Source: Planctomycetota bacterium
Lineage (GTDB): Bacteria; Planctomycetota; UBA11346
Direction: 5' to 3'
DNA: 64,000 nucleotides
NCBI GenBank assembly: GCA_038231435.1
Contig: JBBRLJ010000010.1
Coordinates: forward strand, 1 to 64,000
The notes under the pieces were generated by a model. The model did no database searches. It was not told where the DNA came from and worked only from the letters and a program-made list of their open reading frames with translations. The translations under genes and the position numbers were made by a program. This document shows, one piece after another, positions 1 to 64,000 of this stretch. Position 1 is the stretch's first letter. The number at the start of each line of letters is the position of its first letter.

Positions 1-3000
1 GCCACGACCGGCAGCCCGGTCGGCACCTACGCGATCACCGCGTCGGGTCAGACCAGCGCGAACTACGCGATCAGCTATGTCGATGGCGTCGCGACCGTGC
101 AGAAGGCCACGCCGGTCCTGGCCTGGACGAATCCGGCCGCGATCACCTACGGCACGACGCTTGGCGCCGGCCAGCTCAACGCGAGCGTGGCAGGGGGCGT
201 GGCTGGCAGCTTCTCCTACACGCCCGCCGCGGGCACGCTGCTGAACGCCGGTGCCGGCCAGACCTTGAGCGCGACCTTCACCCCGAGCGACCTAGTCGAC
301 TACAACACCGCGTCGATCACCTCGCAGATCGACGTCAACAAGGCCACCCCGATCATCACCTGGGCGACTCCGGCGGCGATCACCTACGGTACGGGCTTGA
401 GCGCGACACAGCTGAGTGCCAGCACGCCGACGCCCGGTTCGTTCGTCTACACGCCGGTCCTGGGCACGGTGCTGAACGCGGGCAACGGCCAGACCCTGAG
501 CACGACCTTCACCCCAACCAGCACGTCGAACTACAATACCGTGATCACGACGGTGCAGATCGACGTCAACAAGGCCACCCCGGTCATCACCTGGGCGACT
601 CCGGCTGCGATCACCTACGGCACGGCCTTGAGCGCGACGCAGCTGAACGCCAGCACGCCGACGCCGGGTTCGTTCGCCTACACCCCGGCGCTCGGCACGG
701 TGCTCAATGGCGGCAACGCTCAGACCCTGAGCACGACTTTCACCCCGACGAATGCCAACTTCAGCACCGTGATCTCCACGGTCCTGATCAACGTGAACAA
801 AGCCATCCCGGTCATCACCTGGGCCAATCCTGCGAGCATCGCCTACGGCACTGCGCTCAGCGGTACCCAGTTGAACGCCAGCGCGAGCGTCCCCGGCAGC
901 TTCATCTACACGCCGGCGGCCGGCCAGGTCCTCGCTGGAGGAACTCAGACCCTCTCCACGACCTTCACCCCGACCGACAGCACCGACTACGCGGTCGTCA
1001 CGACCACCCGCAGCATCACGATCACCAAGACCCAGCTGTGGGTGACCGCCGATGACCAGTCGCGCACCTATGGAGCCGCCAATCCCGCGCTGACGGTCAG
1101 CTTCTCGGGCTTCGTCAACGGCGATACCGCGGCCAACCTTGGCGGCACCTTCAGCATCACCTCGACCGCCACCGCGACCAGCCCTGTCGGCTCTTACTCG
1201 ATCACACCATTCGGGTACACGAGCTCGAGCTACCGCATCTCGTTCGTGGTCGGCACGATGACCATCGATCCGGCGCCGCTGACGATCGTGGCTAACGATC
1301 AGACCCGCGAGTACGGCACCGCGAACTCACCCCTGACAGTCACTTATATCGGCTTCATGAATGGCGAAGGCGCAGGCGTCCTCGGTGGAAGCCTCTCGGT
1401 GACCACAACAGCGACCTCTGCGAGCGACCCCGGCACATATCCGATCACTGCCTCGGGTCAGACCAGCTCCAACTACTCGATCATCTACCAGCAGGGCACG
1501 CTGACGGTAACCAAGATCGCGACCACCATCACGTGGGCTTATCCGCTCGACATGAAGCAGGGCACGCCGCTTGGCATGCATCAGCTGAATGCCACTGGCA
1601 GCGTGCCGGGAACGCTGGCCTACTCGCCTGCCGCGGGAACCGTCCTCGCGGCCGGCACTGGCCAGACGCTCTCGGTCAGCCTCGCTCCAACCGACAGCGT
1701 CCACTACGCGACATCCAATGCGACCGTCAGCGTCAATGTCCATGTCCCGCCGACGATCATCGCTCCGGCGACATGGCAGTGCGCTGCAGGCAGCTCGATC
1801 CCCATCACCGGGGTCAGCATCACGGACGACTATGCGACGGCGAGCATGTCCCTGACTACTGTCGACGGCACGATCACACTGGGCTCGGTGCCGTCATCCT
1901 TGACGGTCACTCCAGGCGGAGCGAACTCGGTCATCGGTGTGACGCTGACCGGCTTGATCTCGGACATCAACACCGCGCTTGCCAGCCTCCAGTTCAACGC
2001 CGCGGTCGGATTCGCTACTGGCGTCGTGACCGTGGGAGTGGATGACCCGCTGTTCACGGACAGCAAGAACATCAGCGTATCGATTCCCTCACTCATCGCG
2101 CGTTGGACTTTCGACGAAGGCGCGGGAGTGATCCTGCACGACGTGACCGGCCATGGCTTGGACGGTTTGCTGCAGGAGCCGCTTTGGCAGGCGGTCGGCA
2201 AGGAGCACGGAGCCCTGATGTTCGATGGAAATCCCCACAACTGCGTCGTCAGCGACGCCCCCGCTCTGCGTGCGCAGGCTTTCACCCTCTCAGCCTGGGT
2301 GCGGCCGTCAAAGCAGCTCAAGGACATGGCCGACATCTACCCATATTTCATCACCAAGCAGAACTACGCCGGCAATGCGGGCTTCTACTTCGGCGTGCTG
2401 GACTCCCATACCAACAACATTGGCTTCCGCATCCTGGGCGGGGCGTCGAACGCCGTGCGCAAAGAAGTGCGCTTCACCGAGACTACATTCGGCCAGTGGA
2501 TCCACATGGGAGCATCTTTCGACGGAACCACCATGAAGGTCTACCGCAACGGTGTGCTCGCCGCGTCGTCGACCTTTGCTCCGTTCACCATGAACGTCGA
2601 TGCCACCCACCTGACGATGTGCCAATCCTCGTTCGAAGGCATGCTCGACGATGTCCGCATCTACAACGGCGCCCTGACCGATGTCCAGATGGCGAGCATT
2701 GTCGGCAGCCCCGCCACCGCGAGCAACGCCGCTCCCTCGGTCTCCATCGCTGGTGACCGCGTGGTCGGCTTCCCCTACGATCTCACGGTTCCTTGGACGG
2801 CCTCTGATGACGGTCTTCCCACCGGGAGTTCGGTTTCGGCTGCCTGGAGCCAGGTCAGTGGGCCAGGCGCGGCGACCTTCGTGGCTGCTGGAGCCGGATC
2901 GACCAAGTTCTCATTCTCGGCGCCCGGTCGGTATACGCTCCGCCTGAGCGCGAGCGATGGCTCTCTTACCACCAACAGCGACATCGTGATCGATGTGCTC

Positions 3001-3678
3001 GACAGCGCCGACTTCGCTCGTGCATATCCGACCGATGGCATGGTCGCCCGGTGGACATTCGATGAGGGCGCCGGCACTACGGCCGCGGATGCATCGGGGA
3101 ACGGGCATGTCGGAACTCTTCTTGGCGGCTGGTCTGCTCACCCAGGCTATGGCTCGTCCATATCGCTCAACGGCAGCGGCAAGGTGACGGTGGCCAATGC
3201 CAATGACCTGAACGTGCAGACCTTCACCCTTGCCGGGTGGATCAAGCCCCAAAGGAGCTTGGCTACGATGGCCAACGCCTATCCCGCGCTGTTTTACAAG
3301 CAGGACTTCACCAACAACACCGGATACTACTTCGGTTCGAATTTGTCGCACGCGGACACTTTCGGCATCCGCCTGCTTACCGGATCATCGACCCTGCAGC
3401 GCCAGGAACTGTCGGTGCCACTCGTGTCCACCGGGGTGTGGACGCACGTGGTGGCCACCTACGACGGCACTTGGCTGCGTATGTACCGGGATGCTTCGCT
3501 GATCCAGGAGAAGCGCATCGGAAGCATACTGATCAACAACTATCTGGGTTCGCTGGTCATCGGGCCCACCATGGAAGGGCAGATCGACGACGCGCGAATC
3601 TACGGGCGTGCGTTGGATCCTGCCGAGGTCTACCTGCTCTCGCGGCCGATGCCGGTTGGGCTCGGCGGCCCGGGTTGA
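1..3678 (+). CDS. Large surface/adhesin-like protein, 5'-partial: ~77-aa Ig-like repeats (KATPVITW..PAAITYGT), MBG-type domains and two LamG-like jellyroll domains
   Basis: The frame is open from base 1 (ATTGSPVGTYAITASG..). It has repeated TPxITW units, MBG motifs (ADDQSRTYGAANP), and LamG motifs (ARWTFDEGAG, W.H...FDG, G.LDDVRIY) twice. Confidence 0.85.
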   Translation, partial: ATTGSPVGTYAITASGQTSANYAISYVDGVATVQKATPVLAWTNPAAITYGTTLGAGQLNASVAGGVAGSFSYTPAAGTLLNAGAGQTLSATFTPSDLVDYNTASITSQIDVNKATPIITWATPAAITYGTGLSATQLSASTPTPGSFVYTPVLGTVLNAGNGQTLSTTFTPTSTSNYNTVITTVQIDVNKATPVITWATPAAITYGTALSATQLNASTPTPGSFAYTPALGTVLNGGNAQTLSTTFTPTNANFSTVISTVLINVNKAIPVITWANPASIAYGTALSGTQLNASASVPGSFIYTPAAGQVLAGGTQTLSTTFTPTDSTDYAVVTTTRSITITKTQLWVTADDQSRTYGAANPALTVSFSGFVNGDTAANLGGTFSITSTATATSPVGSYSITPFGYTSSSYRISFVVGTMTIDPAPLTIVANDQTREYGTANSPLTVTYIGFMNGEGAGVLGGSLSVTTTATSASDPGTYPITASGQTSSNYSIIYQQGTLTVTKIATTITWAYPLDMKQGTPLGMHQLNATGSVPGTLAYSPAAGTVLAAGTGQTLSVSLAPTDSVHYATSNATVSVNVHVPPTIIAPATWQCAAGSSIPITGVSITDDYATASMSLTTVDGTITLGSVPSSLTVTPGGANSVIGVTLTGLISDINTALASLQFNAAVGFATGVVTVGVDDPLFTDSKNISVSIPSLIARWTFDEGAGVILHDVTGHGLDGLLQEPLWQAVGKEHGALMFDGNPHNCVVSDAPALRAQAFTLSAWVRPSKQLKDMADIYPYFITKQNYAGNAGFYFGVLDSHTNNIGFRILGGASNAVRKEVRFTETTFGQWIHMGASFDGTTMKVYRNGVLAASSTFAPFTMNVDATHLTMCQSSFEGMLDDVRIYNGALTDVQMASIVGSPATASNAAPSVSIAGDRVVGFPYDLTVPWTASDDGLPTGSSVSAAWSQVSGPGAATFVAAGAGSTKFSFSAPGRYTLRLSASDGSLTTNSDIVIDVLDSADFARAYPTDGMVARWTFDEGAGTTAADASGNGHVGTLLGGWSAHPGYGSSISLNGSGKVTVANANDLNVQTFTLAGWIKPQRSLATMANAYPALFYKQDFTNNTGYYFGSNLSHADTFGIRLLTGSSTLQRQELSVPLVSTGVWTHVVATYDGTWLRMYRDASLIQEKRIGSILINNYLGSLVIGPTMEGQIDDARIYGRALDPAEVYLLSRPMPVGLGGPG
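325..790 (+). repeat. In-frame tandem domain repeat, 231-bp period, near-identical at DNA level
   Basis: cagatcgacgtcaacaaggccacccc..atcacctgggcgactccggc..gcgatcacctacgg occurs at ~325 and ~556. Confidence 0.85.
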
Positions 3679-3732
3679 CGTACCATGGGATGGTGGTGGA
3701 GTCGGGCGGCCAGCTAGGGATCATCCGCCTTC

Positions 3733-4950
3733 GTGAAGCCGCTCATCGTTCATAATTTCTACCGCAGCGGATTGGTCTCGGGCGAGAATCTGGTGGTGGA
3801 GCGTGAACTGGCGCTGCTGAGGGCGGCTGGCCATGATCCGGAGACATTCTTCACGTGGTCGGACGATCTGATCGGGGCCGGACTCGTGACCAAGGCCTTG
3901 ACTGGATGGAGGATGGCGGGCGGAGCGGCGCGCTGCCGCTCCTTGTCCGACGCGCTGCGAGCGATCGCCTGCGACGTCGTGCACGCTCACAATGTGTTTC
4001 CGATGATTGGATACGACGTGTTCGCCGCGGCCAAGGACCTCGGCAGGCCGACCATCCAGACGCTGCACAACTATCGTCTTATCGCCACCGACCGGCATCT
4101 CATCGGGAGAGATGGTGCCAGGCGACCCAAAGACGATTCCGAGCGCCGACATCACCTGGCCATGCTGAGTCGGGTCAAGCCAGGCTTCATGGACGAGTGG
4201 TTGTACACCCGCGCTATCGCCAGTGCGTGGCGCAGAGGCATCGTGACCTCGAAGATCGATGCCTTCGTATGCCTGACGAGATGGCAGCGTGATTTATTTA
4301 TTCAAAACGGATTACCATCAGAACGATTGGTGGTAAAACCCAATTTCCTCGATCATCGTGGACCTATTAGCATGGAACGCGGCGAATATGCTCTGTATGT
4401 TGGAAGACTATCCAAAGAGAAAGGCGCTGACATTCTTGCGCAAGCTTGGAAAACGGTAGGAGTACCATTGGTTGTCGCGGGCAGTGGGCCATTAGAGAAA
4501 GAAATGCGACTTGCAGGCGCCGACATGCGTGGCCCACAATCAATGGAAGCAATACTGAAACTCATGTCGGGCGCCAGATTTCTGGTAATGAACTCTATTT
4601 GGCACGAACCTTTTGGACTAGTGATTATCGAGGCTTTCGCCAGTGGCACCCCATGTTTAGTGCCGAATATTGGTGGCCTCCCTGAGATCGTACGAGAAGG
4701 AATTACAGGCCGCATCTTCCGCGCCGGGGAGGTTACAAGTCTAGTATCCACGGCGCGGCAATTGTGGGACGAGGCCCCAGGAATGCGTAAAGCATGTCGT
4801 GCTGAATTTGAGGCAAAGTATACACCAGAACCTAACCTAGGTATGCTGAAGCGTATTTATGAAAATGTAATGGCGAGACGTAGGCCAGATCTCGGAGTTA
4901 ATGAGGCGGATCCTACTTCGCTTCCGCCCGTCGATTCCAGGAATTTTTGA
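3733..4950 (+). CDS. Glycosyltransferase family 4 (GT-B)
   Basis: Motifs VHAHNVFP, TLHNYRL, YVGRLSKEKG, EPFGLVIIEAFASGTP, GGLPEIV. Confidence 0.9.
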   Translation: MKPLIVHNFYRSGLVSGENLVVERELALLRAAGHDPETFFTWSDDLIGAGLVTKALTGWRMAGGAARCRSLSDALRAIACDVVHAHNVFPMIGYDVFAAAKDLGRPTIQTLHNYRLIATDRHLIGRDGARRPKDDSERRHHLAMLSRVKPGFMDEWLYTRAIASAWRRGIVTSKIDAFVCLTRWQRDLFIQNGLPSERLVVKPNFLDHRGPISMERGEYALYVGRLSKEKGADILAQAWKTVGVPLVVAGSGPLEKEMRLAGADMRGPQSMEAILKLMSGARFLVMNSIWHEPFGLVIIEAFASGTPCLVPNIGGLPEIVREGITGRIFRAGEVTSLVSTARQLWDEAPGMRKACRAEFEAKYTPEPNLGMLKRIYENVMARRRPDLGVNEADPTSLPPVDSRNF

Positions 4951-4979
4951 CGCATAAATTCCAGATGTTTTTGCCGGGT

Positions 4980-5345
4980 CCTTCCCCCGGCGGCGTGACG
5001 GCCTCCTGAGCCTGGGTGGTAGGTTCCTCCATCCCAGGAGGCCCCGAGGTGATGTTCCATCATGACCCGTCTCAAGATCCACCATCTGCATGAAGACAAT
5101 GCCCCCACCATGAGACCGCGCGTTTGGCTGGGTTGCCACGAGCGTTCGGTCCGCAACAACGTCTTGGCCGAGCCACTCCCGACCGCCGCCGAGGATCTGT
5201 CCGAGTCCCGTCGTGCATGGACCGAGAGCACCGCCGAAAACAGAGTCCCTTCGCCGAGCAGGTCGTGGCGGTGCTCAAGGAAGCCCAACCCTGCCCACGG
5301 TGGAGGTGATGCGGCAGGCGCGGGAGGGGGCTACCAGGGCCAGCG
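4980..5345 (+). mobile_element. Possible degenerate IS (IS3-like orfA) remnant
   Basis: Fragments in different frames (EQVVAVLKEAQ and PTVEVMRQA) resemble the N-terminus of IS3 OrfA. There is an upstream aggagg RBS but no intact transposase. Confidence 0.3.
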
Positions 5346-5467
5346 CGTCGGCCTTCTTCATTATTCTGGTCAAGCACCTGCGCCCGCCGCCGGTGCCGAC
5401 CGATGGCGTGCCAGGCTAGTTGTCGCCGGACTGCCTGATATGATGTGAAGCGGAGCTTAACGGCATT

Positions 5468-6181
5468 ATGATATTTATGCGCATGCATTCTTTAGCCGAT
5501 AATGGTGATCCAGTCTCTCTCTCGAGTAAATTACGACGCAAGCGCTTTGAGCGTCTCCTTGATCACTTGGGCCAAGCGTCTGACCTACGCCCAGAATCGG
5601 CCCTACGAATATTGGATATTGGTGGCACTCAGAACTTCTGGCGAGTCCACCTACCATTGATTCACCAGAATTTCCCACTGGCTGAAGTGCTAATTATCAA
5701 TTTAGCAATTCCACCGATTCAAATGGATATACATGGGCTGTCAGCCCGCGTTGGCGATGCCAGAAACCTCTCGGGGTTCAGCGATAAAAGCTTTGATCTT
5801 GTCATGTCCAACTCTGTCATCGAACATGTTGGAACTCTTTTTGATCAAAAGCGAATGGCGGACGAAGTGCAGCGCGTCGGCAGGCATTTCTTCATTCAAA
5901 CTCCTAACCGTTCCTTCATACTAGAGCCACACTTTCATGTACCATTCTGGATTCACTTTCCGCTGTCATGGCGGGCATGGATGCTCAATCATTGGAAACT
6001 TGGCTGGGTGGAACGGCAACGCGACCCCCTTCTTTCTCGAGCCGAGGTCGAACAGATTCGGCTGCTTCGATATTGGGAACTATCTGCAATTTTTCCAGGG
6101 GCGTCGATAGAATCAGAACGAGTTTTTGGATTGACCAAATCTTATATGGTTTTTGACAATAGATCTCTCAACTCAATCTGA
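5468..6181 (+). CDS. Class I SAM-dependent methyltransferase
   Basis: Motifs ILDIGGT, GDARNL..F.DKSFDLVMSNSVIEHVG, QTPNR.F..EPH. Confidence 0.85.
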   Translation: MIFMRMHSLADNGDPVSLSSKLRRKRFERLLDHLGQASDLRPESALRILDIGGTQNFWRVHLPLIHQNFPLAEVLIINLAIPPIQMDIHGLSARVGDARNLSGFSDKSFDLVMSNSVIEHVGTLFDQKRMADEVQRVGRHFFIQTPNRSFILEPHFHVPFWIHFPLSWRAWMLNHWKLGWVERQRDPLLSRAEVEQIRLLRYWELSAIFPGASIESERVFGLTKSYMVFDNRSLNSI

Positions 6182-6252
6182 GGCTCGAACATGGCATGCA
6201 CGTCGGTAGATTGTCATTGCCAGTTCCACAGTGGCGGCGAAGGTCACCTGGA

Positions 6253-7518
6253 ATGAAGCTCCGCGTCCTCATCATCAGCACGCTCTACTCGCCTAATTCC
6301 CACGGCGGTGCAGAACTGTCGGTTCAGAGGCTGGCTGAATCGCTCGCTGACGTGGGAATGGCCGTGACGGTGGTCTGCATGCATCGCGAGCGGCGCATAT
6401 CCTATGCCATCCTCAATGGCGTCCGCGTCGTCTATCTGCCGCTCACCAACCTTTACTGGCCGTACGGGAAGCGGAACTTTGCGACCACCATCGCCAAGCC
6501 AGTGTGGCATGTACTGAATCTCGTGAATCCGCGCATGCACAGGCTGATCATGCGCGTGGTTCGGTCCGAGCGTCCGCACGTGGTGAACACCCAGATGCTG
6601 ACCTTGTTCGGAATAACCTTCCTGCCGGCGCTCGCGGCGCTGGGGATTCCTGTGGTGCAGACGCTGCACGACTACCATTTCGTGTGCGCTAACGGACATC
6701 TGGTCAAACGCGGAAAGCCCTGCCAGTCGCGGTGCGTCTCATGCCGGTTCCTCCGCTGGCCGAAACGGCTTGCCGGGCGCTGTATTTCGGCAGTAGTCGG
6801 GGTCTCACGCCATATCCTCGAACTGCATCGCAAGAATGGGTTCTTCCTTGATGCGGAATGCCACCATGTGAGGAATTCGGTGCTACCGGCGCAGCCAGTG
6901 TGCGTGAGTACGCTGGCTGAGCATCCGCTGCGACTCGGCTATCTCGGACGCATCGAGCCGGTTAAGGGTTTAGAACCGCTGCTGCGGGATGTGCTGGCGC
7001 TCTCGCCTGGCCCCACGCTCCGGGTCGCCGGTAGCTCCGGCGATGCGGCATACCTAGCGATGTTAAAGCGGCGATACGACTCCGAGCGCATCACGTTCAT
7101 GGGATGGTCTGCCCCAAGAGATCTCTTCAAGCAGATCGACTACCTAGTGGTCCCTTCGATCTGGCCCGAAGTAGCTCCCTTAGTAATCATCGAGGCCTAC
7201 GCGCATGGAGTGCCAGTAATCGCATCACGGATCGGGGGCCTTCCTGAGCTCGTGATCGAGGGTGAAACCGGACATCTTTATGGTCCAGAATCCGATTCCG
7301 ATAGCGGCTCGGGGGCATTCGCTTCTGCATTCAGTTTGCTCAAGCCTCGTCTACGTGATCCTAAGCATCAACTGAAGCTTCGGGAAACTTGCTTGCGATT
7401 CAGCCGAACATTTCATCCGCGCATCGCGACCGCGCGGTATGCCAGCCTCCTTTACCGCCACAGCATACACGCGCTTCACCAAGCACGCGAGGTAAGCCGC
7501 TTTAGGAAATCCGTATGA
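6253..7518 (+). CDS. Glycosyltransferase family 4 (GT-B)
   Basis: Motifs GGAELSV, TLHDYHFVC, YLGRIEPVKG, PSIWPE.APLVIIEAYAHGVPVIASRIGGLPE. Start chosen at MKLRVLIIS (alternative 6196). Confidence 0.88.
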   Translation: MKLRVLIISTLYSPNSHGGAELSVQRLAESLADVGMAVTVVCMHRERRISYAILNGVRVVYLPLTNLYWPYGKRNFATTIAKPVWHVLNLVNPRMHRLIMRVVRSERPHVVNTQMLTLFGITFLPALAALGIPVVQTLHDYHFVCANGHLVKRGKPCQSRCVSCRFLRWPKRLAGRCISAVVGVSRHILELHRKNGFFLDAECHHVRNSVLPAQPVCVSTLAEHPLRLGYLGRIEPVKGLEPLLRDVLALSPGPTLRVAGSSGDAAYLAMLKRRYDSERITFMGWSAPRDLFKQIDYLVVPSIWPEVAPLVIIEAYAHGVPVIASRIGGLPELVIEGETGHLYGPESDSDSGSGAFASAFSLLKPRLRDPKHQLKLRETCLRFSRTFHPRIATARYASLLYRHSIHALHQAREVSRFRKSV

Positions 7519-7703
7519 CCCTCGCCAGGCGTTCGCTGATAGTCCTGCATCGCCTATTCCTGCGCTGTGGGTGTGCCGTCGTCCCCCACCACTACTATTC
7601 CGCGATACCCGATCTCATTCGTCTCAGCAAAAATCGTTACACGCTGGGCCCGGTGCGATGACCTGCCGGGAATCGACGGGGACATCCCCGAGCCAGGGGG
7701 GGG

Positions 7704-8441
7704 CTACATGCTGGGGCTGATCACTACTTCCGATGGAGGGCTTGGTAGTGCCTGACGAAGAAGCTCCACTATGTCTCCGTCTTGCGCCGACGGATCCACC
7801 CGCAACACGGGCCGGGATAGCGTTGCGATGTGCTCTGGCAGAGTGCCGTACATCGTTGTCATGAGCGGACGGAGTACGTCGAGGATGACCGATTCATCCA
7901 GGTCATCCAAAGGACAATCCCCTAATTTACGAGACCTCATCCGAGGCGCGACTCGTTCAGGAGTGTCTTCAACCATCACCAAGACATCAGGTCCACAATC
8001 ATCATCGGAGGCAGTTAACACGGATTTCAGCGCTCGCTGATCGAAATCCTCACTATAGAAAAGAATTGCCCATATCGCCTGAAGTAGTCCCTGATCGAGA
8101 ACAAGCAAGGCGCCGTCGTTTCCCATGCGCGCGCGATGAATCAAACACGCTTCTTTCAGGAGCCGGTTGAGCTGATAAAATCTGATCCTACGTAGCGGAC
8201 GAGCGCTGAAGAAGAGACGGAGCACCCGCCAGAGACTCGGAAGTCGGGCCATCCAGAACTTGAGAAAATAGCAGGACAGTCGGATTTTACGGTATCTCTG
8301 TCCCGGCATGGGCACCATCACGTCCCGGTAGGTCAGGACGCGCCAGCCGAGGAAACGAAGCTGCGGTAAGAGCCGTTCAACGAGCATGGACTTGCCGGAC
8401 CCCGGCAATCCGAGAAACTCAATGCATATGGCTCGCGTCAT
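7704..8441 (-). CDS. P-loop NTPase / nucleotide-kinase-like protein in the polysaccharide locus
   Basis: N-terminal Walker A IEFLGLPGSGKS and LVLDQG. Its start overlaps the flippase stop (ATGA). Confidence 0.7.
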   Translation of the reverse strand: MTRAICIEFLGLPGSGKSMLVERLLPQLRFLGWRVLTYRDVMVPMPGQRYRKIRLSCYFLKFWMARLPSLWRVLRLFFSARPLRRIRFYQLNRLLKEACLIHRARMGNDGALLVLDQGLLQAIWAILFYSEDFDQRALKSVLTASDDDCGPDVLVMVEDTPERVAPRMRSRKLGDCPLDDLDESVILDVLRPLMTTMYGTLPEHIATLSRPVLRVDPSAQDGDIVELLRQALPSPPSEVVISPSM

Positions 8442-9892
8442 CGAGTGGATCGGACCTGCGCCAATACCTGCTTGAGGTAAGCGCGATCAACCAGCAAGAA
8501 GGCGCCGACATAGGCCCCTGCGGCAAGTGCAGTGAGTGAAACTAGGTCACCCATCGTATTTCCTGCAAATATTTTGGCGCCTGAAACCGAGAGCGCCATC
8601 ATCAATCCCGCCAGGATCGGCGAACGCAGTGCTCCTAGCACAGCGCCAAGGCATGGCCCTAAAAGTCTACGGAGCATCAACAAGTAGCTCAAGACAAACA
8701 GGGCACACGTGATGGCGAGCATACCCAAGGAAATCATCACCATGTTGCCGGTCTTGCTCAGGACAAATACTACCGCAGGTACGATCAAAAGCGTCCCGAC
8801 ATTCCAGTACAATGACCAATGAGCGTATCCTTTGGCGATGATGAGACTTCCTATGGGATATATCAGCGACCTGACCAATGTCACGAGGCAGAGGACTTGT
8901 ACCACAGGAGCGGCCGCCGCCCACCGGTTTCCCAATAGCAGTGGTATTGCCAAAGGCGAGACAACCATCAGGCCCAAGAAAATAGGCACGTTGATGGTCG
9001 TTATCAACTTAAGCATGTGCAAATAACCGATGCGCAGCATCCCTTGATCGTCCTGGATCTTGGAGAAAGCCGGAAATGCCACGGTGGCAAGGATCGCGTT
9101 CAGGCGGCCGGATACAGGAAATGTGAAACTTGATGCAACGTTATAGATTCCGAGCGAACTCGCACCCATGGTGAGCGCAATGGCGGCTTGATCTGCACGT
9201 GAATTCAAGAAATCAGCAATGAGACCACCTGACCTTCGCGCGCCGAAGCCCAGGTATTGCTTGGCTTCGGCCCAATGCATTCGAATGGACGGCCAATAGC
9301 CGTAAGATCGAGCGTAGATACCGAGAATGACGCTTCGAACCAGGGCTTCTGTGAGCGCTCCCCAAATAAGCGGCCAAGCGCCATTTTGCTCGACGATTGC
9401 CAATACCAATGAAAGGCTTAATCCCACGATGGGTCCAATGGTGTTTGCAAGCGCGAGTTCTCTGAAGCGCATGTCCTTTCGCAGCAATGCTTGGAATTGA
9501 GTAGACATGCCGGTCACGATAAGGGCAAGCGAGCCGACCCTCAGTAAGCTCAAGAGCTGTGGCATCTTGGTAAGGAGGGAAATCGGCTCGGCGAGCACGA
9601 CAATCAGCAGACAGACCATGGTGACCGCGGAAATATTTATCCAATAGAGACTCGACTGTTCTCCCTTCGTGGCCTCCTGCCGTTGTATGAGGGCCTCTGA
9701 CAGACCGAGTTCGCCGAACAAGCGGCCAAATTCGATAACGAACATCGCGGCGGCCATTACGCCAAATGATTCAGGGGAGAGGAAATGAGCTACGGCGACA
9801 ATATGGACCGAGCGCAGGCCCATGACCAGGAGTGTGCTGATGCCGGTCCACTTGATGCCGTGGATCGCCTGATTTTTGAGTGTATTGTCCAG
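8438..9892 (-). CDS. wzx: Wzx/WzxC-type polysaccharide flippase (MOP superfamily); probable CTG start
   Basis: Multi-TM protein with LSPESFGVMA, GLSEALIQ, LGIYNVA, FPAFSKIQDD. The N-terminal segment TLKNQAIHGIKWTG lies upstream of the first ATG (9823). Confidence 0.85.
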   Translation of the reverse strand: MDNTLKNQAIHGIKWTGISTLLVMGLRSVHIVAVAHFLSPESFGVMAAAMFVIEFGRLFGELGLSEALIQRQEATKGEQSSLYWINISAVTMVCLLIVVLAEPISLLTKMPQLLSLLRVGSLALIVTGMSTQFQALLRKDMRFRELALANTIGPIVGLSLSLVLAIVEQNGAWPLIWGALTEALVRSVILGIYARSYGYWPSIRMHWAEAKQYLGFGARRSGGLIADFLNSRADQAAIALTMGASSLGIYNVASSFTFPVSGRLNAILATVAFPAFSKIQDDQGMLRIGYLHMLKLITTINVPIFLGLMVVSPLAIPLLLGNRWAAAAPVVQVLCLVTLVRSLIYPIGSLIIAKGYAHWSLYWNVGTLLIVPAVVFVLSKTGNMVMISLGMLAITCALFVLSYLLMLRRLLGPCLGAVLGALRSPILAGLMMALSVSGAKIFAGNTMGDLVSLTALAAGAYVGAFLLVDRAYLKQVLAQVRSTR

Positions 9893-9912
9893 AAAAGGCT
9901 ACGCCGGGATGC

Positions 9913-10638
9913 TCAAGAACGACGAATCAAAGAGCGAAGTCCGGAATCCTCGAACCGCTGGTCATTGGAACAGAGGACGAGATACCGAACGTTGAGGCGC
10001 CAGAGTCGCGTCTTTCCCATCAATTTGAAGTGGGTGTACGAAGTATTCGCCTTCAGGAAATCGATGAGAGCGGCGTAGTGGTTCAGCCGTCGAGTTTTTA
10101 AGCACGAATTTCCCCGATTATACCCGAGCTCAAAGATCAGATATCGACTGGCATCAGAAATTTTTCGAAGGTGCTGAGATGCTTCGCCCAATCTTTTCCC
10201 GCCGTCTGCCATCCACTGGAACACGCTCAGCATCAAAGTTAGATCGATCACTCGGTCGGGAAGCTCCACGGGATCAAAGGGGCACGAGTGCCAGTTAACG
10301 GAGGGGGCACGATCACGGGACAGGAATCTGCCAATTGCAGCATATCGGGGATTTGCCTCGAATGAGACCACCTTCGCGCCGAGAGCAGCGAACGAAAAAG
10401 AGTAGAATCCGCCGTTGGCTCCGATGTCGAGTACGGTTGAGTCCTTGATCTTGCCGTTGAGCGCCAGCGTCGCCGCGGACTGGATGAGCTCCCACTTCTT
10501 GAGAACCTGAGTCGTACTCGACGCGACCTTGAGCCCCGAGAACTCTGGGAATGGAATAGGGTGGTAGATGTCTCCATTCGACTCGAGCGGATTTCCCTTA
10601 ATATCCGCTACAAGCTCTTCGATTGAGGAGTAATTCAT
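9913..10638 (-). CDS. SAM-dependent methyltransferase (CmoB/DUF1698-like)
   Basis: Motifs VLDIGANGGFYSF and DLTLMLSVFQW. Confidence 0.8.
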   Translation of the reverse strand: MNYSSIEELVADIKGNPLESNGDIYHPIPFPEFSGLKVASSTTQVLKKWELIQSAATLALNGKIKDSTVLDIGANGGFYSFSFAALGAKVVSFEANPRYAAIGRFLSRDRAPSVNWHSCPFDPVELPDRVIDLTLMLSVFQWMADGGKRLGEASQHLRKISDASRYLIFELGYNRGNSCLKTRRLNHYAALIDFLKANTSYTHFKLMGKTRLWRLNVRYLVLCSNDQRFEDSGLRSLIRRS

Positions 10639-10694
10639 GCATGCGCCTCAGTGTGATGGTGAGGTGAAGGGGCTTGATGACGAGGATTCAGCCA

Positions 10695-11495
10695 TCAGGG
10701 AGTGCGCCGCCATCGCCGAAAGAGTGTATGCGAAAGGATCTGCATCACCATCAGCACGACGAATCGCGGATTGTTCCAGGCATAGCGCGCGAACAGGCGC
10801 CTCGGCTCCTGCCACAACCGGTAGAGCCATTCGAAGCCGCTGCGCTGCATCCATGCCGGAGCTTGTTTGACCCTGCCGGAATAGAAATCGAAGAAGGCCC
10901 CAACGCCGAGCATGACGGCACCGATGCGGGCACGGTGCTCGTGCATCCAGCGCTCCTGCTTGGGGCAACCGAGCCCCACCAGCAGGATGCGAGCACCCGA
11001 AGCCGTGATTTCGCCGATCGCACGATCCCGCTCGCTCTCGCTCAGGGGTGCGAACGGTGGCGACCAGGCGTAGGCACAGACGAGCCCAGGGCATTCCAGG
11101 CACAGCCGCTGCTTCAGCAGCTCGAGCCCGTCCGGATGTCCACCGTAAAGCCCCACCGGCACTCCGGCGGAGGCAGCCGCGGCGCACACGCGCATGGCCA
11201 GGGACGGACCGTAGACCCGATCGGACTGGCGCGTGCCCAGCGATCGCATCGACCAAACCAAGGGCCTGCCGTCGGGAACGACCAGGGCCGCGCCTTCGAC
11301 GATGCCCATGAAATCCCGCTGATCATGGGCTTCCATCACCATGTGGACGTTCGCTGCGCAGACATAACCGCCGGCTCCCGAGCGAGAGCGCTCGATCACG
11401 ACGGACACCGCGTGATCATAGGTGGTGGCATCGACGCGCATCCCCAACAGGCGTACGCATTGGCGTTCGGGGTCGCTTTCTTCGACGTGGATCAT
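10695..11495 (-). CDS. WecB/TagA/CpsF family glycosyltransferase (GT26)
   Basis: Motifs PDGRPLVW, RVYGP, VGLGCPKQERW, GVGAFFDFYSG..KQAP.WMQ..GFEWLYRL.QEPRRL. Confidence 0.93.
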   Translation of the reverse strand: MIHVEESDPERQCVRLLGMRVDATTYDHAVSVVIERSRSGAGGYVCAANVHMVMEAHDQRDFMGIVEGAALVVPDGRPLVWSMRSLGTRQSDRVYGPSLAMRVCAAAASAGVPVGLYGGHPDGLELLKQRLCLECPGLVCAYAWSPPFAPLSESERDRAIGEITASGARILLVGLGCPKQERWMHEHRARIGAVMLGVGAFFDFYSGRVKQAPAWMQRSGFEWLYRLWQEPRRLFARYAWNNPRFVVLMVMQILSHTLFRRWRRTP

Positions 11496-11631
11496 GCGTC
11501 GCTCACGCTCCCCCGGGCGGACATCCCACCGCGACCCTGGAACATGCCCAGGTCGCGGTGTGGCGTCGGTCTGACGCTAGGCGCGCCGCGCCGCTTATGA
11601 GCGCCAGGCCAGAGCGCGAATGCCTTGGCCA

Positions 11632-12948
11632 TCAGATTGTCCTATCAGCGGAATTCCCAGCTATTCCTGGCGCAAGAGCTTGGTTGCGTAGAAGTCTGCT
11701 CGACATGACGCTCAACTGTACCAGCAAGAGGAACATCAACGTATTGGCAGCCGTGACCAACGACTCGGTGAGGCTGGTGAATGCGATGAACATCCATTGC
11801 ACCATCAGGCAAACATGCAGAGGGGAGGTCGTCAGCAGTCGCCTACAACGAGATAGGATTACCCACATCCAAACCAAGGCTACCACGGTTCCAATAGCAC
11901 CGAGTTGTAGGAACCAATCGAGTGGACCATTATGTGCATGATTCGGATGCCAGGGGAAGGCAAGCCAAATAGTGCGGGATGGTTCGCCAAAGCCGTTCCA
12001 GAAGCCATTGAACCCGTAACCAATCAGGGGATGCCTTAACCCCATGTCGATGCACGCTGACCACAATGCGGTACGGCCAGTCAGGCCCTTTTCACGACCG
12101 ACGTTTTCGAGTACAGCATCCGACGCCATTGCCCCTACTAGGAGTGCCACGGCGCAGAATATGATGAGAGCAATGGCGCGCGTACGATGGGTCGGACCGA
12201 ACCACTTCGCCAAGGCCGCGAGCAGGAGCGCGCTGGCAAGTAAGATCAGAACGAGAAGGGCGGTGATCGCATGCGCGAAAATGATGAGCGTAAGATAGCT
12301 CCCAACGAGACTCACTCCCCATGGGGAGAAAATGGGAAGGCCCGAGCACCGGCGGAATCCCATATACGAGAGGATTCCGATCGATGCGAAGCACCCGAGA
12401 ATGTTCTTGTGATCGAAGATGCCCTTGAGGGCGATGAATCGCCCATCATTGTACCAGGCCAATTGTGGCAGCGCCAAAATGGTGAGGACGACGAAGGCCA
12501 GGCACAAGAGACAGGCTCGATGTATCAACAGGAGCTGCTGTCGGTAATCGAAACGCGTAGAGAAATAGGCAGCGAAGAGCGCTAGCCCTGAGAGTGCCGC
12601 GAATTTCCGGAACGAGATGCCCGGTATCGCGCTCCATGCGATACTTACACCGCACCAGACGACAAAAAGAACCAGAAGCTTTTGTTCCAGCAGCAGGCGC
12701 CACAGGCTGCCCAGACGCTGCAGAAAATATATTGCCGGATAGGAGTAGATCAGAGCATACGCAATCCGGAACCCTGGGTAGACGGGCTGCTCTTGTATGA
12801 TTTCCGTGGGAGGCGGCACGAACAGTCCCTTGAAGCCACTCATGAGTAGCACGATGGCCGCGACCACGTAAACGGTCTCGAGAGCAAGAGACGTCGGGAC
12901 TCTGCCGAGATCCGAGACGAAGGTACGATGGCGTTTTAGAAGCGTCAC
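11632..12948 (-). CDS. O-antigen ligase / Wzy-like polymerase (ExoQ-like)
   Basis: Multi-TM protein with GIFDHKN.LG, LTGRT.LW, P.IGYG...FW, HAHNG.LD..LQLG.IG. Confidence 0.88.
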   Translation of the reverse strand: MTLLKRHRTFVSDLGRVPTSLALETVYVVAAIVLLMSGFKGLFVPPPTEIIQEQPVYPGFRIAYALIYSYPAIYFLQRLGSLWRLLLEQKLLVLFVVWCGVSIAWSAIPGISFRKFAALSGLALFAAYFSTRFDYRQQLLLIHRACLLCLAFVVLTILALPQLAWYNDGRFIALKGIFDHKNILGCFASIGILSYMGFRRCSGLPIFSPWGVSLVGSYLTLIIFAHAITALLVLILLASALLLAALAKWFGPTHRTRAIALIIFCAVALLVGAMASDAVLENVGREKGLTGRTALWSACIDMGLRHPLIGYGFNGFWNGFGEPSRTIWLAFPWHPNHAHNGPLDWFLQLGAIGTVVALVWMWVILSRCRRLLTTSPLHVCLMVQWMFIAFTSLTESLVTAANTLMFLLLVQLSVMSSRLLRNQALAPGIAGNSADRTI

Positions 12949-12999
12949 GCGCCACGCAGGGAATGGACGGGTCGCGCAGAGCCGGTCACACCGACCGCA

Positions 13000-15900
13000 T
13001 TAGAAGGATATTTTCTCATACAGCCATGCGAACGATCGGTGGATCAAGCCAGGGTCGTTCCCGAGGAACGTCGCCTTGGCTCCGCGTCCGATCAAACGCG
13101 TGTCCGTTTCTGGAATGCTGACATGGAGGATCTTGCCGCTGCTGGAATTCTGCAGCACGCAAGCGGGCTCGCCTATACCCGCATCGAGATTCTGGGCCTC
13201 GACGATCCCTTCGAGGGTGCGGGAATCTCCACGTAGCCGGATCAGCACGGTGTCGCCCACATGGATCGAGTCGGCGACCGACTGCTTGACCGAGACATCG
13301 ATGGCGATGCTCGAGCTGTCGGCGATTTTCGCGATCGGATCGCCGATGCTGACGGCGGAATGATCAGGTGCGAGGATCCTCCAGATCTTGCCTGTTCTGG
13401 GATTCGTGAGGTCTGCATGCTTCAGTCTCGCGACCCTGGTGGATTCCAGTTCGATCTTATGACTGACAACTGCGCACTCTGCCTCGACCTCGGCGATCTG
13501 CTTCTGCAGCGCGTCCATCCGCTTCTCCTCCTGGGAGAGTGATTGGGCGATGGAAGCGAGATTCGTCTCGCACGTGCCGACTTCGGCAGCGGCCTGGTCG
13601 TTGGCCTGCTTCGCGATCTCGAATTTCTGCTGGATTGTCTTGTCGGCCGAAACCAGTGACGACCAATCCGTATCGGCGAGCTTGGTATCCGCGTGAATGC
13701 GTTGGAGTGCCGCGATCGACGCACCAGAAACCTCGGCCATGCGGGCTGCCTCTGGCAGTCGAGCGCCTTCCTGTTTGAGCTGTTCTCTGGCGCTTTCCAA
13801 CTTGGCCAGGGCGAGTTCATCCGCTTTGCGCAGGACGGCCAGAGCCGCGTCATGGATCACGCGCATGGCCGCAAGACGATCGCGCCTGGCCGCTAGATCC
13901 TTGGAACTGGCGGTCATCGCATCGAGCGTCGAGGTATCGACGTGGGCGTTATCGATCATGGCCAGAGCTTGCTGCTCGTTCAGGGTGTCCCCCAGCCCGT
14001 GATTTCCCAGTGTCAGGGTGCCGGTGATCGGACTTTGGATGGACCACACCCGGGCATTCACCACAGCTTGCTTGCTCGAGGTGAACGCCATCGGCAACAC
14101 CACCACGGTGAGCGCAGCGCAAGCGGCGGTGGCGATGAGGATGGCCATGGTCCTGGTCGGGTGGCGGACCGTAGCGTTGCGCGCGTTGGTGAGGGCTACG
14201 GCAGGGATCATCGACTGCGTGGTTGCCCGGACGGTCACGGTCGGGCGCCCGCGTGAAGACACGAAAGCCTTCGATGTGCCCGTGCCGACAGATCCGGTGA
14301 GCGCAGCGTTCTCGTGCGTAGGTGACGTGAACGGCTTTCCAGTGGTGGGTTCGGCGGGCCTCGAGGGGTACTGCTGCGAGGTGAAGAGCGATGCCGGCGC
14401 GGATGTCGTCAGAGGGACCGTCGAGGGGCTCGACGACCTGCCCGAGGCGTCCTCCATCCGCAACGCAGGGCGGACAGCCCCAGGGGTCACGAACGCGGCC
14501 GACTGGCGCAAGGCCGTGAGGTCGGCTTCCTCTGTCGCCACTGAATTCGCGGGCTTGGAGGTGAGCGCATCACCGCGCCCCGACTCCAACGCCCTGATCC
14601 GCCTCCGCGCCCGTGCTAGCCGGCGCTTGGTCGTCTCGAGGGCCCTGACCGACGACAACGGATCGGATTTCAGCTCGGTCAACTGCGCGTCGAGGCGTTG
14701 GTAGTCGCGGGTCACGGCCTCGAGCTTCATGCGCGTGGCGGCGGCCTCGGTGACCGAGGTTTCGCGGTCGTGGCGGGCCTGGGCGAGTTCGCGTTCGAGG
14801 GCTTCGGCGACGGCCGAGGCTGGGCCGGCGGAGCGGGTGCGCAGGGCGGTGAGTTCACGGGCGAAATCATCGCGTTCGGCGGCGAGCATGGCCATGCGCT
14901 GAGTCTCGCGCAGGGCGAGGTCCCTCAGCTGGCGGTTGGCGTCCTGGAGCTCCTGCTCGAGCGCGCCGATGCGCGCTTGGTCGGCGATGGATTGCATGTG
15001 GTCCTGCTCCGTTCCGGGGGTCGCGAGGCGAGCCTTGATCTGATCCAGCTCGGTGCGGAGTCGCTTGAGCTGGGCTTCGAGTTGATTGCGGCTCGCCTGG
15101 GATTCGGCGAGTTCGAGACGCGTCTGGTCGCGCTCGCCCGAGATCGTGCGGTACTGGTCGCGCGCCTGCTGCAGCAGCTGGTCGGCGGTCTGGTAGCGCG
15201 TGGATTCGACGGCGAGGCGGCTTTCAGTCCGGCTGAGGGCATCGGCGTGCGCGGATTCGCGCTGCCCCAGCTCCGAGAACTCGACGCGCAGCCGTTCGAG
15301 CTCGGCCTTGGTGGCATCGAGGTGAGCCTGGAGGCGATCGCGCTGTTCGCCCACCGCCTGCAGCTGGCGCAGCGAATCCGCCGCCTGGGTGGCGAGCTTC
15401 TGCTGCTCGGCGTGGCCGGATTCGACGGCCTCGCGCTGCTGCGACGCGGTGACCAGCTCGCCGCGCAGGCGGTCGAGCTCGGAGAGGAACTGCTGGCGCT
15501 CGGCCTGCGAGCGGGTCAGGCGCGCCTCGAGCTCGGGCACCTTGATGCGCGCGTCGGAGGCTTCGGCCTCGAGCGTCGCGAGCATGCGCTCGAGCTCGGC
15601 GATGCGCTCGTTGGCCTGCGCCAGCGCCGCCTGCTCGGCCGCGAGGCGCTTGGCCAGCTCGGTCTTGTCGGCCGACTGGTCGGCGATCTGGCCGGCGAGC
15701 CGCTGGACCTCGGTTGCGAGGCGGTCCTTGGCCGAGATGGCCTGGGCCATGGTGACGTTGATGCTTTCGCGCTGCGATGCAGTCACCTGCATCTGGCTCT
15801 TCACCTCGGCGAGTTCGCGTTCGACGCTCTCTGCGCGCTCCTGCTCCTCGACCAGGCGGTTGCGGGCCGATTGCAGCGAGGCGCGGTGCTCATTCGCCGC

Positions 15901-18900
15901 GGATTCGAGCTCGCGGCGTAGGCGATCGATCTCGGCGTTCAGTCGGGCCCGGTCCTGGACCGACTGGGCGAGCTTGGCTTGGACGTCCTCGCGCTGGTTG
16001 GCCGCGGACTCGACATCCTTCTCGGCTTCGACGAGGCGATCGGCGAGCTCCTTCGCGCGCACCTGGTCGGAGATCTGCTTGCCGGCGTCCGAGAAGGCGG
16101 TGGCAGCCACCGCGGCGCGCGCGTCGGCGAGCAGGGCGACGGCCGAGCGGGCCTGGTCGCGCGCCTCGGCGAGTTGGAGCTGCAGCGACTGGATGTCGGC
16201 GTCGGTCGACGGAGCGCTCGGTCCGCCGGCTTTGCCTTCGAGCTCGGCAATGCGGGCCTCGGCCTTGGCGCGGCTGGTCTCCGCCTCGATCGCGGCCTGG
16301 GTGGCGTTGGCCATGGCCGAGGCGTGGCGCTGCTCATTGATGCCGCGCTCCTCGGTGAGGCGCTCGAGCTCGGCGCGGACGTGGTCGCGGTCCTGCGCCA
16401 GCTCGCGGATGCGCGCCTGGAGCGCCTCCTGCTCTGCGGTCAGGTCCTGCGCGCGGCGGCGTTCGCGCGCGAGCTCGGCCTCGAGGGTCTCGGCGCGGAC
16501 GGTGGCTGACGACACCTGCGCGAGCAGCTCTGATTCAGGGATGGGCGCGGGCTCGCTGGGCACCTCGGTGCCGTCGGAGCGGAAGATCCGCGTCGTGCTC
16601 TTGCGGTGGGTGAGCTCCTTGTGCAGGGATTCGCGCTCGGCTTCGAGGCGTTCGTACGCGAGGTTCAGCTCCTCGGCACGCTTCTTCGCCGACGAGAGGT
16701 TTGCGCGCGCGCCCTCGAGCTCGGTGTTCAGCACGTCGCTGCGGCCGCGCAATTCGCCGGCTTCGCGGCGGCTGGCGTCGAGCTCGGTCTGCAGCGCCAC
16801 GGCCTTGGCTTCCTGGTCGTTCAGGCGCTTCTGCGTCTGCTCGAAGGTCTGGCGCAGATGGTTGACCTTGGCCGCGAGCATCTCGGCGAGCGAATGATCC
16901 TCGGCTGCGGCGGGATCCGAGGTGACGCGCTGCAGTTCGGCCTCGGTCGATTTCAGATCGGCGCTGAGCTCGTGCTTGCGCGCGTCGAGCATGGCGCGCA
17001 GCTCGACCACGCGACGCATCTCGGCGTGGAGATCGGTGCCCTGATCCTTCTTCGCGCGGCGCGAGGTGAGGTCGCCACGCACCTTATGCAGCTCGCGCTC
17101 CATCTCCTCGACCTTGCTCTGCGCGGCGCCGAGCTGGGTCTGCAGGTCGCGCATCACTTCCTGGTGCAGCTCCTTCGTCACTTCCAGCGCGGTCACCGTC
17201 GAGCGCAGGCGCTGTTCGCGCGCCTTGGCCGCCTGCTGGGCCTTTTCGCTGATCTGCTTCTGCTCGTCGAGCAGACCCTGGAGGCGGAGCTTCTCCTCTT
17301 GCAGGGCCTGCTCACGCTGGCGCATCATCGACAGGTCGGTGCGCGTCTGCAGGAGCTCGGCGCGGATCGCGCCCAGTTCCTTGACCTGCTTCTTCAGCGA
17401 TGATATCTCGCCAGTCGGCGGATCGCCGGCGGGCTTCGCGTTCTGATCGCGCAGGCCCTTCACCATGCCGATGAGCACGTCCTCGGCGGTGGTGGTGGCG
17501 GCTTCATTCCGGCCGAGTTCATCCCACAGGCGCGAGATCTTGTCGGTCAACTCGGGCGCCATGACCTTCGGGTCGAGCTCGCAGGCGAGGCGGTAGATCT
17601 CGGCGGCGAGCGAGCGCGCCTCGGCGGCGTCCTGCTGGTGCGCGTGCTGCTCGCTCTCGAGCAGCGCGGTGGCCTTGAGCAGCTCCTCGCGCGCGGCGTT
17701 CTGGCCCTGCGTATGGGTGTCGTGCAGCTGGTCGTAGGCCTTCTTGAGCTCGGCGAGCTGGGTCTGGGTGTTGTTCAGCTCGAGCCTGGCGGTGTTCGCC
17801 ACGGTCTTCGAGGAAGGGGGCTTTACGGGAGCCACGTCGCCGTCGAAAGCGGCGAACGGATCGTCGCTCTTCTCGCGGCCCTGGCGATCCGACTGCTCGA
17901 CAATACGGCGCAGCACGGCCTCGGCGAACTGCACCATCTGCGAGACGTCGGTGTCGTGCAGGCTGTCGCGCAACCTGATGATGCGCGTCGAGAGCGTCTT
18001 GTCCTTGTGCTGCTTAGCGAGGTCGCTCGCGACCTCATCGATCTCGGCGATCAGGCTGCGCACCTCGGCGATGTCGGCCTTGCGCTCCTCGAGCACCTCG
18101 TTGATCGCCAGGTGGGCGATGTGCACCCGGCCCTGGGCCTCCTCGCGATCCTTGATCGAGTGCTCCATCAGCGCGTTGTAGGCGCGGCGCAGGTTCTCGA
18201 GTTCGCCCAGCACCACCTCGAGCGCGTCCTGGCTGCCCGCCTGGGGCTGGTACGGCTGGCCCTGGGTGGTCTTGCCGGCGGGCCTGCCCGCGGGCTCGTC
18301 GACCTGCACCTCGAGAGGCGGATGGTCCTGTGGATGGTCCTGTGGAAGGTCGCGCAGGTCGGCGGCGTCGTCGATGTCGAACGAGTCCTCGTCGAACTTC
18401 CCCTTCACCGTGGTCTTGGGGCCGTCGAGATCGAACGAGTCATCCTGGTACTTGCCCCTCACCGTTGCGACCGCGTCCAGGTCGAAGGAGTCTTCGTCCT
18501 TCTTGGAGTTGGGCGTCGAGGTGGTGATGTTCAGGTCGATCTCGGAATCGTCGTGCCGCGGCCTGGCGGTCTTTCCGGACTTTCCGTCCTTGGAGTCCTT
18601 GGCACGCCTCGACGCCGCCGAGCCATCGGATTTCGCGTTCACCTGGGTCTGCTTGGCGTCGTACGCGTCCATGCGCGTGCTCTTGGGCCCGCGCTCCTTC
18701 TTCTCTTTCTCGGCCTGGTTCGGCGCGGTCGCGCTCTGGTACGCGCCGGTGTTCGCCTCGCTCGGATCCATCAGCAGCTGGCCGACGGTCAGCTGCATCT
18801 GCTGCTGCGGCTCGAACGCGAAGGTGTCAGGCGTGATCTGCTTCTCCTTCACGAACAGCTTGATCTGTTCGAGACGGAAGGGGCCCGACCAGCCGTTGCC

Positions 18901-18939
18901 GACGTACAGGTAATAGACGTCGTCGGTGGCTTGCGTCAT
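13000..18939 (-). CDS. Giant protein (~1,980 aa): N-terminal GYF_2 (DUF4339)-like domain, long coiled coil, single TM, C-terminal HlyD/Alg44-like membrane-fusion domain
   Basis: N-terminus YYLYVGNGWSGPF.LEQI......ITPDT; over 1,000 aa of heptad-rich E/Q/A/R/L sequence; TM MAILIATAACAALTVVVLP; lipoyl-like halves AVVNARVWSIQSPITG and NPRTGKIWRI......VSIGDPI. Confidence 0.8.
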   Translation of the reverse strand: MTQATDDVYYLYVGNGWSGPFRLEQIKLFVKEKQITPDTFAFEPQQQMQLTVGQLLMDPSEANTGAYQSATAPNQAEKEKKERGPKSTRMDAYDAKQTQVNAKSDGSAASRRAKDSKDGKSGKTARPRHDDSEIDLNITTSTPNSKKDEDSFDLDAVATVRGKYQDDSFDLDGPKTTVKGKFDEDSFDIDDAADLRDLPQDHPQDHPPLEVQVDEPAGRPAGKTTQGQPYQPQAGSQDALEVVLGELENLRRAYNALMEHSIKDREEAQGRVHIAHLAINEVLEERKADIAEVRSLIAEIDEVASDLAKQHKDKTLSTRIIRLRDSLHDTDVSQMVQFAEAVLRRIVEQSDRQGREKSDDPFAAFDGDVAPVKPPSSKTVANTARLELNNTQTQLAELKKAYDQLHDTHTQGQNAAREELLKATALLESEQHAHQQDAAEARSLAAEIYRLACELDPKVMAPELTDKISRLWDELGRNEAATTTAEDVLIGMVKGLRDQNAKPAGDPPTGEISSLKKQVKELGAIRAELLQTRTDLSMMRQREQALQEEKLRLQGLLDEQKQISEKAQQAAKAREQRLRSTVTALEVTKELHQEVMRDLQTQLGAAQSKVEEMERELHKVRGDLTSRRAKKDQGTDLHAEMRRVVELRAMLDARKHELSADLKSTEAELQRVTSDPAAAEDHSLAEMLAAKVNHLRQTFEQTQKRLNDQEAKAVALQTELDASRREAGELRGRSDVLNTELEGARANLSSAKKRAEELNLAYERLEAERESLHKELTHRKSTTRIFRSDGTEVPSEPAPIPESELLAQVSSATVRAETLEAELARERRRAQDLTAEQEALQARIRELAQDRDHVRAELERLTEERGINEQRHASAMANATQAAIEAETSRAKAEARIAELEGKAGGPSAPSTDADIQSLQLQLAEARDQARSAVALLADARAAVAATAFSDAGKQISDQVRAKELADRLVEAEKDVESAANQREDVQAKLAQSVQDRARLNAEIDRLRRELESAANEHRASLQSARNRLVEEQERAESVERELAEVKSQMQVTASQRESINVTMAQAISAKDRLATEVQRLAGQIADQSADKTELAKRLAAEQAALAQANERIAELERMLATLEAEASDARIKVPELEARLTRSQAERQQFLSELDRLRGELVTASQQREAVESGHAEQQKLATQAADSLRQLQAVGEQRDRLQAHLDATKAELERLRVEFSELGQRESAHADALSRTESRLAVESTRYQTADQLLQQARDQYRTISGERDQTRLELAESQASRNQLEAQLKRLRTELDQIKARLATPGTEQDHMQSIADQARIGALEQELQDANRQLRDLALRETQRMAMLAAERDDFARELTALRTRSAGPASAVAEALERELAQARHDRETSVTEAAATRMKLEAVTRDYQRLDAQLTELKSDPLSSVRALETTKRRLARARRRIRALESGRGDALTSKPANSVATEEADLTALRQSAAFVTPGAVRPALRMEDASGRSSSPSTVPLTTSAPASLFTSQQYPSRPAEPTTGKPFTSPTHENAALTGSVGTGTSKAFVSSRGRPTVTVRATTQSMIPAVALTNARNATVRHPTRTMAILIATAACAALTVVVLPMAFTSSKQAVVNARVWSIQSPITGTLTLGNHGLGDTLNEQQALAMIDNAHVDTSTLDAMTASSKDLAARRDRLAAMRVIHDAALAVLRKADELALAKLESAREQLKQEGARLPEAARMAEVSGASIAALQRIHADTKLADTDWSSLVSADKTIQQKFEIAKQANDQAAAEVGTCETNLASIAQSLSQEEKRMDALQKQIAEVEAECAVVSHKIELESTRVARLKHADLTNPRTGKIWRILAPDHSAVSIGDPIAKIADSSSIAIDVSVKQSVADSIHVGDTVLIRLRGDSRTLEGIVEAQNLDAGIGEPACVLQNSSSGKILHVSIPETDTRLIGRGAKATFLGNDPGLIHRSFAWLYEKISF

Positions 18940-19209
18940 CGTGCGGTCCGGCGTGGATGACGAGCGGATGAAGGCATGGTTCCTGCCGGGCACGAAGGGC
19001 CCTGTCCGAGGTGGAGTCAATGGAAGTATACGCTGTATTTGCTGAAAGTGCTTGCACTAGGCGGCTTGCGGCGAAAGGCCTGGTCAGGCACAAGGGCTTG
19101 TGGATGGACTGCAACGAACCGCAGCGTTGGGTGTCGGGTGCAACTATTGCATCATATGGAGTATGTGAACAGAGACCGCTCGGCCTGGTCTCGGCGACGA
19201 CGTCCGCCC

Positions 19210-19995
19210 TCAGCCGTACGCTCCGACCGAGTGCTTTCCCATCAGCCGCGCCTGCCGCGGGTTCGCCGCCGCGAGGATGTCAGCCTTCCAGGTGAAATTC
19301 ACGTACGGCCAGAACCGATGCGCGATGTCGCGCAGGCCATAGACGGTCTCGATGACATGGCGCGTACGGTCGGTCGTGCGATTGACCGAGCCGCAATGCC
19401 AGAGGTCGGACCGGAACAGGAGCGCATCGCCCGCCCGGCAGTGCACGGGCTGGGCGCTGCGGCCGAGCCAGGTGTCATCGGGTGAATGCGGGGCTCGACC
19501 CGAACGGTGGCTTCCCGGCACGATCAGGGTCGGGCAGAGGTCCTCGTCGATGTCGCAGAGATAGACGAGGGCCGAGATGATGAAGTACGGCGGATCGTAG
19601 CGGCTGTCCACCGAGAGCTCCTCGGGCAACGGCACAAAGAGACGATCCACGTGCAGCGCTCCGGCGACGTGGCCTGGCTTCGCACGCCAGGCCTTCTGAT
19701 TGACGATATGGCAATCGTCGCCCAAGGCCGATTCCACGATGTCGATGATCGGAACGAGATCGAGCACAGGCAGGAAGTGCGGGCTGCGGTTGAAGATGGT
19801 GCTGAGGAGGTCCTGACCCTGATAGACATGGTCGAGGCCATCGATCGGCACCATGTCTTCGACCAGATCGCGCAGGATCGCGCAATCCCGGCGTGGGAGC
19901 GCGCCTGGGATGACCGCGCAGCCATGGTGGTGGAGCGATGCCAGGGCGGTGGCGGTGCTGGTCGATGGAGGAATCGGAAACGGTTCCGTGGGCAT
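19210..19995 (-). CDS. Phytanoyl-CoA dioxygenase (PhyH) family Fe(II)/2OG oxygenase
   Basis: Motifs LHVD, IVPGSHR, AGDALLF.S.LWH.GS.N....R. Confidence 0.88.
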   Translation of the reverse strand: MPTEPFPIPPSTSTATALASLHHHGCAVIPGALPRRDCAILRDLVEDMVPIDGLDHVYQGQDLLSTIFNRSPHFLPVLDLVPIIDIVESALGDDCHIVNQKAWRAKPGHVAGALHVDRLFVPLPEELSVDSRYDPPYFIISALVYLCDIDEDLCPTLIVPGSHRSGRAPHSPDDTWLGRSAQPVHCRAGDALLFRSDLWHCGSVNRTTDRTRHVIETVYGLRDIAHRFWPYVNFTWKADILAAANPRQARLMGKHSVGAYG

Positions 19996-20094
19996 GGTCA
20001 ATCCTGGTCCAAGGTGATCCGGTCACCTGACCATATAGGAGATTTTATCGGCAAAGTCACTTGGTAGGGATGACCAAAGTGGTAGGATCTGAAC

Positions 20095-20853
20095 ATGGAC
20101 GGCACCTGGTCGCTATCCCTCGCCAGGCCGCCACGGATCCTGGCGATGGATCCATCGTCGCTCCAGGGCGCCAACGGGGTGGAACGGTTTCGCATCAAGG
20201 ACATGTGGTGCCTGAACCTCTACGATGGCGATGGTCTGCTTACCATCGATGGTCGCGCGTACGCGTTCGCTCGAGGATCGGCCAGCATCACCGCGCCGGG
20301 AATCGATCACGAATACCGCTATCGTCGTCCCACCAGGATCGTGTGGACGCACTTCAGGCCGGCAGCCGAAGCCGTCGCCTCATCGATCCCGGTCATGCAG
20401 GACCTGGGTGGTGAATACCCCCGCTTCCGTGGCGCGCTGGTCCATGCGGCAGCCGAGCGCGAGCCCGGCAGGACGCAGGCCCGGGTATGGGATCTGCTTT
20501 GGGAACTGGTCGAGCGATCCGCGCCGTCGCGCCCCGCCACCGGACTGGTCGCACGCGCCCGGCAGCTGATCTCGACCCGGCTGGCCGAGCCCCTGCGCCC
20601 TGGAGCGATCGCCGCTGAGCTCGGGGTATCGCACACGCACCTGAACCGCAGGTTCCGCGCCGAGGTGGGGTGCCCCATTGGGGCCTGGATCCGTAGCCAA
20701 CGCCTGGAACGGGCCCGGCACCTCTTGCGCTTCTCGACCAAATCCATCTCCGTGATCGCGCGCGAGGTCGGAATCCCCGACATCCATTTTTTCAACAAGT
20801 CGATGCGTGGCTACGCGGGCATGCCGCCGAGGTCGGTCCGTCGCGACGGCTGA
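20095..20853 (+). CDS. AraC family transcriptional regulator, divergent from the PhyH gene
   Basis: C-terminal double HTH: IAAELGVSHTHLNRRFR, RLERARHLL, IAREVGIPDIHFFNK. Confidence 0.9.
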   Translation: MDGTWSLSLARPPRILAMDPSSLQGANGVERFRIKDMWCLNLYDGDGLLTIDGRAYAFARGSASITAPGIDHEYRYRRPTRIVWTHFRPAAEAVASSIPVMQDLGGEYPRFRGALVHAAAEREPGRTQARVWDLLWELVERSAPSRPATGLVARARQLISTRLAEPLRPGAIAAELGVSHTHLNRRFRAEVGCPIGAWIRSQRLERARHLLRFSTKSISVIAREVGIPDIHFFNKSMRGYAGMPPRSVRRDG

Positions 20854-20889
20854 ACGGGGCTGGCGATGGTCGCGCCATCGACCTCGGGG

Positions 20890-21028
20890 TCAGGCCCGCT
20901 TCTTGGCGATCTCGTCGACCACATGCTCGGCGAACGGCATCGAGCAGGTCCACGCTGGCGACAGCGCGTTGAGCACGTGCAGGGAGCGGGCGTCGCCTTC
21001 GATCAGGAAATCCATCACCAAGGTGCGC
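20890..21028 (-). pseudogene. lhgO: Orphan 3' fragment of an lhgO allele (RTLVMDFLIEGDARSLHVLNALSPAWTCSMPFAEHVVDEIAKKRA*)
   Basis: Direct translation matches the C-terminus of lhgO at 31459-32715. No start codon or upstream coding part is present. Confidence 0.9.
20902..21028. repeat. 127-bp imperfect direct repeat, copy 1 (partner 31495-31621)
   Basis: Manual alignment gave 8 mismatches in 127 bp with no gaps. Confidence 0.93.
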
Positions 21029-21081
21029 CATCGACGGTAGAGAGCGCGGGCGATCCGGATCTGTGGCCAGGCATTTTGGCC

Positions 21082-22131
21082 TTAACGAGCAGCGAGTTCC
21101 GCGATGCGTCTCGCCAGGCTTTCGAGATCCTGGGTGGGCGCGTCGCATGCATTCGCGGTACACAGATAGGCGGTCGGAGACCCGCCCGGAAGGCGCGGCA
21201 TCAACGGCATGGCGGGGAAGCGCTTGCGCAGCACCTTCGACTCGGGCCGTTCGTCGAGGATAGCGATGGCGAATCCAGGCACCACGCGGCGATGGGCCGC
21301 CGAGAGCAGCGCGGTGGTGCCCGGTTCGTCAGGTCGGCCGATGAGCGTCAGGTGGAGCACCGGCGCATCGCGTTCAGCTCGCGCGAATGCCATGGGAGAC
21401 ATGGGCGTCTCGGGAGTCCTCACAGCCGGATGATCGGAAGATTCGGCGTCGACATCTGCTGCGATGATCGCGGATGCGCGAGCCGCGTAGCCGTCGTCGT
21501 CGGTGATGCGCGCCAGGCGGATGAGATTCCATGCGGCCCACCCCGTGATGGTACGTGGAAGCTTGGAACCAGGCTCGCCATACGCTGACTGCGCGCTACG
21601 CCAGCAATCGTGATCGAGGCGATCCTGGAGCTCGGCTGCCCAAGTCAGGGCCTCGGCTTGCCCACATGCCGAGTACAGGTCGATCAATCCATGGATGAGT
21701 TCGACCTGGTCCTCGATGGTCGCGGGGATGCGCGGCGGCGAGGCGGTCTGGGACAGCCCGTGCGTCGGATCCCAGGCAGTCTCATGCAGCGATGTGAACA
21801 GGCGCTGCGCGGCAGAGCGTGATTCAGGAGCATTCGCCAGGATATGGCATGTCGCCAGTGCGCCCATGACCAGACCTCGATAGCCGGTGGTCAGCGCTGC
21901 CAGGCCATCACCATGTCCCGCGAGTTCGGCGAGCGTGTGTTCAGTGATGGCGCGCTGATCGGATTCTGGGATCCCGGTCCTGAGCACGTACTCGTGGAGG
22001 ACCATCTCGATGCGGGCCGTAGCCGTGGCACCGGCGGGTTCATCCGACGTTGCGGAGTGGATACGTGCCGTGATTCCGACAGTGAGCGTGAGGGCGCACA
22101 ACATGACGCGGATGATGCCGGACCGGATCAT
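21082..22131 (-). CDS. Secreted protein resembling the C-terminal part of YyaL/DUF255 (SPATA20-like) proteins, without the N-terminal thioredoxin domain
   Basis: Motifs EDQ..LI.GLIDLY.A.G....L.WA.ELQ..LD, A..NLIRLA.IT, TAYLC....C..PT.D. Hydrophobic N-terminus. ATGA overlap with selD. Confidence 0.65.
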   Translation of the reverse strand: MIRSGIIRVMLCALTLTVGITARIHSATSDEPAGATATARIEMVLHEYVLRTGIPESDQRAITEHTLAELAGHGDGLAALTTGYRGLVMGALATCHILANAPESRSAAQRLFTSLHETAWDPTHGLSQTASPPRIPATIEDQVELIHGLIDLYSACGQAEALTWAAELQDRLDHDCWRSAQSAYGEPGSKLPRTITGWAAWNLIRLARITDDDGYAARASAIIAADVDAESSDHPAVRTPETPMSPMAFARAERDAPVLHLTLIGRPDEPGTTALLSAAHRRVVPGFAIAILDERPESKVLRKRFPAMPLMPRLPGGSPTAYLCTANACDAPTQDLESLARRIAELAAR

Positions 22132-23174
22132 ACGAAATCGATCCCCGGCGTGCCTGGGACGACTTCGCCCACCACCACCGACGGCGTATCTCCGCCATCA
22201 CGCAGCGTGCGCACCAGGGCGTCCGCGTGCGCAGGGTCGACAGCTATCAGCAGGCCACCACTCGATTGCGGATCGAACACCGCATGCGCGAGCGACGTGC
22301 TGACGGACGGCGATACAACGGCGCGATCTCCGGCGTAGAGGCGGTTCGATGCATCGCCACGGGTCAGGCAACCCGCGGCGATCGCGTTCTCGAGCCCCGG
22401 AAGCAGGGGAAGGGCAGAAGTGTCGATGCGCATGCGCACGCCGCTGGCGGAAGCGATCTCGGCACCGTGTCCGGCGAGCGAGAAGCCCGTGATATCGGTG
22501 GCAGCCCGCACCGCGAAGCGCTGCATGCAAGCGCCGGCATGGCGGTTGAGCCGCAGCAGGCTCTCGATCAGGACGCGGTGGTCAGCGGGGTCGATCAGTC
22601 CCTTCTTGGTCGCCGTGGCCATGATGCCGGTGCCCAATGCTTTGGTCAGCACCAACGCGTCGCCGACCAGCGCGCCGGCGTTGGCGAAATACCGCTCGCC
22701 CGCGCGTATCCTGCCGGTGACCGCCAAGCCGTAGGTCATCTCGGGCGCCTTGACCGAATGGCCGCCGACGATGGGACAGCGTGCCTCGGCGCACACCCGC
22801 GCGCCGCCGGCGAGGACGGCCCTGAGGATCTCGGGTCCCAGCTGTTCGGGATAGTGCACGAGGTTCAGCGCGAACAGCGGCTCGCCGCCCATGGCGTAGA
22901 CGTCTGACAGCGCGTTCGTCGCCGCGACCGCGCCGTAGGTCTCGGGGTCGTCGACGATGGGTGTGAAGAAGTCGGTGGTCGACACCAGCAGGGTGCCGTC
23001 CTCGAGCCGGTAGATGGCAGCGTCATCGCACTGGTCGAAGCCGACGAGCACGCGTGGATCGGTCGGCCAGGCGATGCCCTGCAGCGCGGCCGACAGCATG
23101 TTCGGATTCAGCTTGGCTGCGCAGCCCGCGCAGCTGACGGTCTGGGTGAGGCGAATAGGCTCGATCGCGGTCAT
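22128..23174 (-). CDS. selD: Selenide, water dikinase (Cys form)
   Basis: RLTQTVSCAGCAAKL, DDAAIY, TTDFFTPIVDDP..YG.VAA.NALSDVYAMGG, GGHS, LTKALGTG, TDITGF.L.GH..E, DPQSSGGLL. Confidence 0.96.
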   Translation of the reverse strand: MTAIEPIRLTQTVSCAGCAAKLNPNMLSAALQGIAWPTDPRVLVGFDQCDDAAIYRLEDGTLLVSTTDFFTPIVDDPETYGAVAATNALSDVYAMGGEPLFALNLVHYPEQLGPEILRAVLAGGARVCAEARCPIVGGHSVKAPEMTYGLAVTGRIRAGERYFANAGALVGDALVLTKALGTGIMATATKKGLIDPADHRVLIESLLRLNRHAGACMQRFAVRAATDITGFSLAGHGAEIASASGVRMRIDTSALPLLPGLENAIAAGCLTRGDASNRLYAGDRAVVSPSVSTSLAHAVFDPQSSGGLLIAVDPAHADALVRTLRDGGDTPSVVVGEVVPGTPGIDFV

Positions 23175-23277
23175 CGTGTTCCTCGCGGGGTGCGCTCGGT
23201 TCCTGTCATCGACTCCCCGCCGTCCGGCCTTTTCTAGGCTGTGCAGCGCTGTGTCGGGCGGAATTCCCAGCAGAGAG

Positions 23278-23371
23278 TGGCGGGACGGTGTCGGAGTCGA
23301 ACCCACCTGGGATGTTTCCACCCCACCGAGGCTTTGAAGGCCTGGGACCGCACCGGCGGCCATACCATCCC
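23278..23371 (-). tRNA. selC: tRNA-Sec (UCA)
   Basis: 94 nt. 8-bp acceptor stem GGGAUGGU/ACCGUCCC, 6-bp D stem with 4-nt loop, anticodon loop CUUCAAA, long variable arm, G73 plus encoded CCA. Lies between selB and selD. Confidence 0.96.
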
Positions 23372-23415
23372 ACCGACGTTCTAGAGCCCAGCGATCTGGC
23401 TTCCATCGCAATCCG

Positions 23416-25392
23416 CTAGGCAAAGAGTGGAATCGGCAGGTTTCGCGCCATGCCGGCCACGCGGTGATCCCCGACGCGCTTCGTGACTCCGATCGAGTCG
23501 AGCCATTCGAGTAGCGGCACCGCATCGCGTCGCGACAGGCCGTGCACCGCCTTCATCCATGCGATGTCGATCGTTCCACCTTCGGTGGTGGACGTGACAG
23601 CCGCGCGCACCAGGTCCTCGCCATGCCGACGATGCAAGTGCAGTCTGTCGTTGAGTCGCAGGAGCTGACCGCGCTCGCGCAAGGCGATGAGGGCATCTGC
23701 CGCGCGCTGGGGATCGGAGCAGGCGGCCACGCACGGATGGTCGTAGGGCGGATGGAGTCCGGCGCGATCGAAGGCGCGCAGCAATTCCGCCGCCGACGTC
23801 TCCAGGCGTTTGGCGAGGGGGGTGACCGACGCTGGCGAGGTGACGACGTCTCCGCGCCTGAGTAGGTCGCCGCACTCGACCAACGAAATGATGGCTTCAT
23901 CCCACCAGTTTCGCGCAAGCGCTGGAGCGATCGCGATGTGCAGGTCGCCAACTCCATGCCAGCAGCGGTCGGGATCGGCGCTCAGCCGGTCGGCCAGGCC
24001 TTCGCTGATCATCGTCCGCAGCTTCGTCCAGCCGGCGCTACTGCACACCAGGCGTTCCTGACCGACCTGGCGGATGACCACGCGATTCCCGGACGCATGC
24101 AGCATGTCCTCGGCCGGTCCAGGACCACCGGCCCATGCCGCCAGCGCGGACATGGTCATCGCCTGGGGATGGATGGAATCCAGGTGCGAGAGCAGGCGCT
24201 CGGCGCCACCCCCGAGACGCGAGGCGAAATGCGCCGTGGCTTCAGGTGAGAAACGGCGGTGGCGAGGCGGAGCGGCATCGACCACGCAGCCGCCGGCGAG
24301 GGTGGCGGCCGGGCTCGGACGGCGCAACACCACGAGGTCACCCGCAGAGAGGTGAAGTGGCGCCTCGAGCCGCAGCTGCGCGTCGTGCTCGCCCGCCTCC
24401 GCGTGGTCGACGTGCAAGAGATGCACGCGTGCCGGTACCGAGTCGGTGCCGTGATGCACCGTCACGCGCTCGCGGTGCGTGAGGCCGGTCGCCAGGGTGG
24501 TCAGGCGCACGTCCGCGACGAGCGTGGCCGCGAGTGCTCTGGGCGTCGCGAGCCAGGCGCCCCTGCGCACCTGGTCGTGATCGATGCCGGCGAGATTGAC
24601 GGCGGTACGTTGACCGGCCAAGGCGGTCGAGACGCCGCTCCCATCGACCTGCAGCGAACGCACGCGCACCACGCCGCCTGGATAGAGCTGCAGCTCGTCT
24701 CCAACCGCGATGGTGCCGCTGCGCAGCGTGCCGGTGACGACCGTGCCATGACCAGAAATCGTGAACACGCGGTCGATCGCGAGCCGCGCATGTTCGCCCG
24801 CTCCTGAGTGGCGCGCCGTGCGTGCGCGTTCGAGCAGCCAGGCGCGCAGGTCGTCGATGCCGGCCCCTGTCTTCGCGCTGACCGCGAGGGGGGGATGTTC
24901 TGCGAAGGGGGTGCCGGCGACGAGTGACGAGGCCAGATCGCGCGCGCGCGCGAGGCCCGCAGCGTCGACGGCGTCCGCCTTGCTCAGCACCACGCGGCCC
25001 CAACGCAGGCGCAGCAAGGTGAGGATGTCGAGATGCTCGCGGGTCTGCTGGCGCGGCCCTTCGTCAGCTGCGATGACCAGGACGCAGCCATCGACGGCGC
25101 CCACGCCCGAGACCAGGTGATGGACGAAGCGTTCATGCCCGGGGCAGTCGATGAAAGCGAGGTCGATTCCGGCGGCGCCCCCGTGCATGAACGCGAAGCC
25201 GAGCTCGATCGTCATGCCCCTGGCCTTCTCCTCCGGGAGACGGTCCGGGTCTGTTCCGGTGAGCGCTCGTACCAACGAGCTCTTGCCATGATCGACGTGT
25301 CCGGCGGTGGCGATGGTCACCTGCGGTGGGGCCGTGCGTCGCGTTCCTGCCGTTGCCGCCGACGCTCCGTGCGCTCCCTTTGCAGGAGACAC
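23416..25392 (-). CDS. selB: Selenocysteine-specific elongation factor
   Basis: TAGHVDHGKS, DRLPEEKARGMTIELGFA, DCPGHERF, DRVFTI.G.GTVVTGT, and C-terminal winged helix GLSRR.AVPLLEWLD...TKRVGD.R. GTG start inferred. Confidence 0.96.
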   Translation of the reverse strand: MSPAKGAHGASAATAGTRRTAPPQVTIATAGHVDHGKSSLVRALTGTDPDRLPEEKARGMTIELGFAFMHGGAAGIDLAFIDCPGHERFVHHLVSGVGAVDGCVLVIAADEGPRQQTREHLDILTLLRLRWGRVVLSKADAVDAAGLARARDLASSLVAGTPFAEHPPLAVSAKTGAGIDDLRAWLLERARTARHSGAGEHARLAIDRVFTISGHGTVVTGTLRSGTIAVGDELQLYPGGVVRVRSLQVDGSGVSTALAGQRTAVNLAGIDHDQVRRGAWLATPRALAATLVADVRLTTLATGLTHRERVTVHHGTDSVPARVHLLHVDHAEAGEHDAQLRLEAPLHLSAGDLVVLRRPSPAATLAGGCVVDAAPPRHRRFSPEATAHFASRLGGGAERLLSHLDSIHPQAMTMSALAAWAGGPGPAEDMLHASGNRVVIRQVGQERLVCSSAGWTKLRTMISEGLADRLSADPDRCWHGVGDLHIAIAPALARNWWDEAIISLVECGDLLRRGDVVTSPASVTPLAKRLETSAAELLRAFDRAGLHPPYDHPCVAACSDPQRAADALIALRERGQLLRLNDRLHLHRRHGEDLVRAAVTSTTEGGTIDIAWMKAVHGLSRRDAVPLLEWLDSIGVTKRVGDHRVAGMARNLPIPLFA

Positions 25393-25393
25393 C

Positions 25394-26842
25394 TCAGGCT
25401 CCTCGGTCGGTAGCCGCGTCGCGCGCGCTCGCCACGATCGCGGCCGCGAGCGCGCTGATTTCGCTTTCAGCAACGGTCCGCAAGTCGATCTGCACGACGT
25501 CCTTGGCGATGCGGGCCACCACATGCCGCCTACGCAGCGCCCGTGACAACCGGGTCGCTGACACCTGGCGCAGTACGATCAGCCAGGTCAGCGGGCCCTG
25601 GGTCGGAGCCGCGCCAGATCCGACGGCGCCTCGGCCTTCTGCGAGCTCGGCCTCCAACGAGGTCTGTGAGCCCTCGGCCCGTATGGAGGAAAGCCCAAGG
25701 GATCCCATGGCCGCGAGCAGGCGTTCAGCGCGCGCGCGCACGGAAGCGAGCGGCTCGGTGAGCATCGCGATCGTGGGAATGGCAGTGAAGGCGTCGCCGA
25801 GCAGGTAGTCCTGGAGTGTGCCCGCCAAGGCCGCGAGCGTGAGCTTGTCCGCGCGCAGAGCGCGCGCGAGCGGATGGCGCTTGCAGCGCGCGATCAGGTC
25901 GCGTTTGCCGATGAGGATGCCGGCCTGGGGTCCGCCGAGCAGCTTGTCACCGGAGAACGAGACGAGATCCGCGCCTGCGGCGAGTTCATCGCCCACGCGT
26001 GGCGCGACGATGCCCGTGGGCCCGAGATCGACGATGCAGCCGGATCCTTGGTCGACCACCACCGGCAGCTTGTGACGTGAGCCGAGGGCGGCGAGCTCCG
26101 CGGTGGAGACTTCGGCGACGAAGCCCTCTTGGACGAAGTTCGATTTGTGAACCTTCATCAGCAGCGCGGTCTGGGGCGTGATTGCGCGCTCGTAATCCTC
26201 GATGCGCGTCTTGTTGGTGGATCCGACCTCGATCAGCCGGCAGCCCGCGGCCGCCATGATCTCGGGCACGCGGAACGAACCGCCTATCTCGACCAGTTCG
26301 CCGCGGCTGACGATGACCTCACGGCCCTGGGCCAGGGCCTGCAATGCCAGCACCACCGCGCCGGCGCAGTTGTTCACCGCCAATGCCACTTCGGCGCCGG
26401 TGAGCCGGCGCAACAGGGGTTCGACATGCATCTGCCGATCGCCTCGCTCGCCGCTGTCGAGATCGTGCTCGAGCTGGCAATACCCATGAGCGATGCGCTC
26501 GACCGCGGCTTGCGCGCGAGCGCTGAGCGCGGCGCGGCCGAGACCCGTATGGAGCACCGTGCCGGTGGCGTTGATCAGCCGAGGTAGCGGTGGAGCAGCG
26601 AGCGCTCGCGCCGCGGCGCGAGCTCGATCGAGCACCATGGCGCGCAGGGCATCCTTGTCCGACGTGTCCGGGCCCGTCCCAGCCGCGGTCGCATGCTTCG
26701 CTTGGACGGACAGCGTGGCTCGCATGGCGTCGATGGCTTCGCGAGCCAACGCCGCTGCGGTCGTCGCGGGCAGGCCATCGTGGCGGAGGTCGCCGGCGAT
26801 GGCCTCGACCGCCGGCAGCAGGCGAAGCGCGTCGATCGTCAT
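25394..26842 (-). CDS. selA: L-seryl-tRNA(Sec) selenium transferase
   Basis: INATGTVLHTGLGRA, VNNCAGA, SRGELVEIGGSFRVP, EVGSTNKT, FSGDKLLGGPQAG (PLP lysine), RALRADK. Confidence 0.97.
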   Translation of the reverse strand: MTIDALRLLPAVEAIAGDLRHDGLPATTAAALAREAIDAMRATLSVQAKHATAAGTGPDTSDKDALRAMVLDRARAAARALAAPPLPRLINATGTVLHTGLGRAALSARAQAAVERIAHGYCQLEHDLDSGERGDRQMHVEPLLRRLTGAEVALAVNNCAGAVVLALQALAQGREVIVSRGELVEIGGSFRVPEIMAAAGCRLIEVGSTNKTRIEDYERAITPQTALLMKVHKSNFVQEGFVAEVSTAELAALGSRHKLPVVVDQGSGCIVDLGPTGIVAPRVGDELAAGADLVSFSGDKLLGGPQAGILIGKRDLIARCKRHPLARALRADKLTLAALAGTLQDYLLGDAFTAIPTIAMLTEPLASVRARAERLLAAMGSLGLSSIRAEGSQTSLEAELAEGRGAVGSGAAPTQGPLTWLIVLRQVSATRLSRALRRRHVVARIAKDVVQIDLRTVAESEISALAAAIVASARDAATDRGA

Positions 26843-26902
26843 GCCGGACGATGCGCTGCGGCTGACGCGGTGCAACCCTGCCAGCAGCCGATCAGGCGGG
26901 GG

Positions 26903-27835
26903 TCACTTGATCGAGGCAGCCTTCTGGCCGTAGACCGTGGAGGGGAACTTCTTGGCCAACGTCGCCATGTTCTCCTTGCCAGATTTGATGCTGTCGGGCT
27001 TGGGCGAGGCGAGCAGCTGCTGGCACTGCTGATAGATGTCGCGCGCCTTGAGTTCGTCCTTGAGCTCCTTCGCAGCCTTGAGCTCCTTCAGTCGCGCCAA
27101 GGCCTTCTTGGTGTCGAGTCCCTCGGACGCGGTCAGGAAGGCCTCGATCGCCTCGTAGGTCTCCATGGTTGCCGGAGCGCCGACCAGGTCATCTTGGCGC
27201 TTGCTCGTGGCGGCTTTCACCGCGTCGAGGATGCGCACCGCATCGGCCTGCGCCGGCGACTTCTTGCCAGCGACCGACTGCAGATTCTTGATCGCCCCGG
27301 GATACCCGCGCTCGACGCTCCACCACAGCTCCTTGATCTTCGGTTCGGTGAGACCTTCGATGGGATAATGGAAGCTGCCAGCCGCGGTGCCTTTGAGTGA
27401 CTTCAGCGTCTGGAGACCTTCGAAGTAGCCCACGCTCCCATCCGGATGCAGCATGTCGGTCTGGAGGATGTTGTTGAGGCTGATGTTCTTGCGATTGCGC
27501 GGGTCGTTGGCCCAGAGCGCATGCTCCAAACCGTAATTGTTGTCCTTATCGAAGGTCTTGAGTTCTTCCGCCGAGAGCTCGGGCGTGATCAGCACGAGCG
27601 TGACGGGGACCTTCTCGGTCTCGATGTAATCATGGATCGCCTTGGCTTCCTTCCCGAGGAAAGCTCTAGCGGATGGTCAATGCGCGCAGAAATCGACGAG
27701 CACCACGTTCTGGCCGTGGAATTGCTCGGCGCTGCGGCTCTTGCCGTCGGCGAACTGCAGGCCCTCGAGAGGATCCTGGGCGGCGAGCGCGGCTACGAAG
27801 ACCAGCGCGGCGGCGATGCGCAAGTGGGAATGCAT
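26903..27835 (-). CDS. Predicted selenoprotein (310 aa, Sec53): signal peptide + redoxin/thioredoxin-like domain + helical C-terminal domain
   Basis: ATG at 27835 with a GGAG RBS. MHSHLRIAAALVFVAALAAQD..FADGKSRSAEQFHGQNVVLVDFCAH-TGA(27679-27677)-PSARAF continues in frame into the 230-aa ORF at 27595. A hairpin follows the TGA, and the gene is directly upstream of selA. Confidence 0.85.
27638..27676 (-). promoter_or_regulatory. Candidate bacterial SECIS element
   Basis: After the UGA: lower stem CGCU/GGCG, upper stem GCUUUCCU/AGGAAGC (one bulged U), apical loop CGGGA about 20 nt downstream of the UGA. Confidence 0.6.
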
Positions 27836-27985
27836 GGGGAACTCCGATCGGTGGCTGGATGCGATCCAGCGGGCAGGACAGGAGCATCATGTCCATGGTG
27901 AATGGCGGTCAATGACCCTTAGTTAGAACCCGTTTCGGGAGCCGCTGCCTCGAATTCCTCACCCACCCGTCATAAGGCCACGCAA

Positions 27986-29170
27986 TCACATGAAGTTGGC
28001 GGTGTGCAGGTCCGAGATTTCCGCTGCCTCTTCGGTTCCAAAACCGAGTTGCCCCAGCCGGGTGCGGCGGTTTGCGTCCATCTCGGCGCGCAGCGCCTGC
28101 ACGCTATCGAACCCATTGCCGATCGCCTGCGGCGTCAGGTCGGTGGCGGCGAGGACGACCAGGGCGTCGAGCACCAGCGCATTCAGGTCGGCGGAGTTGC
28201 GCAGCGCGTCGGCACGGCGTCTGACCACCATCGCCAGCCGCGATCGTTGGCTCGGATCCAGATCGAGGTGGCGCCGCAGATGAGCGATCCCGAACGCGAC
28301 ATGTCGGCTCTCGTCCTGCACCACCAAGCGCATGATCGACCTGGTCAGCGGATCGGGTGCGTGCCGTTCGATGAAGGCCAGCAGGGTCAGGAAGGTGCCT
28401 TCGCCCATCACCGCGAGCATGAAGGATGCGAGCGTGAAATCCGGCTCGTCGAGCAGGGACTTCAGCGAACGTTGTCCGAGGACGGTTGAACGACCCACGC
28501 CGGCCGCGGTCAGCGCGAGCCTGCGGGTGAAGACCTCGCAGTGGCGCGCTTCGTCAGCGGCTTGGATCGCCAACACCTGCATGATCTCGCGGAAATGGGG
28601 ATGGACCTGTGCGAGGAAGCGCGCGGTCACCAGCAGCGCCGCGTTTTCGTTCTCGATCAGGAACGTCAGGATCTGCGCGATCGCGGCGTCCAATGCCGGG
28701 GCGACGCACGGCGGCGTCCAATCGATCGCGCGTTCGGGATCCCACTGGGCGGCGGCGGCCTGCGCGTACAGGCGGGGAGCCTCGTCGCACCATACCGTGT
28801 CGCGCTCCGAGAGCGTGAATTGGAAATCCGGTCCACCACGTTCAACCATGGCGCCGCGTGCGGCGAGGCCCCAGTGACCCGATGCATGACCCGCCATGGA
28901 AAGCGGTTTCGTGCTGTCGCCGGCGCGCGCGGTATCCGACCAGCGCTCATCTGCCAAGCCGCGCACGATGCGCCCGGTTGCCAGGGAGCCCGCCTCGGCA
29001 GGGAGGAAGCCATGGCCCATCTGGCGGCACCACGTCGCCAGATGCAGGCCGAGGTCGGAGGCCGAGCCTCGCACCGCGAGTGCGGCGCCCACCGGTACGG
29101 TGGCGAGGGCGCGATCGATCAGGAGATGAGCGCCACGATCGAGGCCGAGGCCCTCGAGATCGAGCGCCAC
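27986..29170 (-). CDS. Ferritin-like di-iron protein with an N-terminal TusA/SirA-like domain
   Basis: N-terminus LDLEGL..RAL..VPVG..L.V......L..WCRQMGH; di-iron ligands ENE, DEARH, GEG, DESRH. GTG start just after the upstream stop (alternative ATG 29230). Confidence 0.75.
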   Translation of the reverse strand: MALDLEGLGLDRGAHLLIDRALATVPVGAALAVRGSASDLGLHLATWCRQMGHGFLPAEAGSLATGRIVRGLADERWSDTARAGDSTKPLSMAGHASGHWGLAARGAMVERGGPDFQFTLSERDTVWCDEAPRLYAQAAAAQWDPERAIDWTPPCVAPALDAAIAQILTFLIENENAALLVTARFLAQVHPHFREIMQVLAIQAADEARHCEVFTRRLALTAAGVGRSTVLGQRSLKSLLDEPDFTLASFMLAVMGEGTFLTLLAFIERHAPDPLTRSIMRLVVQDESRHVAFGIAHLRRHLDLDPSQRSRLAMVVRRRADALRNSADLNALVLDALVVLAATDLTPQAIGNGFDSVQALRAEMDANRRTRLGQLGFGTEEAAEISDLHTANFM

Positions 29171-29171
29171 C

Positions 29172-30053
29172 TCAGTACTGGTAGTCGCGGGCGATGATGC
29201 GTCCGGAGGCGTCGTAGAAGGCGAGGGCATCGACGGCCTCCTCCAGGGCTTGGTAGTGGGACGCGCGTCCGTCGCGCCAGGCTTTCAAGCCTTCGAGATC
29301 GAGCAGCGGTCTGACGTCGGCGTCCGCATAGGACATTCCCAGCAGCAGCGTGCGGAAATCGGCGAGAGGTCCGCGCGCGAGCGTCGCGCTGTCACCATTG
29401 GCCGTGAGCGCGGTGAAGTTGCAATGATCGTAGGGTTCCGTCCGCGCCAGGACGTGCACCGCTCCTGGTCCAATCAGCCTCTCGTGGGTGAACAGCAGGT
29501 GGTTCGCATCGATGATGCAGGCGGCATCGGCCTCGCCCCGCACCAAGGCTCGTACCGCCTCGCGCTCGCCGCCGATGTGATCGCCATGTTTGCCGACGTG
29601 CAGGTCGAAGCGCTTGACTGCCACATCGCTGCCAGGACGAAGGCCGGCGCGCAGGACCAGGCCGAGCGGGATCAAGGTCGACTGTGGCGAGTCGATGGCG
29701 CCGGTGGCGATGGTCCGACCGCGCAGATCCGCGATCGTCTTCGTGGGTGTGTCGGCGCGCACCAGGATGAGCGAGGTCAGATCCTGGTCGGTGTCACGCA
29801 TGGCGACCGCATGGGCGGTGAGTCCAGAGGCCACGGCCAGGCGACGAGTTCGCACCCACGCGAGCGGAGAATTCCAGGCGACGCCGATGTGGCCAGCCAT
29901 GAGCGCTTCGACCTGCCGCTCGTAGTTGCTGTACAGGACGACGTCGACATCGAGTCCCTTGCGCAGGAACCAGGCCTGGAAGCCCTCCCAGATCGTCACG
30001 ACCTTCGGATCATAGGCGACCGCGCCGAGCACGAGCCGAGCATGCGCGCTCAT
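29172..30053 (-). CDS. PhnD/SsuA-type substrate-binding-fold protein with no signal peptide
   Basis: Y..QVEAL..G.I.VAWNSP..WV, S.ILVRAD.....DLRGR.IA.G..DS.QS...P, AV.AL..G.ADAA. Confidence 0.8.
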   Translation of the reverse strand: MSAHARLVLGAVAYDPKVVTIWEGFQAWFLRKGLDVDVVLYSNYERQVEALMAGHIGVAWNSPLAWVRTRRLAVASGLTAHAVAMRDTDQDLTSLILVRADTPTKTIADLRGRTIATGAIDSPQSTLIPLGLVLRAGLRPGSDVAVKRFDLHVGKHGDHIGGEREAVRALVRGEADAACIIDANHLLFTHERLIGPGAVHVLARTEPYDHCNFTALTANGDSATLARGPLADFRTLLLGMSYADADVRPLLDLEGLKAWRDGRASHYQALEEAVDALAFYDASGRIIARDYQY

Positions 30054-30119
30054 GGACGCCGGTGTCCTCTGTTCCGCGACACCAAGCTCACTGGCGATGT
30101 TCTCATGGCATGGTCCAGG

Positions 30120-31259
30120 TCAGAACAAGGGCAGTCCGCAGACCGCCTTGCCGATGAAGTCAGACAGGGCGTCGGATGTGGGTGCCATCACCGCCGCGGC
30201 GCGCGCGTCCCGGAACAGGCGTTCGATTGGCGATTCGCGGCGGAATGCAGCGCCGCCACAGATGCGCATGCCCAGATCGGTGACCTCGAGCGCGGCTTCC
30301 GACGCCGCGAACTTCACTTCGAGCACACGCAGCATGGTGTCGGCGCGATTGCTGGAGATGGCGGCGATGGTGTCGAGCCACAGTGCTCTAGCCATGTCGG
30401 CGCGCACGCGCATATACGCGATCTTGGCGCGCGGTACCGGTTGTTCAGCGACGGTCTGGCCGAGGTGTTCGAAGCGCGTCCGCGCCATGTGGTCGGCCGT
30501 CGCGGTCACCGCGGCATTCATCAAGCCGATGGACATCGCGCTATTGAGGACCTGGAACCACGGCAGCACCACGCCCATCATGATGTTGAAGCCGTCGCCG
30601 TCCTTGCCGAGCATCGAGCTCTGCGGCACCATCACGCTGGTGGCGGTGATCGGCGAGGAGTCGTTGCCGCGCAGGCCGATCCCGTCGAAGGCTTTACTGC
30701 TGCTCAGCCCTGGAGAACCTTTCGGCACCAGCCATAAGGTGCTGGCACCGGCGGATGCTAGCGGCTTGCTCGACCAGACGTACGAATCCGCCTCGCCGGC
30801 GGCGGTGACCCACGACTTCATCGCATCGAGACGCACGCTCGCGCTCGCGGTGGAGGTGGCGGTCGCGGTGGAGAGGGGCGCCCAGAACATCGAGCGCGAT
30901 CCGCTCTCCGAGAAGGCGAGGGTGGAGAGATGCTTACCCGACGCGATCGCCTCGCGCAGGGGTTTCGATCCGTGGGTTTCGATCACCGCGGTCGCTGAAT
31001 AGTGCATGCACATGATCATCGCGGTCGAGCCGCAGGCTTGCCCCAAGCGCTCGACCACCTGCGCCGCATCGGCGAGCGTACCGCCGGTGCCGCCCACATC
31101 ACGGGAGCTGATCAGTCCGAGAAGGCCGGCCTTGGCCAGGGCATCGATGGATTGCCTGGGAAACGTTCCAGCCCTATCCACGCTCCCGGCAGCCGGAGCG
31201 ATGACCGAGACGATCACGGCGTCGAGGATCGCGAGGTCGAAGGAGACGATGGCTGTCAT
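30120..31259 (-). CDS. Acyl-CoA dehydrogenase family flavoprotein
   Basis: GLLGL....GG.G, CGSTAMIMCMH, LAFSE.GS, KSWVT, GIGLRGNDS, GG.AF....IERLFRDARA. Confidence 0.9.
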   Translation of the reverse strand: MTAIVSFDLAILDAVIVSVIAPAAGSVDRAGTFPRQSIDALAKAGLLGLISSRDVGGTGGTLADAAQVVERLGQACGSTAMIMCMHYSATAVIETHGSKPLREAIASGKHLSTLAFSESGSRSMFWAPLSTATATSTASASVRLDAMKSWVTAAGEADSYVWSSKPLASAGASTLWLVPKGSPGLSSSKAFDGIGLRGNDSSPITATSVMVPQSSMLGKDGDGFNIMMGVVLPWFQVLNSAMSIGLMNAAVTATADHMARTRFEHLGQTVAEQPVPRAKIAYMRVRADMARALWLDTIAAISSNRADTMLRVLEVKFAASEAALEVTDLGMRICGGAAFRRESPIERLFRDARAAAVMAPTSDALSDFIGKAVCGLPLF

Positions 31260-31458
31260 GGTGGACTCGTGAGCTGTGACATCTGGCGTTTTTCGTGCTT
31301 GTGGCATGAGCCACAAGGGCACGAGTGCGTGACAGTATGGGTTACATACCAGCCCGTGTCTAGCGCACCCATCATGAGCTGAACGAGCATTCTTGGCCAG
31401 AGCGTCACCACGTTGGGAAACAGGTGATTGCGCCTTGATCCATCGACCCGCAATGGAA

Positions 31459-32715
31459 TCAGGTCTGCGCGACTGTCCGGTGGCTCGATCTCCGCTTCGC
31501 GATCTCATCGACCACATGCTCGGCGAACGGCATCGAGCAGGTCCAGGCCGGCGACACCGCGTTGAGCACGTGCAGGGAGCGGGCGTCGCCCTCGATCAGG
31601 AAATCCATCACCAGCGTGCGCGTGCGCAGGTCGAGCAGCTGCGCGCGGATGCCGGGCTTGCCCCAGCGCCGGTAGTCGGAGCGGTCGACGCCGCCGATCA
31701 GCTTGGCCGCCTGGCCAACCAGGTATGAGCGCGAGAACTTCTTCAGCTCTTGTACCGCCAGGCCGCGGAAATCGAAACCCGCGTGCACCATCAGTCCGGC
31801 CTCGCGGGTCACGACCTCGATGAACTCACCCAGATCGAAGCGGCCGAAACCGTGGTAATTCTCTCGCCAGAAGGCGGGGATCGCGGTCGGGCCGATCTTG
31901 ACGTGGCCATCGACCGTGACCGTGTAATGGACCCCCAGGAAAGGATACTTCAGGTCGGGCACCGGATAGATGTGCGTGCGCAGCCCGCCTGGCTGCTCAT
32001 CCGAATACAGGTAGAGGCCTTTGAACGGCAGGATGGTGTGGTGCTGGCAGAAGCCGAAATCCCGGGCGATGCGGTCAGCGTGCAGCCCGCCCGCGTTCAC
32101 CACGCAGCCGGCCTCGATGGTGCCGGTCGTGGTTCGTACCCGCGCCGCAGCGGCGGGATCCGCGGGTAGAGTCGCGCCCAGATACGCGCAACCGCGGCGG
32201 ACCTCGACTCCCGCTGCTGCGGCGTCGGACGCGAGGCTGTTGATGACCGCGACCGGATCCGCCGAAGCCGTGGTAGGTGACCATAGCGCGCGCTGGCAGG
32301 TCTTCACCCGCGGCTCGATGCGGCGGGCGTCGGCCTCGTCGATCATTTCGAGCTTCACGTGGTTGGCGCGGGCGCGGCGCAGCAGCTCATCGAGACCGGC
32401 GAGTTCGCGCTCGTCCTTCGCCACCACCAGCTTGCCGCACTCGTTCAGAGGCAATCCGCGCTCGCGGCAGTAGGCGCGCAGGCGGCGGTTGCCATCGCGG
32501 CAGAAGCGCGCCTTCATGCTGTCGGCTGAATAGTAGAATCCGGCGTGGATGACCCCGCTGTTGCGGCCGCTGGCGTGCCGGCCGCAATCCGGTTCCTTCT
32601 CGAGCAGGGTCACGCGTGCGCGGGGCTCGCGTCGCTTCAGCTCGATCGCCACGGTCACGCCCACGATTCCGCCGCCGATGATCAGGTAGTCGGTGACGAG
32701 GGGGCCAGCGCTCAT
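31459..32715 (-). CDS. lhgO: L-2-hydroxyglutarate oxidase
   Basis: IIGGGIVG, HASGRNSGVIHAG.YY...SMKA, CGKLVVA, IYPVPD...PFLGVH.T, GIRAQ, HVLNAVSPAWTCS. Confidence 0.88.
   Translation of the reverse strand: MSAGPLVTDYLIIGGGIVGVTVAIELKRREPRARVTLLEKEPDCGRHASGRNSGVIHAGFYYSADSMKARFCRDGNRRLRAYCRERGLPLNECGKLVVAKDERELAGLDELLRRARANHVKLEMIDEADARRIEPRVKTCQRALWSPTTASADPVAVINSLASDAAAAGVEVRRGCAYLGATLPADPAAAARVRTTTGTIEAGCVVNAGGLHADRIARDFGFCQHHTILPFKGLYLYSDEQPGGLRTHIYPVPDLKYPFLGVHYTVTVDGHVKIGPTAIPAFWRENYHGFGRFDLGEFIEVVTREAGLMVHAGFDFRGLAVQELKKFSRSYLVGQAAKLIGGVDRSDYRRWGKPGIRAQLLDLRTRTLVMDFLIEGDARSLHVLNAVSPAWTCSMPFAEHVVDEIAKRRSSHRTVAQT
31495..31621. repeat. 127-bp imperfect direct repeat, copy 2, within the lhgO 3' end
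   Basis: Aligns without gaps to 20902-21028. Confidence 0.93.
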
Positions 32716-32948
32716 GCGCGTAGCGTACGGCTGCGCGAGGATGCCGCCACGGTGTGGCAGGCGATCGCCAGGGTGATCGAGCAGCCTCGAGGGTGTGGCA
32801 AGGAGGGTGGCTCGGATAGTCTGTGGCCGTGGGGGCAGGGAACTGGTCTTCGGGTGACCTGGCCTTGGAGTACCTGTGGAATACGCGGATTCGACATTTC
32901 TGAGGCAAACGGCGCCGCGGTGGAATCTCCCTGGCTGGAGACCACCTG

Positions 32949-33371
32949 ATGGACGCCTGCATGCCCATGGATGATCGCCCCGCGCCCGCCGCGTCTTCGA
33001 CGCGTTCATCGTCGGATGCCGCAGCGGATGCCGCCGCGTCGCTAGATGAGAGCGGCCGGGACCTCGTGCTCTTGGATGCCTTTCGGCGCTCTGGCGATCG
33101 TGACGCCATGGATCGCCTGCTCTCGAGACATGATGCTGACGCCTACCGCCTCGCGCGGCGGCTCACCGGCAATGCCGCCGACGCCGAGGATGACTTGCAG
33201 GAGGCGTGCATCTGCTGCATGGCACATGCCAAGAGCTTTCGCGGAGACGGCGCTGTGCGGTTGTGGGTCCTGGCGATCGTGGCGAACGCCGCTCGCCATC
33301 ACCCGCACCATCACCATTCGACTTCTAGCTGCCTGACGTCGCCTGCCCGCCTTGCGGGGATGGCATCGTGA
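32949..33371 (+). pseudogene. Truncated ECF sigma-70 factor (region 2 only)
   Basis: GDRDAMDRLLSRH...AYRLARRLTGNAADAEDDLQE..SFRGDG.VR.WVL.IVANAAR. Homology stops at about 33300 and region 4 is missing. Confidence 0.75.
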
Positions 33372-34548
33372 ACAGATCCGATGTGACGATCGCCCCCCGA
33401 GCATCGCTCAGCGAGATGAATGCCTGTCTGGATCCGTTTGGAATCGTCGCCGAGATCGTACCCGACTCGCCGTTCGCCAGAGGCTGGTGCGGCAGGGGGG
33501 ACGTGATCCAGCGACGTTCACGCCAATCGCCGTGGTCCGCGGTGGACACCAGCGACGCGCCCACGATCGCGACATCCGATCGGTGGGACACGGTGAGGCG
33601 ATCTCCGCGAAGATCCGCCCCGATGATGCGCGCGAGGCCCGGACGACCACGCAGGTGCTCCTCGGCCATCAGCCAGATCTCGTCGGGATGGACGGAATCG
33701 CCATCGGCATGCACCAACTCGGTCCGCAATGACATGATGCGGGGCCCGGAACCCAGCCGCGCGGAGCGCATCCACGCATCCACCGGGAACGCCGGATCGT
33801 GCACGCCGTTGATCCACAGCATGGGCAGCGCTGCGCGAGTCAGGTGGACGGACGGATCCCAGCGCTCGTTCCAGGCGCTCGTGGCGGATCCGAGCTGTGC
33901 GAATCCCGAGGCGAAGAACGGCGACTCGGCGAGGGAGCCGCAGCCGTAGACTGGCGCCGCGAAGCGGAATCGCCGGTCGACCGAGGCTGCGATGCAGGTG
34001 AGGTATCCGCCCCACGAGTTTCCGGTGATGCCGATGCGCTCTGGATCGATCTCCGGCATGGAGCGCAGCAGCGAATGGGCGAGGACGATCGCCGCCACCG
34101 CGTGGTAGGTCCAGTGGTCGCGCGGTGGCTCGGACATCTGATCGAAGCCGCCCCATCCAGGTGGTCCACCGAGGTCATGTCGAGGCCGCTGGGCGAACTC
34201 CCCGCCCGGGACGCAGCCGCAGGTATCCATGGCGATGGCCGCGTAACCGCGCGCGTTCCACCACCGCACCCATGACGCGAAGGCGGTGCCGCCACCGCCA
34301 TGCACCAGTACCATCGCCGGCGCCGGACGCGCCCCTGGCTCGGGCAGTCCGAGCCAGGCGAACACCCGCGTGTTCCGCCCGCGCCAGGCTTCGCCGCGAT
34401 ACCACAGACCCGTCACATCCCCATCGGCGAAGCCATCGGCAGGGAAGCGTTCAGGAGGGGAGCCGAGGGCGCGCACATCCCTGATGTTGAGTTGCCCAGT
34501 GTCGAGAGGCCACATGGCGAGAGCCTCCGATCTGGTCCACCAGCGCAC
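33325..34548 (-). CDS. Alpha/beta hydrolase (acetylxylan esterase / dienelactone hydrolase-like)
   Basis: VLVHGGGG, RIGITGNSWGGY (nucleophile elbow), PVYGCG, DP. Start may be 34515. Confidence 0.85.
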   Translation of the reverse strand: MRWWTRSEALAMWPLDTGQLNIRDVRALGSPPERFPADGFADGDVTGLWYRGEAWRGRNTRVFAWLGLPEPGARPAPAMVLVHGGGGTAFASWVRWWNARGYAAIAMDTCGCVPGGEFAQRPRHDLGGPPGWGGFDQMSEPPRDHWTYHAVAAIVLAHSLLRSMPEIDPERIGITGNSWGGYLTCIAASVDRRFRFAAPVYGCGSLAESPFFASGFAQLGSATSAWNERWDPSVHLTRAALPMLWINGVHDPAFPVDAWMRSARLGSGPRIMSLRTELVHADGDSVHPDEIWLMAEEHLRGRPGLARIIGADLRGDRLTVSHRSDVAIVGASLVSTADHGDWRERRWITSPLPHQPLANGESGTISATIPNGSRQAFISLSDARGAIVTSDLFTMPSPQGGQATSGS

Positions 34549-34599
34549 CGGCAGGATGTTCTTCTTTCGACGCGAAGCGCCGGAAAAGTGAGCCTGCGA

Positions 34600-34869
34600 T
34601 CAGAGCGCCTGCTTCTTGCGGAAATGCCGCGTCGACACCTCCATCAGGCGGCGCTTCTCCTCGAGAAAGTTCTCGATCGCGGTGTCGCGTGCCTGCGCCG
34701 CGGCCATGCCGCTGGCGCGCAGCGAAGTGGCCGCGGAACGAATGGCGTCGATCGCCGCGGTCCCGAATTTCTGGCGGATGTAGACCTCGCGCGGGTCGCG
34801 CATGGCGCGCAACGCCAGGACGCCGCAGAGGACGGCGATCGAGGCCATGATGAGGACGAGCCACCACAC
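34600..34869 (-). CDS. Small membrane-anchored hypothetical protein
   Basis: N-terminal TM segment and plausible codon usage; it fills the gap between neighbouring genes. Confidence 0.6.
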   Translation of the reverse strand: MWWLVLIMASIAVLCGVLALRAMRDPREVYIRQKFGTAAIDAIRSAATSLRASGMAAAQARDTAIENFLEEKRRLMEVSTRHFRKKQAL

Positions 34870-34971
34870 GGAGGCGATTAGAGCGTGCGCGCGGGGACCG
34901 CAACAGCGCGCCGCTCCTGGATAGAGCTCAGGACGGCCACTGGATGACCAGCGGGCGGTCGGTGCGAGGTG

Positions 34972-35979
34972 CTACTTGCGCCAGAACTCGTGGTGCGGGT
35001 AGCGGTAGGTGGACAGCTCCTCGCCGACCGCGAGCGCCGGCGAGGCGAACTCCGCCTCGGGACGGTAGACGAAGGGTTGCTCGCCGCGCGCGTACGCGGC
35101 CTGGGCGCGGTGGTGCTGACAGGCCAGCAGCACCTTCTGCTTGAGCGGGATGTACGCGGGGATGTGCGGGCCCATCGTGCGCTCGATCTGGCCGCGCCGG
35201 AATTCGTAATAGAGCACGCGCCGTAGCTTGCCGTTGGTCGTGGGCGGCGAACCGTGCAAGGCGAGGATGTTGTGGAAGATCACGTCACCCGGGTTCATGG
35301 TGATTGGCAGCGCGCCGTGGCTGGTTTTGAATCCGCCGGCGTTCAGGTCGGTGATCGTCTGGTTGGCGCGCTCGGCGCTCCAGCGATTCGAGCCGAGGAT
35401 GCCCCACACGCAATTGCTGGTGTCGGCGCGATCCAGGTAGAAGTCGACGTTGAAGATGGGGAATGTGTAGTCCGATCCGTCGGTGGTGTCGACGTTGTCG
35501 GTGCCGGAATCGCGATGCCAGGGGATGGCCACACCCGAGCCGCCGTTCTTGAACACCATGCTGTCCCAGGTCGGAACGAAGCTACGGCCCTGAAGCTTCT
35601 CGACCGAGCGCAGGATGAAGGGATGTCCGAGCAGCGCCTTGCAGGCGGGCCCCTTGTCGATCACGTATTCGACGCGGAAGGGCGTGCGCTCGCCGGTGAG
35701 CTCGTGGTCCTTGTACATGTAGTCGGGATGATCGACGCCACGGTTGGCGTTGTCGATGTAGACCTGGGTCTCGTGCTGGATCGCGGCGAGCTCGGCGCCG
35801 CGCACGACGTTGCGGATCACCAGCAGCCCATTGTCGCGCATGAACGCGGCCTGCTCGTCGGTGATGCCGTCCTGCGTGGCCGCATCGATGTGGGGAAAGG
35901 CAGCCGCGGCAGCGGCGAGCGCGCGGGCCAGCTCGGGGGTGGACGATGGGGCGGTGGCGGTGCTCATGACCGCCAGCAT
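34972..35979 (-). CDS. Phytanoyl-CoA dioxygenase (PhyH) family protein
   Basis: Motifs WHRD, GDVIFHN...LHGS, R.VLY.EFR. Confidence 0.88.
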   Translation of the reverse strand: MLAVMSTATAPSSTPELARALAAAAAAFPHIDAATQDGITDEQAAFMRDNGLLVIRNVVRGAELAAIQHETQVYIDNANRGVDHPDYMYKDHELTGERTPFRVEYVIDKGPACKALLGHPFILRSVEKLQGRSFVPTWDSMVFKNGGSGVAIPWHRDSGTDNVDTTDGSDYTFPIFNVDFYLDRADTSNCVWGILGSNRWSAERANQTITDLNAGGFKTSHGALPITMNPGDVIFHNILALHGSPPTTNGKLRRVLYYEFRRGQIERTMGPHIPAYIPLKQKVLLACQHHRAQAAYARGEQPFVYRPEAEFASPALAVGEELSTYRYPHHEFWRK

Positions 35980-36094
35980 GGCCGTCGGGGGCCACGGATC
36001 TTCCCGGGGGGCGGGTCGAGTTTCTCGAATACTAAGGTCGCACCGCCCGTCGTCCGTGGCTGCCCTGCTGTCGCCGATGGGCGACGGACGTCCG

Positions 36095-37618
36095 TCAGAC
36101 CGTGAACGTCACGCCCTGCGCGAGCGGCAGCTCTCCGGAATAGTTGATCGTGTTGGTGGTGCGGCGCATGTACGACTTCCACGCGTCGGAACCGGATTCG
36201 CGGCCGCCGCCGGTCTGCTTCTCGCCGCCAAAGGCGCCGCCAATCTCGGCGCCCGAGGTGCCGATGTTGACGTTGGCGATGCCGCAGTCGGAGCCGGACG
36301 ATGCCATGAAGCGCTCAGCCTCGCCGACATCGCGGGTGAAGATCGCTGACGACAGGCCCTGGGGCACGCCGTTGTTGATGGCGATGGCCTCGTCGACGCG
36401 GTCGTAGGGCAGGATGTAGAGGATCGGCGCGAAGGTCTCCTCCTGCACGATCGCGGCATTGGCCTCGATCTCGACCAGCGCCGGGCGCACGTAAGCGCCG
36501 CCGCCCGGCCCGACGACCGTTTCGCCACCGTGGACCACGCCGCCCTGGCGGCGCGCGGCGTCGAGCGCGGCGCGCATCGCGGCGGCGGAGCCGTCGTCGA
36601 TCAGCGGGCCCACCAAGACTCCGGGAGCGCGCGGATCGCCGATCGGCAGTGTGGCGTAGACCGTCTTCAGCCGCGCGACCAGGCTGGCGCGCAGCGAGCG
36701 GTGCACGATCAGACGGCGCAGGCTGGTGCAGCGCTGTCCGCAGGTGCCCACCGCCGAGAACACGATCGCGCGCGTCGCGAGCTCGAGATCGGCGGAGGGG
36801 GCGACGATCATGGCGTTGTTGCCGCCCAGCTCGAGTAAGGTGCGTCCGAGCCGCTTCGCCACCGTCGCCGCCACCGCCTGGCCCATGCGCACCGAGCCGG
36901 TGGCCGACAGCAGCGGGATCCGGGGCGATTCCGCCAGGCGGTTGCCGATCTCGCGTCCGCCGACCACCAGGCTGACGAGGCCCGGCGGCATGTCGGGCAG
37001 GTCTGCGATCACCTCGCACACCAGACGGTGCGCGGCGATCGCGCACAGCGAGGCCTTCTCGGAGGGTTTCCAGATCACCGGATCGCCGCAGACCAGGCCG
37101 ACCATCGCGTTCCACGCCCACACGGCCATCGGGAAGTTGAAGGCGGTGATGACGCCGATCGGTCCGAGCGGATGCCACTGCTCCATCATGCGGTGCCCGG
37201 GTCGCTCGCTGGCGATGGTGAGGCCGTGCAGCTGGCGCGACAGGCCGACCGCGAACTCGCAGATGTCGATCCATTCCTGGATCTCACCGAGCGCCTCCTG
37301 CGGGATCTTGCCGACCTCGAGCGTGATCAGCGGTGCGAGCTCGGACTTGCGTGCACGCACGCGCTCGCCGATGCGCCGCACCAGCTCTCCGCGTTTCGGT
37401 GCCGGCACGTTGCGCCAGGCGGCGAAGGCGGTCTCGGACGCGGCGATGGCGGCGTCGACTTCGTCGATCGACGCCGAGCGGATGCTGGCGATGCGCGCGC
37501 CGTCGATCGGCGAGCGCGCGGGCATCACCGGTCCGCGGCCCGCGCGCCAATCGCCGCCGATCGCGACGCCGCTGGCATCGGGCGAGATCGACAGCCGGGC
37601 CAGCACGTCGGCGCTCAT
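36095..37618 (-). CDS. amaB: Alpha-aminoadipic semialdehyde / piperideine-6-carboxylate dehydrogenase (ALDH7 type)
   Basis: PAPKRGE, FAVGLSRQLHGLTIASERPGH, AFNFP.AVW.WN, LELGGNNA, GQRCT, NIGTSGAEIGGAFGGEK.TGGGRESGSDAWK.YMRR.T.TINYS..LPLAQG. Confidence 0.9.
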   Translation of the reverse strand: MSADVLARLSISPDASGVAIGGDWRAGRGPVMPARSPIDGARIASIRSASIDEVDAAIAASETAFAAWRNVPAPKRGELVRRIGERVRARKSELAPLITLEVGKIPQEALGEIQEWIDICEFAVGLSRQLHGLTIASERPGHRMMEQWHPLGPIGVITAFNFPMAVWAWNAMVGLVCGDPVIWKPSEKASLCAIAAHRLVCEVIADLPDMPPGLVSLVVGGREIGNRLAESPRIPLLSATGSVRMGQAVAATVAKRLGRTLLELGGNNAMIVAPSADLELATRAIVFSAVGTCGQRCTSLRRLIVHRSLRASLVARLKTVYATLPIGDPRAPGVLVGPLIDDGSAAAMRAALDAARRQGGVVHGGETVVGPGGGAYVRPALVEIEANAAIVQEETFAPILYILPYDRVDEAIAINNGVPQGLSSAIFTRDVGEAERFMASSGSDCGIANVNIGTSGAEIGGAFGGEKQTGGGRESGSDAWKSYMRRTTNTINYSGELPLAQGVTFTV

Positions 37619-38781
37619 CGCTTGGCCTCGTGCCTGCCGGTGCCGGGCAGGTTGCTCTCCACCGGTCGGGATACGCCGGGAAGCGACAGCGATTGCGCGT
37701 GCTTGTCATAGGCGCGACCGAAGCGGTTGGCGAGGAACACGTCGAGCGCGACCTGCTCCTGGCGCACGAATCCCTGGGTGGGCAGACCGCCCGCGAGATG
37801 CAGGTCGACGACCGCGCAGATGCCCGATGCGGTGGTGATCTGGATCGCGCTCCATGGTTCGCCGAAGAGCTCGGCGTGGTAGATCTTGCGCGCGTCGGTG
37901 AGCTGGGTCAGGTAGCCGCCCTTCCATCCGGTGACGGTGCAGAACACCAGCACCACGTCCTGCGAGGTGATCGGCACCGCGTGCTCGAGGATGTCCTTGA
38001 GGATGTGGCGGCGCGAGGACAGCCGCAGCTCGTTGACCAGGAAGGCGACCAGGTCGCGGTGGCCGCGATAGCGCACGGTCTTGTAGTCGAGGTTGCGCGC
38101 CTTGCCCGCAAGCGTCTCCCACAGCGTGCCGAGTCCGCCCGAGGTGTTGAACGCCTCGTAGTCGACGCCGTCGAGCGAGAAGTGCTCGAGGCCTTCGAGC
38201 GGCAGCACCTCGAGGCGCGAGCCCTCGTGGATGACCTCGCAGGGATTGCAGTATTCGTTGATCAGGCCGTCGGTGGACCAGGTGAGGTTGTACTTGAACT
38301 CGTTGGTGGGGAACTGCGGCAGCGCGCCCACGCGCAGGCGTACCTCGTCGAGCTTGTCGAAGCGCTTGGTCAGGTGGTGGCCGGCTATGGCGATGAAGCC
38401 GGGGGCGAGCCCGCACTGCGGCATGAACACCTGGCCGGGCTTGGCCCGCTTCGAGACCTCGAGCACCGCGCGGGTGGTTGCGACGTCCTCGGTGAGGTCG
38501 AAGTAGCTCACGCCCGAGGCGAGCGCGGCGTTGGCGATGCCGGGGTTGACCGCGAACGAGCAGGCGGAGATGACCAGGCGCTTGCCGGCCATGGCCTTCA
38601 CCAGCGCCTCCTGGCTTGCCACGTCGAGCTGCTGGGTGGTGACGCGATCGATGCCAGCGAGGCGTTTCAACGCGGTCTGGTCGATGTCGCCGACGGTGAT
38701 CCGGTAGTCGCCGCAGGAGGACAGCAGCTTGGCGATGGCCCTGCCGATCTTGCCGGCTCCGAGCAACAGGACGTCGTGCAT
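37615..38781 (-). CDS. Saccharopine dehydrogenase / lysine 6-dehydrogenase family protein
   Basis: LLGAGKIG, YFDLTED, PQCGLAPG, VGALP, YNLTWSTDGLINEY, YEAFNTSGG, YKTVRY.GH. AGGAG RBS before ATG 38781. Confidence 0.9.
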   Translation of the reverse strand: MHDVLLLGAGKIGRAIAKLLSSCGDYRITVGDIDQTALKRLAGIDRVTTQQLDVASQEALVKAMAGKRLVISACSFAVNPGIANAALASGVSYFDLTEDVATTRAVLEVSKRAKPGQVFMPQCGLAPGFIAIAGHHLTKRFDKLDEVRLRVGALPQFPTNEFKYNLTWSTDGLINEYCNPCEVIHEGSRLEVLPLEGLEHFSLDGVDYEAFNTSGGLGTLWETLAGKARNLDYKTVRYRGHRDLVAFLVNELRLSSRRHILKDILEHAVPITSQDVVLVFCTVTGWKGGYLTQLTDARKIYHAELFGEPWSAIQITTASGICAVVDLHLAGGLPTQGFVRQEQVALDVFLANRFGRAYDKHAQSLSLPGVSRPVESNLPGTGRHEAKR

Positions 38782-38840
38782 GAGATCTCCTGACGGCTCG
38801 CGAGTGGGGCTCTGGGGTAGGAAATGGCGGACTTCGAAGG

Positions 38841-38986
38841 CCGTGCCGAGGCGTTTCCATCCGGCACGGACGAGCGGATCTACCCATGCAGCATACCCAA
38901 TCGGGTCAACGACTTCCAGTGCCCAGCGAGGTCTCTCACCACACCCGTCCGAGCAACCTGCTAGGGGACATCGGTGCGGATCCGCT
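38841..38986 (-). ncRNA. Candidate structured cis-regulatory leader RNA (unassigned)
   Basis: An 8-bp closing helix AGCGGAUC/GAUCCGCU encloses several stems, and an 8-bp hairpin CCGUGCCG/CGGCACGG follows, upstream of the dehydrogenase RBS. Confidence 0.4.
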
Positions 38987-39105
38987 GTATACTCGATCAT
39001 GACGGCGGCCGTGCCGCCATCCGCCATCCGCCGCCGCCGCCGCCGCCATCGCCTCGTCCTGGCGATCGAGCTCTCCGAGGAAGTCATCATGAGGTCCCGC
39101 AGTCC

Positions 39106-40515
39106 GTGAACCTCCCCGACCTGTCCGGCAGGAATACCATCATCCCCAGCGGCATGGATCCCGACGGGCTCGATGCGTTCCATTGGGAACCGCAACCGAA
39201 GGCGGCGGCGGTGGTCGATGAGCTGGTTGCGAACTTCCTCAAACGCTGCCCCGAGGCGGCCGCACTCGCCAAGCGCATGCACGACGAGACCGCCACCCGC
39301 TTCATCGATTGGATCGACGCGGCGGTGGTGCCCGGCTCGCCGGATTTGAGCGATCGACTGCGCAAGGCCGGCTTCACCCTGCGTCCGCGCCGCGGCGCCG
39401 ACACCTGCTTCACCCACGAGGCCGCCACCTTCCCCGATGTGGTGCTGGTTCCCGAGCAGACCATGCGCGTGGCGATCTTCGTCGATTCGTGCGCGGATTT
39501 CTGCGCCGCGCATGCGTTGCAGCCGGCGATCGAGGGGGTGCCGTTCGGCCCGTTCCGCCGCGTGCGCGCCTTCACCGGCGACAGCGCCGAGCTGTGGGTG
39601 GTCGAGCGCCACGGCTACGATGGCTACCGCGTCACCGATCTCGATCCCGGTTACGCGCTGTCCTGCGTGCGCACCCACGAGGCTCTGCGCGCCCGCCGCC
39701 GCGTATTCGCCGGCGACGAGGAGGCCTTCGACCACGCCGAGGACGTCATCACCAAGGCGATCATGGACGTGGGCCGCGACATGGCCTGCGACCTGTTTTT
39801 CGCCGCCGAGCGCGAGTACTGGCAGCGCCGCAACCGCGCCGCGCGGGTGCAGAAGGAGCGCCAGGACGCGCTCGGGCTCGGTTGGGCCAACCATGACCAC
39901 CACACCTACCGCTCGTCGCGCCAGTGCTTCAAGCGCCTGATCTCGATGCTCGAGATGCTGGGCCTGCAGTGCCGTGAGCGCTTCCATCCTGGCGGCGAGG
40001 CCGGCTGGGGAGCGCAGGTGCTCGAGCACCCGGTCACCGGGGTGGTGGTGTTTGCCGACGTCGACATGACCTCCGATGAACTGAAGAAGGACTTCGCCCA
40101 TCTCGGCCTGCAGCCGAGCAAGAAGCTCGGCACCGTCGGGCTGTGGTGCGCGCTGCACGGCGAGGCCTTCCTCCAGGCCGGCATGCACCACCTCGAATGC
40201 ACCTTCGACCACGCCGCGCTCACCGCGCAGCTGGCAACGGCGGGCATCGGCATGATGACGCCGTTCAGCGATTTTCCGTACCTGCGCCAGGCGTTCTCGA
40301 CCGGCGAGATCTGGCAGGTGCGCCGCGAGCGCGTCATGCGCCTGCTCGCCACCGAGCAGATCGACCCCCGCCAGGCGCGCATCTTCCTCGACGAGGGCGT
40401 GATCGGCTCCCACCTCGAGAACCTCGAGCGCAATCACGGCTTCAAGGGTTTCAACCAGACCGGCGTCGACCAGATCATCTCGGCCACGGATCCGAGGAAG
40501 GCGACATCGCGCTAG
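39106..40515 (+). CDS. VOC/glyoxalase-fold metalloenzyme, HglS (DUF1338)/HPPD-like
   Basis: NHDHHTYRS, LHGE...GMHHLE, HLENLER..GFKGFNQ.GVD.II.AT: a plausible His/His/Glu triad and a DUF1338-like C-terminus. Start GTG 39106 or ATG 39154. Confidence 0.6.
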   Translation: MNLPDLSGRNTIIPSGMDPDGLDAFHWEPQPKAAAVVDELVANFLKRCPEAAALAKRMHDETATRFIDWIDAAVVPGSPDLSDRLRKAGFTLRPRRGADTCFTHEAATFPDVVLVPEQTMRVAIFVDSCADFCAAHALQPAIEGVPFGPFRRVRAFTGDSAELWVVERHGYDGYRVTDLDPGYALSCVRTHEALRARRRVFAGDEEAFDHAEDVITKAIMDVGRDMACDLFFAAEREYWQRRNRAARVQKERQDALGLGWANHDHHTYRSSRQCFKRLISMLEMLGLQCRERFHPGGEAGWGAQVLEHPVTGVVVFADVDMTSDELKKDFAHLGLQPSKKLGTVGLWCALHGEAFLQAGMHHLECTFDHAALTAQLATAGIGMMTPFSDFPYLRQAFSTGEIWQVRRERVMRLLATEQIDPRQARIFLDEGVIGSHLENLERNHGFKGFNQTGVDQIISATDPRKATSR

Positions 40516-40542
40516 CGCGATCGGGGCTCCACCGCGAGTACC

Positions 40543-40660
40543 GTCCCTGGTCCCTGGTCCGTGGTCCGACGTCGACGACAGACGGCATTCTGGGAATGGT
40601 ATCAGATCTGCGCTGCCCGGCTGTCTCTGACGCCTGATGAAGGACCACGGACGACGGACG
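40543..40660. repeat. Intergenic REP-like element built from heptamer repeats with inverted arms
   Basis: gtccctg-gtccctg-gtccgtg at 40543-40563; perfect 11-bp inverted repeat gtccgtggtcc (40557-40567) / ggaccacggac (40642-40652). Confidence 0.55.
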
Positions 40661-40727
40661 CGGCTATCCTGACGACGGACGTTTCCTCGGCGCTACCCGC
40701 GCGCATCCGCCGTACTACAACCAGCCC

Positions 40728-42083
40728 ATGGGCGAGTTCCTCGTCGGTCTGTCGGGTCTGCGCCTGCCGCCCATGGTGCGCGTCCGCCAGTCGTTTCCCG
40801 GGACGACCATCGCCGATGTCGCCGCCGCCGTGCGCGCCGAACTCGCGAAACCCACGATCGCCGCGTCGCTGCGTCCGGGCATGCGCGTCGCGGTGGCGGT
40901 CGGCAGCCGCGGCATCGCCGGACTGGCCACGATCGTGACCACCCTGGTCGCCGGGCTGGCCGCCCGCGGGGTGGGGGTCGTCATCATCCCGGCGATGGGG
41001 TCGCACGGCGGCGCCAGCGCCGACGGCCAGCGTGAGGTGCTCGCGCGCCTCGGCGTGACCGAGGTGGCCTGCGGCGCGCCGATCGTCTCGGGCATGGCCA
41101 CGACCAGCGTCGCCCAGCTGCGCTGGGATGGGACGGGGTACACGACCGAACCGGCATCCGCCGCGTCGACCGCGTCAACCGAGGGAGGCGCGCTACCGGT
41201 GCATGTAGCCGCTGACGCGTTGGCCGTGGACGCGGTCATCCCGGTGGTGCGCATCAAGCCCCACACCGGCTTCCGCGGCGACTACGAGAGCGGCATCTGC
41301 AAGATGCTGGCGATCGGACTCGGCAAGCACGCCGGCTGCTCACGGCTGCATCGCGAGGGCTATCCGCGCTTCGCCATGCTCATCCCCGCAGCCGCGCGTG
41401 CGGTGCTGGCCACCGGCAAGGTGGCATTCGCCTTGGCGGTGGTCGAGAACGCCCACGAACGCACCGCGCTGGTCGAGGCGGTGCCGGCCGCGCGCGTGAT
41501 GGCGCGCGAGCCGGAACTCCTGCGCGAGGCGCGGTTGCTCATGCCGCGGTTGCTCATGCCCGAGATCGACGTGCTGGTGGTCGAGCGCTTCGGCAAGGAC
41601 ATCAGCGGCGTGGGCATGGATCCCAACGTCACCGGCAGGGGGGAGCTCGGCGTGCCCGCGGATTTCCGCGGTCCGCGCATCGGCCGCATCGTGGTGCTGG
41701 CGCTGACCGAGGCTGCCGGCGGCAACGCCACCGGCATCGGCATGGCCGACGTGATCACCGAGCGTTTCCTCGCCGCCATCGACCGTGGTGCCACGGCCAC
41801 CAACGTGCTCACCAGCGGCAGCCTGGGCGGCGGCAAGATCCCGCTGGCGATACCGGGCGACGATCAGGCGATCCTCGCCGCGGCGAGCTGCGTGCCCGGA
41901 GTCGCCGCCGGCGAAGCGCGCATCGTGCGCGTTCGCGATACCCTGCACCTGTCCGAGATCGCGGTGTCCGAGAATCTCGTGGCCCAGGCCAGGACCATCG
42001 CCGGTATCACGGTCGGCGGAGCCTTCGCTGGTGATTGGGATCGGGACGGCGAGCATGGCGGCCCCGCGCGAGGGCCTTCATGA
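40728..42083 (+). CDS. Lactate racemase (LarA N-terminal / DUF2088) domain protein
   Basis: VAVGSRGI, PAMGSHGGA, RIKPHT.F...YESG..KML.IGLGK, GK.ISG.GMDPNV.GR, GNA.GIGMAD. Confidence 0.75.
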   Translation: MGEFLVGLSGLRLPPMVRVRQSFPGTTIADVAAAVRAELAKPTIAASLRPGMRVAVAVGSRGIAGLATIVTTLVAGLAARGVGVVIIPAMGSHGGASADGQREVLARLGVTEVACGAPIVSGMATTSVAQLRWDGTGYTTEPASAASTASTEGGALPVHVAADALAVDAVIPVVRIKPHTGFRGDYESGICKMLAIGLGKHAGCSRLHREGYPRFAMLIPAAARAVLATGKVAFALAVVENAHERTALVEAVPAARVMAREPELLREARLLMPRLLMPEIDVLVVERFGKDISGVGMDPNVTGRGELGVPADFRGPRIGRIVVLALTEAAGGNATGIGMADVITERFLAAIDRGATATNVLTSGSLGGGKIPLAIPGDDQAILAAASCVPGVAAGEARIVRVRDTLHLSEIAVSENLVAQARTIAGITVGGAFAGDWDRDGEHGGPARGPS

Positions 42084-42799
42084 GAACCGCAGTCCTCATC
42101 CGTCTCGTGCTCGTGATGTCGCTGGCCAGCGTGACTGCCGCGCGCGCTGCGACCATCGTCTGCCTCGGCGACAGTCTCACCGCTGGCCGTGGGCTCGCGG
42201 AAGAAGAAGCCTTCCCGGCGCTCGTCGAGGCGTTGGCCAAGGCTGACGGCCACACGTGGACGGTGGTCAACGCCGGTATCTCCGGCGACTCCACCGCCGG
42301 CGGTCTGTCGCGCGTGGCCTGGGCCCTGAAGGCCAAGCCGGACTTGGTGCTGGTGGCGCTCGGCGGCAACGACGGCCTGCGCGGACTGCCGCTCGCCAAG
42401 ACCAGGGAGAACCTCGAGGCGATCGTCGACAAGCTCCGCGCCGGTGGCGCCACGGTCGCGATCGCGGGAATGATGCTGCCGGTGAACTACGGCGAGGACT
42501 ACCGCACCGGATTCGCCAAGCTGTTCCCAGAGGTGGCGGAGAGCCGCAAGGCGCCGTTGATGCCCTTCCTGCTCGAGGGCGTCGGCGGCAAGCCCGAGCT
42601 GAACCAGGCCGACGGCATCCATCCCACCGCCGAGGGCCAGCGGATCGTCGCCGCGCACGTCTACACGTTCCTCAAGCCGCTGCTGGACCCGCCGGCCACG
42701 GCCGCGGCCCCCAAGGCCCAGCCCGTGGTTCCCGTCGGCTCGCCGGATGCGAAGCATGCGGTGGAAGATGCGGTGAAGTCCCCGGAGCACGAGAAATGA
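42080..42799 (+). CDS. tesA: Arylesterase/acyl-CoA thioesterase I (SGNH/GDSL), secreted
   Basis: GDSLTAG, NAGISGD, LGGNDGLRG, DGIHP; signal peptide. Confidence 0.9.
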   Translation: MRTAVLIRLVLVMSLASVTAARAATIVCLGDSLTAGRGLAEEEAFPALVEALAKADGHTWTVVNAGISGDSTAGGLSRVAWALKAKPDLVLVALGGNDGLRGLPLAKTRENLEAIVDKLRAGGATVAIAGMMLPVNYGEDYRTGFAKLFPEVAESRKAPLMPFLLEGVGGKPELNQADGIHPTAEGQRIVAAHVYTFLKPLLDPPATAAAPKAQPVVPVGSPDAKHAVEDAVKSPEHEK

Positions 42800-43476
42800 C
42801 CGCCGTCCTCGAAGTCATCGGCCTGACCAAGCGCTACCCCGGCGGCGAGGGCGAGATCACCGTGCTCGCCGATGTGTCGTTCACCGTCGCGCGCGGCGAC
42901 AGCGTCGCCGTCACCGGGCCGTCGGGCAGCGGCAAGTCGACACTCCTCGGCCTGGTCGCGGGTCTCGACGCGCCGAGCGCCGGCTCGATCCGAGTCGAGG
43001 GACGCGACCTCGCCGCCATGGGCTCGCGCGAGCTCGCGACCTTTCGCGGCAGCCGCATGGGATTCGTGTTCCAGTCCTACCGCCTGCTGCCCACCCTGAC
43101 CGCCGAGGAGAACGTGCGCGTGCCGCTCGAGCTCCTGGGCGCGCGCGACGCCAAGGCGCGCGCGCGCGACTGGCTGGGCCGCGTCGGCCTGGCCGCGCGC
43201 GCGACGCACCTGCCATCGCGGTTGTCCGGCGGCGAACAGCAGCGCGTCGCCCTGGCGCGGGCGCTGGCGCCGTCGCCGGCGCTCCTGTTCGCGGACGAAC
43301 CGACCGGCAATCTCGACAGCCGTACCGGCGCCGAGATGGCGGAGCTGTTGTTCTCGCTGGTGCGCGACCAGGGCTCGACCCTGGTGCTGGTGACGCACGA
43401 ACAGCCGTTGGCGGCACGCGCCGCGCGACGCATCCAGCTGCAGGATGGACGCGTCCAGACCGCCGCCGCGACATGA
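42796..43476 (+). CDS. ybbA: ABC transporter ATP-binding protein (YbbA-like)
   Basis: GPSGSGKST, LSGGEQQRVA, ADEPTGNLD; tesA-ybbA-ybbP synteny. Confidence 0.85.
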   Translation: MTAVLEVIGLTKRYPGGEGEITVLADVSFTVARGDSVAVTGPSGSGKSTLLGLVAGLDAPSAGSIRVEGRDLAAMGSRELATFRGSRMGFVFQSYRLLPTLTAEENVRVPLELLGARDAKARARDWLGRVGLAARATHLPSRLSGGEQQRVALARALAPSPALLFADEPTGNLDSRTGAEMAELLFSLVRDQGSTLVLVTHEQPLAARAARRIQLQDGRVQTAAAT

Positions 43477-46130
43477 GCGGACGGGACGATGCGCATGCCG
43501 TCAGAGCGGCGGGGCCAACGGCACCGCGCCGTTCGGCGGGTTTCACCATCCGCCTGGCCTGGTGGCTCTCGCGCGGACAGGCCGGGCGCATCTGGCTGCT
43601 GATCGCCTGCATCGCCATCGGCATCGCCGCGCGCGTCTGCGTGGGCTCGGTCTCGGGCATGCTCGACCGCGCGCTCGCGCGCGAGGCGCGTCCGCTGCTC
43701 GGGGCGGATGTCGAGGCCCGCTCGAACACGCCGTTCGATGATCAGCACCGCCGTGATGTCGAGGAAGCCGCGCCGCACGGCGCGCGCATCATCCCCCAAG
43801 TGGGGATGGTGACGATGGCCGCGGCTCTGGGCGCTTCCAGCGGCGAGGCGGGCGGCACCTCGGTGGGAGGACGATCGCGCACCATCGAGCTGCGCGCGGT
43901 CTCACCCGGCTATCCGCTCTATGGGGTCACGCGCATCGATACTGGTTCCGGCCATGAGCTCGATGGCGTGCGAGGCCTGTTCGATGACGTGCCAGTCGCC
44001 TACGTGCAGCGCGAGCTGCTCTCCGCGCTCGGCATCGCCATCGGCGACCGCCTCAAGATCGGCCGCGTCGAGTTCACCATCGGCGGTGCACTGGCCGAGG
44101 ATCCCGGCATGGGCACGAATCCGTTCGCGCTCGGGCCGCGCGTGCTGATCGCCGCCGACCGCCTGGAGGCGACCGGCCTCACCGCCAAGGGCTCGCGCGC
44201 GCTGTGGTCGCTGCTGGTCGCCACTACGGATCCTGAGGACGGCGAAGCCGCCGCGCGCGAGCTGCGCGCGCGCTGGAAGCTCGCGGAGCGGTCGCCCACT
44301 GGTCTCGGCGGACGCGCCGAGACCAGCTCGGGCATGTTGGTGCGCACCGCTCGCCAGGCGCAGGAGTCGGTGAGCCGGGTGTTCGATCGCCTGGGATCGT
44401 TCCTGCGCCTGGTGTCGTTGACCGCGCTGCTCCTGGGCGGCGTCGGCGTCGCCAGCATGGTGCGCGCCTTCGTGGCCGAGCGCCTCGACGCGGTCGCCAC
44501 GCTGCAGGTGCTGGGCGCCTCGCCCGGCCGCGTGTCGCTGGTGTTCCTGATCCAGGCGCTGGGCGTGGGACTGTGCGGCGGGGTGCTGGGCGCGGCGGCA
44601 GGCTGCGCGATCCAGAACGCGCTATCGTACCTGCTCATACCGTACCTGCCGGTCGCGCTGGGATACGGCGTCGACTTCGCGGCGGTGGCATGGGGAGTGG
44701 CGCTCGGAGCCCTGACCGCCGGCGCGTTCGCGCTCATGCCGCTGGTGGAGATCCGCCGCCTCTCGCCGCTGGCGGTGATGCGCGGCGACGGCGTGCCGCG
44801 CGGCGGATGGCTCGCCGGAATCGCGGTCACGGCGGTGGTGCTCGGACTGTTCGCGGTGGTGGCGGGTCTGGAAGCGCGTTCGTGGGTGATCGGGCCGAGC
44901 TTCATTGCGGCCCTGGCCGCCGGTGGACTGACGCTGATGGCGTGCGCGCGCGTGCTGTTGCCGCTGATCGCGCGGTTGCGGCTGCCGCTGCTCGGATTCG
45001 GTGTCCGCCATGGGCTCGGCAACCTCTCGCGCGCGGGCTTCAGGCCGGGATCGGCGGTGGTCGCCATCGGCCTGTCGGCGCTGCTGTTCGGCTCGATGAT
45101 GATCCACCAGGCGAGCCTCACCCACGAGTTCGATCCGGGCGGGCAGACCGACCTGCCGAGCCTGTTCGCGATCGACCTGCAGCGCGACCAGGTCGACGAT
45201 TTCCGCGCCATGCTGAAGTCCGAGGCCGGCGTCGATCACTGTGCGATGAGTCCGCTGGTGCACGGGCGATACCGCGGCCTCAATGGCGCGCCGCCGAAGC
45301 CACAGGAGCGCGGCAAGGGCTTCCGCGACCGCGAGCAGAACCTCAGCTGGCGCGAGGAACTCGGCCCGGACGAGAAGATCATCGCGGGAACGTGGATGAG
45401 CAACGATCCGAAGCACGTGGAGGCGTCGCTGCACGAATGGTTCGCGCGCGAGATCGGCGCCAAGATCGGCGACACCATCGCCTTCGATATCCAGAACGTG
45501 CCCGTCGAGGCCACCGTCACCAGCATCCGCTCGGTGCACTTCCTGGGCATGAAGCCGAATTTCATGATCCTGCTCAGCCCGTGCGCGCTGGTCGACGCGC
45601 CGCAGACGTGGGTGGCGGCGATCCCACCGCTGTCGCCCGAGCTACGATCGCGCGTCCAGGCGGCGATCGCCGCGTCCTTCCCGAACGTCATCGCCTTCGA
45701 CATCTCGGAAGCCGGCGCGCGCATCCGCATGATCGTCGATCGCGCCTCGGTGGCGGTACGCTTCATGGGCTGGTTCTGCCTGATCGCTGGCCTGGTGGTG
45801 CTGCTCGGCATCGGCCTGTCGACGGCGCGCGAGCGTCAGCTGGACGCGGCGCTCCTGAAAGTGCTGGGCGGACGCAACCGCACCCTGGCGAGCTCGCTCG
45901 CCTGCGAATTCGGCGCGCTCGGGCTGGTCGGCGCCGGGCTCGGGCTCGGCATGGCGCTGCTCTTCGGCTGGATCCTGGTGGACAAGCTGCTCGACATCCG
46001 CCTGGTGGTGCCGTGGGGATGGATCGGCGCATTGCTGGTCGGCATCGTCGTGCTCAGCGCCCTGGCCGGCCTGGCCGCGTGCCGACGCGTGTTCACCGCG
46101 AGGCCGCTCGCCGTCTTGCGCGATGCGTGA
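43473..46130 (+). CDS. ybbP: ABC transporter permease (YbbP/FtsX-like)
   Basis: LLGAD, AV..GYPLYG, two FtsX-type TM clusters, and a PNF.. motif. Confidence 0.85.
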   Translation: MSGRDDAHAVRAAGPTAPRRSAGFTIRLAWWLSRGQAGRIWLLIACIAIGIAARVCVGSVSGMLDRALAREARPLLGADVEARSNTPFDDQHRRDVEEAAPHGARIIPQVGMVTMAAALGASSGEAGGTSVGGRSRTIELRAVSPGYPLYGVTRIDTGSGHELDGVRGLFDDVPVAYVQRELLSALGIAIGDRLKIGRVEFTIGGALAEDPGMGTNPFALGPRVLIAADRLEATGLTAKGSRALWSLLVATTDPEDGEAAARELRARWKLAERSPTGLGGRAETSSGMLVRTARQAQESVSRVFDRLGSFLRLVSLTALLLGGVGVASMVRAFVAERLDAVATLQVLGASPGRVSLVFLIQALGVGLCGGVLGAAAGCAIQNALSYLLIPYLPVALGYGVDFAAVAWGVALGALTAGAFALMPLVEIRRLSPLAVMRGDGVPRGGWLAGIAVTAVVLGLFAVVAGLEARSWVIGPSFIAALAAGGLTLMACARVLLPLIARLRLPLLGFGVRHGLGNLSRAGFRPGSAVVAIGLSALLFGSMMIHQASLTHEFDPGGQTDLPSLFAIDLQRDQVDDFRAMLKSEAGVDHCAMSPLVHGRYRGLNGAPPKPQERGKGFRDREQNLSWREELGPDEKIIAGTWMSNDPKHVEASLHEWFAREIGAKIGDTIAFDIQNVPVEATVTSIRSVHFLGMKPNFMILLSPCALVDAPQTWVAAIPPLSPELRSRVQAAIAASFPNVIAFDISEAGARIRMIVDRASVAVRFMGWFCLIAGLVVLLGIGLSTARERQLDAALLKVLGGRNRTLASSLACEFGALGLVGAGLGLGMALLFGWILVDKLLDIRLVVPWGWIGALLVGIVVLSALAGLAACRRVFTARPLAVLRDA

Positions 46131-46166
46131 TCGAGTGCGGCATCGGGGGCGTGCCCGCGATGGTGC

Positions 46167-47168
46167 CTAGCGCGTCTGCTGCTGGGGCGGCGGGGTGCCG
46201 AACACGCGCTGCGCGAGCGAACCGAACATGGTGGTCCGGCGCGAGGAGCGGTTGCTGGCCGAGGCGAAATGGGGCGCCTGGCCCTGCAGCACGTTCTTGC
46301 AGTCCGCCATCATCTGATCGGTGTTCTGATAGCGCTCGCTGGGCTTCATCGCCATGGCGTGGGTGATGATGTTCGCCAGGTTCTGATCGAGCGCCGGCGT
46401 GCGCTCGATCGGCGACGGCGGGTGCGAGGACTCGAGGATCTGGCGCATGATGTCCTCGGGACGATCACCCATGAAAGGGGGCACGCCGGTCACCGCATGA
46501 TAGATGGTCGCGCCGAGTGCGTAGATATCGGTGCGCTCGTCGAGGTCGTCTCCGCGGATCTGCTCGGGCGCGAGGTAGCTCGGGGTGCCGGCGATGGTGC
46601 CGGCGGGCGGCTTCTTGTCCTTGGCGATCGCCAGGCCGAAGTCGGAAATGAAGACGCGCCAGTCGGATTCGATCAGCAGGTTCAGCGGCTTGATGTCGCG
46701 GTGCAGGAATCCGGCGGCGTGGATGGCCTTGAGGCCCGAGGCGCAATCGTGCGCGAGGTGCAGCGCGATGTCCTCCTTGATCGGGCCGTGGCTGGTGATC
46801 CAGGTCGCCAGGTCGCCACCGCCGACCATGCGCATGGCGATGAATGGGCAGTGGCCGACGGTGCCGGCGTCGAACACAGGCAGCACGTTCGGGTGATCGA
46901 TCTGGCCGAGGATGCGCGCATCGCGCATGAAGGTGTCCATCAGCGCCAGGCGGAAGCCTTCCTTGGCCGCGTACTTGGGGCTGACGGTCTTGAGCGCGAC
47001 GATGCGCTTGATGACGTTGTGCTCGGCCTCGATGACCACGCCCATGCCGCCCTCGGCGATGATGCGCAGCAGGGTGTAGGCGCCGAACAGCTTGCCGGCC
47101 TGGTAGGGCTTCTCATCCGCGCTGGGCGGCTGGGGAGGGGGCGGCGGCGGTGGACCCGACTGTGCCAT
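46167..47168 (-). CDS. Hanks-type Ser/Thr protein kinase
   Basis: GGMGVV, VALK, HPNV, HRDIKP.N, DFGLA, GTPSYLAPEQ, DIYALG. Confidence 0.93.
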   Translation of the reverse strand: MAQSGPPPPPPPQPPSADEKPYQAGKLFGAYTLLRIIAEGGMGVVIEAEHNVIKRIVALKTVSPKYAAKEGFRLALMDTFMRDARILGQIDHPNVLPVFDAGTVGHCPFIAMRMVGGGDLATWITSHGPIKEDIALHLAHDCASGLKAIHAAGFLHRDIKPLNLLIESDWRVFISDFGLAIAKDKKPPAGTIAGTPSYLAPEQIRGDDLDERTDIYALGATIYHAVTGVPPFMGDRPEDIMRQILESSHPPSPIERTPALDQNLANIITHAMAMKPSERYQNTDQMMADCKNVLQGQAPHFASASNRSSRRTTMFGSLAQRVFGTPPPQQQTR

Positions 47169-47535
47169 GCTGCGTTTCTCGCTCCCGTACGGCCCACAGG
47201 CCTCTAAATGTCCGAATCAACAACCGTCGATCGTCCGCGACGATCCTGCCAGCCGGAACCGGTGCTGAGTCTCAGCGAGTATAGACCCTAATCCCCCCAT
47301 TCACAATGGCAGCGTTCGTTACTTAAGAAACCGACCGCCCATGGCGGAAGTGCCCCAGTCAGCGGTGCTCACAGGCTAGGGCAGGGCTTGGACGGATGCC
47401 GGGCGATGACCGAGCCCCGCGATTTGGAGCCTCATTCCTGGAATTCAGGGGGGTGAAACCACCAATCGGACAAGAAACCAAGCCTTTCTTAGCACCCACC
47501 ACGCCTGGGGTACGTGCTCGGATGACACTACCATT

Positions 47536-47571
47536 AAAAGAGGCTCCGTCCCGTTTAATGGGAGGAGCCTC
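47536..47571 (-). terminator. Rho-independent terminator
   Basis: GAGGCUCC...GGAGCCUC stem followed by UUUU on the minus strand. Confidence 0.7.
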
Positions 47572-47725
47572 GAGTCGCTCGCGTGCGTCGCGAGACCGGG
47601 TCTAGGTCCGGCCCGCTCGCACGCAGGGGCGGATCAGTCCCGGACAAACCTGATTATACCCGCATCATCCCGGAGCGCGCGCCTTCCATGCGGTTGTTCT
47701 ACAACGAGCTGGGAGAGAGCGACCC
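47572..47725 (-). ncRNA. Candidate structured ncRNA (unassigned; possibly 6S-like)
   Basis: 9-bp terminal helix GGGUCGCUC/GAGCGACUC with several internal helices, immediately followed by a terminator. No convincing ORF. Confidence 0.4.
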
Positions 47726-47738
47726 AGGAGATGCGCCA

Positions 47739-48440
47739 TCAGCCATCCAGGGCGCCCGGAGCTCTGGCCGTGACGCGGGCGCGGGGTAGTGGTGGAACCG
47801 TGAGTTCCGACCAGGCGGGATGCGCGCCCAGGAGATCGAGTGCCCGGCGAAGCAGCCCGCGCCCCGGCTCGCGCTTGAACCAGGTCGATGCTCCGGATGG
47901 ATGGGGGAGCGGGATGACCTCGCAGTCGTGACCGAAGGCGCAGACCCGGTAGCTCTGGCCGATGATCTCGGCGAGCGGCGCCGGGGGCATGAAGCGTTCG
48001 ATCGCCAAGCGTCCTACCGGCACGATCAGGCGTGGGCGCAGGATGCCGATCTCGCGCCGCATCCAGCCGCTGCACGCCTCGATCTCGTCGACGCCCGGCA
48101 CCCGGTCGCCGCCGCCATTCGCCTTGCCGGGAAAGCAGCGGCACACCGCTGCGATGTAGGCGCGCGAGCGGAATGCCTCCTCGTCGACGCCGATGCTCGC
48201 GAACCAGGCGAAGAGCGTGCGGCCGGCCGTCCACGCGAACGGTCGGCCGAGCGCTCCTTCGCGTGGTCCTGGCGCCTGGCCGACCAGGTACACTCGCGCC
48301 GCGACAGCGCGCGGTGTAATCACCGGACCGATCATGCCAGGGCATCGCGCGCAGGACTTCAGCTCGGCGAGATGGTGCTCGAGCCGGGCGATGTCCGACG
48401 CAGGACGGCTGGCCACGCTCGGGCGGGTGGCGCGGGGCAT
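47739..48440 (-). CDS. Uracil-DNA glycosylase family protein (family 4/5-like)
   Basis: C..C, VGQAPG..E...GRPF...AGR.L, RC.P, P...EI..C, LPHPSG. Confidence 0.88.
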   Translation of the reverse strand: MPRATRPSVASRPASDIARLEHHLAELKSCARCPGMIGPVITPRAVAARVYLVGQAPGPREGALGRPFAWTAGRTLFAWFASIGVDEEAFRSRAYIAAVCRCFPGKANGGGDRVPGVDEIEACSGWMRREIGILRPRLIVPVGRLAIERFMPPAPLAEIIGQSYRVCAFGHDCEVIPLPHPSGASTWFKREPGRGLLRRALDLLGAHPAWSELTVPPLPRARVTARAPGALDG

Positions 48441-48590
48441 GGCCGTTCAGTCTACGCGCGGCCGTCTGAGGCGCCATCAATCTGGGGAGGAAGCGAGCCT
48501 CGCTCGGCCGCCCATCCTTGCCTTGGCGTCGTGCTCGCGGTGGCGATTGCGGGGTTCGTCCCCCGGCGCATCCTCCCCCGCGGGGGACCC

Positions 48591-50609
<2,019 letters not shown>

Positions 50610-50626
50610 GTCTCAGGCTTCGGGCC

Positions 50627-51070
50627 TCACGGCTTGGCGGGCTCGGCCGCGGGGTCGGCTTTCGCTTCGGAGCCTGTGATCTCGCCGGTGAGCGAGCACG
50701 TCACCACGTAGGATTTGCCGCTGGCGCGGAACTCGGCCTTGAAGGCCTGGTCCTTGGCGTCGGTCGAGGTCTGCGAGGTCTGGAAGTATTTGAAGCCCTT
50801 GACCTCGTTGTCGCCAACGAGCTTCTCGCATTCGGCGATCAGCGCCTTCTTCACCTCGCCGGAGCCGTCGCGGACATCGCACTCGCGCCACTCGATCTTG
50901 GCGGGGGCGGCGTCCTTCGCTGGCGCGGGCGCGGACTTGGCCTCCGTCGCGTCCTTCGCGGGGGCCGGCTTGGCGTCCTCGGCGAACACCGGCGTGCCGG
51001 CGGCGGCCAGCAGCAGGGCGAAGACGGCGATGCGCTCGGTGATGCGCGTGATGGTTGGATAGCCGGGCAT
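50627..51070 (-). CDS. Secreted hypothetical protein (possibly PepSY-like)
   Basis: Signal peptide IAVFALLLAAAGTPVFA, AKP-rich linker, and FKAEF..GKSYVV....G.I. Confidence 0.65.
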   Translation of the reverse strand: MPGYPTITRITERIAVFALLLAAAGTPVFAEDAKPAPAKDATEAKSAPAPAKDAAPAKIEWRECDVRDGSGEVKKALIAECEKLVGDNEVKGFKYFQTSQTSTDAKDQAFKAEFRASGKSYVVTCSLTGEITGSEAKADPAAEPAKP

Positions 51071-51207
51071 GGGGAACCTCCACCGGAATGGTGCCCAGGG
51101 CCCGCCGCGAAGACCATGGTTATCCACGCTCCGGTCGCTGGCGGTTCCGCCGGTGTCGCTCACGCAGGTCGCTTGCGCTGCGCAGCCCGAGCGCGACAAG
51201 CGCGGTC

Positions 51208-51993
51208 ATGAAGCGCGCGGATGGACGGACGGAGTCGGCTCGAGGCGTAGGACCGGGCACGGGCGAAGCGCAGGGCGAGCTCATCGCGGCCGCGCGCGCC
51301 CTCGCGGCCGAGCTCGCGCCCCTGCGCTTCGCTGATCCGGTCCGGCACGTCTACAATCCCCTGATCTACGCCGCGCGCCTGCACGAGGCCTATCTCGCGC
51401 GCTATGGAACGGGAACCAAGCGCGTGGTCTTCCTGGGCATGAATCCTGGCCCCTTCGGTATGGCCCAGACAGGGGTGCCGTTCGGCGAGGTCGCGGCAGT
51501 GCGCGATTGGCTGAAGCTCGAGGGCACCGTCGACCGCCCGCCGGGAGAGCATCCCAAGCGCCCGGTGGTCGGGTTGGCGTGCACGCGCAGCGAGGTCAGT
51601 GGCCAGCGCCTGTGGGGCAGCTTCGCCGCGCGCTTCGGGACCGCCGCGCGCTTTTTCACCGAGCATTTCGTCGCCAACTACTGCCCGCTGGTATTCATGG
51701 AGGAGAGCGGCCGGAACCGCACGCCCGACAAGCTCGCGCCGGCGGAGCGCGAGGCCGTGTACCGCGCCTGCGATCGGCATCTCGTCCGCACCATCGTAGC
51801 GATGCAACCCGAATGGGTGGTGGGCGTGGGCCGGTTCGCCGAGCAGCGCGCGCTCGAGGCGTTGGCCGGCATGCCGGTGCGCATCGGTCACGTCCTGCAT
51901 CCCTCGCCCGCGAGCCCACGCGCGAACAAGAACTGGGCGCTCGAGGCCGAGCGCGACCTGGTGCGCCAGGAGATCTGGCGTAACGCGGGTTAG
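51208..51993 (+). CDS. SMUG1-like (family 3) uracil-DNA glycosylase
   Basis: YNPL.YA...H..Y, GMNPGPFGMAQTGVPFGEV, RSEVSG.R.W, NYCPL.F, HPSPASP. Confidence 0.93.
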   Translation: MKRADGRTESARGVGPGTGEAQGELIAAARALAAELAPLRFADPVRHVYNPLIYAARLHEAYLARYGTGTKRVVFLGMNPGPFGMAQTGVPFGEVAAVRDWLKLEGTVDRPPGEHPKRPVVGLACTRSEVSGQRLWGSFAARFGTAARFFTEHFVANYCPLVFMEESGRNRTPDKLAPAEREAVYRACDRHLVRTIVAMQPEWVVGVGRFAEQRALEALAGMPVRIGHVLHPSPASPRANKNWALEAERDLVRQEIWRNAG

Positions 51994-52547
51994 AGCGCCG
52001 GCGATCCGGCGACCGGGCTGGACGATGCCGAGGCTGCTGATGCAGAAGCGGACGCCGGAGCCGGATGCACCCGCGAGCGGCTGGAAGTTCCACGCTGCTG
52101 GAAAAGCACATGGGCGTCGCGGTTCTGGATGAGCCAGTATTTCAGCGCGCTGTCCACCACCGACATGGTCGGGAAATTGGCTTCGCGGTCGCTGCTCGAG
52201 AACGCCTGCGGCTGTGGTGCGTCCTTCGGGCTGAGATCGATCACCGGTCCGATCCCCCGCCCGGAGGCGGTGGTCGAGGGGCCTGGGCGCTGCTCGGCTA
52301 AGCGACGATCCGCGGCGTCGGCGACAGCTTCCCAGCGCGCCATTTCGGCCTCGGCCAGATCGTCGGGCTGCGTATGCGCGGACACCTGCTCGGGAGATGG
52401 CGAGCGTCGATGATCGCGTTCGAGCAGATCGAGACTGCCGTCGGGATTTGGCAGGACCAGGTACGAGGCCGCCACCGCGCCCTCTGCTGCCGAGGCCACC
52501 ACCCGGCCCTTGTGATCGATGTTCACCACCCATTCGCCGCTACCCAT
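51990..52547 (-). CDS. Hypothetical protein
   Basis: 185-aa ORF filling the gap; no recognisable motif. Confidence 0.5.
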   Translation of the reverse strand: MGSGEWVVNIDHKGRVVASAAEGAVAASYLVLPNPDGSLDLLERDHRRSPSPEQVSAHTQPDDLAEAEMARWEAVADAADRRLAEQRPGPSTTASGRGIGPVIDLSPKDAPQPQAFSSSDREANFPTMSVVDSALKYWLIQNRDAHVLFQQRGTSSRSRVHPAPASASASAASASSSPVAGSPAL

Positions 52548-52944
52548 GTGCCACTCCGTTCGTTGCTCGCACGTCGCCGGTCGCTCGCCGATCGCTCGCC
52601 CCTGCCAATTCTACCGTCAGTACAGGCGGCAGCGGATGAGGGGCTTCCGGATGGGGGCGAGTATAACGACAGGACCGCGTGCACCCAAGATCTGCTCGCG
52701 AACAACTCTACGCCTCTAACGCCCAACAGACACCCAGCAGACGCCCAGCAGACGCAAGAATACGACCAGGAGACGCCAGGAGCCTCGCTGGGCAACCTTC
52801 CACAACGTGGTTCGGAAGGTGAGGGCATTGTCGCTTCAACCGTGGTACAATCGCCTCGAACCCTGGAGACGTGGCTCGGCATGCCGCCGGGTCATCGATC
52901 GTCGGCTCGAGCGCGGACATCGCCGCGAGAATGTGGAGTCAGTC

Positions 52945-53415
52945 ATGAACGTCCGCGAGATAATGAGCCAGGATGTGGCCTGCTGCACACCCGATACGCC
53001 GCTCCAGGAAGTAGCCCAGATGATGGTCGACCGCGACTGCGGATCGATCCCGGTGGTCGATGACCTGGATTCACGCAAGCTGTTGGGACTGGTGACCGAC
53101 CGTGACATCACCATCCGCTTGGTCGCGCAGGGGATGAATCCCGTCGACCGGACCGCGCGTGATTGCATGTCCAAGCCGGTCATCTCGGTGAACCTCGATG
53201 CGACCATCGAGGAGGCGATCAAGACTCTGGAGGAATACCAGCTGCGCCGCCTGCCGGTGATCGACACCAGCAATGGCGCCTGTTGTGGGCTGATCGCGCA
53301 GGCCGATCTGGCCCGATATGCGACTTCATCCGAAACCGCCGAGGTCATCAAGCGCGTATCCCAGCCCGCGCCAGTGGTCGACCTGGGGCTCGATGCCGAA
53401 ATCGACATCCGTTGA
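52945..53415 (+). CDS. CBS domain pair protein
   Basis: V.EIMS..V, G.IPVVD, GLVTDRDI, RRLPV, GLIAQADL. Confidence 0.9.
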   Translation: MNVREIMSQDVACCTPDTPLQEVAQMMVDRDCGSIPVVDDLDSRKLLGLVTDRDITIRLVAQGMNPVDRTARDCMSKPVISVNLDATIEEAIKTLEEYQLRRLPVIDTSNGACCGLIAQADLARYATSSETAEVIKRVSQPAPVVDLGLDAEIDIR

Positions 53416-53489
53416 AGCGCACCGCAGCATGAACCTGGGATATGAGAAGGCCGTGAGTTCGGCTTGCCGGCCTGCGGCAAGCCAGCACC

Positions 53490-54320
53490 TCAGCCGAGCC
53501 GATACGCGCGACGGGCGGCGCCACCCAAGATGTCGGCTCGCTCCGATGCGGAGAGCGCCGAGATCAGGTCGCCGACGGTGCGCAGCCACCGTGCGTAATC
53601 GGTCCCGTCGAGGCATACCGGCCAGTCGCTGCCGAAGAGCACGCGCCTCGGGCCGAAGGCCTCGATCACGATCGAGGCGTATGGCCTGAGATCGTCCACG
53701 GCCCAGGCGTGCTTGTCGGCCTCGGTCACCAGCCCTGAGAGCTTGCACCAGACATGTGGCAGACGCGCGAGCGCGCGAATGCGCTCTCGCCACGGTTCGA
53801 ACTCTCGCTGGGCGATGCGCGGCTTGGCCGCGTGGTCGATGATGAAATGCATGTCCACATGCCGTTTGACGCACGCCAGGGCCGCGGGCAACTCACGCTC
53901 GCGCACCAGCAGATCGTAGGCCAGGCCGCGGGCGGCGAGCAGCCCGATGCCGCGATCGATCTCTGGCCGCGACAGGAAATCGCCATCGCGCTCATCGTGG
54001 AGCACATGGCGCGCGCCGACCAGGCGGCCCCGTTCCGCCGCGAACCCGTCCAGCAGGCCGCCGACTCCGGGGTCGGCGAGAGGGACCCAGCCGACCACAC
54101 CCAGGATGCGGGGGTGGCGGCGCGCCAGCTCCAGCAACCAACGCGTCTCGACCAAACTCTGGCGCGCCTGGACCGCGATGCATCCCTTGACGCCGGCGGC
54201 GTCCATCTCGCCGGTGAACTCCTCCATCGAGAAGTCGCGCTGGAGCATCGCCGAGCCATCGTCGATCCACGGGAACTCCGCCGGAACGTAGCGCCAGCAG
54301 TGGTGGTGGGCGTCGATCAT
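53490..54320 (-). CDS. Amidohydrolase_2 family protein (L-fuconolactonase-like)
   Basis: IDAHHH.W, VQA...ETRWLL, DH.AKP.I, CKLSGL.TE, FGSDWPV. Confidence 0.88.
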   Translation of the reverse strand: MIDAHHHCWRYVPAEFPWIDDGSAMLQRDFSMEEFTGEMDAAGVKGCIAVQARQSLVETRWLLELARRHPRILGVVGWVPLADPGVGGLLDGFAAERGRLVGARHVLHDERDGDFLSRPEIDRGIGLLAARGLAYDLLVRERELPAALACVKRHVDMHFIIDHAAKPRIAQREFEPWRERIRALARLPHVWCKLSGLVTEADKHAWAVDDLRPYASIVIEAFGPRRVLFGSDWPVCLDGTDYARWLRTVGDLISALSASERADILGGAARRAYRLG

Positions 54321-54451
54321 GTTCGGGCCAGTAGGGCGCGATGAGCCCCCCGCGCAAGCTCGCGGACCGTCTCCGCGCGGCAGATGTCCGTGGAAAATCC
54401 ATCCCGATGGCGATCCTGCCGTTCCAGCCACATTCCATCACGGAGGCTCCC

Positions 54452-55123
54452 ATGCGGTACGCGATCATCGCCATCGGATTCCTGCTCGCCGCGTCATCCT
54501 CCTTCGCCGGCAGGGCCGAAGGTGCCGAAGGTGCCGCTGCCGCCGGTGCGGCTGCGGCCGCGGGAACCTCTACAGACAAGACCGACAAGACCGACAAGAC
54601 CGCTAAGACCGACAAGGAGCACGCCGTGCCGACATCCGCCCTCGCCAGCACCATGAACGACATCGATGGCAAGCCCTACGCACTGTCGCAGAACCTTGGC
54701 AAGGTGGTGATGTTCGTGAACGTCGCCTCGCGGTGCGGCAACACGCCGCAGTACGCCGCGCTCGAATCGTTGTACGAGAAGTACAAGGGTCAGGGCCTGG
54801 TGGTGATCGGTGTTCCCGCGAACAATTTCGGCGCGCAGGAACCGGGCACTGACAAGGAGATCGCCCAGTTCTGTACGTCCAAATACCAGGTCACATTCCC
54901 GATGCTCTCCAAGGTGAGCGTCAAGGGCGCGGACATCTGCCCGCTCTACGCCTATCTCACCACCAAGAGTCCCAAGTCCGGCGAGGTCACCTGGAACTTC
55001 GCCAAGTTCCTGGTCGGCCGCGATGGCGAGGTGGTCGACCGGTTCGATCCCTCGCTCAAGCCCGATGATGCGCAGATAACCAAGGCGGTGGAAACCGCGC
55101 TGGCGAAGGCCGCCAAGAAGTAG
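54452..55123 (+). CDS. Glutathione peroxidase family protein, Cys form, with signal peptide
   Basis: VNVASRCG.TPQY, P.NNFG.QEPG, WNF.KFLV; GGAGG RBS. Confidence 0.93.
   Translation: MRYAIIAIGFLLAASSSFAGRAEGAEGAAAAGAAAAAGTSTDKTDKTDKTAKTDKEHAVPTSALASTMNDIDGKPYALSQNLGKVVMFVNVASRCGNTPQYAALESLYEKYKGQGLVVIGVPANNFGAQEPGTDKEIAQFCTSKYQVTFPMLSKVSVKGADICPLYAYLTTKSPKSGEVTWNFAKFLVGRDGEVVDRFDPSLKPDDAQITKAVETALAKAAKK
54572..54616 (+). repeat. In-frame 9-bp tandem repeat (5 imperfect units, TDK) in the GPx linker
   Basis: acagacaag-accgacaag-accgacaag-accgctaag-accgacaag. Confidence 0.85.
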
Positions 55124-55221
55124 CCCGGTGCCGGCACGAGCCGGCGATCCGTGAAGAGTTCAGCGGAATGTCCGCCACTCCCTGGGCGGGAGTGGCATCC
55201 TGGGCGGCTAGGAGCACATCC

Positions 55222-55518
55222 ATGTCACTCGCCAAAGCCGTCGCCAAGAAACAGAAATCGATGGGAATCGTCTCGAAGATCGCCCTCGCCGCCGTGGTGG
55301 GCGTCTCGATCCCGACCATCTACAAGCTGCTCAAGAGCGGCAGGGGCCGCCCCAACGCGCGCACCGTCAACCGCTACGCCAAGTTCCTGCGCATGAGCGC
55401 GACCAAGGTCGCGGCGCTCGCTGGCCGGGCCGAATCGGCCTCCAGCCCGTCGCGCGGCAAGGGCCCTCGTTCCGCCAGTTCCCGTCCCATGAAGCGGGGC
55501 CGCGCCGCCAAGGCGTGA
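55222..55518 (+). CDS. Small, very basic XRE/Cro-like HTH protein
   Basis: ALAAVVGVSIPTIYKLL..G...P...TV...AKFL; K/R-rich tail; AGGAG RBS. Confidence 0.7.
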   Translation: MSLAKAVAKKQKSMGIVSKIALAAVVGVSIPTIYKLLKSGRGRPNARTVNRYAKFLRMSATKVAALAGRAESASSPSRGKGPRSASSRPMKRGRAAKA

Positions 55519-55543
55519 TCCGGTTTCGGCGAGCGGAGCCTCC

Positions 55544-56074
55544 ATGAGCGTCGTCGACCCGAGCATGCGCGCTCCGACGCGCATGCTGGCCTTGGCCATG
55601 CTGTCGATCCTGTGCGTCTCCTGTCGCCACCGCGATCATCCGATCGACCTGGTGACGGGCGATGCATTCCTGGACTGGAGCGATCTCGCGAAATACCGCG
55701 AGAGCGCCTCGGCCTCGGACTCACATGGCGAGAGCGGCGAGAGCACCAAGCACGGCGCCGACGGCGCCGTCGCCTCCGCCATCCTCGCCATTCTGACCCG
55801 TTATGCGGGCGCGACGAGCATGCTTGATCTGCCGCGCTGGATCGAACTGACCTGCATCGTCAAGGACAGCAGCGGACACGTGCTCGCGGCCCATCCGCTG
55901 CAACGCGGACACAATCGCTGGCGTGACGCCATCGCCGCCCAGCCCATCGATGTCTATCTGAAGGTGAAGGCGCCGATGCTCGTCCATGAGCTCTTCGTCA
56001 AACGCGTGGACGACGCGCATGCCCGGCCGGTGAATATCAACGTGGTGTACGAACTGGTCCACCGGGCGCTGTGA
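55544..56074 (+). CDS. Putative lipoprotein, possibly frameshift-truncated
   Basis: Hydrophobic N-terminus ending in a lipobox-like LCVSC. Confidence 0.55.
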   Translation: MSVVDPSMRAPTRMLALAMLSILCVSCRHRDHPIDLVTGDAFLDWSDLAKYRESASASDSHGESGESTKHGADGAVASAILAILTRYAGATSMLDLPRWIELTCIVKDSSGHVLAAHPLQRGHNRWRDAIAAQPIDVYLKVKAPMLVHELFVKRVDDAHARPVNINVVYELVHRAL

Positions 56075-56264
56075 CGATCGTGTCGTCGTCGCGAATGCGA
56101 CTGGCGGAATGCAGACGGTCCACATCACGGGCTCCGGAACGATCACAAACCCATGGGTCGACAATGCCTTCGCCAGCCTCGTGGTGGAGGATCCAGGACA
56201 GACGATTCGCCTGGCGTCGGACATCGGCGGCGCGTTCGAGGCATCGCGACCCATGCTCCGCGGA

Positions 56265-58730
56265 TCAGGTTGGCAAATCGGCGATGCTGGTGGTCGCTGG
56301 ATCCGTGGTGAAGCGCGCCCATCGACGCTGGCCATGGGCGCTGAGATGGGTGATCGCACCCTCGCCGCCGCTCGAGCTCAGGTGAGGATCGCTGGCGATG
56401 ACGCCCAGGCCGGCCATGGGGAGATGGCGCCAGTCTTTACGCAGCCTGAGACAGTGCGCATTCCCGTCGACACCGCGGAAGACGATGCAGTGGCGACCGG
56501 CCACATACGCGCCTGATGGACGGCCGGACGCGGCTGGCGCTTGGGCGATGGCGGTCAGGTCGTGGTGGCGCCAATCGACCGCATCGAAGCAGATCTCGTG
56601 GATATGGCCATCGACCCCGAGGTAGACGACGTGTTCATGATCTGCCGGAGCATACCCGAGGGGATCCGCAGCGGCTGCGGGAGCGCCGGTGCGCGCACCG
56701 ATGTCGGCATAGAACCAGCGGCCTTTCAATTCGAGGAATTCATGGACTCCTCCGATCGCATCCCGGTACGTGACGTGCCGACTGCCCTCCAGGGCCCAGT
56801 GCCACGCGGCTGCAGGGCCGGCCGCGGGTGGCGCCTTGAGCGCCGTGGTCAGATCGATCGGCTTGGCATCCCCAGCCTCGTGCAGCAGCACATGTCCATT
56901 GGTGTCGGTCGTGACGACGAACGTCGGCGCCTCGCCACCTCCGCGACTCAAGCCAGGTGCACCGATGGCGGCACCCAAGTCACGCGCAGGCGCCGTCAGC
57001 CGGCCGGCGTCATCGAGATGGGCCATCCAGGCGTGACCATCGATACCATGCCAGGCAGCGACGATGCCGTCGGGTCGCGCGAGCAACGATGGCTCCCCGA
57101 CCACTCCGCTGACCGGATCGATACCGCTGATGCGTCCGGCGCCAGCCCAGTGGTCGCCCACGGTGCGCGCCGCTTTCAGCCGGCCTTTGGAATCCCGCCA
57201 CACCCCCATCCAGCGTCCCGCCTTGCGCGCGACCAGTGGCCCGGTCACTTCTTCACGGGGTGCTCCAGCCACGTCGGTGACCACCGACCTGGCCCGCGCC
57301 AGAGCCATCTGCAGCGCGGCGATGTCCCCATGCTGAGTTTCACCGAGCGCCGCCGCATGCCGCTTCTCGGCTCCATCGGCTCGCTTCGATGCTGCTGTCG
57401 CCGCGCGCAGAGCGGCATCCCGTTCGGCTTCGAGCGTGAGCGCTCGCGCTTCCTCCTGGCCGGATGCAGTCTGGGCCGCACTTTCCGCCGCATGGAGCGC
57501 GGCGGCCAGTCGGTCACGTTCATTCGCGATGTCCGCGCGTGCCCGCTCGACGGTGTCGAAGCTCCGCTCGGCGCCGAGGAGATCCGCCTGGGCCGAAAGC
57601 AGCGCGTCGGCGGCGCGGCGACTCTCACGGGTCGTCTCGATGAGATCGTCGTGCGCTTGGCGGGCCAGCTGTTCGGCCGCGACACGGGCTTCCGCGACGG
57701 CACGCACCGCGGCAGTCAACTGATCCTGCACCAACGCAGCTGCGCCACGTGCCTGCGTCAACTCGTCGGTCAGCCCGGCGCGGACCGTCTCGGCGTTCTC
57801 AAGCTTCGAGGCCGAACCCGCACGCTGCGCATCGACCCGCATCTCGGCGGTCTTGATCCGTTCGGCGACCACGGTCGCCTGGATGGAGGCGGCGGTCAGC
57901 TTGGCTTCGGCATCGAGCGTACGCCGCTCCGCCTCGGCGCGCCGCCGTTCCAGGTCGGCGTTGCTGCGCTCGGCCACCGCGATGCGTGCGGTGAGTCCGT
58001 CCTTTTCGTTCAACGCCCGTTCGCGTTCGCGCTTGATCGTCGCCATGCCCTCGCGGGCGATGCGCTTGTATTCATCGCCTTTTGCGCTGACCGTGACCAT
58101 TTCGGCGTCACGCTCGCCGAGGCGTCCCCGGAGGTCGCTCAGTTCCGCGGGATCGGCGACCGGAACGGCGAGAGCCCGGGCGAGTTGCTCATCACGATCC
58201 GCGATGCGGGCGGCGAGGTTGTCTCGCCGATCGATGGCTTCGGAGAGCTGGGACTGCAGCACCATGACCCGCCCACCAGCTTTCGTCTCGGTGGCGGCGA
58301 GGCGCGCGATGAGGTCGTCGCGTTCAGTGGTCAGCACGGCCAGGGCGCGCGAGTCCTCGCTGTGATCGCGGCGCTCGGTCCGCCGTGCGAGCATGATCGC
58401 ATTCAATTCCATGCGCGTGTTCGCCAGGAGTTGCTCGCGTTCGGCATCGCCGATGGTGGTCGTGGTGCTGATGACCCGACGCAGCGCCTCCTTGATCCAA
58501 TCCGACAGATCGCGCTCGGACATGGTCTTGAGGTTGTGGGTCTTGCCGGTGCGCGTCAGCTCCTCGATCGAAGTCCTCTTGGTCAGCGCCCGCAGATGAC
58601 TATCGATCTCGGCCTCTGATGCGCCCTCGATACTCACCTCGCGATGCACCACCGATCCGGTCGGCTGTGCATTCGCGATCGGATGGGCAGTAGGAGTGGC
58701 GTGGGAAGGATCAGCGGGCTTGGAAGACAT
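56265..58730 (-). CDS. Coiled-coil protein with a C-terminal beta-propeller (PLL/fucose-lectin-like repeats)
   Basis: Long heptad region followed by repeats such as HV.Y.G.DGHIHE....W...DLT...AP.A.G.P. Confidence 0.75.
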   Translation of the reverse strand: MSSKPADPSHATPTAHPIANAQPTGSVVHREVSIEGASEAEIDSHLRALTKRTSIEELTRTGKTHNLKTMSERDLSDWIKEALRRVISTTTTIGDAEREQLLANTRMELNAIMLARRTERRDHSEDSRALAVLTTERDDLIARLAATETKAGGRVMVLQSQLSEAIDRRDNLAARIADRDEQLARALAVPVADPAELSDLRGRLGERDAEMVTVSAKGDEYKRIAREGMATIKRERERALNEKDGLTARIAVAERSNADLERRRAEAERRTLDAEAKLTAASIQATVVAERIKTAEMRVDAQRAGSASKLENAETVRAGLTDELTQARGAAALVQDQLTAAVRAVAEARVAAEQLARQAHDDLIETTRESRRAADALLSAQADLLGAERSFDTVERARADIANERDRLAAALHAAESAAQTASGQEEARALTLEAERDAALRAATAASKRADGAEKRHAAALGETQHGDIAALQMALARARSVVTDVAGAPREEVTGPLVARKAGRWMGVWRDSKGRLKAARTVGDHWAGAGRISGIDPVSGVVGEPSLLARPDGIVAAWHGIDGHAWMAHLDDAGRLTAPARDLGAAIGAPGLSRGGGEAPTFVVTTDTNGHVLLHEAGDAKPIDLTTALKAPPAAGPAAAWHWALEGSRHVTYRDAIGGVHEFLELKGRWFYADIGARTGAPAAAADPLGYAPADHEHVVYLGVDGHIHEICFDAVDWRHHDLTAIAQAPAASGRPSGAYVAGRHCIVFRGVDGNAHCLRLRKDWRHLPMAGLGVIASDPHLSSSGGEGAITHLSAHGQRRWARFTTDPATTSIADLPT

Positions 58731-58939
58731 GGATGGGACCTCGACCATCACCCTACCGAAGGTCTGTCTCGATTCAGCACCTTAAACCCAACACCCTCAT
58801 TCGTATAGCGCATCATCCTCGCGGGTGACTCCCGAAATGTTTCCAATCGCGATCCCCATGAATCAACGAGGAACCGCACCGGAGTCGGTGCGGTTGGTCG
58901 TCGATGATGCGTCAGGACGAGCCCTGGGCTCCCGCGCCG

Positions 58940-59160
58940 CGTTGATGCTCTGCGACGGATCGCCTGCCATCCCAGGGCGATAAGCCCGAAGCCCGCTCCG
59001 CCACGGGCGCATTTCCTCGCCACCACACAGGGGAAGGTCGCGCCGTTATCACCGATCACTGTCGTCGGCGTGGCGAAACTGGCGTTGGTCGTCCCCGCTT
59101 GATATTCGCGCCGTTCCTCTGCCACTGAAACGTCGGCGGCGGCGAACCGCTGTCGTACCG
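58940..59160 (-). pseudogene. Frameshifted remnant of an Ig-domain surface protein
   Basis: SGSPPPTFQWQRNGANI / (frameshift) AGTTNASFATPTTVIGDNGATFPCVV, then a Gly-rich, hydrophobic, RRR tail resembling a C-terminal sorting signal. Confidence 0.6.
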
Positions 59161-59298
59161 CCACTCGGCCAGCGTCGGCGCGGTCCACTAGGCCCAGGAC
59201 GACGTCTGCAGTACCGACATAACCCGTCTGGCCCGCAGATGTCCTGCAGTTCTGACAGCAGCTCCACCCACGGAAACACCGCACGATCAGAATTCTGA

Positions 59299-59326
59299 GC
59301 TGATATTCACGCGCTGATATTCACGC
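59299..59326. repeat. Perfect 14-bp tandem duplication
   Basis: gctgatattcacgc x2. Confidence 0.9.
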
Positions 59327-59424
59327 ATGAGGCTCGCTGGGGACCAACCTAGCCTCCCCCGTCCACGTACTCAGAGACTTGCAACGGTGCGGTGTGCAGA
59401 CACCATGCATGCGCACGAAATTCC

Positions 59425-59500
59425 GGGCGGTTAGCTCAGTGGCTAGAGCATTCGCTTCACACGCGAGGGGTCGGGGGTTCAAATCCCTCACTGCCCACCA
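59425..59500 (+). tRNA. tRNA-Val (CAC)
   Basis: 76-nt cloverleaf: GGGCGGU/ACUGCCC acceptor stem, AGCUCAGUGG D arm, UUCACAC anticodon loop, GUUCAAAUC T loop, encoded CCA. Confidence 0.96.
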
Positions 59501-59502
59501 AT

Positions 59503-59542
59503 AAACAACCCCAAGTCCGTCATGGACTTGGGGTTGTTTTTT
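59503..59542 (+). terminator. Rho-independent terminator (probably bidirectional) between tRNA-Val and modC
   Basis: aaacaaccccaagtcc-gtcat-ggacttggggttgttt followed by further T residues. Confidence 0.88.
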
Positions 59543-59558
59543 GCAAGTGACCCAGCAT

Positions 59559-60641
59559 TCACATCAGGCGGATGGCCTGGGCCTTGAACAGGCACCAGGT
59601 CTCCACGCCCGCGGATATGCCCAACTCGGCGATGGCGGCCTGGCCGACCTCGCACAGCAAGGGCACGCCGACATCGACCACCACCAGCGAGCCGTTCCCC
59701 GTCGCCGAGACCGAGACCACGCGGCCGCGCAGCTGGTTGCGCATCGAGATGCCGGCGACCCGCTGGGTCGCGAGGGCGATGTGCCGCGGATCGATGGTCA
59801 GCGATCCGCGCGAGCCGATGGCGAGCTCGCTGCGCGGGCCATGGAGGGCTTCGGTCCGCTCGGCGCCTGCGCTGGCGAGCGTGAGCAGGGTCCCGTCGGC
59901 GTCGCTGCGCGCGACCACGATGGGCAGGACGTTGGCGAGGCCATGGCGCTGGAGCAGCGACTGGAGCGCCGGATCGCGCGCCAACTCGAGCACGCGTCCC
60001 TGGCCGAGCACGCGTCCACGCTCCATGAGCGCCAGGCGATCGGTGAGCTGGAGGATCTCGGAGAGGTCGTGGCTCACGTAGAGCATCGGCATTTCCAGGC
60101 GGTCGCGGATAGCGCGCAGGAAGGCCATGATCTGCGCCTTCAGCCGATCGTCCAAAGCCGCCAACGGCTCGTCGAGCACCAGCAGCCGTGGCGAGCACAG
60201 CAGCGCGCGCCCCAGGGCGACGCGCTGCGCCTCGCCGCCCGACAATCCGCGCACTCGCCGTTCGAGCAGCGCTCCCAACTCCAGCAGTTGCACCACCTCG
60301 TCGAAGCCGATGCGGCGCTCGGACGCGTGGAGCAGACGTTCGCCGTAGCGGAGATTGCCGGCGACGGTGTAGTGCGGCAGCAGCCGACCATCCTGGAACA
60401 CCGCTGCGATGCGTCGCCGGTGCGCGGGCACTGAAATCCCGGCGGTAGCGTCGAACAGGGTCTCGCCATCGAGCGTGATCGTTCCCGTGTTCGCACGCAC
60501 CAGTCCGGTGACGGCGTGCAGCAGGGTGCTCTTTCCCGATCCGGATGGGCCGAAGACGCCGGTGACGCCGCCGGCGGTGGTCACCGCGGCGGTCAGCGAG
60601 AACGTCCCGCGCCTCGCCTGGATATCGACGGCGAGCGTCAT
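59559..60641 (-). CDS. modC: Molybdate ABC transporter ATP-binding subunit
   Basis: GPSGSGKST, VFQDGRL.PH.TV.GNL.YG, LSGGE.QRVA, S.RN.L.G TOBE domain. Confidence 0.92.
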   Translation of the reverse strand: MTLAVDIQARRGTFSLTAAVTTAGGVTGVFGPSGSGKSTLLHAVTGLVRANTGTITLDGETLFDATAGISVPAHRRRIAAVFQDGRLLPHYTVAGNLRYGERLLHASERRIGFDEVVQLLELGALLERRVRGLSGGEAQRVALGRALLCSPRLLVLDEPLAALDDRLKAQIMAFLRAIRDRLEMPMLYVSHDLSEILQLTDRLALMERGRVLGQGRVLELARDPALQSLLQRHGLANVLPIVVARSDADGTLLTLASAGAERTEALHGPRSELAIGSRGSLTIDPRHIALATQRVAGISMRNQLRGRVVSVSATGNGSLVVVDVGVPLLCEVGQAAIAELGISAGVETWCLFKAQAIRLM

Positions 60642-61324
60642 CGTGCGCTCCGCGCCCGCATGCGCCTGGTCAACAGCTCGGAAGCCAGCAGTGCGAGGAT
60701 CGACACGGTCAGCGAGATCAGCAGCAGGCGCATGACCTCGGCCTCTCCATGCGCCGTCTGGCTGTAGGCATAGATCGCCACGGGCAATGTGCGCGATTGG
60801 CCGGGGATGTTGCCCGCCAGGGTCATGGTCGCGCCGAATTCGCCCAGCCCGCGGGCGAAGGACACCACCAGACCGGCGAGGACGCCTGGAGCTGCCAGCG
60901 GCAGGGTGACGGTGGCGAAGGTGCGCAGCGGACCGGCGCCGAGGGTGCGCACGGCGTCCTCGAGACGCGGATCCACCAGTTCGATGGCGAGCCGCACCGA
61001 GCGCACCAGCAGCGGGAAGGCCATCACCGCCGCCGCCACCGCGGCGCCGCGCCAGGTGAAGGCGATGCCGAGTCCGAGCGCTTCGAGCCAGCGGCCGAAG
61101 GCGCTGCCATGTCCGAGCAGCAGCAGCAGCAGGTAGCCGGTGACCACCGGTGGCAGGACCAGCGGCAGGTGCACGGCGGTGTCGACCACGATCTTTCCCG
61201 GAAAGCTCCGTCGCGCGAGCACCCAGCCGAGCGCGATGCCGGGCACCGCCATCGCCACGAGGCTGACCAGCGCCACCCGCGCGCTGAGCGCCACCACTGT
61301 CCATTCCTCGTCAGTGAGCAGCAC
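60638..61324 (-). CDS. modB: Molybdate ABC transporter permease
   Basis: LPLVLPPVVTGY.LL, FTWRGA, FARGLGEFGAT...AGNIPG. Confidence 0.94.
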   Translation of the reverse strand: MLLTDEEWTVVALSARVALVSLVAMAVPGIALGWVLARRSFPGKIVVDTAVHLPLVLPPVVTGYLLLLLLGHGSAFGRWLEALGLGIAFTWRGAAVAAAVMAFPLLVRSVRLAIELVDPRLEDAVRTLGAGPLRTFATVTLPLAAPGVLAGLVVSFARGLGEFGATMTLAGNIPGQSRTLPVAIYAYSQTAHGEAEVMRLLLISLTVSILALLASELLTRRMRARSAR

Positions 61325-62177
61325 GCGGATCCGCTGGTGTGTTCGCGCGCGGCGGCGGCGCTTTCGCAGCCGGAGTCGTCGCCGGCGCTACCAGCGGCGC
61401 CATCTCGAAGCCGAGACGGGTGAAGATCGCCGAGGCGCGCTCGTCGCGCAGGTAGTCGAGGAAGGCCTGGGCTCGCGGCTTGGCGTTCATGGTCAGGGCC
61501 ACCGGATAGCGGATCGGCTGCCGCGCATCGTCCGGGAGCAGCGCCACCACCTCGATCCGATCCGAGGTCTTCGCGTCGGTGGCGTAGACCACGCCGAGCC
61601 CGGTCTCGCCGGTCTCGACCAGGCGCAGGGCCGCGCGCACGTCCAGGGTCGGCGCGAGGCGATCCTTCACCGCATCCCACCAGCCGAGCTCGGTGAACGC
61701 CGCCTGGGCATAGATGCCGGCGGGGACATGGCTCGGATCCGCGATGGCGAGTCGCCCGTTCCAGGCCTTGGCGATGTCGAAGCCCGACGCCACTTGGATG
61801 GCGGGGCTCGGCGCCTTGCCCTTCGGAGCCACCAGCACCAGATGGTTGGCGAGCAGATTGGCGCGCGATCCGGCGCGCAGCGCATGATGCTGGTCGAGGT
61901 CGTCCATCCACTGCTCGTCGGCGCTGAGGATCAGGTCGGCTGGCGCGCCGTTCTCGATCTGCTTGGCGAGGGTCGATGAGGCGGCGAAGCTCAGCGTCAC
62001 CTCGACCTTGGTCTCGGCGGTGTAGGCCTTGGCGATCTCGGCGAGCGCGTCGCTGGTCGACGCCGCGGCGAAGACCAGCACCGGCTCGTCGCTCGTCCAG
62101 CCTCGGCCGCAGGTGACCACGGCGAAGGCGAGCGACAGAACCGCGATGCGGAGCGGTGACCGGACCTGGTGGTTCAC
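61311..62177 (-). CDS. modA: Molybdate ABC transporter substrate-binding protein
   Basis: VFAAAS, FAASS.LAKQIE.GAPAD, HVPAGIYA, DVRAAL..V, VY.TDA, I.YP.A. GTG start overlapping the upstream TGA is inferred. Confidence 0.93.
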   Translation of the reverse strand: MNHQVRSPLRIAVLSLAFAVVTCGRGWTSDEPVLVFAAASTSDALAEIAKAYTAETKVEVTLSFAASSTLAKQIENGAPADLILSADEQWMDDLDQHHALRAGSRANLLANHLVLVAPKGKAPSPAIQVASGFDIAKAWNGRLAIADPSHVPAGIYAQAAFTELGWWDAVKDRLAPTLDVRAALRLVETGETGLGVVYATDAKTSDRIEVVALLPDDARQPIRYPVALTMNAKPRAQAFLDYLRDERASAIFTRLGFEMAPLVAPATTPAAKAPPPRANTPADPRAAH

Positions 62178-63130
62178 GGGGTTCCGTGCTCGAGCCATCC
62201 GATATCCGCAGAAGTAAGGCGAACGCTCGCCGCGGCGAGGCTGTCGACGAGCTGCGCGGGCGTGCGCGAACCGATGATCGCGGCGCCGCCCTGGGGATGC
62301 TCGAGGATGTAGGCGAGCGCGATGGCGTTCGGCGTGGCCTTCATGCGTGTCGCGAGCTCGGCGACGCGTTTCCAACGCGCCGCATCCACCGCCGAAGCAT
62401 TTTCCGGCAATGGCTTGGCGAAGAATCCGCCGGCCTGCGACGAGTACGGGATCTGGCGCAGGCGCGACTCGCGATGGTACGCCAGCGCCTCGTCATCCAT
62501 CTCGAGGGTCTCGTGCGCCTGCCACGGCTTGGCCTTGGCCTGGCGCAGGTTCCACGAGATCTGGCTGGCGCAGAACGGCGTCAGTCCGGTGCTAGCGGCG
62601 TGCGCAGCGGCGGCGCGCAAGCGCGCCGGTCGCCAGTTGGAGGCGCCGATGGCGCGGATCCTGCCGCGGTCGATCTCGCCTTGCAGCGCGTGCAGGATCT
62701 CGCCGACCGGCACCGCGGGATCATCGCGGTGCATCCAGTACAGGTCGATGACGTCGATGCCGAGGCGGTCGAGGCTGTCGTCGAGATCGCTGGCGATGTC
62801 CTCGGGTTTCAGGCGCGAGCGCGACGGACCGCTCATCGGAGGGTGGCCACCCTTGGTCGCGATCACCATCGACGCGCGGTTGCCGCGCTCGCGCATCCAG
62901 GCGCCGATGGTGCGCTCGCTCGCGCCCTCGCCGCCCGGGAGCCACGCGGCGTAGACGTGGGCGGTGTCGATGAAGTTGCCGCCGTCGGCGGCGTAGCCGT
63001 CGAGCAGCGCGAAGGACTGGTCGCGCGGGATGGCCGAGCCGTGGGTCGCGGTGCCGAGGCAGATCGCCGATACCGGCAGGGAGATTCCGGACAGGCGGAT
63101 GGAGCGCGATGCGGTGTCCATGTGGTTCAT
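62174..63130 (-). CDS. Aldo/keto reductase
   Basis: GGNFIDTAHVY, SE..IG.W, IATKGG, SL.RL..D.IDLY..HRDD, IGASNW. Confidence 0.92.
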   Translation of the reverse strand: MNHMDTASRSIRLSGISLPVSAICLGTATHGSAIPRDQSFALLDGYAADGGNFIDTAHVYAAWLPGGEGASERTIGAWMRERGNRASMVIATKGGHPPMSGPSRSRLKPEDIASDLDDSLDRLGIDVIDLYWMHRDDPAVPVGEILHALQGEIDRGRIRAIGASNWRPARLRAAAAHAASTGLTPFCASQISWNLRQAKAKPWQAHETLEMDDEALAYHRESRLRQIPYSSQAGGFFAKPLPENASAVDAARWKRVAELATRMKATPNAIALAYILEHPQGGAAIIGSRTPAQLVDSLAAASVRLTSADIGWLEHGTP

Positions 63131-63969
63131 TTCTTGAAGTAGGCGTAGCTGGCGGCGCGGGCGCGCGTGCGCGCCTCGAGTGCGCGCATGTGCGCGTCGT
63201 CGAACGGAGCGTAGGCGCGGGCGATGCGAGCGTTGTCGTCCACCTCGGCCGGCGTCGAGCAGCCGATGATGGCGAGGGTCACTCCGGGCAGCGACAGCGA
63301 GTAGCCCATCGCCTCGTCCATGCTCAGGCCGCCAGGTTCGAGCAGCGCGCCCTGGGCCGCGACCTTCATCGCGATCACCCCCATGCCGCGGCGCATGGCC
63401 TCGGCGGCGGCGGTTGACGCGAACGGTAGACGGTGCGTGTCGGCGGCATTGAGCGCCACCAGCAGGGTATCGAAATCGAAGCGCTTCATCGCCTCGACCA
63501 GGATCTGCGGATCGTGGTGGCCGGTGAGGCCGAGATGCTTGACGCGCCCGTCGGCGCGCGCCTCGGCGAGGGCCTCGATCGCGCCACCGCGCGCGAAGAT
63601 GCGCTCGAGATCGTCGCGGGTGCGCAGGTCGTGCAGCTGCCAGAGATCGAGGCGGTCGGTGCGCAGGCGTTTCAGGCTGTCGTCGAGCAGCCTGAGCGAA
63701 CCAGCGCGGGTGCGTTCGTGGGTCTTCGAGGCGAGAAAGACCTGGTCGCGCCGCTTGCCGAGCGTCGCTCCGTAGTAGTCCATGCTACCGGCGTACGCGG
63801 GCGCGGTATCGCAGTAGGTGACGCCCTGCTCCAACGCGCGCTCGATCACCCGCGCGGCCTCGTCATCGCGGCCATGGGTGCGCAGCACGCCCTCGCCGCC
63901 CAGGCCGAACAACGAGACCGTGCGGCCGGTGCGCCCGAGCGTTCTGGTGGGCAGGGGAACGGCGGGCAT
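63127..63969 (-). CDS. Aldo/keto reductase
   Basis: R.LGRTG..VS..GLG, DTA..Y, FLASK, SL.RL.TD.LDL.QLH, G.TGH, MGVIAMK. Confidence 0.92.
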   Translation of the reverse strand: MPAVPLPTRTLGRTGRTVSLFGLGGEGVLRTHGRDDEAARVIERALEQGVTYCDTAPAYAGSMDYYGATLGKRRDQVFLASKTHERTRAGSLRLLDDSLKRLRTDRLDLWQLHDLRTRDDLERIFARGGAIEALAEARADGRVKHLGLTGHHDPQILVEAMKRFDFDTLLVALNAADTHRLPFASTAAAEAMRRGMGVIAMKVAAQGALLEPGGLSMDEAMGYSLSLPGVTLAIIGCSTPAEVDDNARIARAYAPFDDAHMRALEARTRARAASYAYFKK

Positions 63970-64000
63970 GCGGGGAGGCTAGCCTGCTTTGCACAGGGGG

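Follow-up and report, generated by a model that had tools for sequence, protein, structure and literature searches.

A stretch of 64,000 nucleotides from a planctomycete genome (the window) contains a block of 10.6 kb that is a complete, single-copy selenocysteine (Sec) operon with its own predicted selenoprotein. The block also carries three further genes, here called the triad, for an acyl-CoA dehydrogenase (ACAD)-fold flavoprotein, a PhnD-fold binding protein and a diiron protein. The tie of this triad to the Sec machinery is the larger result and lay outside the claim of a preliminary description of this DNA, which had centered on a direct repeat at the lhgO gene. With a probability of roughly 0.6, the locus as a whole is explained as a Sec operon with a selenium triad that came to lie behind lhgO when DNA of a close sister lineage recombined there.

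The Sec operon and its predicted selenoprotein

All genes of the block are on the minus strand, and Pfam, NCBIfam, ARAGORN and Rfam confirmed the contents given in the preliminary description. The products of selA (25394..26842), selB (23416..25401, start approximate) and selD (22128..23174) score above the curated cut-offs of TIGR00474 (482.4, cut-off 267.9), TIGR00475 (309.3, cut-off 242.25) and TIGR00476 (346.4, cut-off 125), respectively. With the tRNA-Sec encoded by selC (23278..23371; ARAGORN; RF01852 72.3, gathering threshold 47), they make up the gene set by which the Sec-decoding trait is recognized. SelD is of the Cys form (SCAGCAAK). A search for a second sel set in the source genome (G000, 87.6% complete) found none, and the block thus holds the only set of this genome. 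Downstream of selD, the block encodes what we take to be a YyaL-like protein (21082..22131), which corresponds to the C-terminal half and is 35% identical to a longer paralogue on contig C31. A similar gene is located downstream of selD in two relatives, G023 and G048, as well.

The predicted selenoprotein (26903..27835) comprises 310 residues with a signal-like N-terminus, a CAHU (CxxU) motif and a helical C-terminus, and it matched no Pfam or NCBIfam family above cut-off. From these features, it is predicted to be a secreted CxxU protein. Its in-frame TGA (27677-27679) aligns with Cys and is kept in all four cassette orthologues in which the site is covered (G000, G023, G044 and G049), and the site is TGC in four homologues (G002, G014, G015 and one copy in G018). 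Cys homologues occur in relatives without sel genes. Twelve nucleotides past the TGA lies a SECIS-like hairpin of 20 nt (27645..27664, minus strand), which is identical in 4/4 TGA orthologues, where the neighboring codons vary, and missing from 4/4 Cys homologues. Its folding energy is unremarkable (z 0.53), and Rfam gave no SECIS match. A coding-potential scan of the source genome, heuristic and applied to an 87.6% complete genome, yielded 82 TGA read-through candidates; among the 29 listed, the cassette gene alone was convincing. Thus, the earlier proposal that the module has its own client protein holds as a prediction, with a single convincing client beside the single sel set of this genome. 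A read-through candidate on contig C78 was rejected as an off-strand frame. Near the triad in other phyla, the 10 largest clusters of 522 CxxU/UxxC candidates were likewise rejected, being shadow frames, mostly of triad genes.

Co-location of selA-selB-selC(-selD) clusters with a selenoprotein has been described as the condition for transfer of the Sec trait (Zhang et al., 2006; PMC1794560). The block resembles the clusters described there in that the complete machinery and one client lie together. However, the client here is an unclassified, signal-bearing CxxU protein rather than FdhA or Sec-SelD, the trees give no distant transfer (see below), and three extra enzymes ride along. The locus adds an unclassified family of predicted CxxU selenoproteins, in which Sec and Cys forms are paired and the SECIS candidate is sharply conserved, as well as a Sec operon with a sole detected client other than formate dehydrogenase.

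The lhgO repeat and the origin of the arrangement

At its right-hand end, the block adjoins an intact lhgO gene for L-2-hydroxyglutarate oxidase (31459..32715, minus strand; NF008726 340.4 bits, cut-off 299) with the C-terminus ..EIAKRRSSHRTVAQT*. At the other end lies an orphan lhgO 3' end (20890..21028, minus strand), which has its own stop (KKRA*) and lacks the 5' part. The two share a direct repeat of 127 bp (20902-21028 and 31495-31621, minus strand) that is ungapped and identical at 119 of 127 positions (93.7%), with seven synonymous mismatches and one V/L change; on all these points, the alignment agrees with the preliminary description. The repeat occurs in two copies only in the whole genome, and in a set of 51 same-contig repeat pairs of 70-600 bp, the lhgO pair was alone in having a single other match, the rest being multicopy. 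With a dS of 0.27 and a dN of 0.01, the copies look like two lhgO alleles, of which the right one would be the incoming and the left one the resident allele. The synonymous bias, from which the preliminary description had drawn the same conclusion, is weaker evidence than it first appears, since a model in which a local duplication is followed by decay of a single copy gives at least 7/8 synonymous changes with a probability of 0.007-0.08, depending on the mutation bias assumed. A small hairpin (20864..20880) between the orphan lhgO stop and the stop of a convergent gene for an AraC-family regulator (20095..20853, plus strand; Pfam), which lies outside the repeat, is possibly the original terminator shared by these two genes.

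The repeat is genuine. Sequencing depth in run X1 is even, with 13.4 in one flank, 14.6 and 13.9 inside the block and 15.1 and 15.5 in the other flank, and contigs bridge all four junctions in runs X1-X4, which belong to one study and of which X1 is possibly the source of the assembly. It is therefore hardly conceivable that the repeat arose in assembly as a chimera of two strains, even though the assembly consists of 108 contigs with 3.35% contamination and contigs of X3 and X4 carry three left-copy alleles within the right copy. As the longest exact stretch shared by the copies is 38 bp and 31-mer contigs cannot phase them, a collapsed 31-mer bubble would give such a mixture. For the same reason, gene conversion was rejected as an explanation for these alleles.

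The genes of the block are native to this lineage of Planctomycetota. In the SelA tree, the source genome is sister to the clade of the other carriers (99; clade 95), and the ACAD tree joins it with G001 (99). SelA and SelD place it outside the other cassette carriers, as does RpoB, in FastTree and quick trees; the RpoB tree is the quick one and was built without G002, G001, G044 and G048. Identities are comparable to those of core genes: ACAD is 80% identical to that of G001 and lhgO 80% to that of G002, and between the source genome and G023 the values are 72% for ACAD and 69% for lhgO. The selA gene is patchily distributed, being present in 15 of 47 genomes of the family and not found in two incomplete congeners, as could be expected if the Sec module had been acquired from a distant lineage. 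Nevertheless, such an acquisition is very improbable and was rejected, since, for the taxa in common, the SelA, SelD and ACAD trees agree with that of RpoB. Moreover, the selenoprotein and the Cys homologue of the congener G002 form a weakly supported group (83), which suggests loss of Sec with a Sec-to-Cys change. At most, the block returned from a closely related sister lineage (dS 0.27), probably by a combination of anchored and illegitimate recombination.

In G002, which is 78% identical, lhgO is followed by a large downstream gene without a cassette, and araC is missing from the corresponding locus too; in G001, neither lhgO nor the block is present at the corresponding place. The exact empty site, with KKRA* directly beside araC, was not found in the relatives. 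The gene order of the block is common to G023, G044, G048 and G049, in pieces and with a four-gene insert in G049, and in none of these or the other relatives was the cassette found adjoining lhgO. Scans of metagenomes with the lhgO pattern and the selenoprotein gave no matches. A donor is thus proposed rather than observed, and it must belong to a very close lineage. Of the earlier proposal that the block was acquired from a related donor at lhgO, the two-allele repeat and the cassette-free G002 locus support the recombination, and the trees speak against a distant source.

That the repeat originated by recombination with a sister lineage has, in our estimation, somewhat better than even odds. 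The incoming DNA would have consisted of lhgO plus the block, with a homologous crossover within lhgO and an illegitimate joint at the other end, ~140 bp short of the stop codon of the resident lhgO. The resident lhgO 3' end, the hairpin and araC would thereby have been left behind the block, and an integrase would be unnecessary. Homology-facilitated illegitimate recombination was proposed for arrays of type VI secretion system (T6SS) effectors in Vibrio (PMC5361080), where an anchoring crossover and an illegitimate joint similarly shift the resident 3' end behind new DNA. The lhgO case differs from the arrays described there in being a single event at a metabolic gene rather than a repeated array. 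The repeat itself is a scar of a known kind. The 11 residues that follow EIAK in the right copy could stem from read-through and not from the end of a donor gene, as would suit a target duplication instead.

Alternatively, the block may have moved within one genome by an illegitimate event, with duplication of 127 bp of lhgO, after which the orphan decayed and the intact copy drifted synonymously. This is unlikely, given the synonymous excess discussed above and the absence of any indel in 127 bp at a dS of 0.27, but it has points in its favor beyond the nativeness of the block genes to the genus. The sole amino-acid change is in the orphan, which has L at a position that is V in all 12 close lhgO relatives, three left-copy changes are G/C-to-A/T as in decay, and the homology stops short of the stop codon. 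Furthermore, a contig of run X5 (a second study, from an ~89% relative) aligns over the ACAD start and upstream to 31372, with 319 letters beyond unaligned; among the rows listed, this contig weakly suggests that ACAD does not follow lhgO in that relative. Less likely still is an island, either like e14, with its integrase lost or acting in trans and with its own lhgO 3' end, or like H47, with a circle popping in and out. In architecture, the locus does resemble icd/icdC around e14 of E. coli (PMC13626634), with an intact gene at one end and a mainly synonymous orphan C-terminal copy at the other. It also resembles the recombinase-free H47 island (PMC5426353) in size (10.6 vs. 13 kb) and in its long imperfect direct repeats (127 vs. 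144-148 bp). However, the cognate integrase expected of an e14-type element is absent from the block ORFs. The preliminary description had seen no integrase or transposase, and this stands for the 18 ORFs scanned with Pfam around the block and for the seven tyrosine recombinases (PF00589) of the genome, none of which is on the contig of the block. Phage genes are also absent, GC and GC3 of the block match those of the flanks, and lhgO was not seen to be a recurring target: in the four other carriers the block was not located at lhgO, and G002, G018, G023 and G044 each have a single lhgO 3' copy. Unlike those of H47, the repeats of the block are coding and 94% identical. Scans of viral records yielded nothing or one trivial 15-residue match, with neither the lhgO end nor the SECIS motif, and the even depth does not point to abundant circles or empty sites.

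The triad and the Sec machinery across genomes

The triad occurs in at least eight phyla. Among 50 further triad genomes, selA is present elsewhere in 48, in 45 of them above cut-off, and the remaining two have selB or selD. In Streptomyces, selA was found in 12/13 triad genomes as compared with 58/301 in the background. The corresponding figures for Polyangiales are 20/23 and 62/201, with both genes confounded in this sample with the size and completeness of the genomes. In these counts generally, kin are not independent. The three Polyangiales triad genomes without selA have selB or tRNA-Sec. Of 76 triad loci outside the family, 13 have a Sec gene inside the fetched flank and seven have the order selA-triad-selB. 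In Variovorax, Ideonella and Rhizobacter, the triad is flanked by these two sel genes. Within the family, the diiron gene is present in four of 47 genomes, all among the 15 with selA. The one near-complete triad genome found without sel genes (G220; no selA, selB or selD above cut-off) has a decayed triad, in which the ACAD gene is fragmented, the PhnD-like gene frameshifted and the diiron gene short at its N-terminus. In G001, which is 61% complete, the ACAD and PhnD-like genes were found, and selA, selD and tRNA-Sec were not. The triad is dispensable for Sec, as only 12 of 58 selA-positive Streptomyces genomes contain it. Since SelD and SelA coincide in Streptomyces (61 and 58 genomes, respectively), a link to Sec is indistinguishable there from a link to SelD. 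Being nearly confined to Sec-using bacteria of many phyla, the triad likely represents an undescribed selenium-handling pathway. None of the openly accessible main texts searched links it to selenium.

Triad proteins and their possible function

The ACAD-fold flavoprotein (30120..31259, minus strand; Pfam) has MAPT where ACADs in the PDB have YEGT, and vMAPT is conserved across 63 homologues. Thus, the catalytic Glu of a dehydrogenating ACAD is absent, and at what we take to be the alternative position of this Glu the homologues have no conserved Glu either. The second protein (29172..30053, minus strand; model pLDDT 95.3) has a PhnD/PtxB fold, with PhnD, PtxB, HtxB, AioX and ArrX as top Foldseek matches (TMq 0.6-0.73) and invariant residues H156, D158, H159, E163, D209, H210 and C211. 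It differs from periplasmic ABC binding proteins of the PhnD and TIGR04553 types in score (38.5, cut-off 261, and 44.9, cut-off 250, respectively), in the missing signal-like N-terminus, also in the 12 homologues listed, and in the absence of a permease from the block. The third protein (27986..29170, minus strand; model pLDDT 94.3) combines a TusA-like N-terminal domain with a ferritin-like diiron domain of the enzyme type (AurF 36.3 bits, cut-off 29.6). The latter has the four-helix fold with two ExxH and two Glu of the diiron oxidases and oxygenases (VlmB, R2lox, ADO, AurF): two DExRH motifs are invariant, as are E176, E208/H211, E258 and E288/H291 in 72 sequences, and the best folds are VlmB-like (Z 23.2, rmsd 3.1, 256 aligned) and R2lox (Z 21.6). 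The TusA-like domain matches TusA with an E-value of 0.013 (Pfam; 15.7, cut-off 28.6) and has no conserved Cys at the CPxP motif, unlike TusA/SirA carriers.

The best NCBIfam matches of the first two proteins are Rv1679 (FadE16; NF049984) and Rv1680 (NF049985), which form the same adjacent gene pair. Both scores are below cut-off (381.7/600 and 217.8/400), and a TusA-like/diiron gene joins the pair here. No paper on Rv1679 together with Rv1680 was found, and M. tuberculosis, which has these related families, is not known to use Sec.

YedE, YedF, DUF3343 and LysR_Se were put forward as candidate selenium genes (PMC5322559; reviewed in PMC9312934). Like these and TIGR04553, the triad was recognized by co-location and co-occurrence with sel genes, and the two sets share a TusA/SirA-like domain and a PhnD-like fold; the main texts of both papers do not contain the words acyl-CoA, ferritin or phosphonate.

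That the triad is related to selenium is likely; that it works in the direction of supply or salvage, providing selenium for SelD, is conceivable, at somewhat below even odds. In that case, the cytoplasmic ligand of the signal-less PhnD-fold protein may be a seleninate or a selenium oxyanion. The flavoprotein with the ACAD fold, which lacks the dehydrogenase Glu, and the diiron enzyme would cleave the bound compound or alter its redox state, and the selenium released would go to selenophosphate synthesis. More tentatively, the triad could be an undescribed salvage pathway that frees selenium for SelD and belongs, in this planctomycete, to a self-contained unit with the Sec machinery and a new selenoprotein, lost and regained by lineages through recombination at lhgO; the source would then be an organoselenium or oxidized selenium compound. 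To a similarly tentative degree, it may instead remove or detoxify excess reduced selenium, or repair or mature selenoproteins. The diiron domain is nearest to oxidases and oxygenases, the triad is downstream of the fdo genes and selA in Variovorax-type loci, and a TGA-containing molybdopterin enzyme is present in three of three non-planctomycete carriers tested. However, no such enzyme was found in the triad carriers G000 and G023, which argues that the triad is not specific for formate dehydrogenase. A neighboring gene for a putative selenate importer is in keeping with supply: within its block, G049 encodes a putative selenate transporter of TIGR04553 (313.8, cut-off 250), and homologues of this type adjoin the triad in three Variovorax loci. 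The bacterial supply of reduced selenium for SelD is only partly understood, and the triad consists of three conserved, cytoplasmic-looking proteins that accompany the Sec machinery in many phyla. As it lies within the sel operon of harmless, culturable hosts (Variovorax, Streptomyces), the question is directly testable.

The lhgO repeat bounding the Sec block

The Sec block is enclosed by a gap-free direct repeat of 127 bp (20902-21028 and 31495-31621), and the copies differ, as claimed in the preliminary description, at eight positions, i.e., by seven synonymous differences and one V/L change. An intact lhgO gene (NF008726 over cut-off) contains the right copy. The left copy has no 5' part and ends with its own stop (KKRA*), beyond which come a small hairpin and an araC gene in convergent orientation. 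Between the copies, all on the minus strand, are genes for an ACAD-fold flavoprotein, a PhnD-like protein and a TusA-like/ferritin-like diiron protein (together the triad), a TGA-containing gene, selA, selB, the tRNA-Sec gene, selD, and a YyaL-like gene. Across the 5.2-Mb genome, the repeat has two copies, and none of the other pairs among the 51 repeats of 70-600 bp found within single contigs is limited to two copies. An intergenic-looking repeat family of 100-250 bp occurs in dozens of copies on contigs C2, C12, C17, C23, C44, C55, and others.

An assembly chimera was rejected on the basis of even depth across the block and bridged junctions in runs X1-X4, which all come from one study and of which X1 is possibly the source of the assembly; read coverage across both repeats had been proposed as a check. 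Contig depth in X1 was 13.4 to the left, 14.6 and 13.9 within the block, and 15.1 and 15.5 to its right; X2-X4 are shallower, yet show no depth step. Contigs bridge the junctions of araC with the left copy (X1), of the left copy with the YyaL-like gene (X1, X2), of the ACAD gene with the right copy (X1, X3, X4), and of the right copy with the lhgO body (X3, X4). Three left alleles appear within the right copy in X3 and X4 contigs, which is attributed to 31-mer bubble collapse, as the copies are identical over stretches of 33 and 38 bp; gene conversion is a possible alternative. At position 26388, inside selA, the window has A where contigs of X1, X2, and X3 have G, which may be an error in the assembly consensus.

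Recombination scars of this kind are known; here, the scar sits on a Sec operon native to the lineage. The copies differ by a dS of 0.27 and a dN of 0.01. A local duplication within one genome is possible, but if one copy had decayed while the other stayed functional, the probability of at least seven of eight differences being synonymous would be 0.007-0.08. Therefore, the proposal that the synonymous bias reflects two coding lhgO alleles is favored, albeit moderately. At dS 0.27, the donor would be a sister lineage, below tree resolution. In the two-allele reading, incoming DNA would have been anchored by a crossover within lhgO, and an illegitimate joint a short distance ahead of the resident lhgO stop would have left the resident 3' end behind the block, which yields the observed layout with no need for an integrase. 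Such a model has been put forward to explain how 3' ends became displaced in Vibrio T6SS arrays (PMC5361080). The lhgO layout also resembles e14 at icd/icdC (PMC13626634) and the recombinase-free H47 island (PMC5426353). The reported lack of an integrase held in a tyrosine-recombinase search of the contig, and neither a circle nor recurrent use of lhgO was seen in viral records and the lhgO ends of four relatives. A donor with lhgO beside the block was not found among the relatives compared.

Probable inheritance and loss among relatives

Inheritance with patchy loss is the simplest account of the block. Its gene order is found, in pieces, in 4 of the 11 genomes of genus g7 (G023, G044, G048, G049), in none of which the block was found next to lhgO. 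The preliminary description regarded the block as probably acquired horizontally from a related donor; a distant donor is not borne out, since the SelA and SelD trees place G000, the source genome, outside the g7 clade, matching RpoB, and the ACAD tree joins it with its congener G001 (support 99), all being fast trees with midpoint roots. Block genes are about as divergent as core genes, block GC and GC3 are similar to those of the flanks, and the closest homologues are in records titled Planctomycetota.

No exact match to the anticipated empty site was found among the relatives compared: in the congener G002, lhgO is followed by ~460 bp and then the large gene, with both the block and araC absent. 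G001 has neither lhgO nor the block there, and the interval is thus variable in the genus. G001 retains ACAD, PhnD-like, YyaL-like, and client homologues and G002 a Cys client, whilst selA, selD, and tRNA-Sec were not found in these assemblies (61 and 79% complete, respectively). Run X5, from a second study, contains a relative at ~89%, represented by fragments of selD, selC/selB, and the client, diiron, and ACAD genes; among the matches listed, its ACAD contig has no visible continuation into lhgO, a weak hint.

The large gene (13000-19020, minus strand) encodes a ~2000-aa coiled-coil protein with weak GYF_2 (N-terminal) and HlyD_3 (C-terminal) matches. It is conserved in G001 and G002, where it serves as the fixed right-hand anchor of the variable interval. 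A polysaccharide cluster at 3700-13000 (GC 53-62% vs. 67% for the genome), whose ORFs read as glycosyltransferases and flippase-like, WecB-like, and O-antigen ligase-like proteins, is more likely than the Sec block to be of foreign origin. A tRNA-Val(CAC) gene lies at 59425-59500 (plus strand).

The Sec module and its client

A search for a second sel set, suggested earlier, found none in G000; the block holds the genome's total. Among the 29 listed of 82 TGA read-through candidates, one client was convincing, and the match to the genome's single molybdopterin enzyme is free of stops. A signal-like N-terminus and a CAHU motif characterize the client. G023, G044, and G049 retain its TGA, and an identical 20-nt hairpin follows 12 nt after the TGA in the TGA orthologues, though neighboring codons vary. 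Four homologues (in G002, G014, G015, and one G018 copy) have TGC instead and no such hairpin. A distantly paralogous, TGA-containing CxxU/xxCU family adjoins selA or selD in G009, G016, G018, G019, and G024. The pairing of a sel cluster with such a client is therefore old in the family. This second family (23-26% identity; L018, L022, L039, L050, L051) spans five genomes of four other genera. SelA of genera g2, g11, and g16 (L040-L046) forms a clade apart from that of g1, g7, g8, g15, and g18, and g2 is near G000 in RpoB; Sec was possibly acquired separately in g2.

The available texts already describe Sec clusters traveling with one client (PMC1794560) and planctomycete sel operons (PMC4807772). 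The client family and the triad-selenium link were not found in searches of openly accessible literature or in the main texts of two publications that treat candidate selenium genes (PMC5322559, PMC9312934).

The triad and selenium

The triad is a widespread candidate selenium pathway, which is testable and the notable find of this analysis. Among the best 80 of 283 loci, from many phyla, retrieved with the diiron protein, 78 have a PhnD-like gene and 71 an ACAD gene within the locus. A Sec gene is nearby in 13 of the 76 loci outside the family, including seven with the order selA-triad-selB-selC (Variovorax, Ideonella, Rhizobacter), probably one event. For the remaining 63 loci, the first 50 genomes were searched, and selA was found in 48 (45 over cut-off), or in 46/48 when G082 and G091, flagged as unpublished, are excluded; in the two genomes where selA was missed, selB or selD is present. 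In fixed samples, selA was found in 12/13 triad genomes vs. 58/301 in Streptomyces (11/12 without the centre, Fisher 5e-8) and in 20/23 vs. 62/201 in Polyangiales (1e-8), P values that are overstated because kin are not independent, with completeness a further confounder in Polyangiales. The three Polyangiales misses have selB or tRNA-Sec. The sole near-complete exception is the Streptomyces genome G220 (L215:8535-10930), with a broken triad and no selA, selB, or selD over cut-off.

Most Sec users have no triad, which counts against a required role, and the partial triad in G001, where sel genes were not detected, counts against the Sec link itself. A further point against it is that M. tuberculosis, which has the related Rv1679/Rv1680 families, is not known to use Sec. 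SelD and SelA are co-distributed in the Streptomyces sample, where the Sec link is not separable from a SelD link.

Alignment to known ACADs revealed no catalytic Glu in the ACAD-fold protein. Desulfinases, flavin monooxygenases, and other non-dehydrogenating members, to which it shows weak matches, lack this residue as well. The predicted structure of the PhnD-fold protein resembles binders of phosphite, hypophosphite, and arsenite in a fold search; an invariant His/Asp/Cys set is kept, and no export signal in the protein or permease in the block was found. In the third protein, a TusA-like domain devoid of the Cys precedes a domain with a complete diiron site, whose modeled fold comes nearest to VlmB-like, R2lox, and aldehyde-deformylating enzymes and not to storage ferritins. 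Tentatively (probability about 0.4), the triad may be a cytoplasmic bind-and-convert pathway releasing selenium for SelD; detoxification or repair, the main rival, is rated slightly less likely. In G049, four genes for an ABC transporter are inserted inside the block, between the diiron and selenoprotein genes (L048:7430-10717), and the transporter's binding protein scores above the TIGR04553 (putative selenate) cut-off. Three Variovorax loci likewise have a putative selenate transporter adjacent to the triad.

What the first reader, a model, noticed from the sequence alone, without database searches (positions are those of the whole stretch)
26903..27835. Hidden exported thioredoxin-like selenoprotein at the head of the selA-selB-selC-selD genes
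Seen: the ORF track starts this gene at 27595, but the same frame extends 80 codons upstream through a single TGA (27679-27677) to an ATG with a GGAG RBS and a signal-peptide-like N-terminus. The read-through product is 310 aa. The TGA follows a redoxin-like strand (GQNVVLVDF-C-A-H-U-P-S-A), where TlpA/AhpC-type proteins have their catalytic Cys. It reads either as CxxU or as U-P-x-x with no resolving Cys. The C-terminal ~130 aa is helical and ends LAKKFPSTVYGQKA. Established: SelA, SelB, SelC and SelD decode UGA as Sec, and Trx-fold proteins are the commonest Sec hosts. Inference: this is an exported selenoprotein of a family I do not recognise, encoded beside its own decoding machinery, and ordinary gene callers would truncate it.
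Basis: partly seen in the sequence, partly recalled or inferred. Interest (0 to 1): 0.92.

Follow-up and report, generated by a model that had tools for sequence, protein, structure and literature searches.

The report
Exported thioredoxin-like selenoprotein, truncated by annotation
This gene really does encode an exported redox protein that uses the rare amino acid selenocysteine at its active site. It sits directly in front of the genes that make selenocysteine, but it is one more example of a well-known class of proteins, not a new kind of system.

Summary
The minus-strand ORF 27835-26906 (310 codons) has one in-frame TGA at codon 53. It lies 27 nt upstream of selA-selB-tRNA-Sec-selD.

Evidence that the TGA encodes Sec:
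- Twelve homologous genes from 11 Planctomycetota genomes carry a TGA in the same alignment column.
- Among the 150 best family representatives, 90 of the 94 that cover that column have Cys there.
- A small hairpin 12 nt downstream keeps its pairing through compensatory changes.
- All 8 TGA-form genomes in a 401-genome sample have SelA.

The AlphaFold model (pLDDT 93) shows a TlpA/ResA/Prx-like thioredoxin fold with Sec53 at the N-cap of helix α1, followed by a 150-residue helical domain. That helical domain is remotely homologous to the C-terminal domain of the VPGUxxT (seleno)protein family.

The protein matches no Pfam or NCBIfam model at E <= 0.01. Public protein collections hold it only as a truncated 230-aa product.

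Sec forms in the window's own taxonomic family are usually adjacent to sel genes. In this genome I found no other selenoprotein candidate.

Verdict: a genuine, mis-annotated selenoprotein and a new member of a known kind (Trx-fold selenoproteins). Its substrate is unknown. Interest is moderate.

The parts
26906..27835 (-). Full coding sequence of the selenoprotein (310 codons; stop TGA at 26905-26903)
   Evidence: Read-through translation. Full-length Cys homologues cover 92-99% of it. AF2 model has pLDDT 93.1.
27842..27845 (-). GGAG ribosome-binding site, 6 nt before the ATG at 27835-27833
   Evidence: Read directly from the sequence.
27776..27835 (-). Signal-peptide-like N-terminus (residues 1-20: MHSHLRIAAALVFVAALAAQ)
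   Evidence: Basic residues, a hydrophobic stretch and an A-x-A site read from the sequence. pLDDT is 54-59 for the first 20 residues. Every full-length homologue has an equivalent hydrophobic N-terminus. SignalP was not run.
27677..27679 (-). In-frame TGA = selenocysteine codon 53
   Evidence: Twelve homologous genes have TGA in the same column. Cys occupies it in 90 of 94 representatives that cover the column. Contigs from other samples keep it.
27645..27664 (-). SECIS-like hairpin starting 12 nt after the UGA: GCUU-U(bulge)-CCU[CGGGA]AGG-AAGC
   Evidence: RNAalifold on 4 Sec forms of subfamily A gives 7 pairs, 0 broken, 3 pairs with changes on both sides, and the bulged U kept in 4 of 4. 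SelB binding is not tested.
27371..27772 (-). Thioredoxin-fold (TlpA/ResA/Prx-like) domain, residues ~22-155, active site C50-A-H-U53-P
   Evidence: Foldseek against PDB: ResA E 6e-5, also TlpA, Sco and CcmG. VIA-align Z 10-12 over residues 16-155.
26906..27358 (-). C-terminal all-helical domain (residues 160-310, 8 helices)
   Evidence: Domain model has pLDDT 96.5. hhalign to the VPGUxxT C-terminal domain gives probability 88.9%, E 2.4e-6. No significant PDB fold match.
25394..26875 (-). selA (L-seryl-tRNA(Sec) selenium transferase), 27 nt downstream of the selenoprotein's stop codon
   Evidence: PF03841, E 1.3e-126.
23416..25524 (-). selB (Sec-specific elongation factor); this is the mechanical ORF, and the true start is probably further in
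   Evidence: GTP_EFTU, Beta-barrel_SelB and SelB-wing_3.
23278..23371 (-). selC, tRNA-Sec (anticodon TCA)
   Evidence: ARAGORN. Rfam RF01852, 72.3 bits.
22128..23168 (-). selD (selenide, water dikinase); start approximate
   Evidence: TIGR00476, E 3.6e-103 on residues 125-433 of the 465-aa mechanical ORF.

Best explanation
The gene encodes a 310-residue exported selenoprotein.

Decoding (inferred from established knowledge of SelA, SelB, SelC and SelD). UGA53 is read as selenocysteine by the selA-selB-selC-selD products encoded immediately downstream, probably on the same transcript. SelB would be recruited by a small bulged hairpin that begins 12 nt after the UGA.

The protein. After a Sec-type signal peptide comes a TlpA/ResA/AhpC-superfamily thioredoxin-fold domain. 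Sec53 sits at the N-cap of helix α1. This is the position of the attacking (N-terminal) cysteine of the canonical C-P-x-C motif, which more distant family members still have. In this subfamily the usual resolving Cys at +3 is Ala, and a Cys at -3 (C50) has taken its place. So the motif looks like CxxU but works as U-P-x-x with an upstream partner.

Proposed chemistry (inferred). The selenolate attacks an oxidised substrate in the periplasm, either a protein disulfide or sulfenate, or a peroxide. C50 then resolves the adduct as a selenenylsulfide, and a membrane electron shuttle of the CcdA/DsbD type re-reduces it.

The C-terminal helical repeat domain is shared with the VPGUxxT selenoprotein family. 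It most likely docks the substrate or a partner (inferred).

In this genome it is the only client of the Sec machinery that I could find. That would explain why the two are kept together as one module.
For: Sec decoding
- The TGA aligns with Cys in all 8 full-length database homologues, and in 90 of the 94 best representatives that cover the column.
- Twelve genes from 11 genomes have TGA in that same column, in three subfamilies: CxxUP, CxxU[AG]GF and UPxC.
- A tree of 28 rows needs 5 Sec/Cys changes, at least 4 of them forced by well-supported branches.
- The hairpin has 7 pairs, 0 broken, 3 compensatory, with a conserved bulged U. Subfamilies B and C have their own hairpins 11-18 nt after the UGA.
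- All 8 TGA-form genomes among 401 sampled have SelA. Among the 15 genomes whose matches have no TGA, 5 have SelA.
- The TGA is confirmed in contigs from other samples.

Fold and register
- Model pLDDT is 93.1, with strand 42-49 and helix 54-74.
- Top fold matches are ResA, TlpA, Sco and Prx.
- Intermediate homologues read SGxC/UPxC, and distant ones read [EW]CPxC.
- Subfamily C passes the Pfam cut-offs for AhpC-TSA, Redoxin and Thioredoxin_8.

C-terminal domain
- 12 of 25 family members weakly match NF041382.
- hhalign gives probability 88.9%.

Module
- The gap to selA is 27 nt, and no terminator-like site lies between them.
- Sec forms lie beside sel genes in 5 of 5 subfamily-B loci, and in own/G023/G257 of subfamily A.
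- The genome's only molybdopterin oxidoreductase has no in-frame stop.
- A codon-usage screen of all in-frame TGAs left 51 candidates. None besides this gene had a Pfam domain spanning the TGA.
- A DsbD_TM gene is present in the genome, and one is adjacent to the G257 Sec form.
Against: - There are no data on selenium incorporation or on expression. No RNA run was available.
- The hairpin is small. The 76-nt stretch after the UGA folds no better than shuffles (-13.4 kcal/mol against a mean of -17.2, z +1.32).
- The same region of Cys forms folds with similar energies.
- No Rfam SECIS family matches.
- The window's own protein reaches no Pfam or NCBIfam model at E <= 0.01.
- The role of C50 as resolving residue is not general. 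The same-genus homologue reads A-G-D-C-P with no second Cys. Of the 90 representatives with Cys53, 14 have Cys at neither 50 nor 56. This fits a one-Cys (peroxidase-like or externally resolved) mechanism at least as well.
- Four of 94 representatives, and L018, lack Cys/Sec at the site altogether.
- Neighbours of homologues show no conserved redox partner.
- Export is inferred from the sequence only.
- The selenoproteome screen has unknown sensitivity, and the genome is 87.6% complete.
Confidence: 0.7

Rival explanations
1. The protein is a genuine selenoprotein, but it works as a one-Sec peroxidase (peroxiredoxin-like). Sec53 reduces peroxides in the periplasm to a selenenic acid. Residue 50 (C/S/A) plays the role of the Prx Thr/Ser at -3 and is not an obligatory resolving thiol.
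For: - Position 50 corresponds to the Thr of the Prx T-x-x-C motif. Many homologues read S-G-x-C-P with no second Cys: 14 of 90 are one-Cys forms, as is the same-genus homologue.
- Prx/BCP structures match as well as ResA does (Z 10.5-11.3).
- Distant members match AhpC-TSA above the cut-off.
- Atlas neighbours are named peroxiredoxin family (queried with the Cys homologue P0005).
Against: - The PxxxTxxC/U signature quoted for Sec-Prx in PMC13188914 (passages seen) is not present. Position -7 is Leu and position -3 is Cys.
- Distant members keep a classical C-P-x-C dithiol motif.
- No Prx NCBIfam model matches.
Confidence: 0.2
2. The protein handles selenium itself, or a soft metal, in the periplasm. 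It might reduce or bind selenite/selenotrisulfide or Cu/Hg in a Sco-like manner and feed SelD. That would be why it is kept next to the sel genes.
For: - Linkage to selA/selB/selD is conserved in two paralogous subfamilies.
- There are weak SCO1/SenC matches in 5 of 25 members, best E 0.0019, and Sco structures appear among the fold matches.
- His52 is conserved beside the Sec.
Against: - Of the 15 genomes whose matches have no TGA, 10 have no detectable SelA, including genomes 94-99% complete. The family's job therefore does not depend on selenium metabolism.
- No Cys form lies beside sel genes.
- Linkage is equally explained by co-inheritance of a Sec module with its only client.
Confidence: 0.07
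3. The TGA is a true stop (a nonsense mutation, a sequencing error or two genes). The real product would then be the 230-aa protein from GTG 27595, or the gene is dead.
For: - Gene callers produce the 230-aa form.
- The downstream region shows no exceptional folding energy.
Against: - TGA sits in the same column in 12 genes from 11 genomes.
- Conservation is strong upstream of the TGA, including the signal peptide and strand β1.
- The 230-aa form would lack the signal peptide, β1 and the active site of a confidently modelled single domain.
- The TGA is present in contigs from other samples.
- The complete Sec machinery lies adjacent.
Confidence: 0.02

Closest known systems
VPGUxxT family thioredoxin-like (seleno)protein, type 1 (NCBIfam NF041382; listed as 'hypothetical protein OS_HP5' in Table 1 of PMC13188914)
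   Same: Both are two-domain proteins of ~310-350 aa. Each has an N-terminal hydrophobic leader, a Trx-like domain with Sec just before helix α1, and a C-terminal helical domain. The helical domain is homologous: hhalign probability 88.9%, E 2.4e-6 over own residues 172-309, and 12 of 25 family members match the model's C-terminal part. True members occur in Planctomycetota, each with one TGA (4 of 401 genomes).
   Different: The window's protein scores 13.9 bits against a cut-off of 350. The motif is F-C-[AG]-H-U-P instead of V-P-G-U-x-x-C/T. The N-terminal domains did not align in hhalign. No match was found in the window's own genome or family at E 1e-20.
[quoted passage not shown]
   Same: The fold matches (Foldseek E 6e-5 to ResA; VIA Z 10-12). 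Both are exported. The catalytic Cys/Sec sits at the N-cap of α1. Distant members of the same superfamily (subfamily C, U/C-P-x-C) pass the AhpC-TSA, Redoxin and Thioredoxin_8 cut-offs and weakly match the ResA, TlpA and StoA models.
   Different: The window's own subfamily passes no model. The resolving Cys at +3 is lost and a Cys lies at -3. There is an extra 150-residue helical domain. Membership of CDD cd02966 could not be tested here.
Peroxiredoxins (Prx/BCP, Sec form TxxU)
   Same: Same fold class (Z ~10-11). The catalytic residue is at the same structural position. Position -3 is occupied by S/C in many members.
   Different: There is no PxxxT signature and no match to any Prx model for the window's protein.
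Rdx/SelW-like CxxU selenoproteins (PF10262)
   Same: The motif looks like CxxU and lies between β1 and α1 of a Trx-like fold.
   Different: There is no match to PF10262. Here the Sec aligns with the first Cys of C-P-x-C, not the second. The protein is also exported and much larger.

Membership tests
Bacterial selenoprotein gene (UGA decoded as Sec) | In-frame UGA aligned with Cys (or UGA) in homologues, with conservation on both sides | tested here: met
   12 TGA forms, and Cys in 90 of 94 representatives covering the column.
Bacterial selenoprotein gene (UGA decoded as Sec) | SECIS hairpin immediately downstream of the UGA | tested here: inconclusive
   The hairpin at +15..+34 is kept with compensatory changes in 4 of 4 subfamily-A Sec forms. 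However, the region's folding energy is no better than shuffles, there is no Rfam match, and neither bSECISearch nor SelB binding was available.
Bacterial selenoprotein gene (UGA decoded as Sec) | selA, selB, selC and selD present in the genome | tested here: met
   all four are adjacent.
Bacterial selenoprotein gene (UGA decoded as Sec) | Selenium actually incorporated (75Se labelling or MS) | not testable with these tools
No RNA run was listed.
TlpA/ResA-like thioredoxin-fold oxidoreductase (AhpC-TSA / Redoxin clan) | Thioredoxin fold with the active-site residue at the N-terminus of helix α1 | tested here: met
TlpA/ResA-like thioredoxin-fold oxidoreductase (AhpC-TSA / Redoxin clan) | Score above the curated cut-off of PF00578, PF08534 or PF13905 | tested here: not met
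   0 families for the window's protein at E <= 0.01. At E <= 5 the only matches are SCO1-SenC (0.19) and a TPR model. Subfamily C members do pass.
TlpA/ResA-like thioredoxin-fold oxidoreductase (AhpC-TSA / Redoxin clan) | C-x-x-C dithiol motif with the resolving Cys at +3 | tested here: not met
   Position 56 is Ala, and the partner Cys is at -3.
VPGUxxT thioredoxin-like (seleno)protein, NF041382 | Score at or above the curated cut-off (350 bits), and the V-P-G-U motif | tested here: not met
   13.9 bits, E 0.025, C-terminal part only. The motif is FCAHUP.
VPGUxxT thioredoxin-like (seleno)protein, NF041382 | Homologous C-terminal helical domain | tested here: met
   hhalign probability 88.9%, E 2.4e-6, 138 columns.
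Peroxiredoxin | PxxxTxxC/U signature (as quoted in PMC13188914) and a match to a Prx model | tested here: not met
   Leu at -7 and Cys at -3. No Prx family.
Other catalogued CxxU Trx-like selenoproteins that have NCBIfam/Pfam models (Prx-SUH NF045827, Trx7/PDZ NF041199, SelW-like PF10262) | Match to the family model | tested here: not met
   None of these appears, even at E <= 5, for any of the 25 family members.

The most novel reading that the evidence does not exclude
The sel operon and this gene form a self-contained 'selenocysteine island' in which the Sec machinery is kept for one client. That client, an exported Sec enzyme whose partner cysteine has moved from +3 to -3, acts in the periplasmic handling of selenium or another chalcogen or soft metal and feeds the pathway that makes it. 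It would be a functional loop, not just co-inheritance. Two paralogous subfamilies would have been recruited to the sel genes independently.
Probability: 0.1. Interest if true: 0.7.

Novelty: new member of a known kind. Interest (0 to 1): 0.38.

Why it matters
- It corrects an annotation error that recurs. The window's product, and 40 of the 150 best family representatives, appear in protein collections only as N-terminally truncated proteins lacking the signal peptide and active site.
- It adds a family-level group to the catalogue of bacterial Trx-fold selenoproteins. The profile search found 462 representative clusters at E <= 0.001, and the window's own subfamily is not covered by Pfam or NCBIfam.
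- It gives a clean natural series for studying how Sec and its partner thiol are arranged on one scaffold: C-x-x-U-P-x-A, S-x-x-U-P-x-C and E-x-x-U-P-x-C, each with Cys counterparts.
- It offers a simple system for asking why a lineage keeps the costly Sec trait. The apparent 'one machinery, one client' module occurs in a Planctomycetota family where SelA is patchy (7 of 23 genomes).

None of this changes the understanding of Sec decoding or of thioredoxin-fold chemistry.

Tried and rejected
- **Rfam** (E <= 5, 22000-28200): only tRNA-Sec, no SECIS family.
- **Folding energy**: it does not separate Sec from Cys forms.
- **Expression**: no RNA holder was listed among the 7 runs.
- **The search for related loci**: The narrower A3 gave 3 loci in genome contigs and 1 in metagenome contigs, so most truncated database homologues could not be checked at the DNA level.
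- **C-terminal domain fold**: Foldseek's best match was E 0.16 (BamD), and VIA-align's best was Z 6.7, below the level that means anything for helical repeats. I can call it only a generic helical/TPR-like arrangement. Weak YfiO/YbgF sequence matches appear in a few members.
- **Neighbourhoods of 32 homologous loci** (87 flanking ORFs scanned): no recurrent partner other than the sel genes.
- **Promoter/terminator scan**: nothing informative.
- **Selenoproteome screen of the genome**: 19,904 raw in-frame TGAs reduced to 51 after a codon-usage filter, scanned as 47 regions. Those with Pfam matches were pairs of adjacent genes, an antisense 'NAD-GH' artefact, or a receiver-domain fragment whose domain lies wholly downstream of the TGA. 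None had a domain across the TGA. Sensitivity is unknown.
- **selU (TIGR03167)**: not found in the 87.6%-complete genome.
- **The 349-aa gene after selD**: no significant similarity to the DUF255 neighbour of a Cys homologue, and no PDB sequence relative.
- **Protein Atlas**: it does not accept the recoded protein.
- **Literature**: four full-text searches found no description of this family or of a sel-linked TlpA-like selenoprotein in Planctomycetota. PMC4807772 Table S9 (read) lists 'thiol-disulfide isomerase-like thioredoxin' candidates in another planctomycete, but without sequences, so identity with this family cannot be judged. BSepDB's supplementary family table was not read.
- **The search of earlier findings**: returned nothing for this region.
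Full report
**What is there.**
- On the minus strand the mechanical ORF list gives a 230-aa ORF, 26903..27595, starting at GTG.
- The same frame continues 80 codons upstream through one TGA (27679-27677) to the ATG at 27835. GGAG lies 6 nt before the ATG.
- Reading TGA as Sec gives 310 residues with the local sequence VVLVDF-C-A-H-U-P-S-A.
- selA starts 27 nt after the stop codon. It is followed on the same strand by selB, tRNA-Sec (anticodon TCA), selD and an uncharacterised 349-aa ORF whose start overlaps the selD stop.
- No terminator-like site lies between the gene and selA.
- The window's protein matches no Pfam or NCBIfam family at E <= 0.01.

**The TGA is real and conserved.**
- Contigs of a second sample cover 27627-27816 with no difference. 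A ~94%-identical contig from a different study covers the codon with no listed change, though 12 of that run's differences were not displayed.
- The word-indexed protein search found 21 relatives. The 8 full-length ones (303-322 aa, 92-99% coverage) all read F-C-[GA]-[HN]-C-P, with Cys aligned to codon 53. The other 13 start shortly after the motif.
- Six-frame searches of 41 relatives and then of 401 genomes of the phylum found further copies. Relatives' records are titled Planctomycetota.
- After extracting the DNA I count 12 genes in 11 genomes with an in-frame TGA, every one in the column of U53.
- A profile search of 1.84 billion representatives found 462 proteins at E <= 0.001 (206 at 1e-10, 72 at 1e-30).
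- Of the 150 best, 94 cover the column. Ninety have Cys and 4 have W, H, N or A.
- Of the 56 that do not cover it, 40 begin at positions 57-96 and run to the C-terminus. This is the signature of a gene call restarted after a stop. The other 16 are fragments. For one of the 40 (P0023 = L005) I verified the upstream TGA.

**Three subfamilies and the register of the motif.**
- Subfamily A (the window's) reads C-x-x-C/U-P-x-A.
- Subfamily B is 21-24% identical and reads F-C-R/K-x-U-[AG]-G-F. All 5 copies seen are Sec forms.
- Subfamily C (~330 aa) reads E-E-x-C/U-P-x-C or W-C-P-x-C.
- Intermediates such as S-G-H-U-P-H-C (L035) and S-G-x-C-P-x-C fix the register. Position 53 is the first, attacking Cys of the classical C-P-x-C, position 56 is the classical resolving Cys, and position 50 is C, S, A or E.
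- A maximum-likelihood tree of 28 full-length rows needs 5 Sec/Cys changes, at least 4 forced by well-supported branches. I left out the partial rows L002, L040 and L023, the duplicates L021/L022, and all database proteins.

**SECIS.**
- In the 4 subfamily-A Sec forms a hairpin starts 12 nt after the UGA: a lower stem, a bulged U, an upper stem, and a loop of CGGGA or GGU.
- RNAalifold finds 7 pairs with none broken. Three pairs change on both sides, and the bulged U is present in 4 of 4.
- Subfamily B has a first hairpin 11-15 nt after the UGA and a second, better-conserved bulged hairpin at +31..+53, which has two compensatory pairs. Subfamily C has GG-loop hairpins 17-18 nt after the UGA.
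- Against this, the 76 nt after the window's UGA fold no better than shuffles (z +1.32). Cys forms fold with similar energies. No Rfam SECIS model matches.
- The resemblance to the E. coli fdhF element (bulged U, G-U in the loop) is recalled from memory, not tested.

**Sec machinery.**
- SelA occurs in 290 of 401 sampled genomes of the phylum, but in only 7 of 23 of the window's own family.
- All 8 genomes of that sample with a TGA form have SelA. Of the 15 whose matches have no TGA, 5 have it and 10 do not, including genomes 94-99% complete.
- G009 and G024 (TGA forms, seen only) also have SelA. G018 (72% complete) does not, but selB and selD lie on the same contig as its gene.

**Linkage.**
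- Sec forms lie directly beside sel genes in 5 of 5 subfamily-B loci. Four are divergent from selA, and one lies downstream of selB-selD.
- In subfamily A they lie beside sel genes in the window and in G023. In G257 the gene lies between a DsbD_TM gene and a SelD-like gene.
- L023 has the same gene-selA-selB-selD order, but its N-terminus is cut off by the contig end.
- L005 and the 3 subfamily-C Sec forms are not linked, and no Cys form is.

**Structure.**
- With a 25-row alignment AlphaFold2 gives pLDDT 93.1. Residues 1-20 have low confidence, which fits a signal peptide.
- The elements are strand 42-49, U53, helix 54-74, further Trx-fold elements to ~155, and then 8 helices.
- Foldseek's best PDB matches are ResA, TlpA, Sco, CcmG and BCP (E 6e-5 to 1e-3). 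VIA-align against 48,161 chains gives Z 10-12 over residues 16-155 for the same set.
- The C-terminal domain modelled alone (pLDDT 96.5) has no significant PDB match.
- Twelve of 25 family members weakly match the C-terminal part of NCBIfam NF041382, the VPGUxxT thioredoxin-like (seleno)protein. The window's protein scores E 0.025; the best member scores 1.7e-5.
- Profile-profile comparison with 4 true VPGUxxT members, each carrying one TGA, gives probability 88.9%, E 2.4e-6 over own residues 172-309.
- Subfamily C passes the AhpC-TSA, Redoxin and Thioredoxin_8 cut-offs.
- Language-model neighbours of a Cys homologue are Planctomycetota clusters carrying those domains.

**Function.**
- Shown: a Sec/Cys catalytic site on a TlpA/Prx-like fold, a leader peptide, and a helical domain shared with another selenoprotein family.
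- Inferred: a periplasmic selenol-based oxidoreductase in which Sec53 attacks, C50 resolves and a CcdA/DsbD-type shuttle recycles the enzyme. One such gene is in the genome, and one lies beside the G257 copy.
- The main rival is a one-Sec peroxidase. It is favoured by the many one-Cys relatives: 14 of 90 representatives, and the same-genus homologue.
- A role in selenium handling is unlikely, because Cys forms are found in genomes where SelA was not detected.

**The module.**
- In this 87.6%-complete genome I found no other selenoprotein candidate.
- The single molybdopterin oxidoreductase has no in-frame stop.
- In a screen of all in-frame TGAs (19,904 raw, 51 after a codon-usage filter) only this gene lacked a two-gene or artefact explanation.
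- selU was not found.
- The sel genes may therefore be maintained for this one client. This would account for the linkage without any functional loop.

**Comparison with the literature.**
- Table 1 of the 2026 review PMC13188914 (passages seen) lists more than 100 prokaryotic selenoprotein families. Among them are several TlpA/Redoxin/Trx-like ones and the VPGUxxT family.
- None that has a Pfam or NCBIfam model matches the window's protein. The families defined by CDD cd02966 could not be tested.
- PMC4807772 (passages and Table S9 read) reports Trx-like selenoprotein candidates in another planctomycete, but gives no sequences.
- Four full-text searches found no description of this family.

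**Verdict.** The finding is correct and the annotation should be fixed. It is another thioredoxin-fold selenoprotein family, remotely tied to catalogued ones, and not a new kind of system.

Noticed in passing
window 21082-22131 (-): A 349-aa ORF with a signal-peptide-like N-terminus starts 4 nt before the selD stop, so it is probably translationally coupled to selD. It has no Pfam or NCBIfam family. Its only matches are weak (α/α)6-barrel-type ones (GH127 and GlcNAc/cellobiose 2-epimerase, E 0.1-0.3). A 34%-identical relative follows selD in L023. It could be an unrecognised accessory gene of the sel operon.
   Followed up: partly
L013, L014, L015, L016, L017 (G009, G019, G016, G018, G024): A paralogous subfamily (motif F-C-R/K-x-U-[AG]-G-F, 21-24% identical to the window's protein) was seen only as Sec forms (5 of 5). 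Every copy is adjacent to selA/selB/selD. Four of these five genomes (G009, G018, G019, G024) also carry a subfamily-A copy elsewhere.
   Followed up: partly
L035 (G257:C119): The Sec form reading S-G-H-U-P-H-C lies between a DsbD_TM (CcdA-like) membrane protein gene and a divergently transcribed SelD-like gene (41% identical to the window's SelD). This suggests a reductant supply for the enzyme.
   Followed up: no
L055-L058 and the match table: True VPGUxxT type-1 selenoproteins (each with 1 TGA) occur in one Planctomycetota family (4 of 401 genomes). A further 29 of the 61 listed matches, which cover the N-terminal domain only, also carry a single in-frame TGA (one of them also has a TAG). 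The phylum therefore looks rich in Trx-like selenoproteins that gene callers would split.
   Followed up: no
tallies: SelA is found in 290 of 401 sampled Planctomycetota genomes but in only 7 of 23 of the window's own family. The Sec trait is patchy there.
   Followed up: partly
window 27986-30053 (-): Directly upstream lie an AurF-like diiron oxygenase homologue (414 aa) and a PhnD-type periplasmic binding protein. The same pair precedes the selenoprotein gene in G023 (L002, 68% and ~75% identity).
   Followed up: no
L018 (G005) and representatives P0047, P0079, P0086: Some family members have lost the redox motif entirely (for example Y-M-A-D-D-D-W-N-G) while keeping the rest of both domains. 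The scaffold therefore also has a non-catalytic use.
   Followed up: no
L015 (G016:C11), ORF 1810-2811 (-): A transglutaminase-core protein lies next to the subfamily-B selenoprotein and selA-selB. PMC4807772 (Fig 6 legend, passage seen) also shows a transglut_core gene inside a planctomycete Sec-insertion operon.
   Followed up: no
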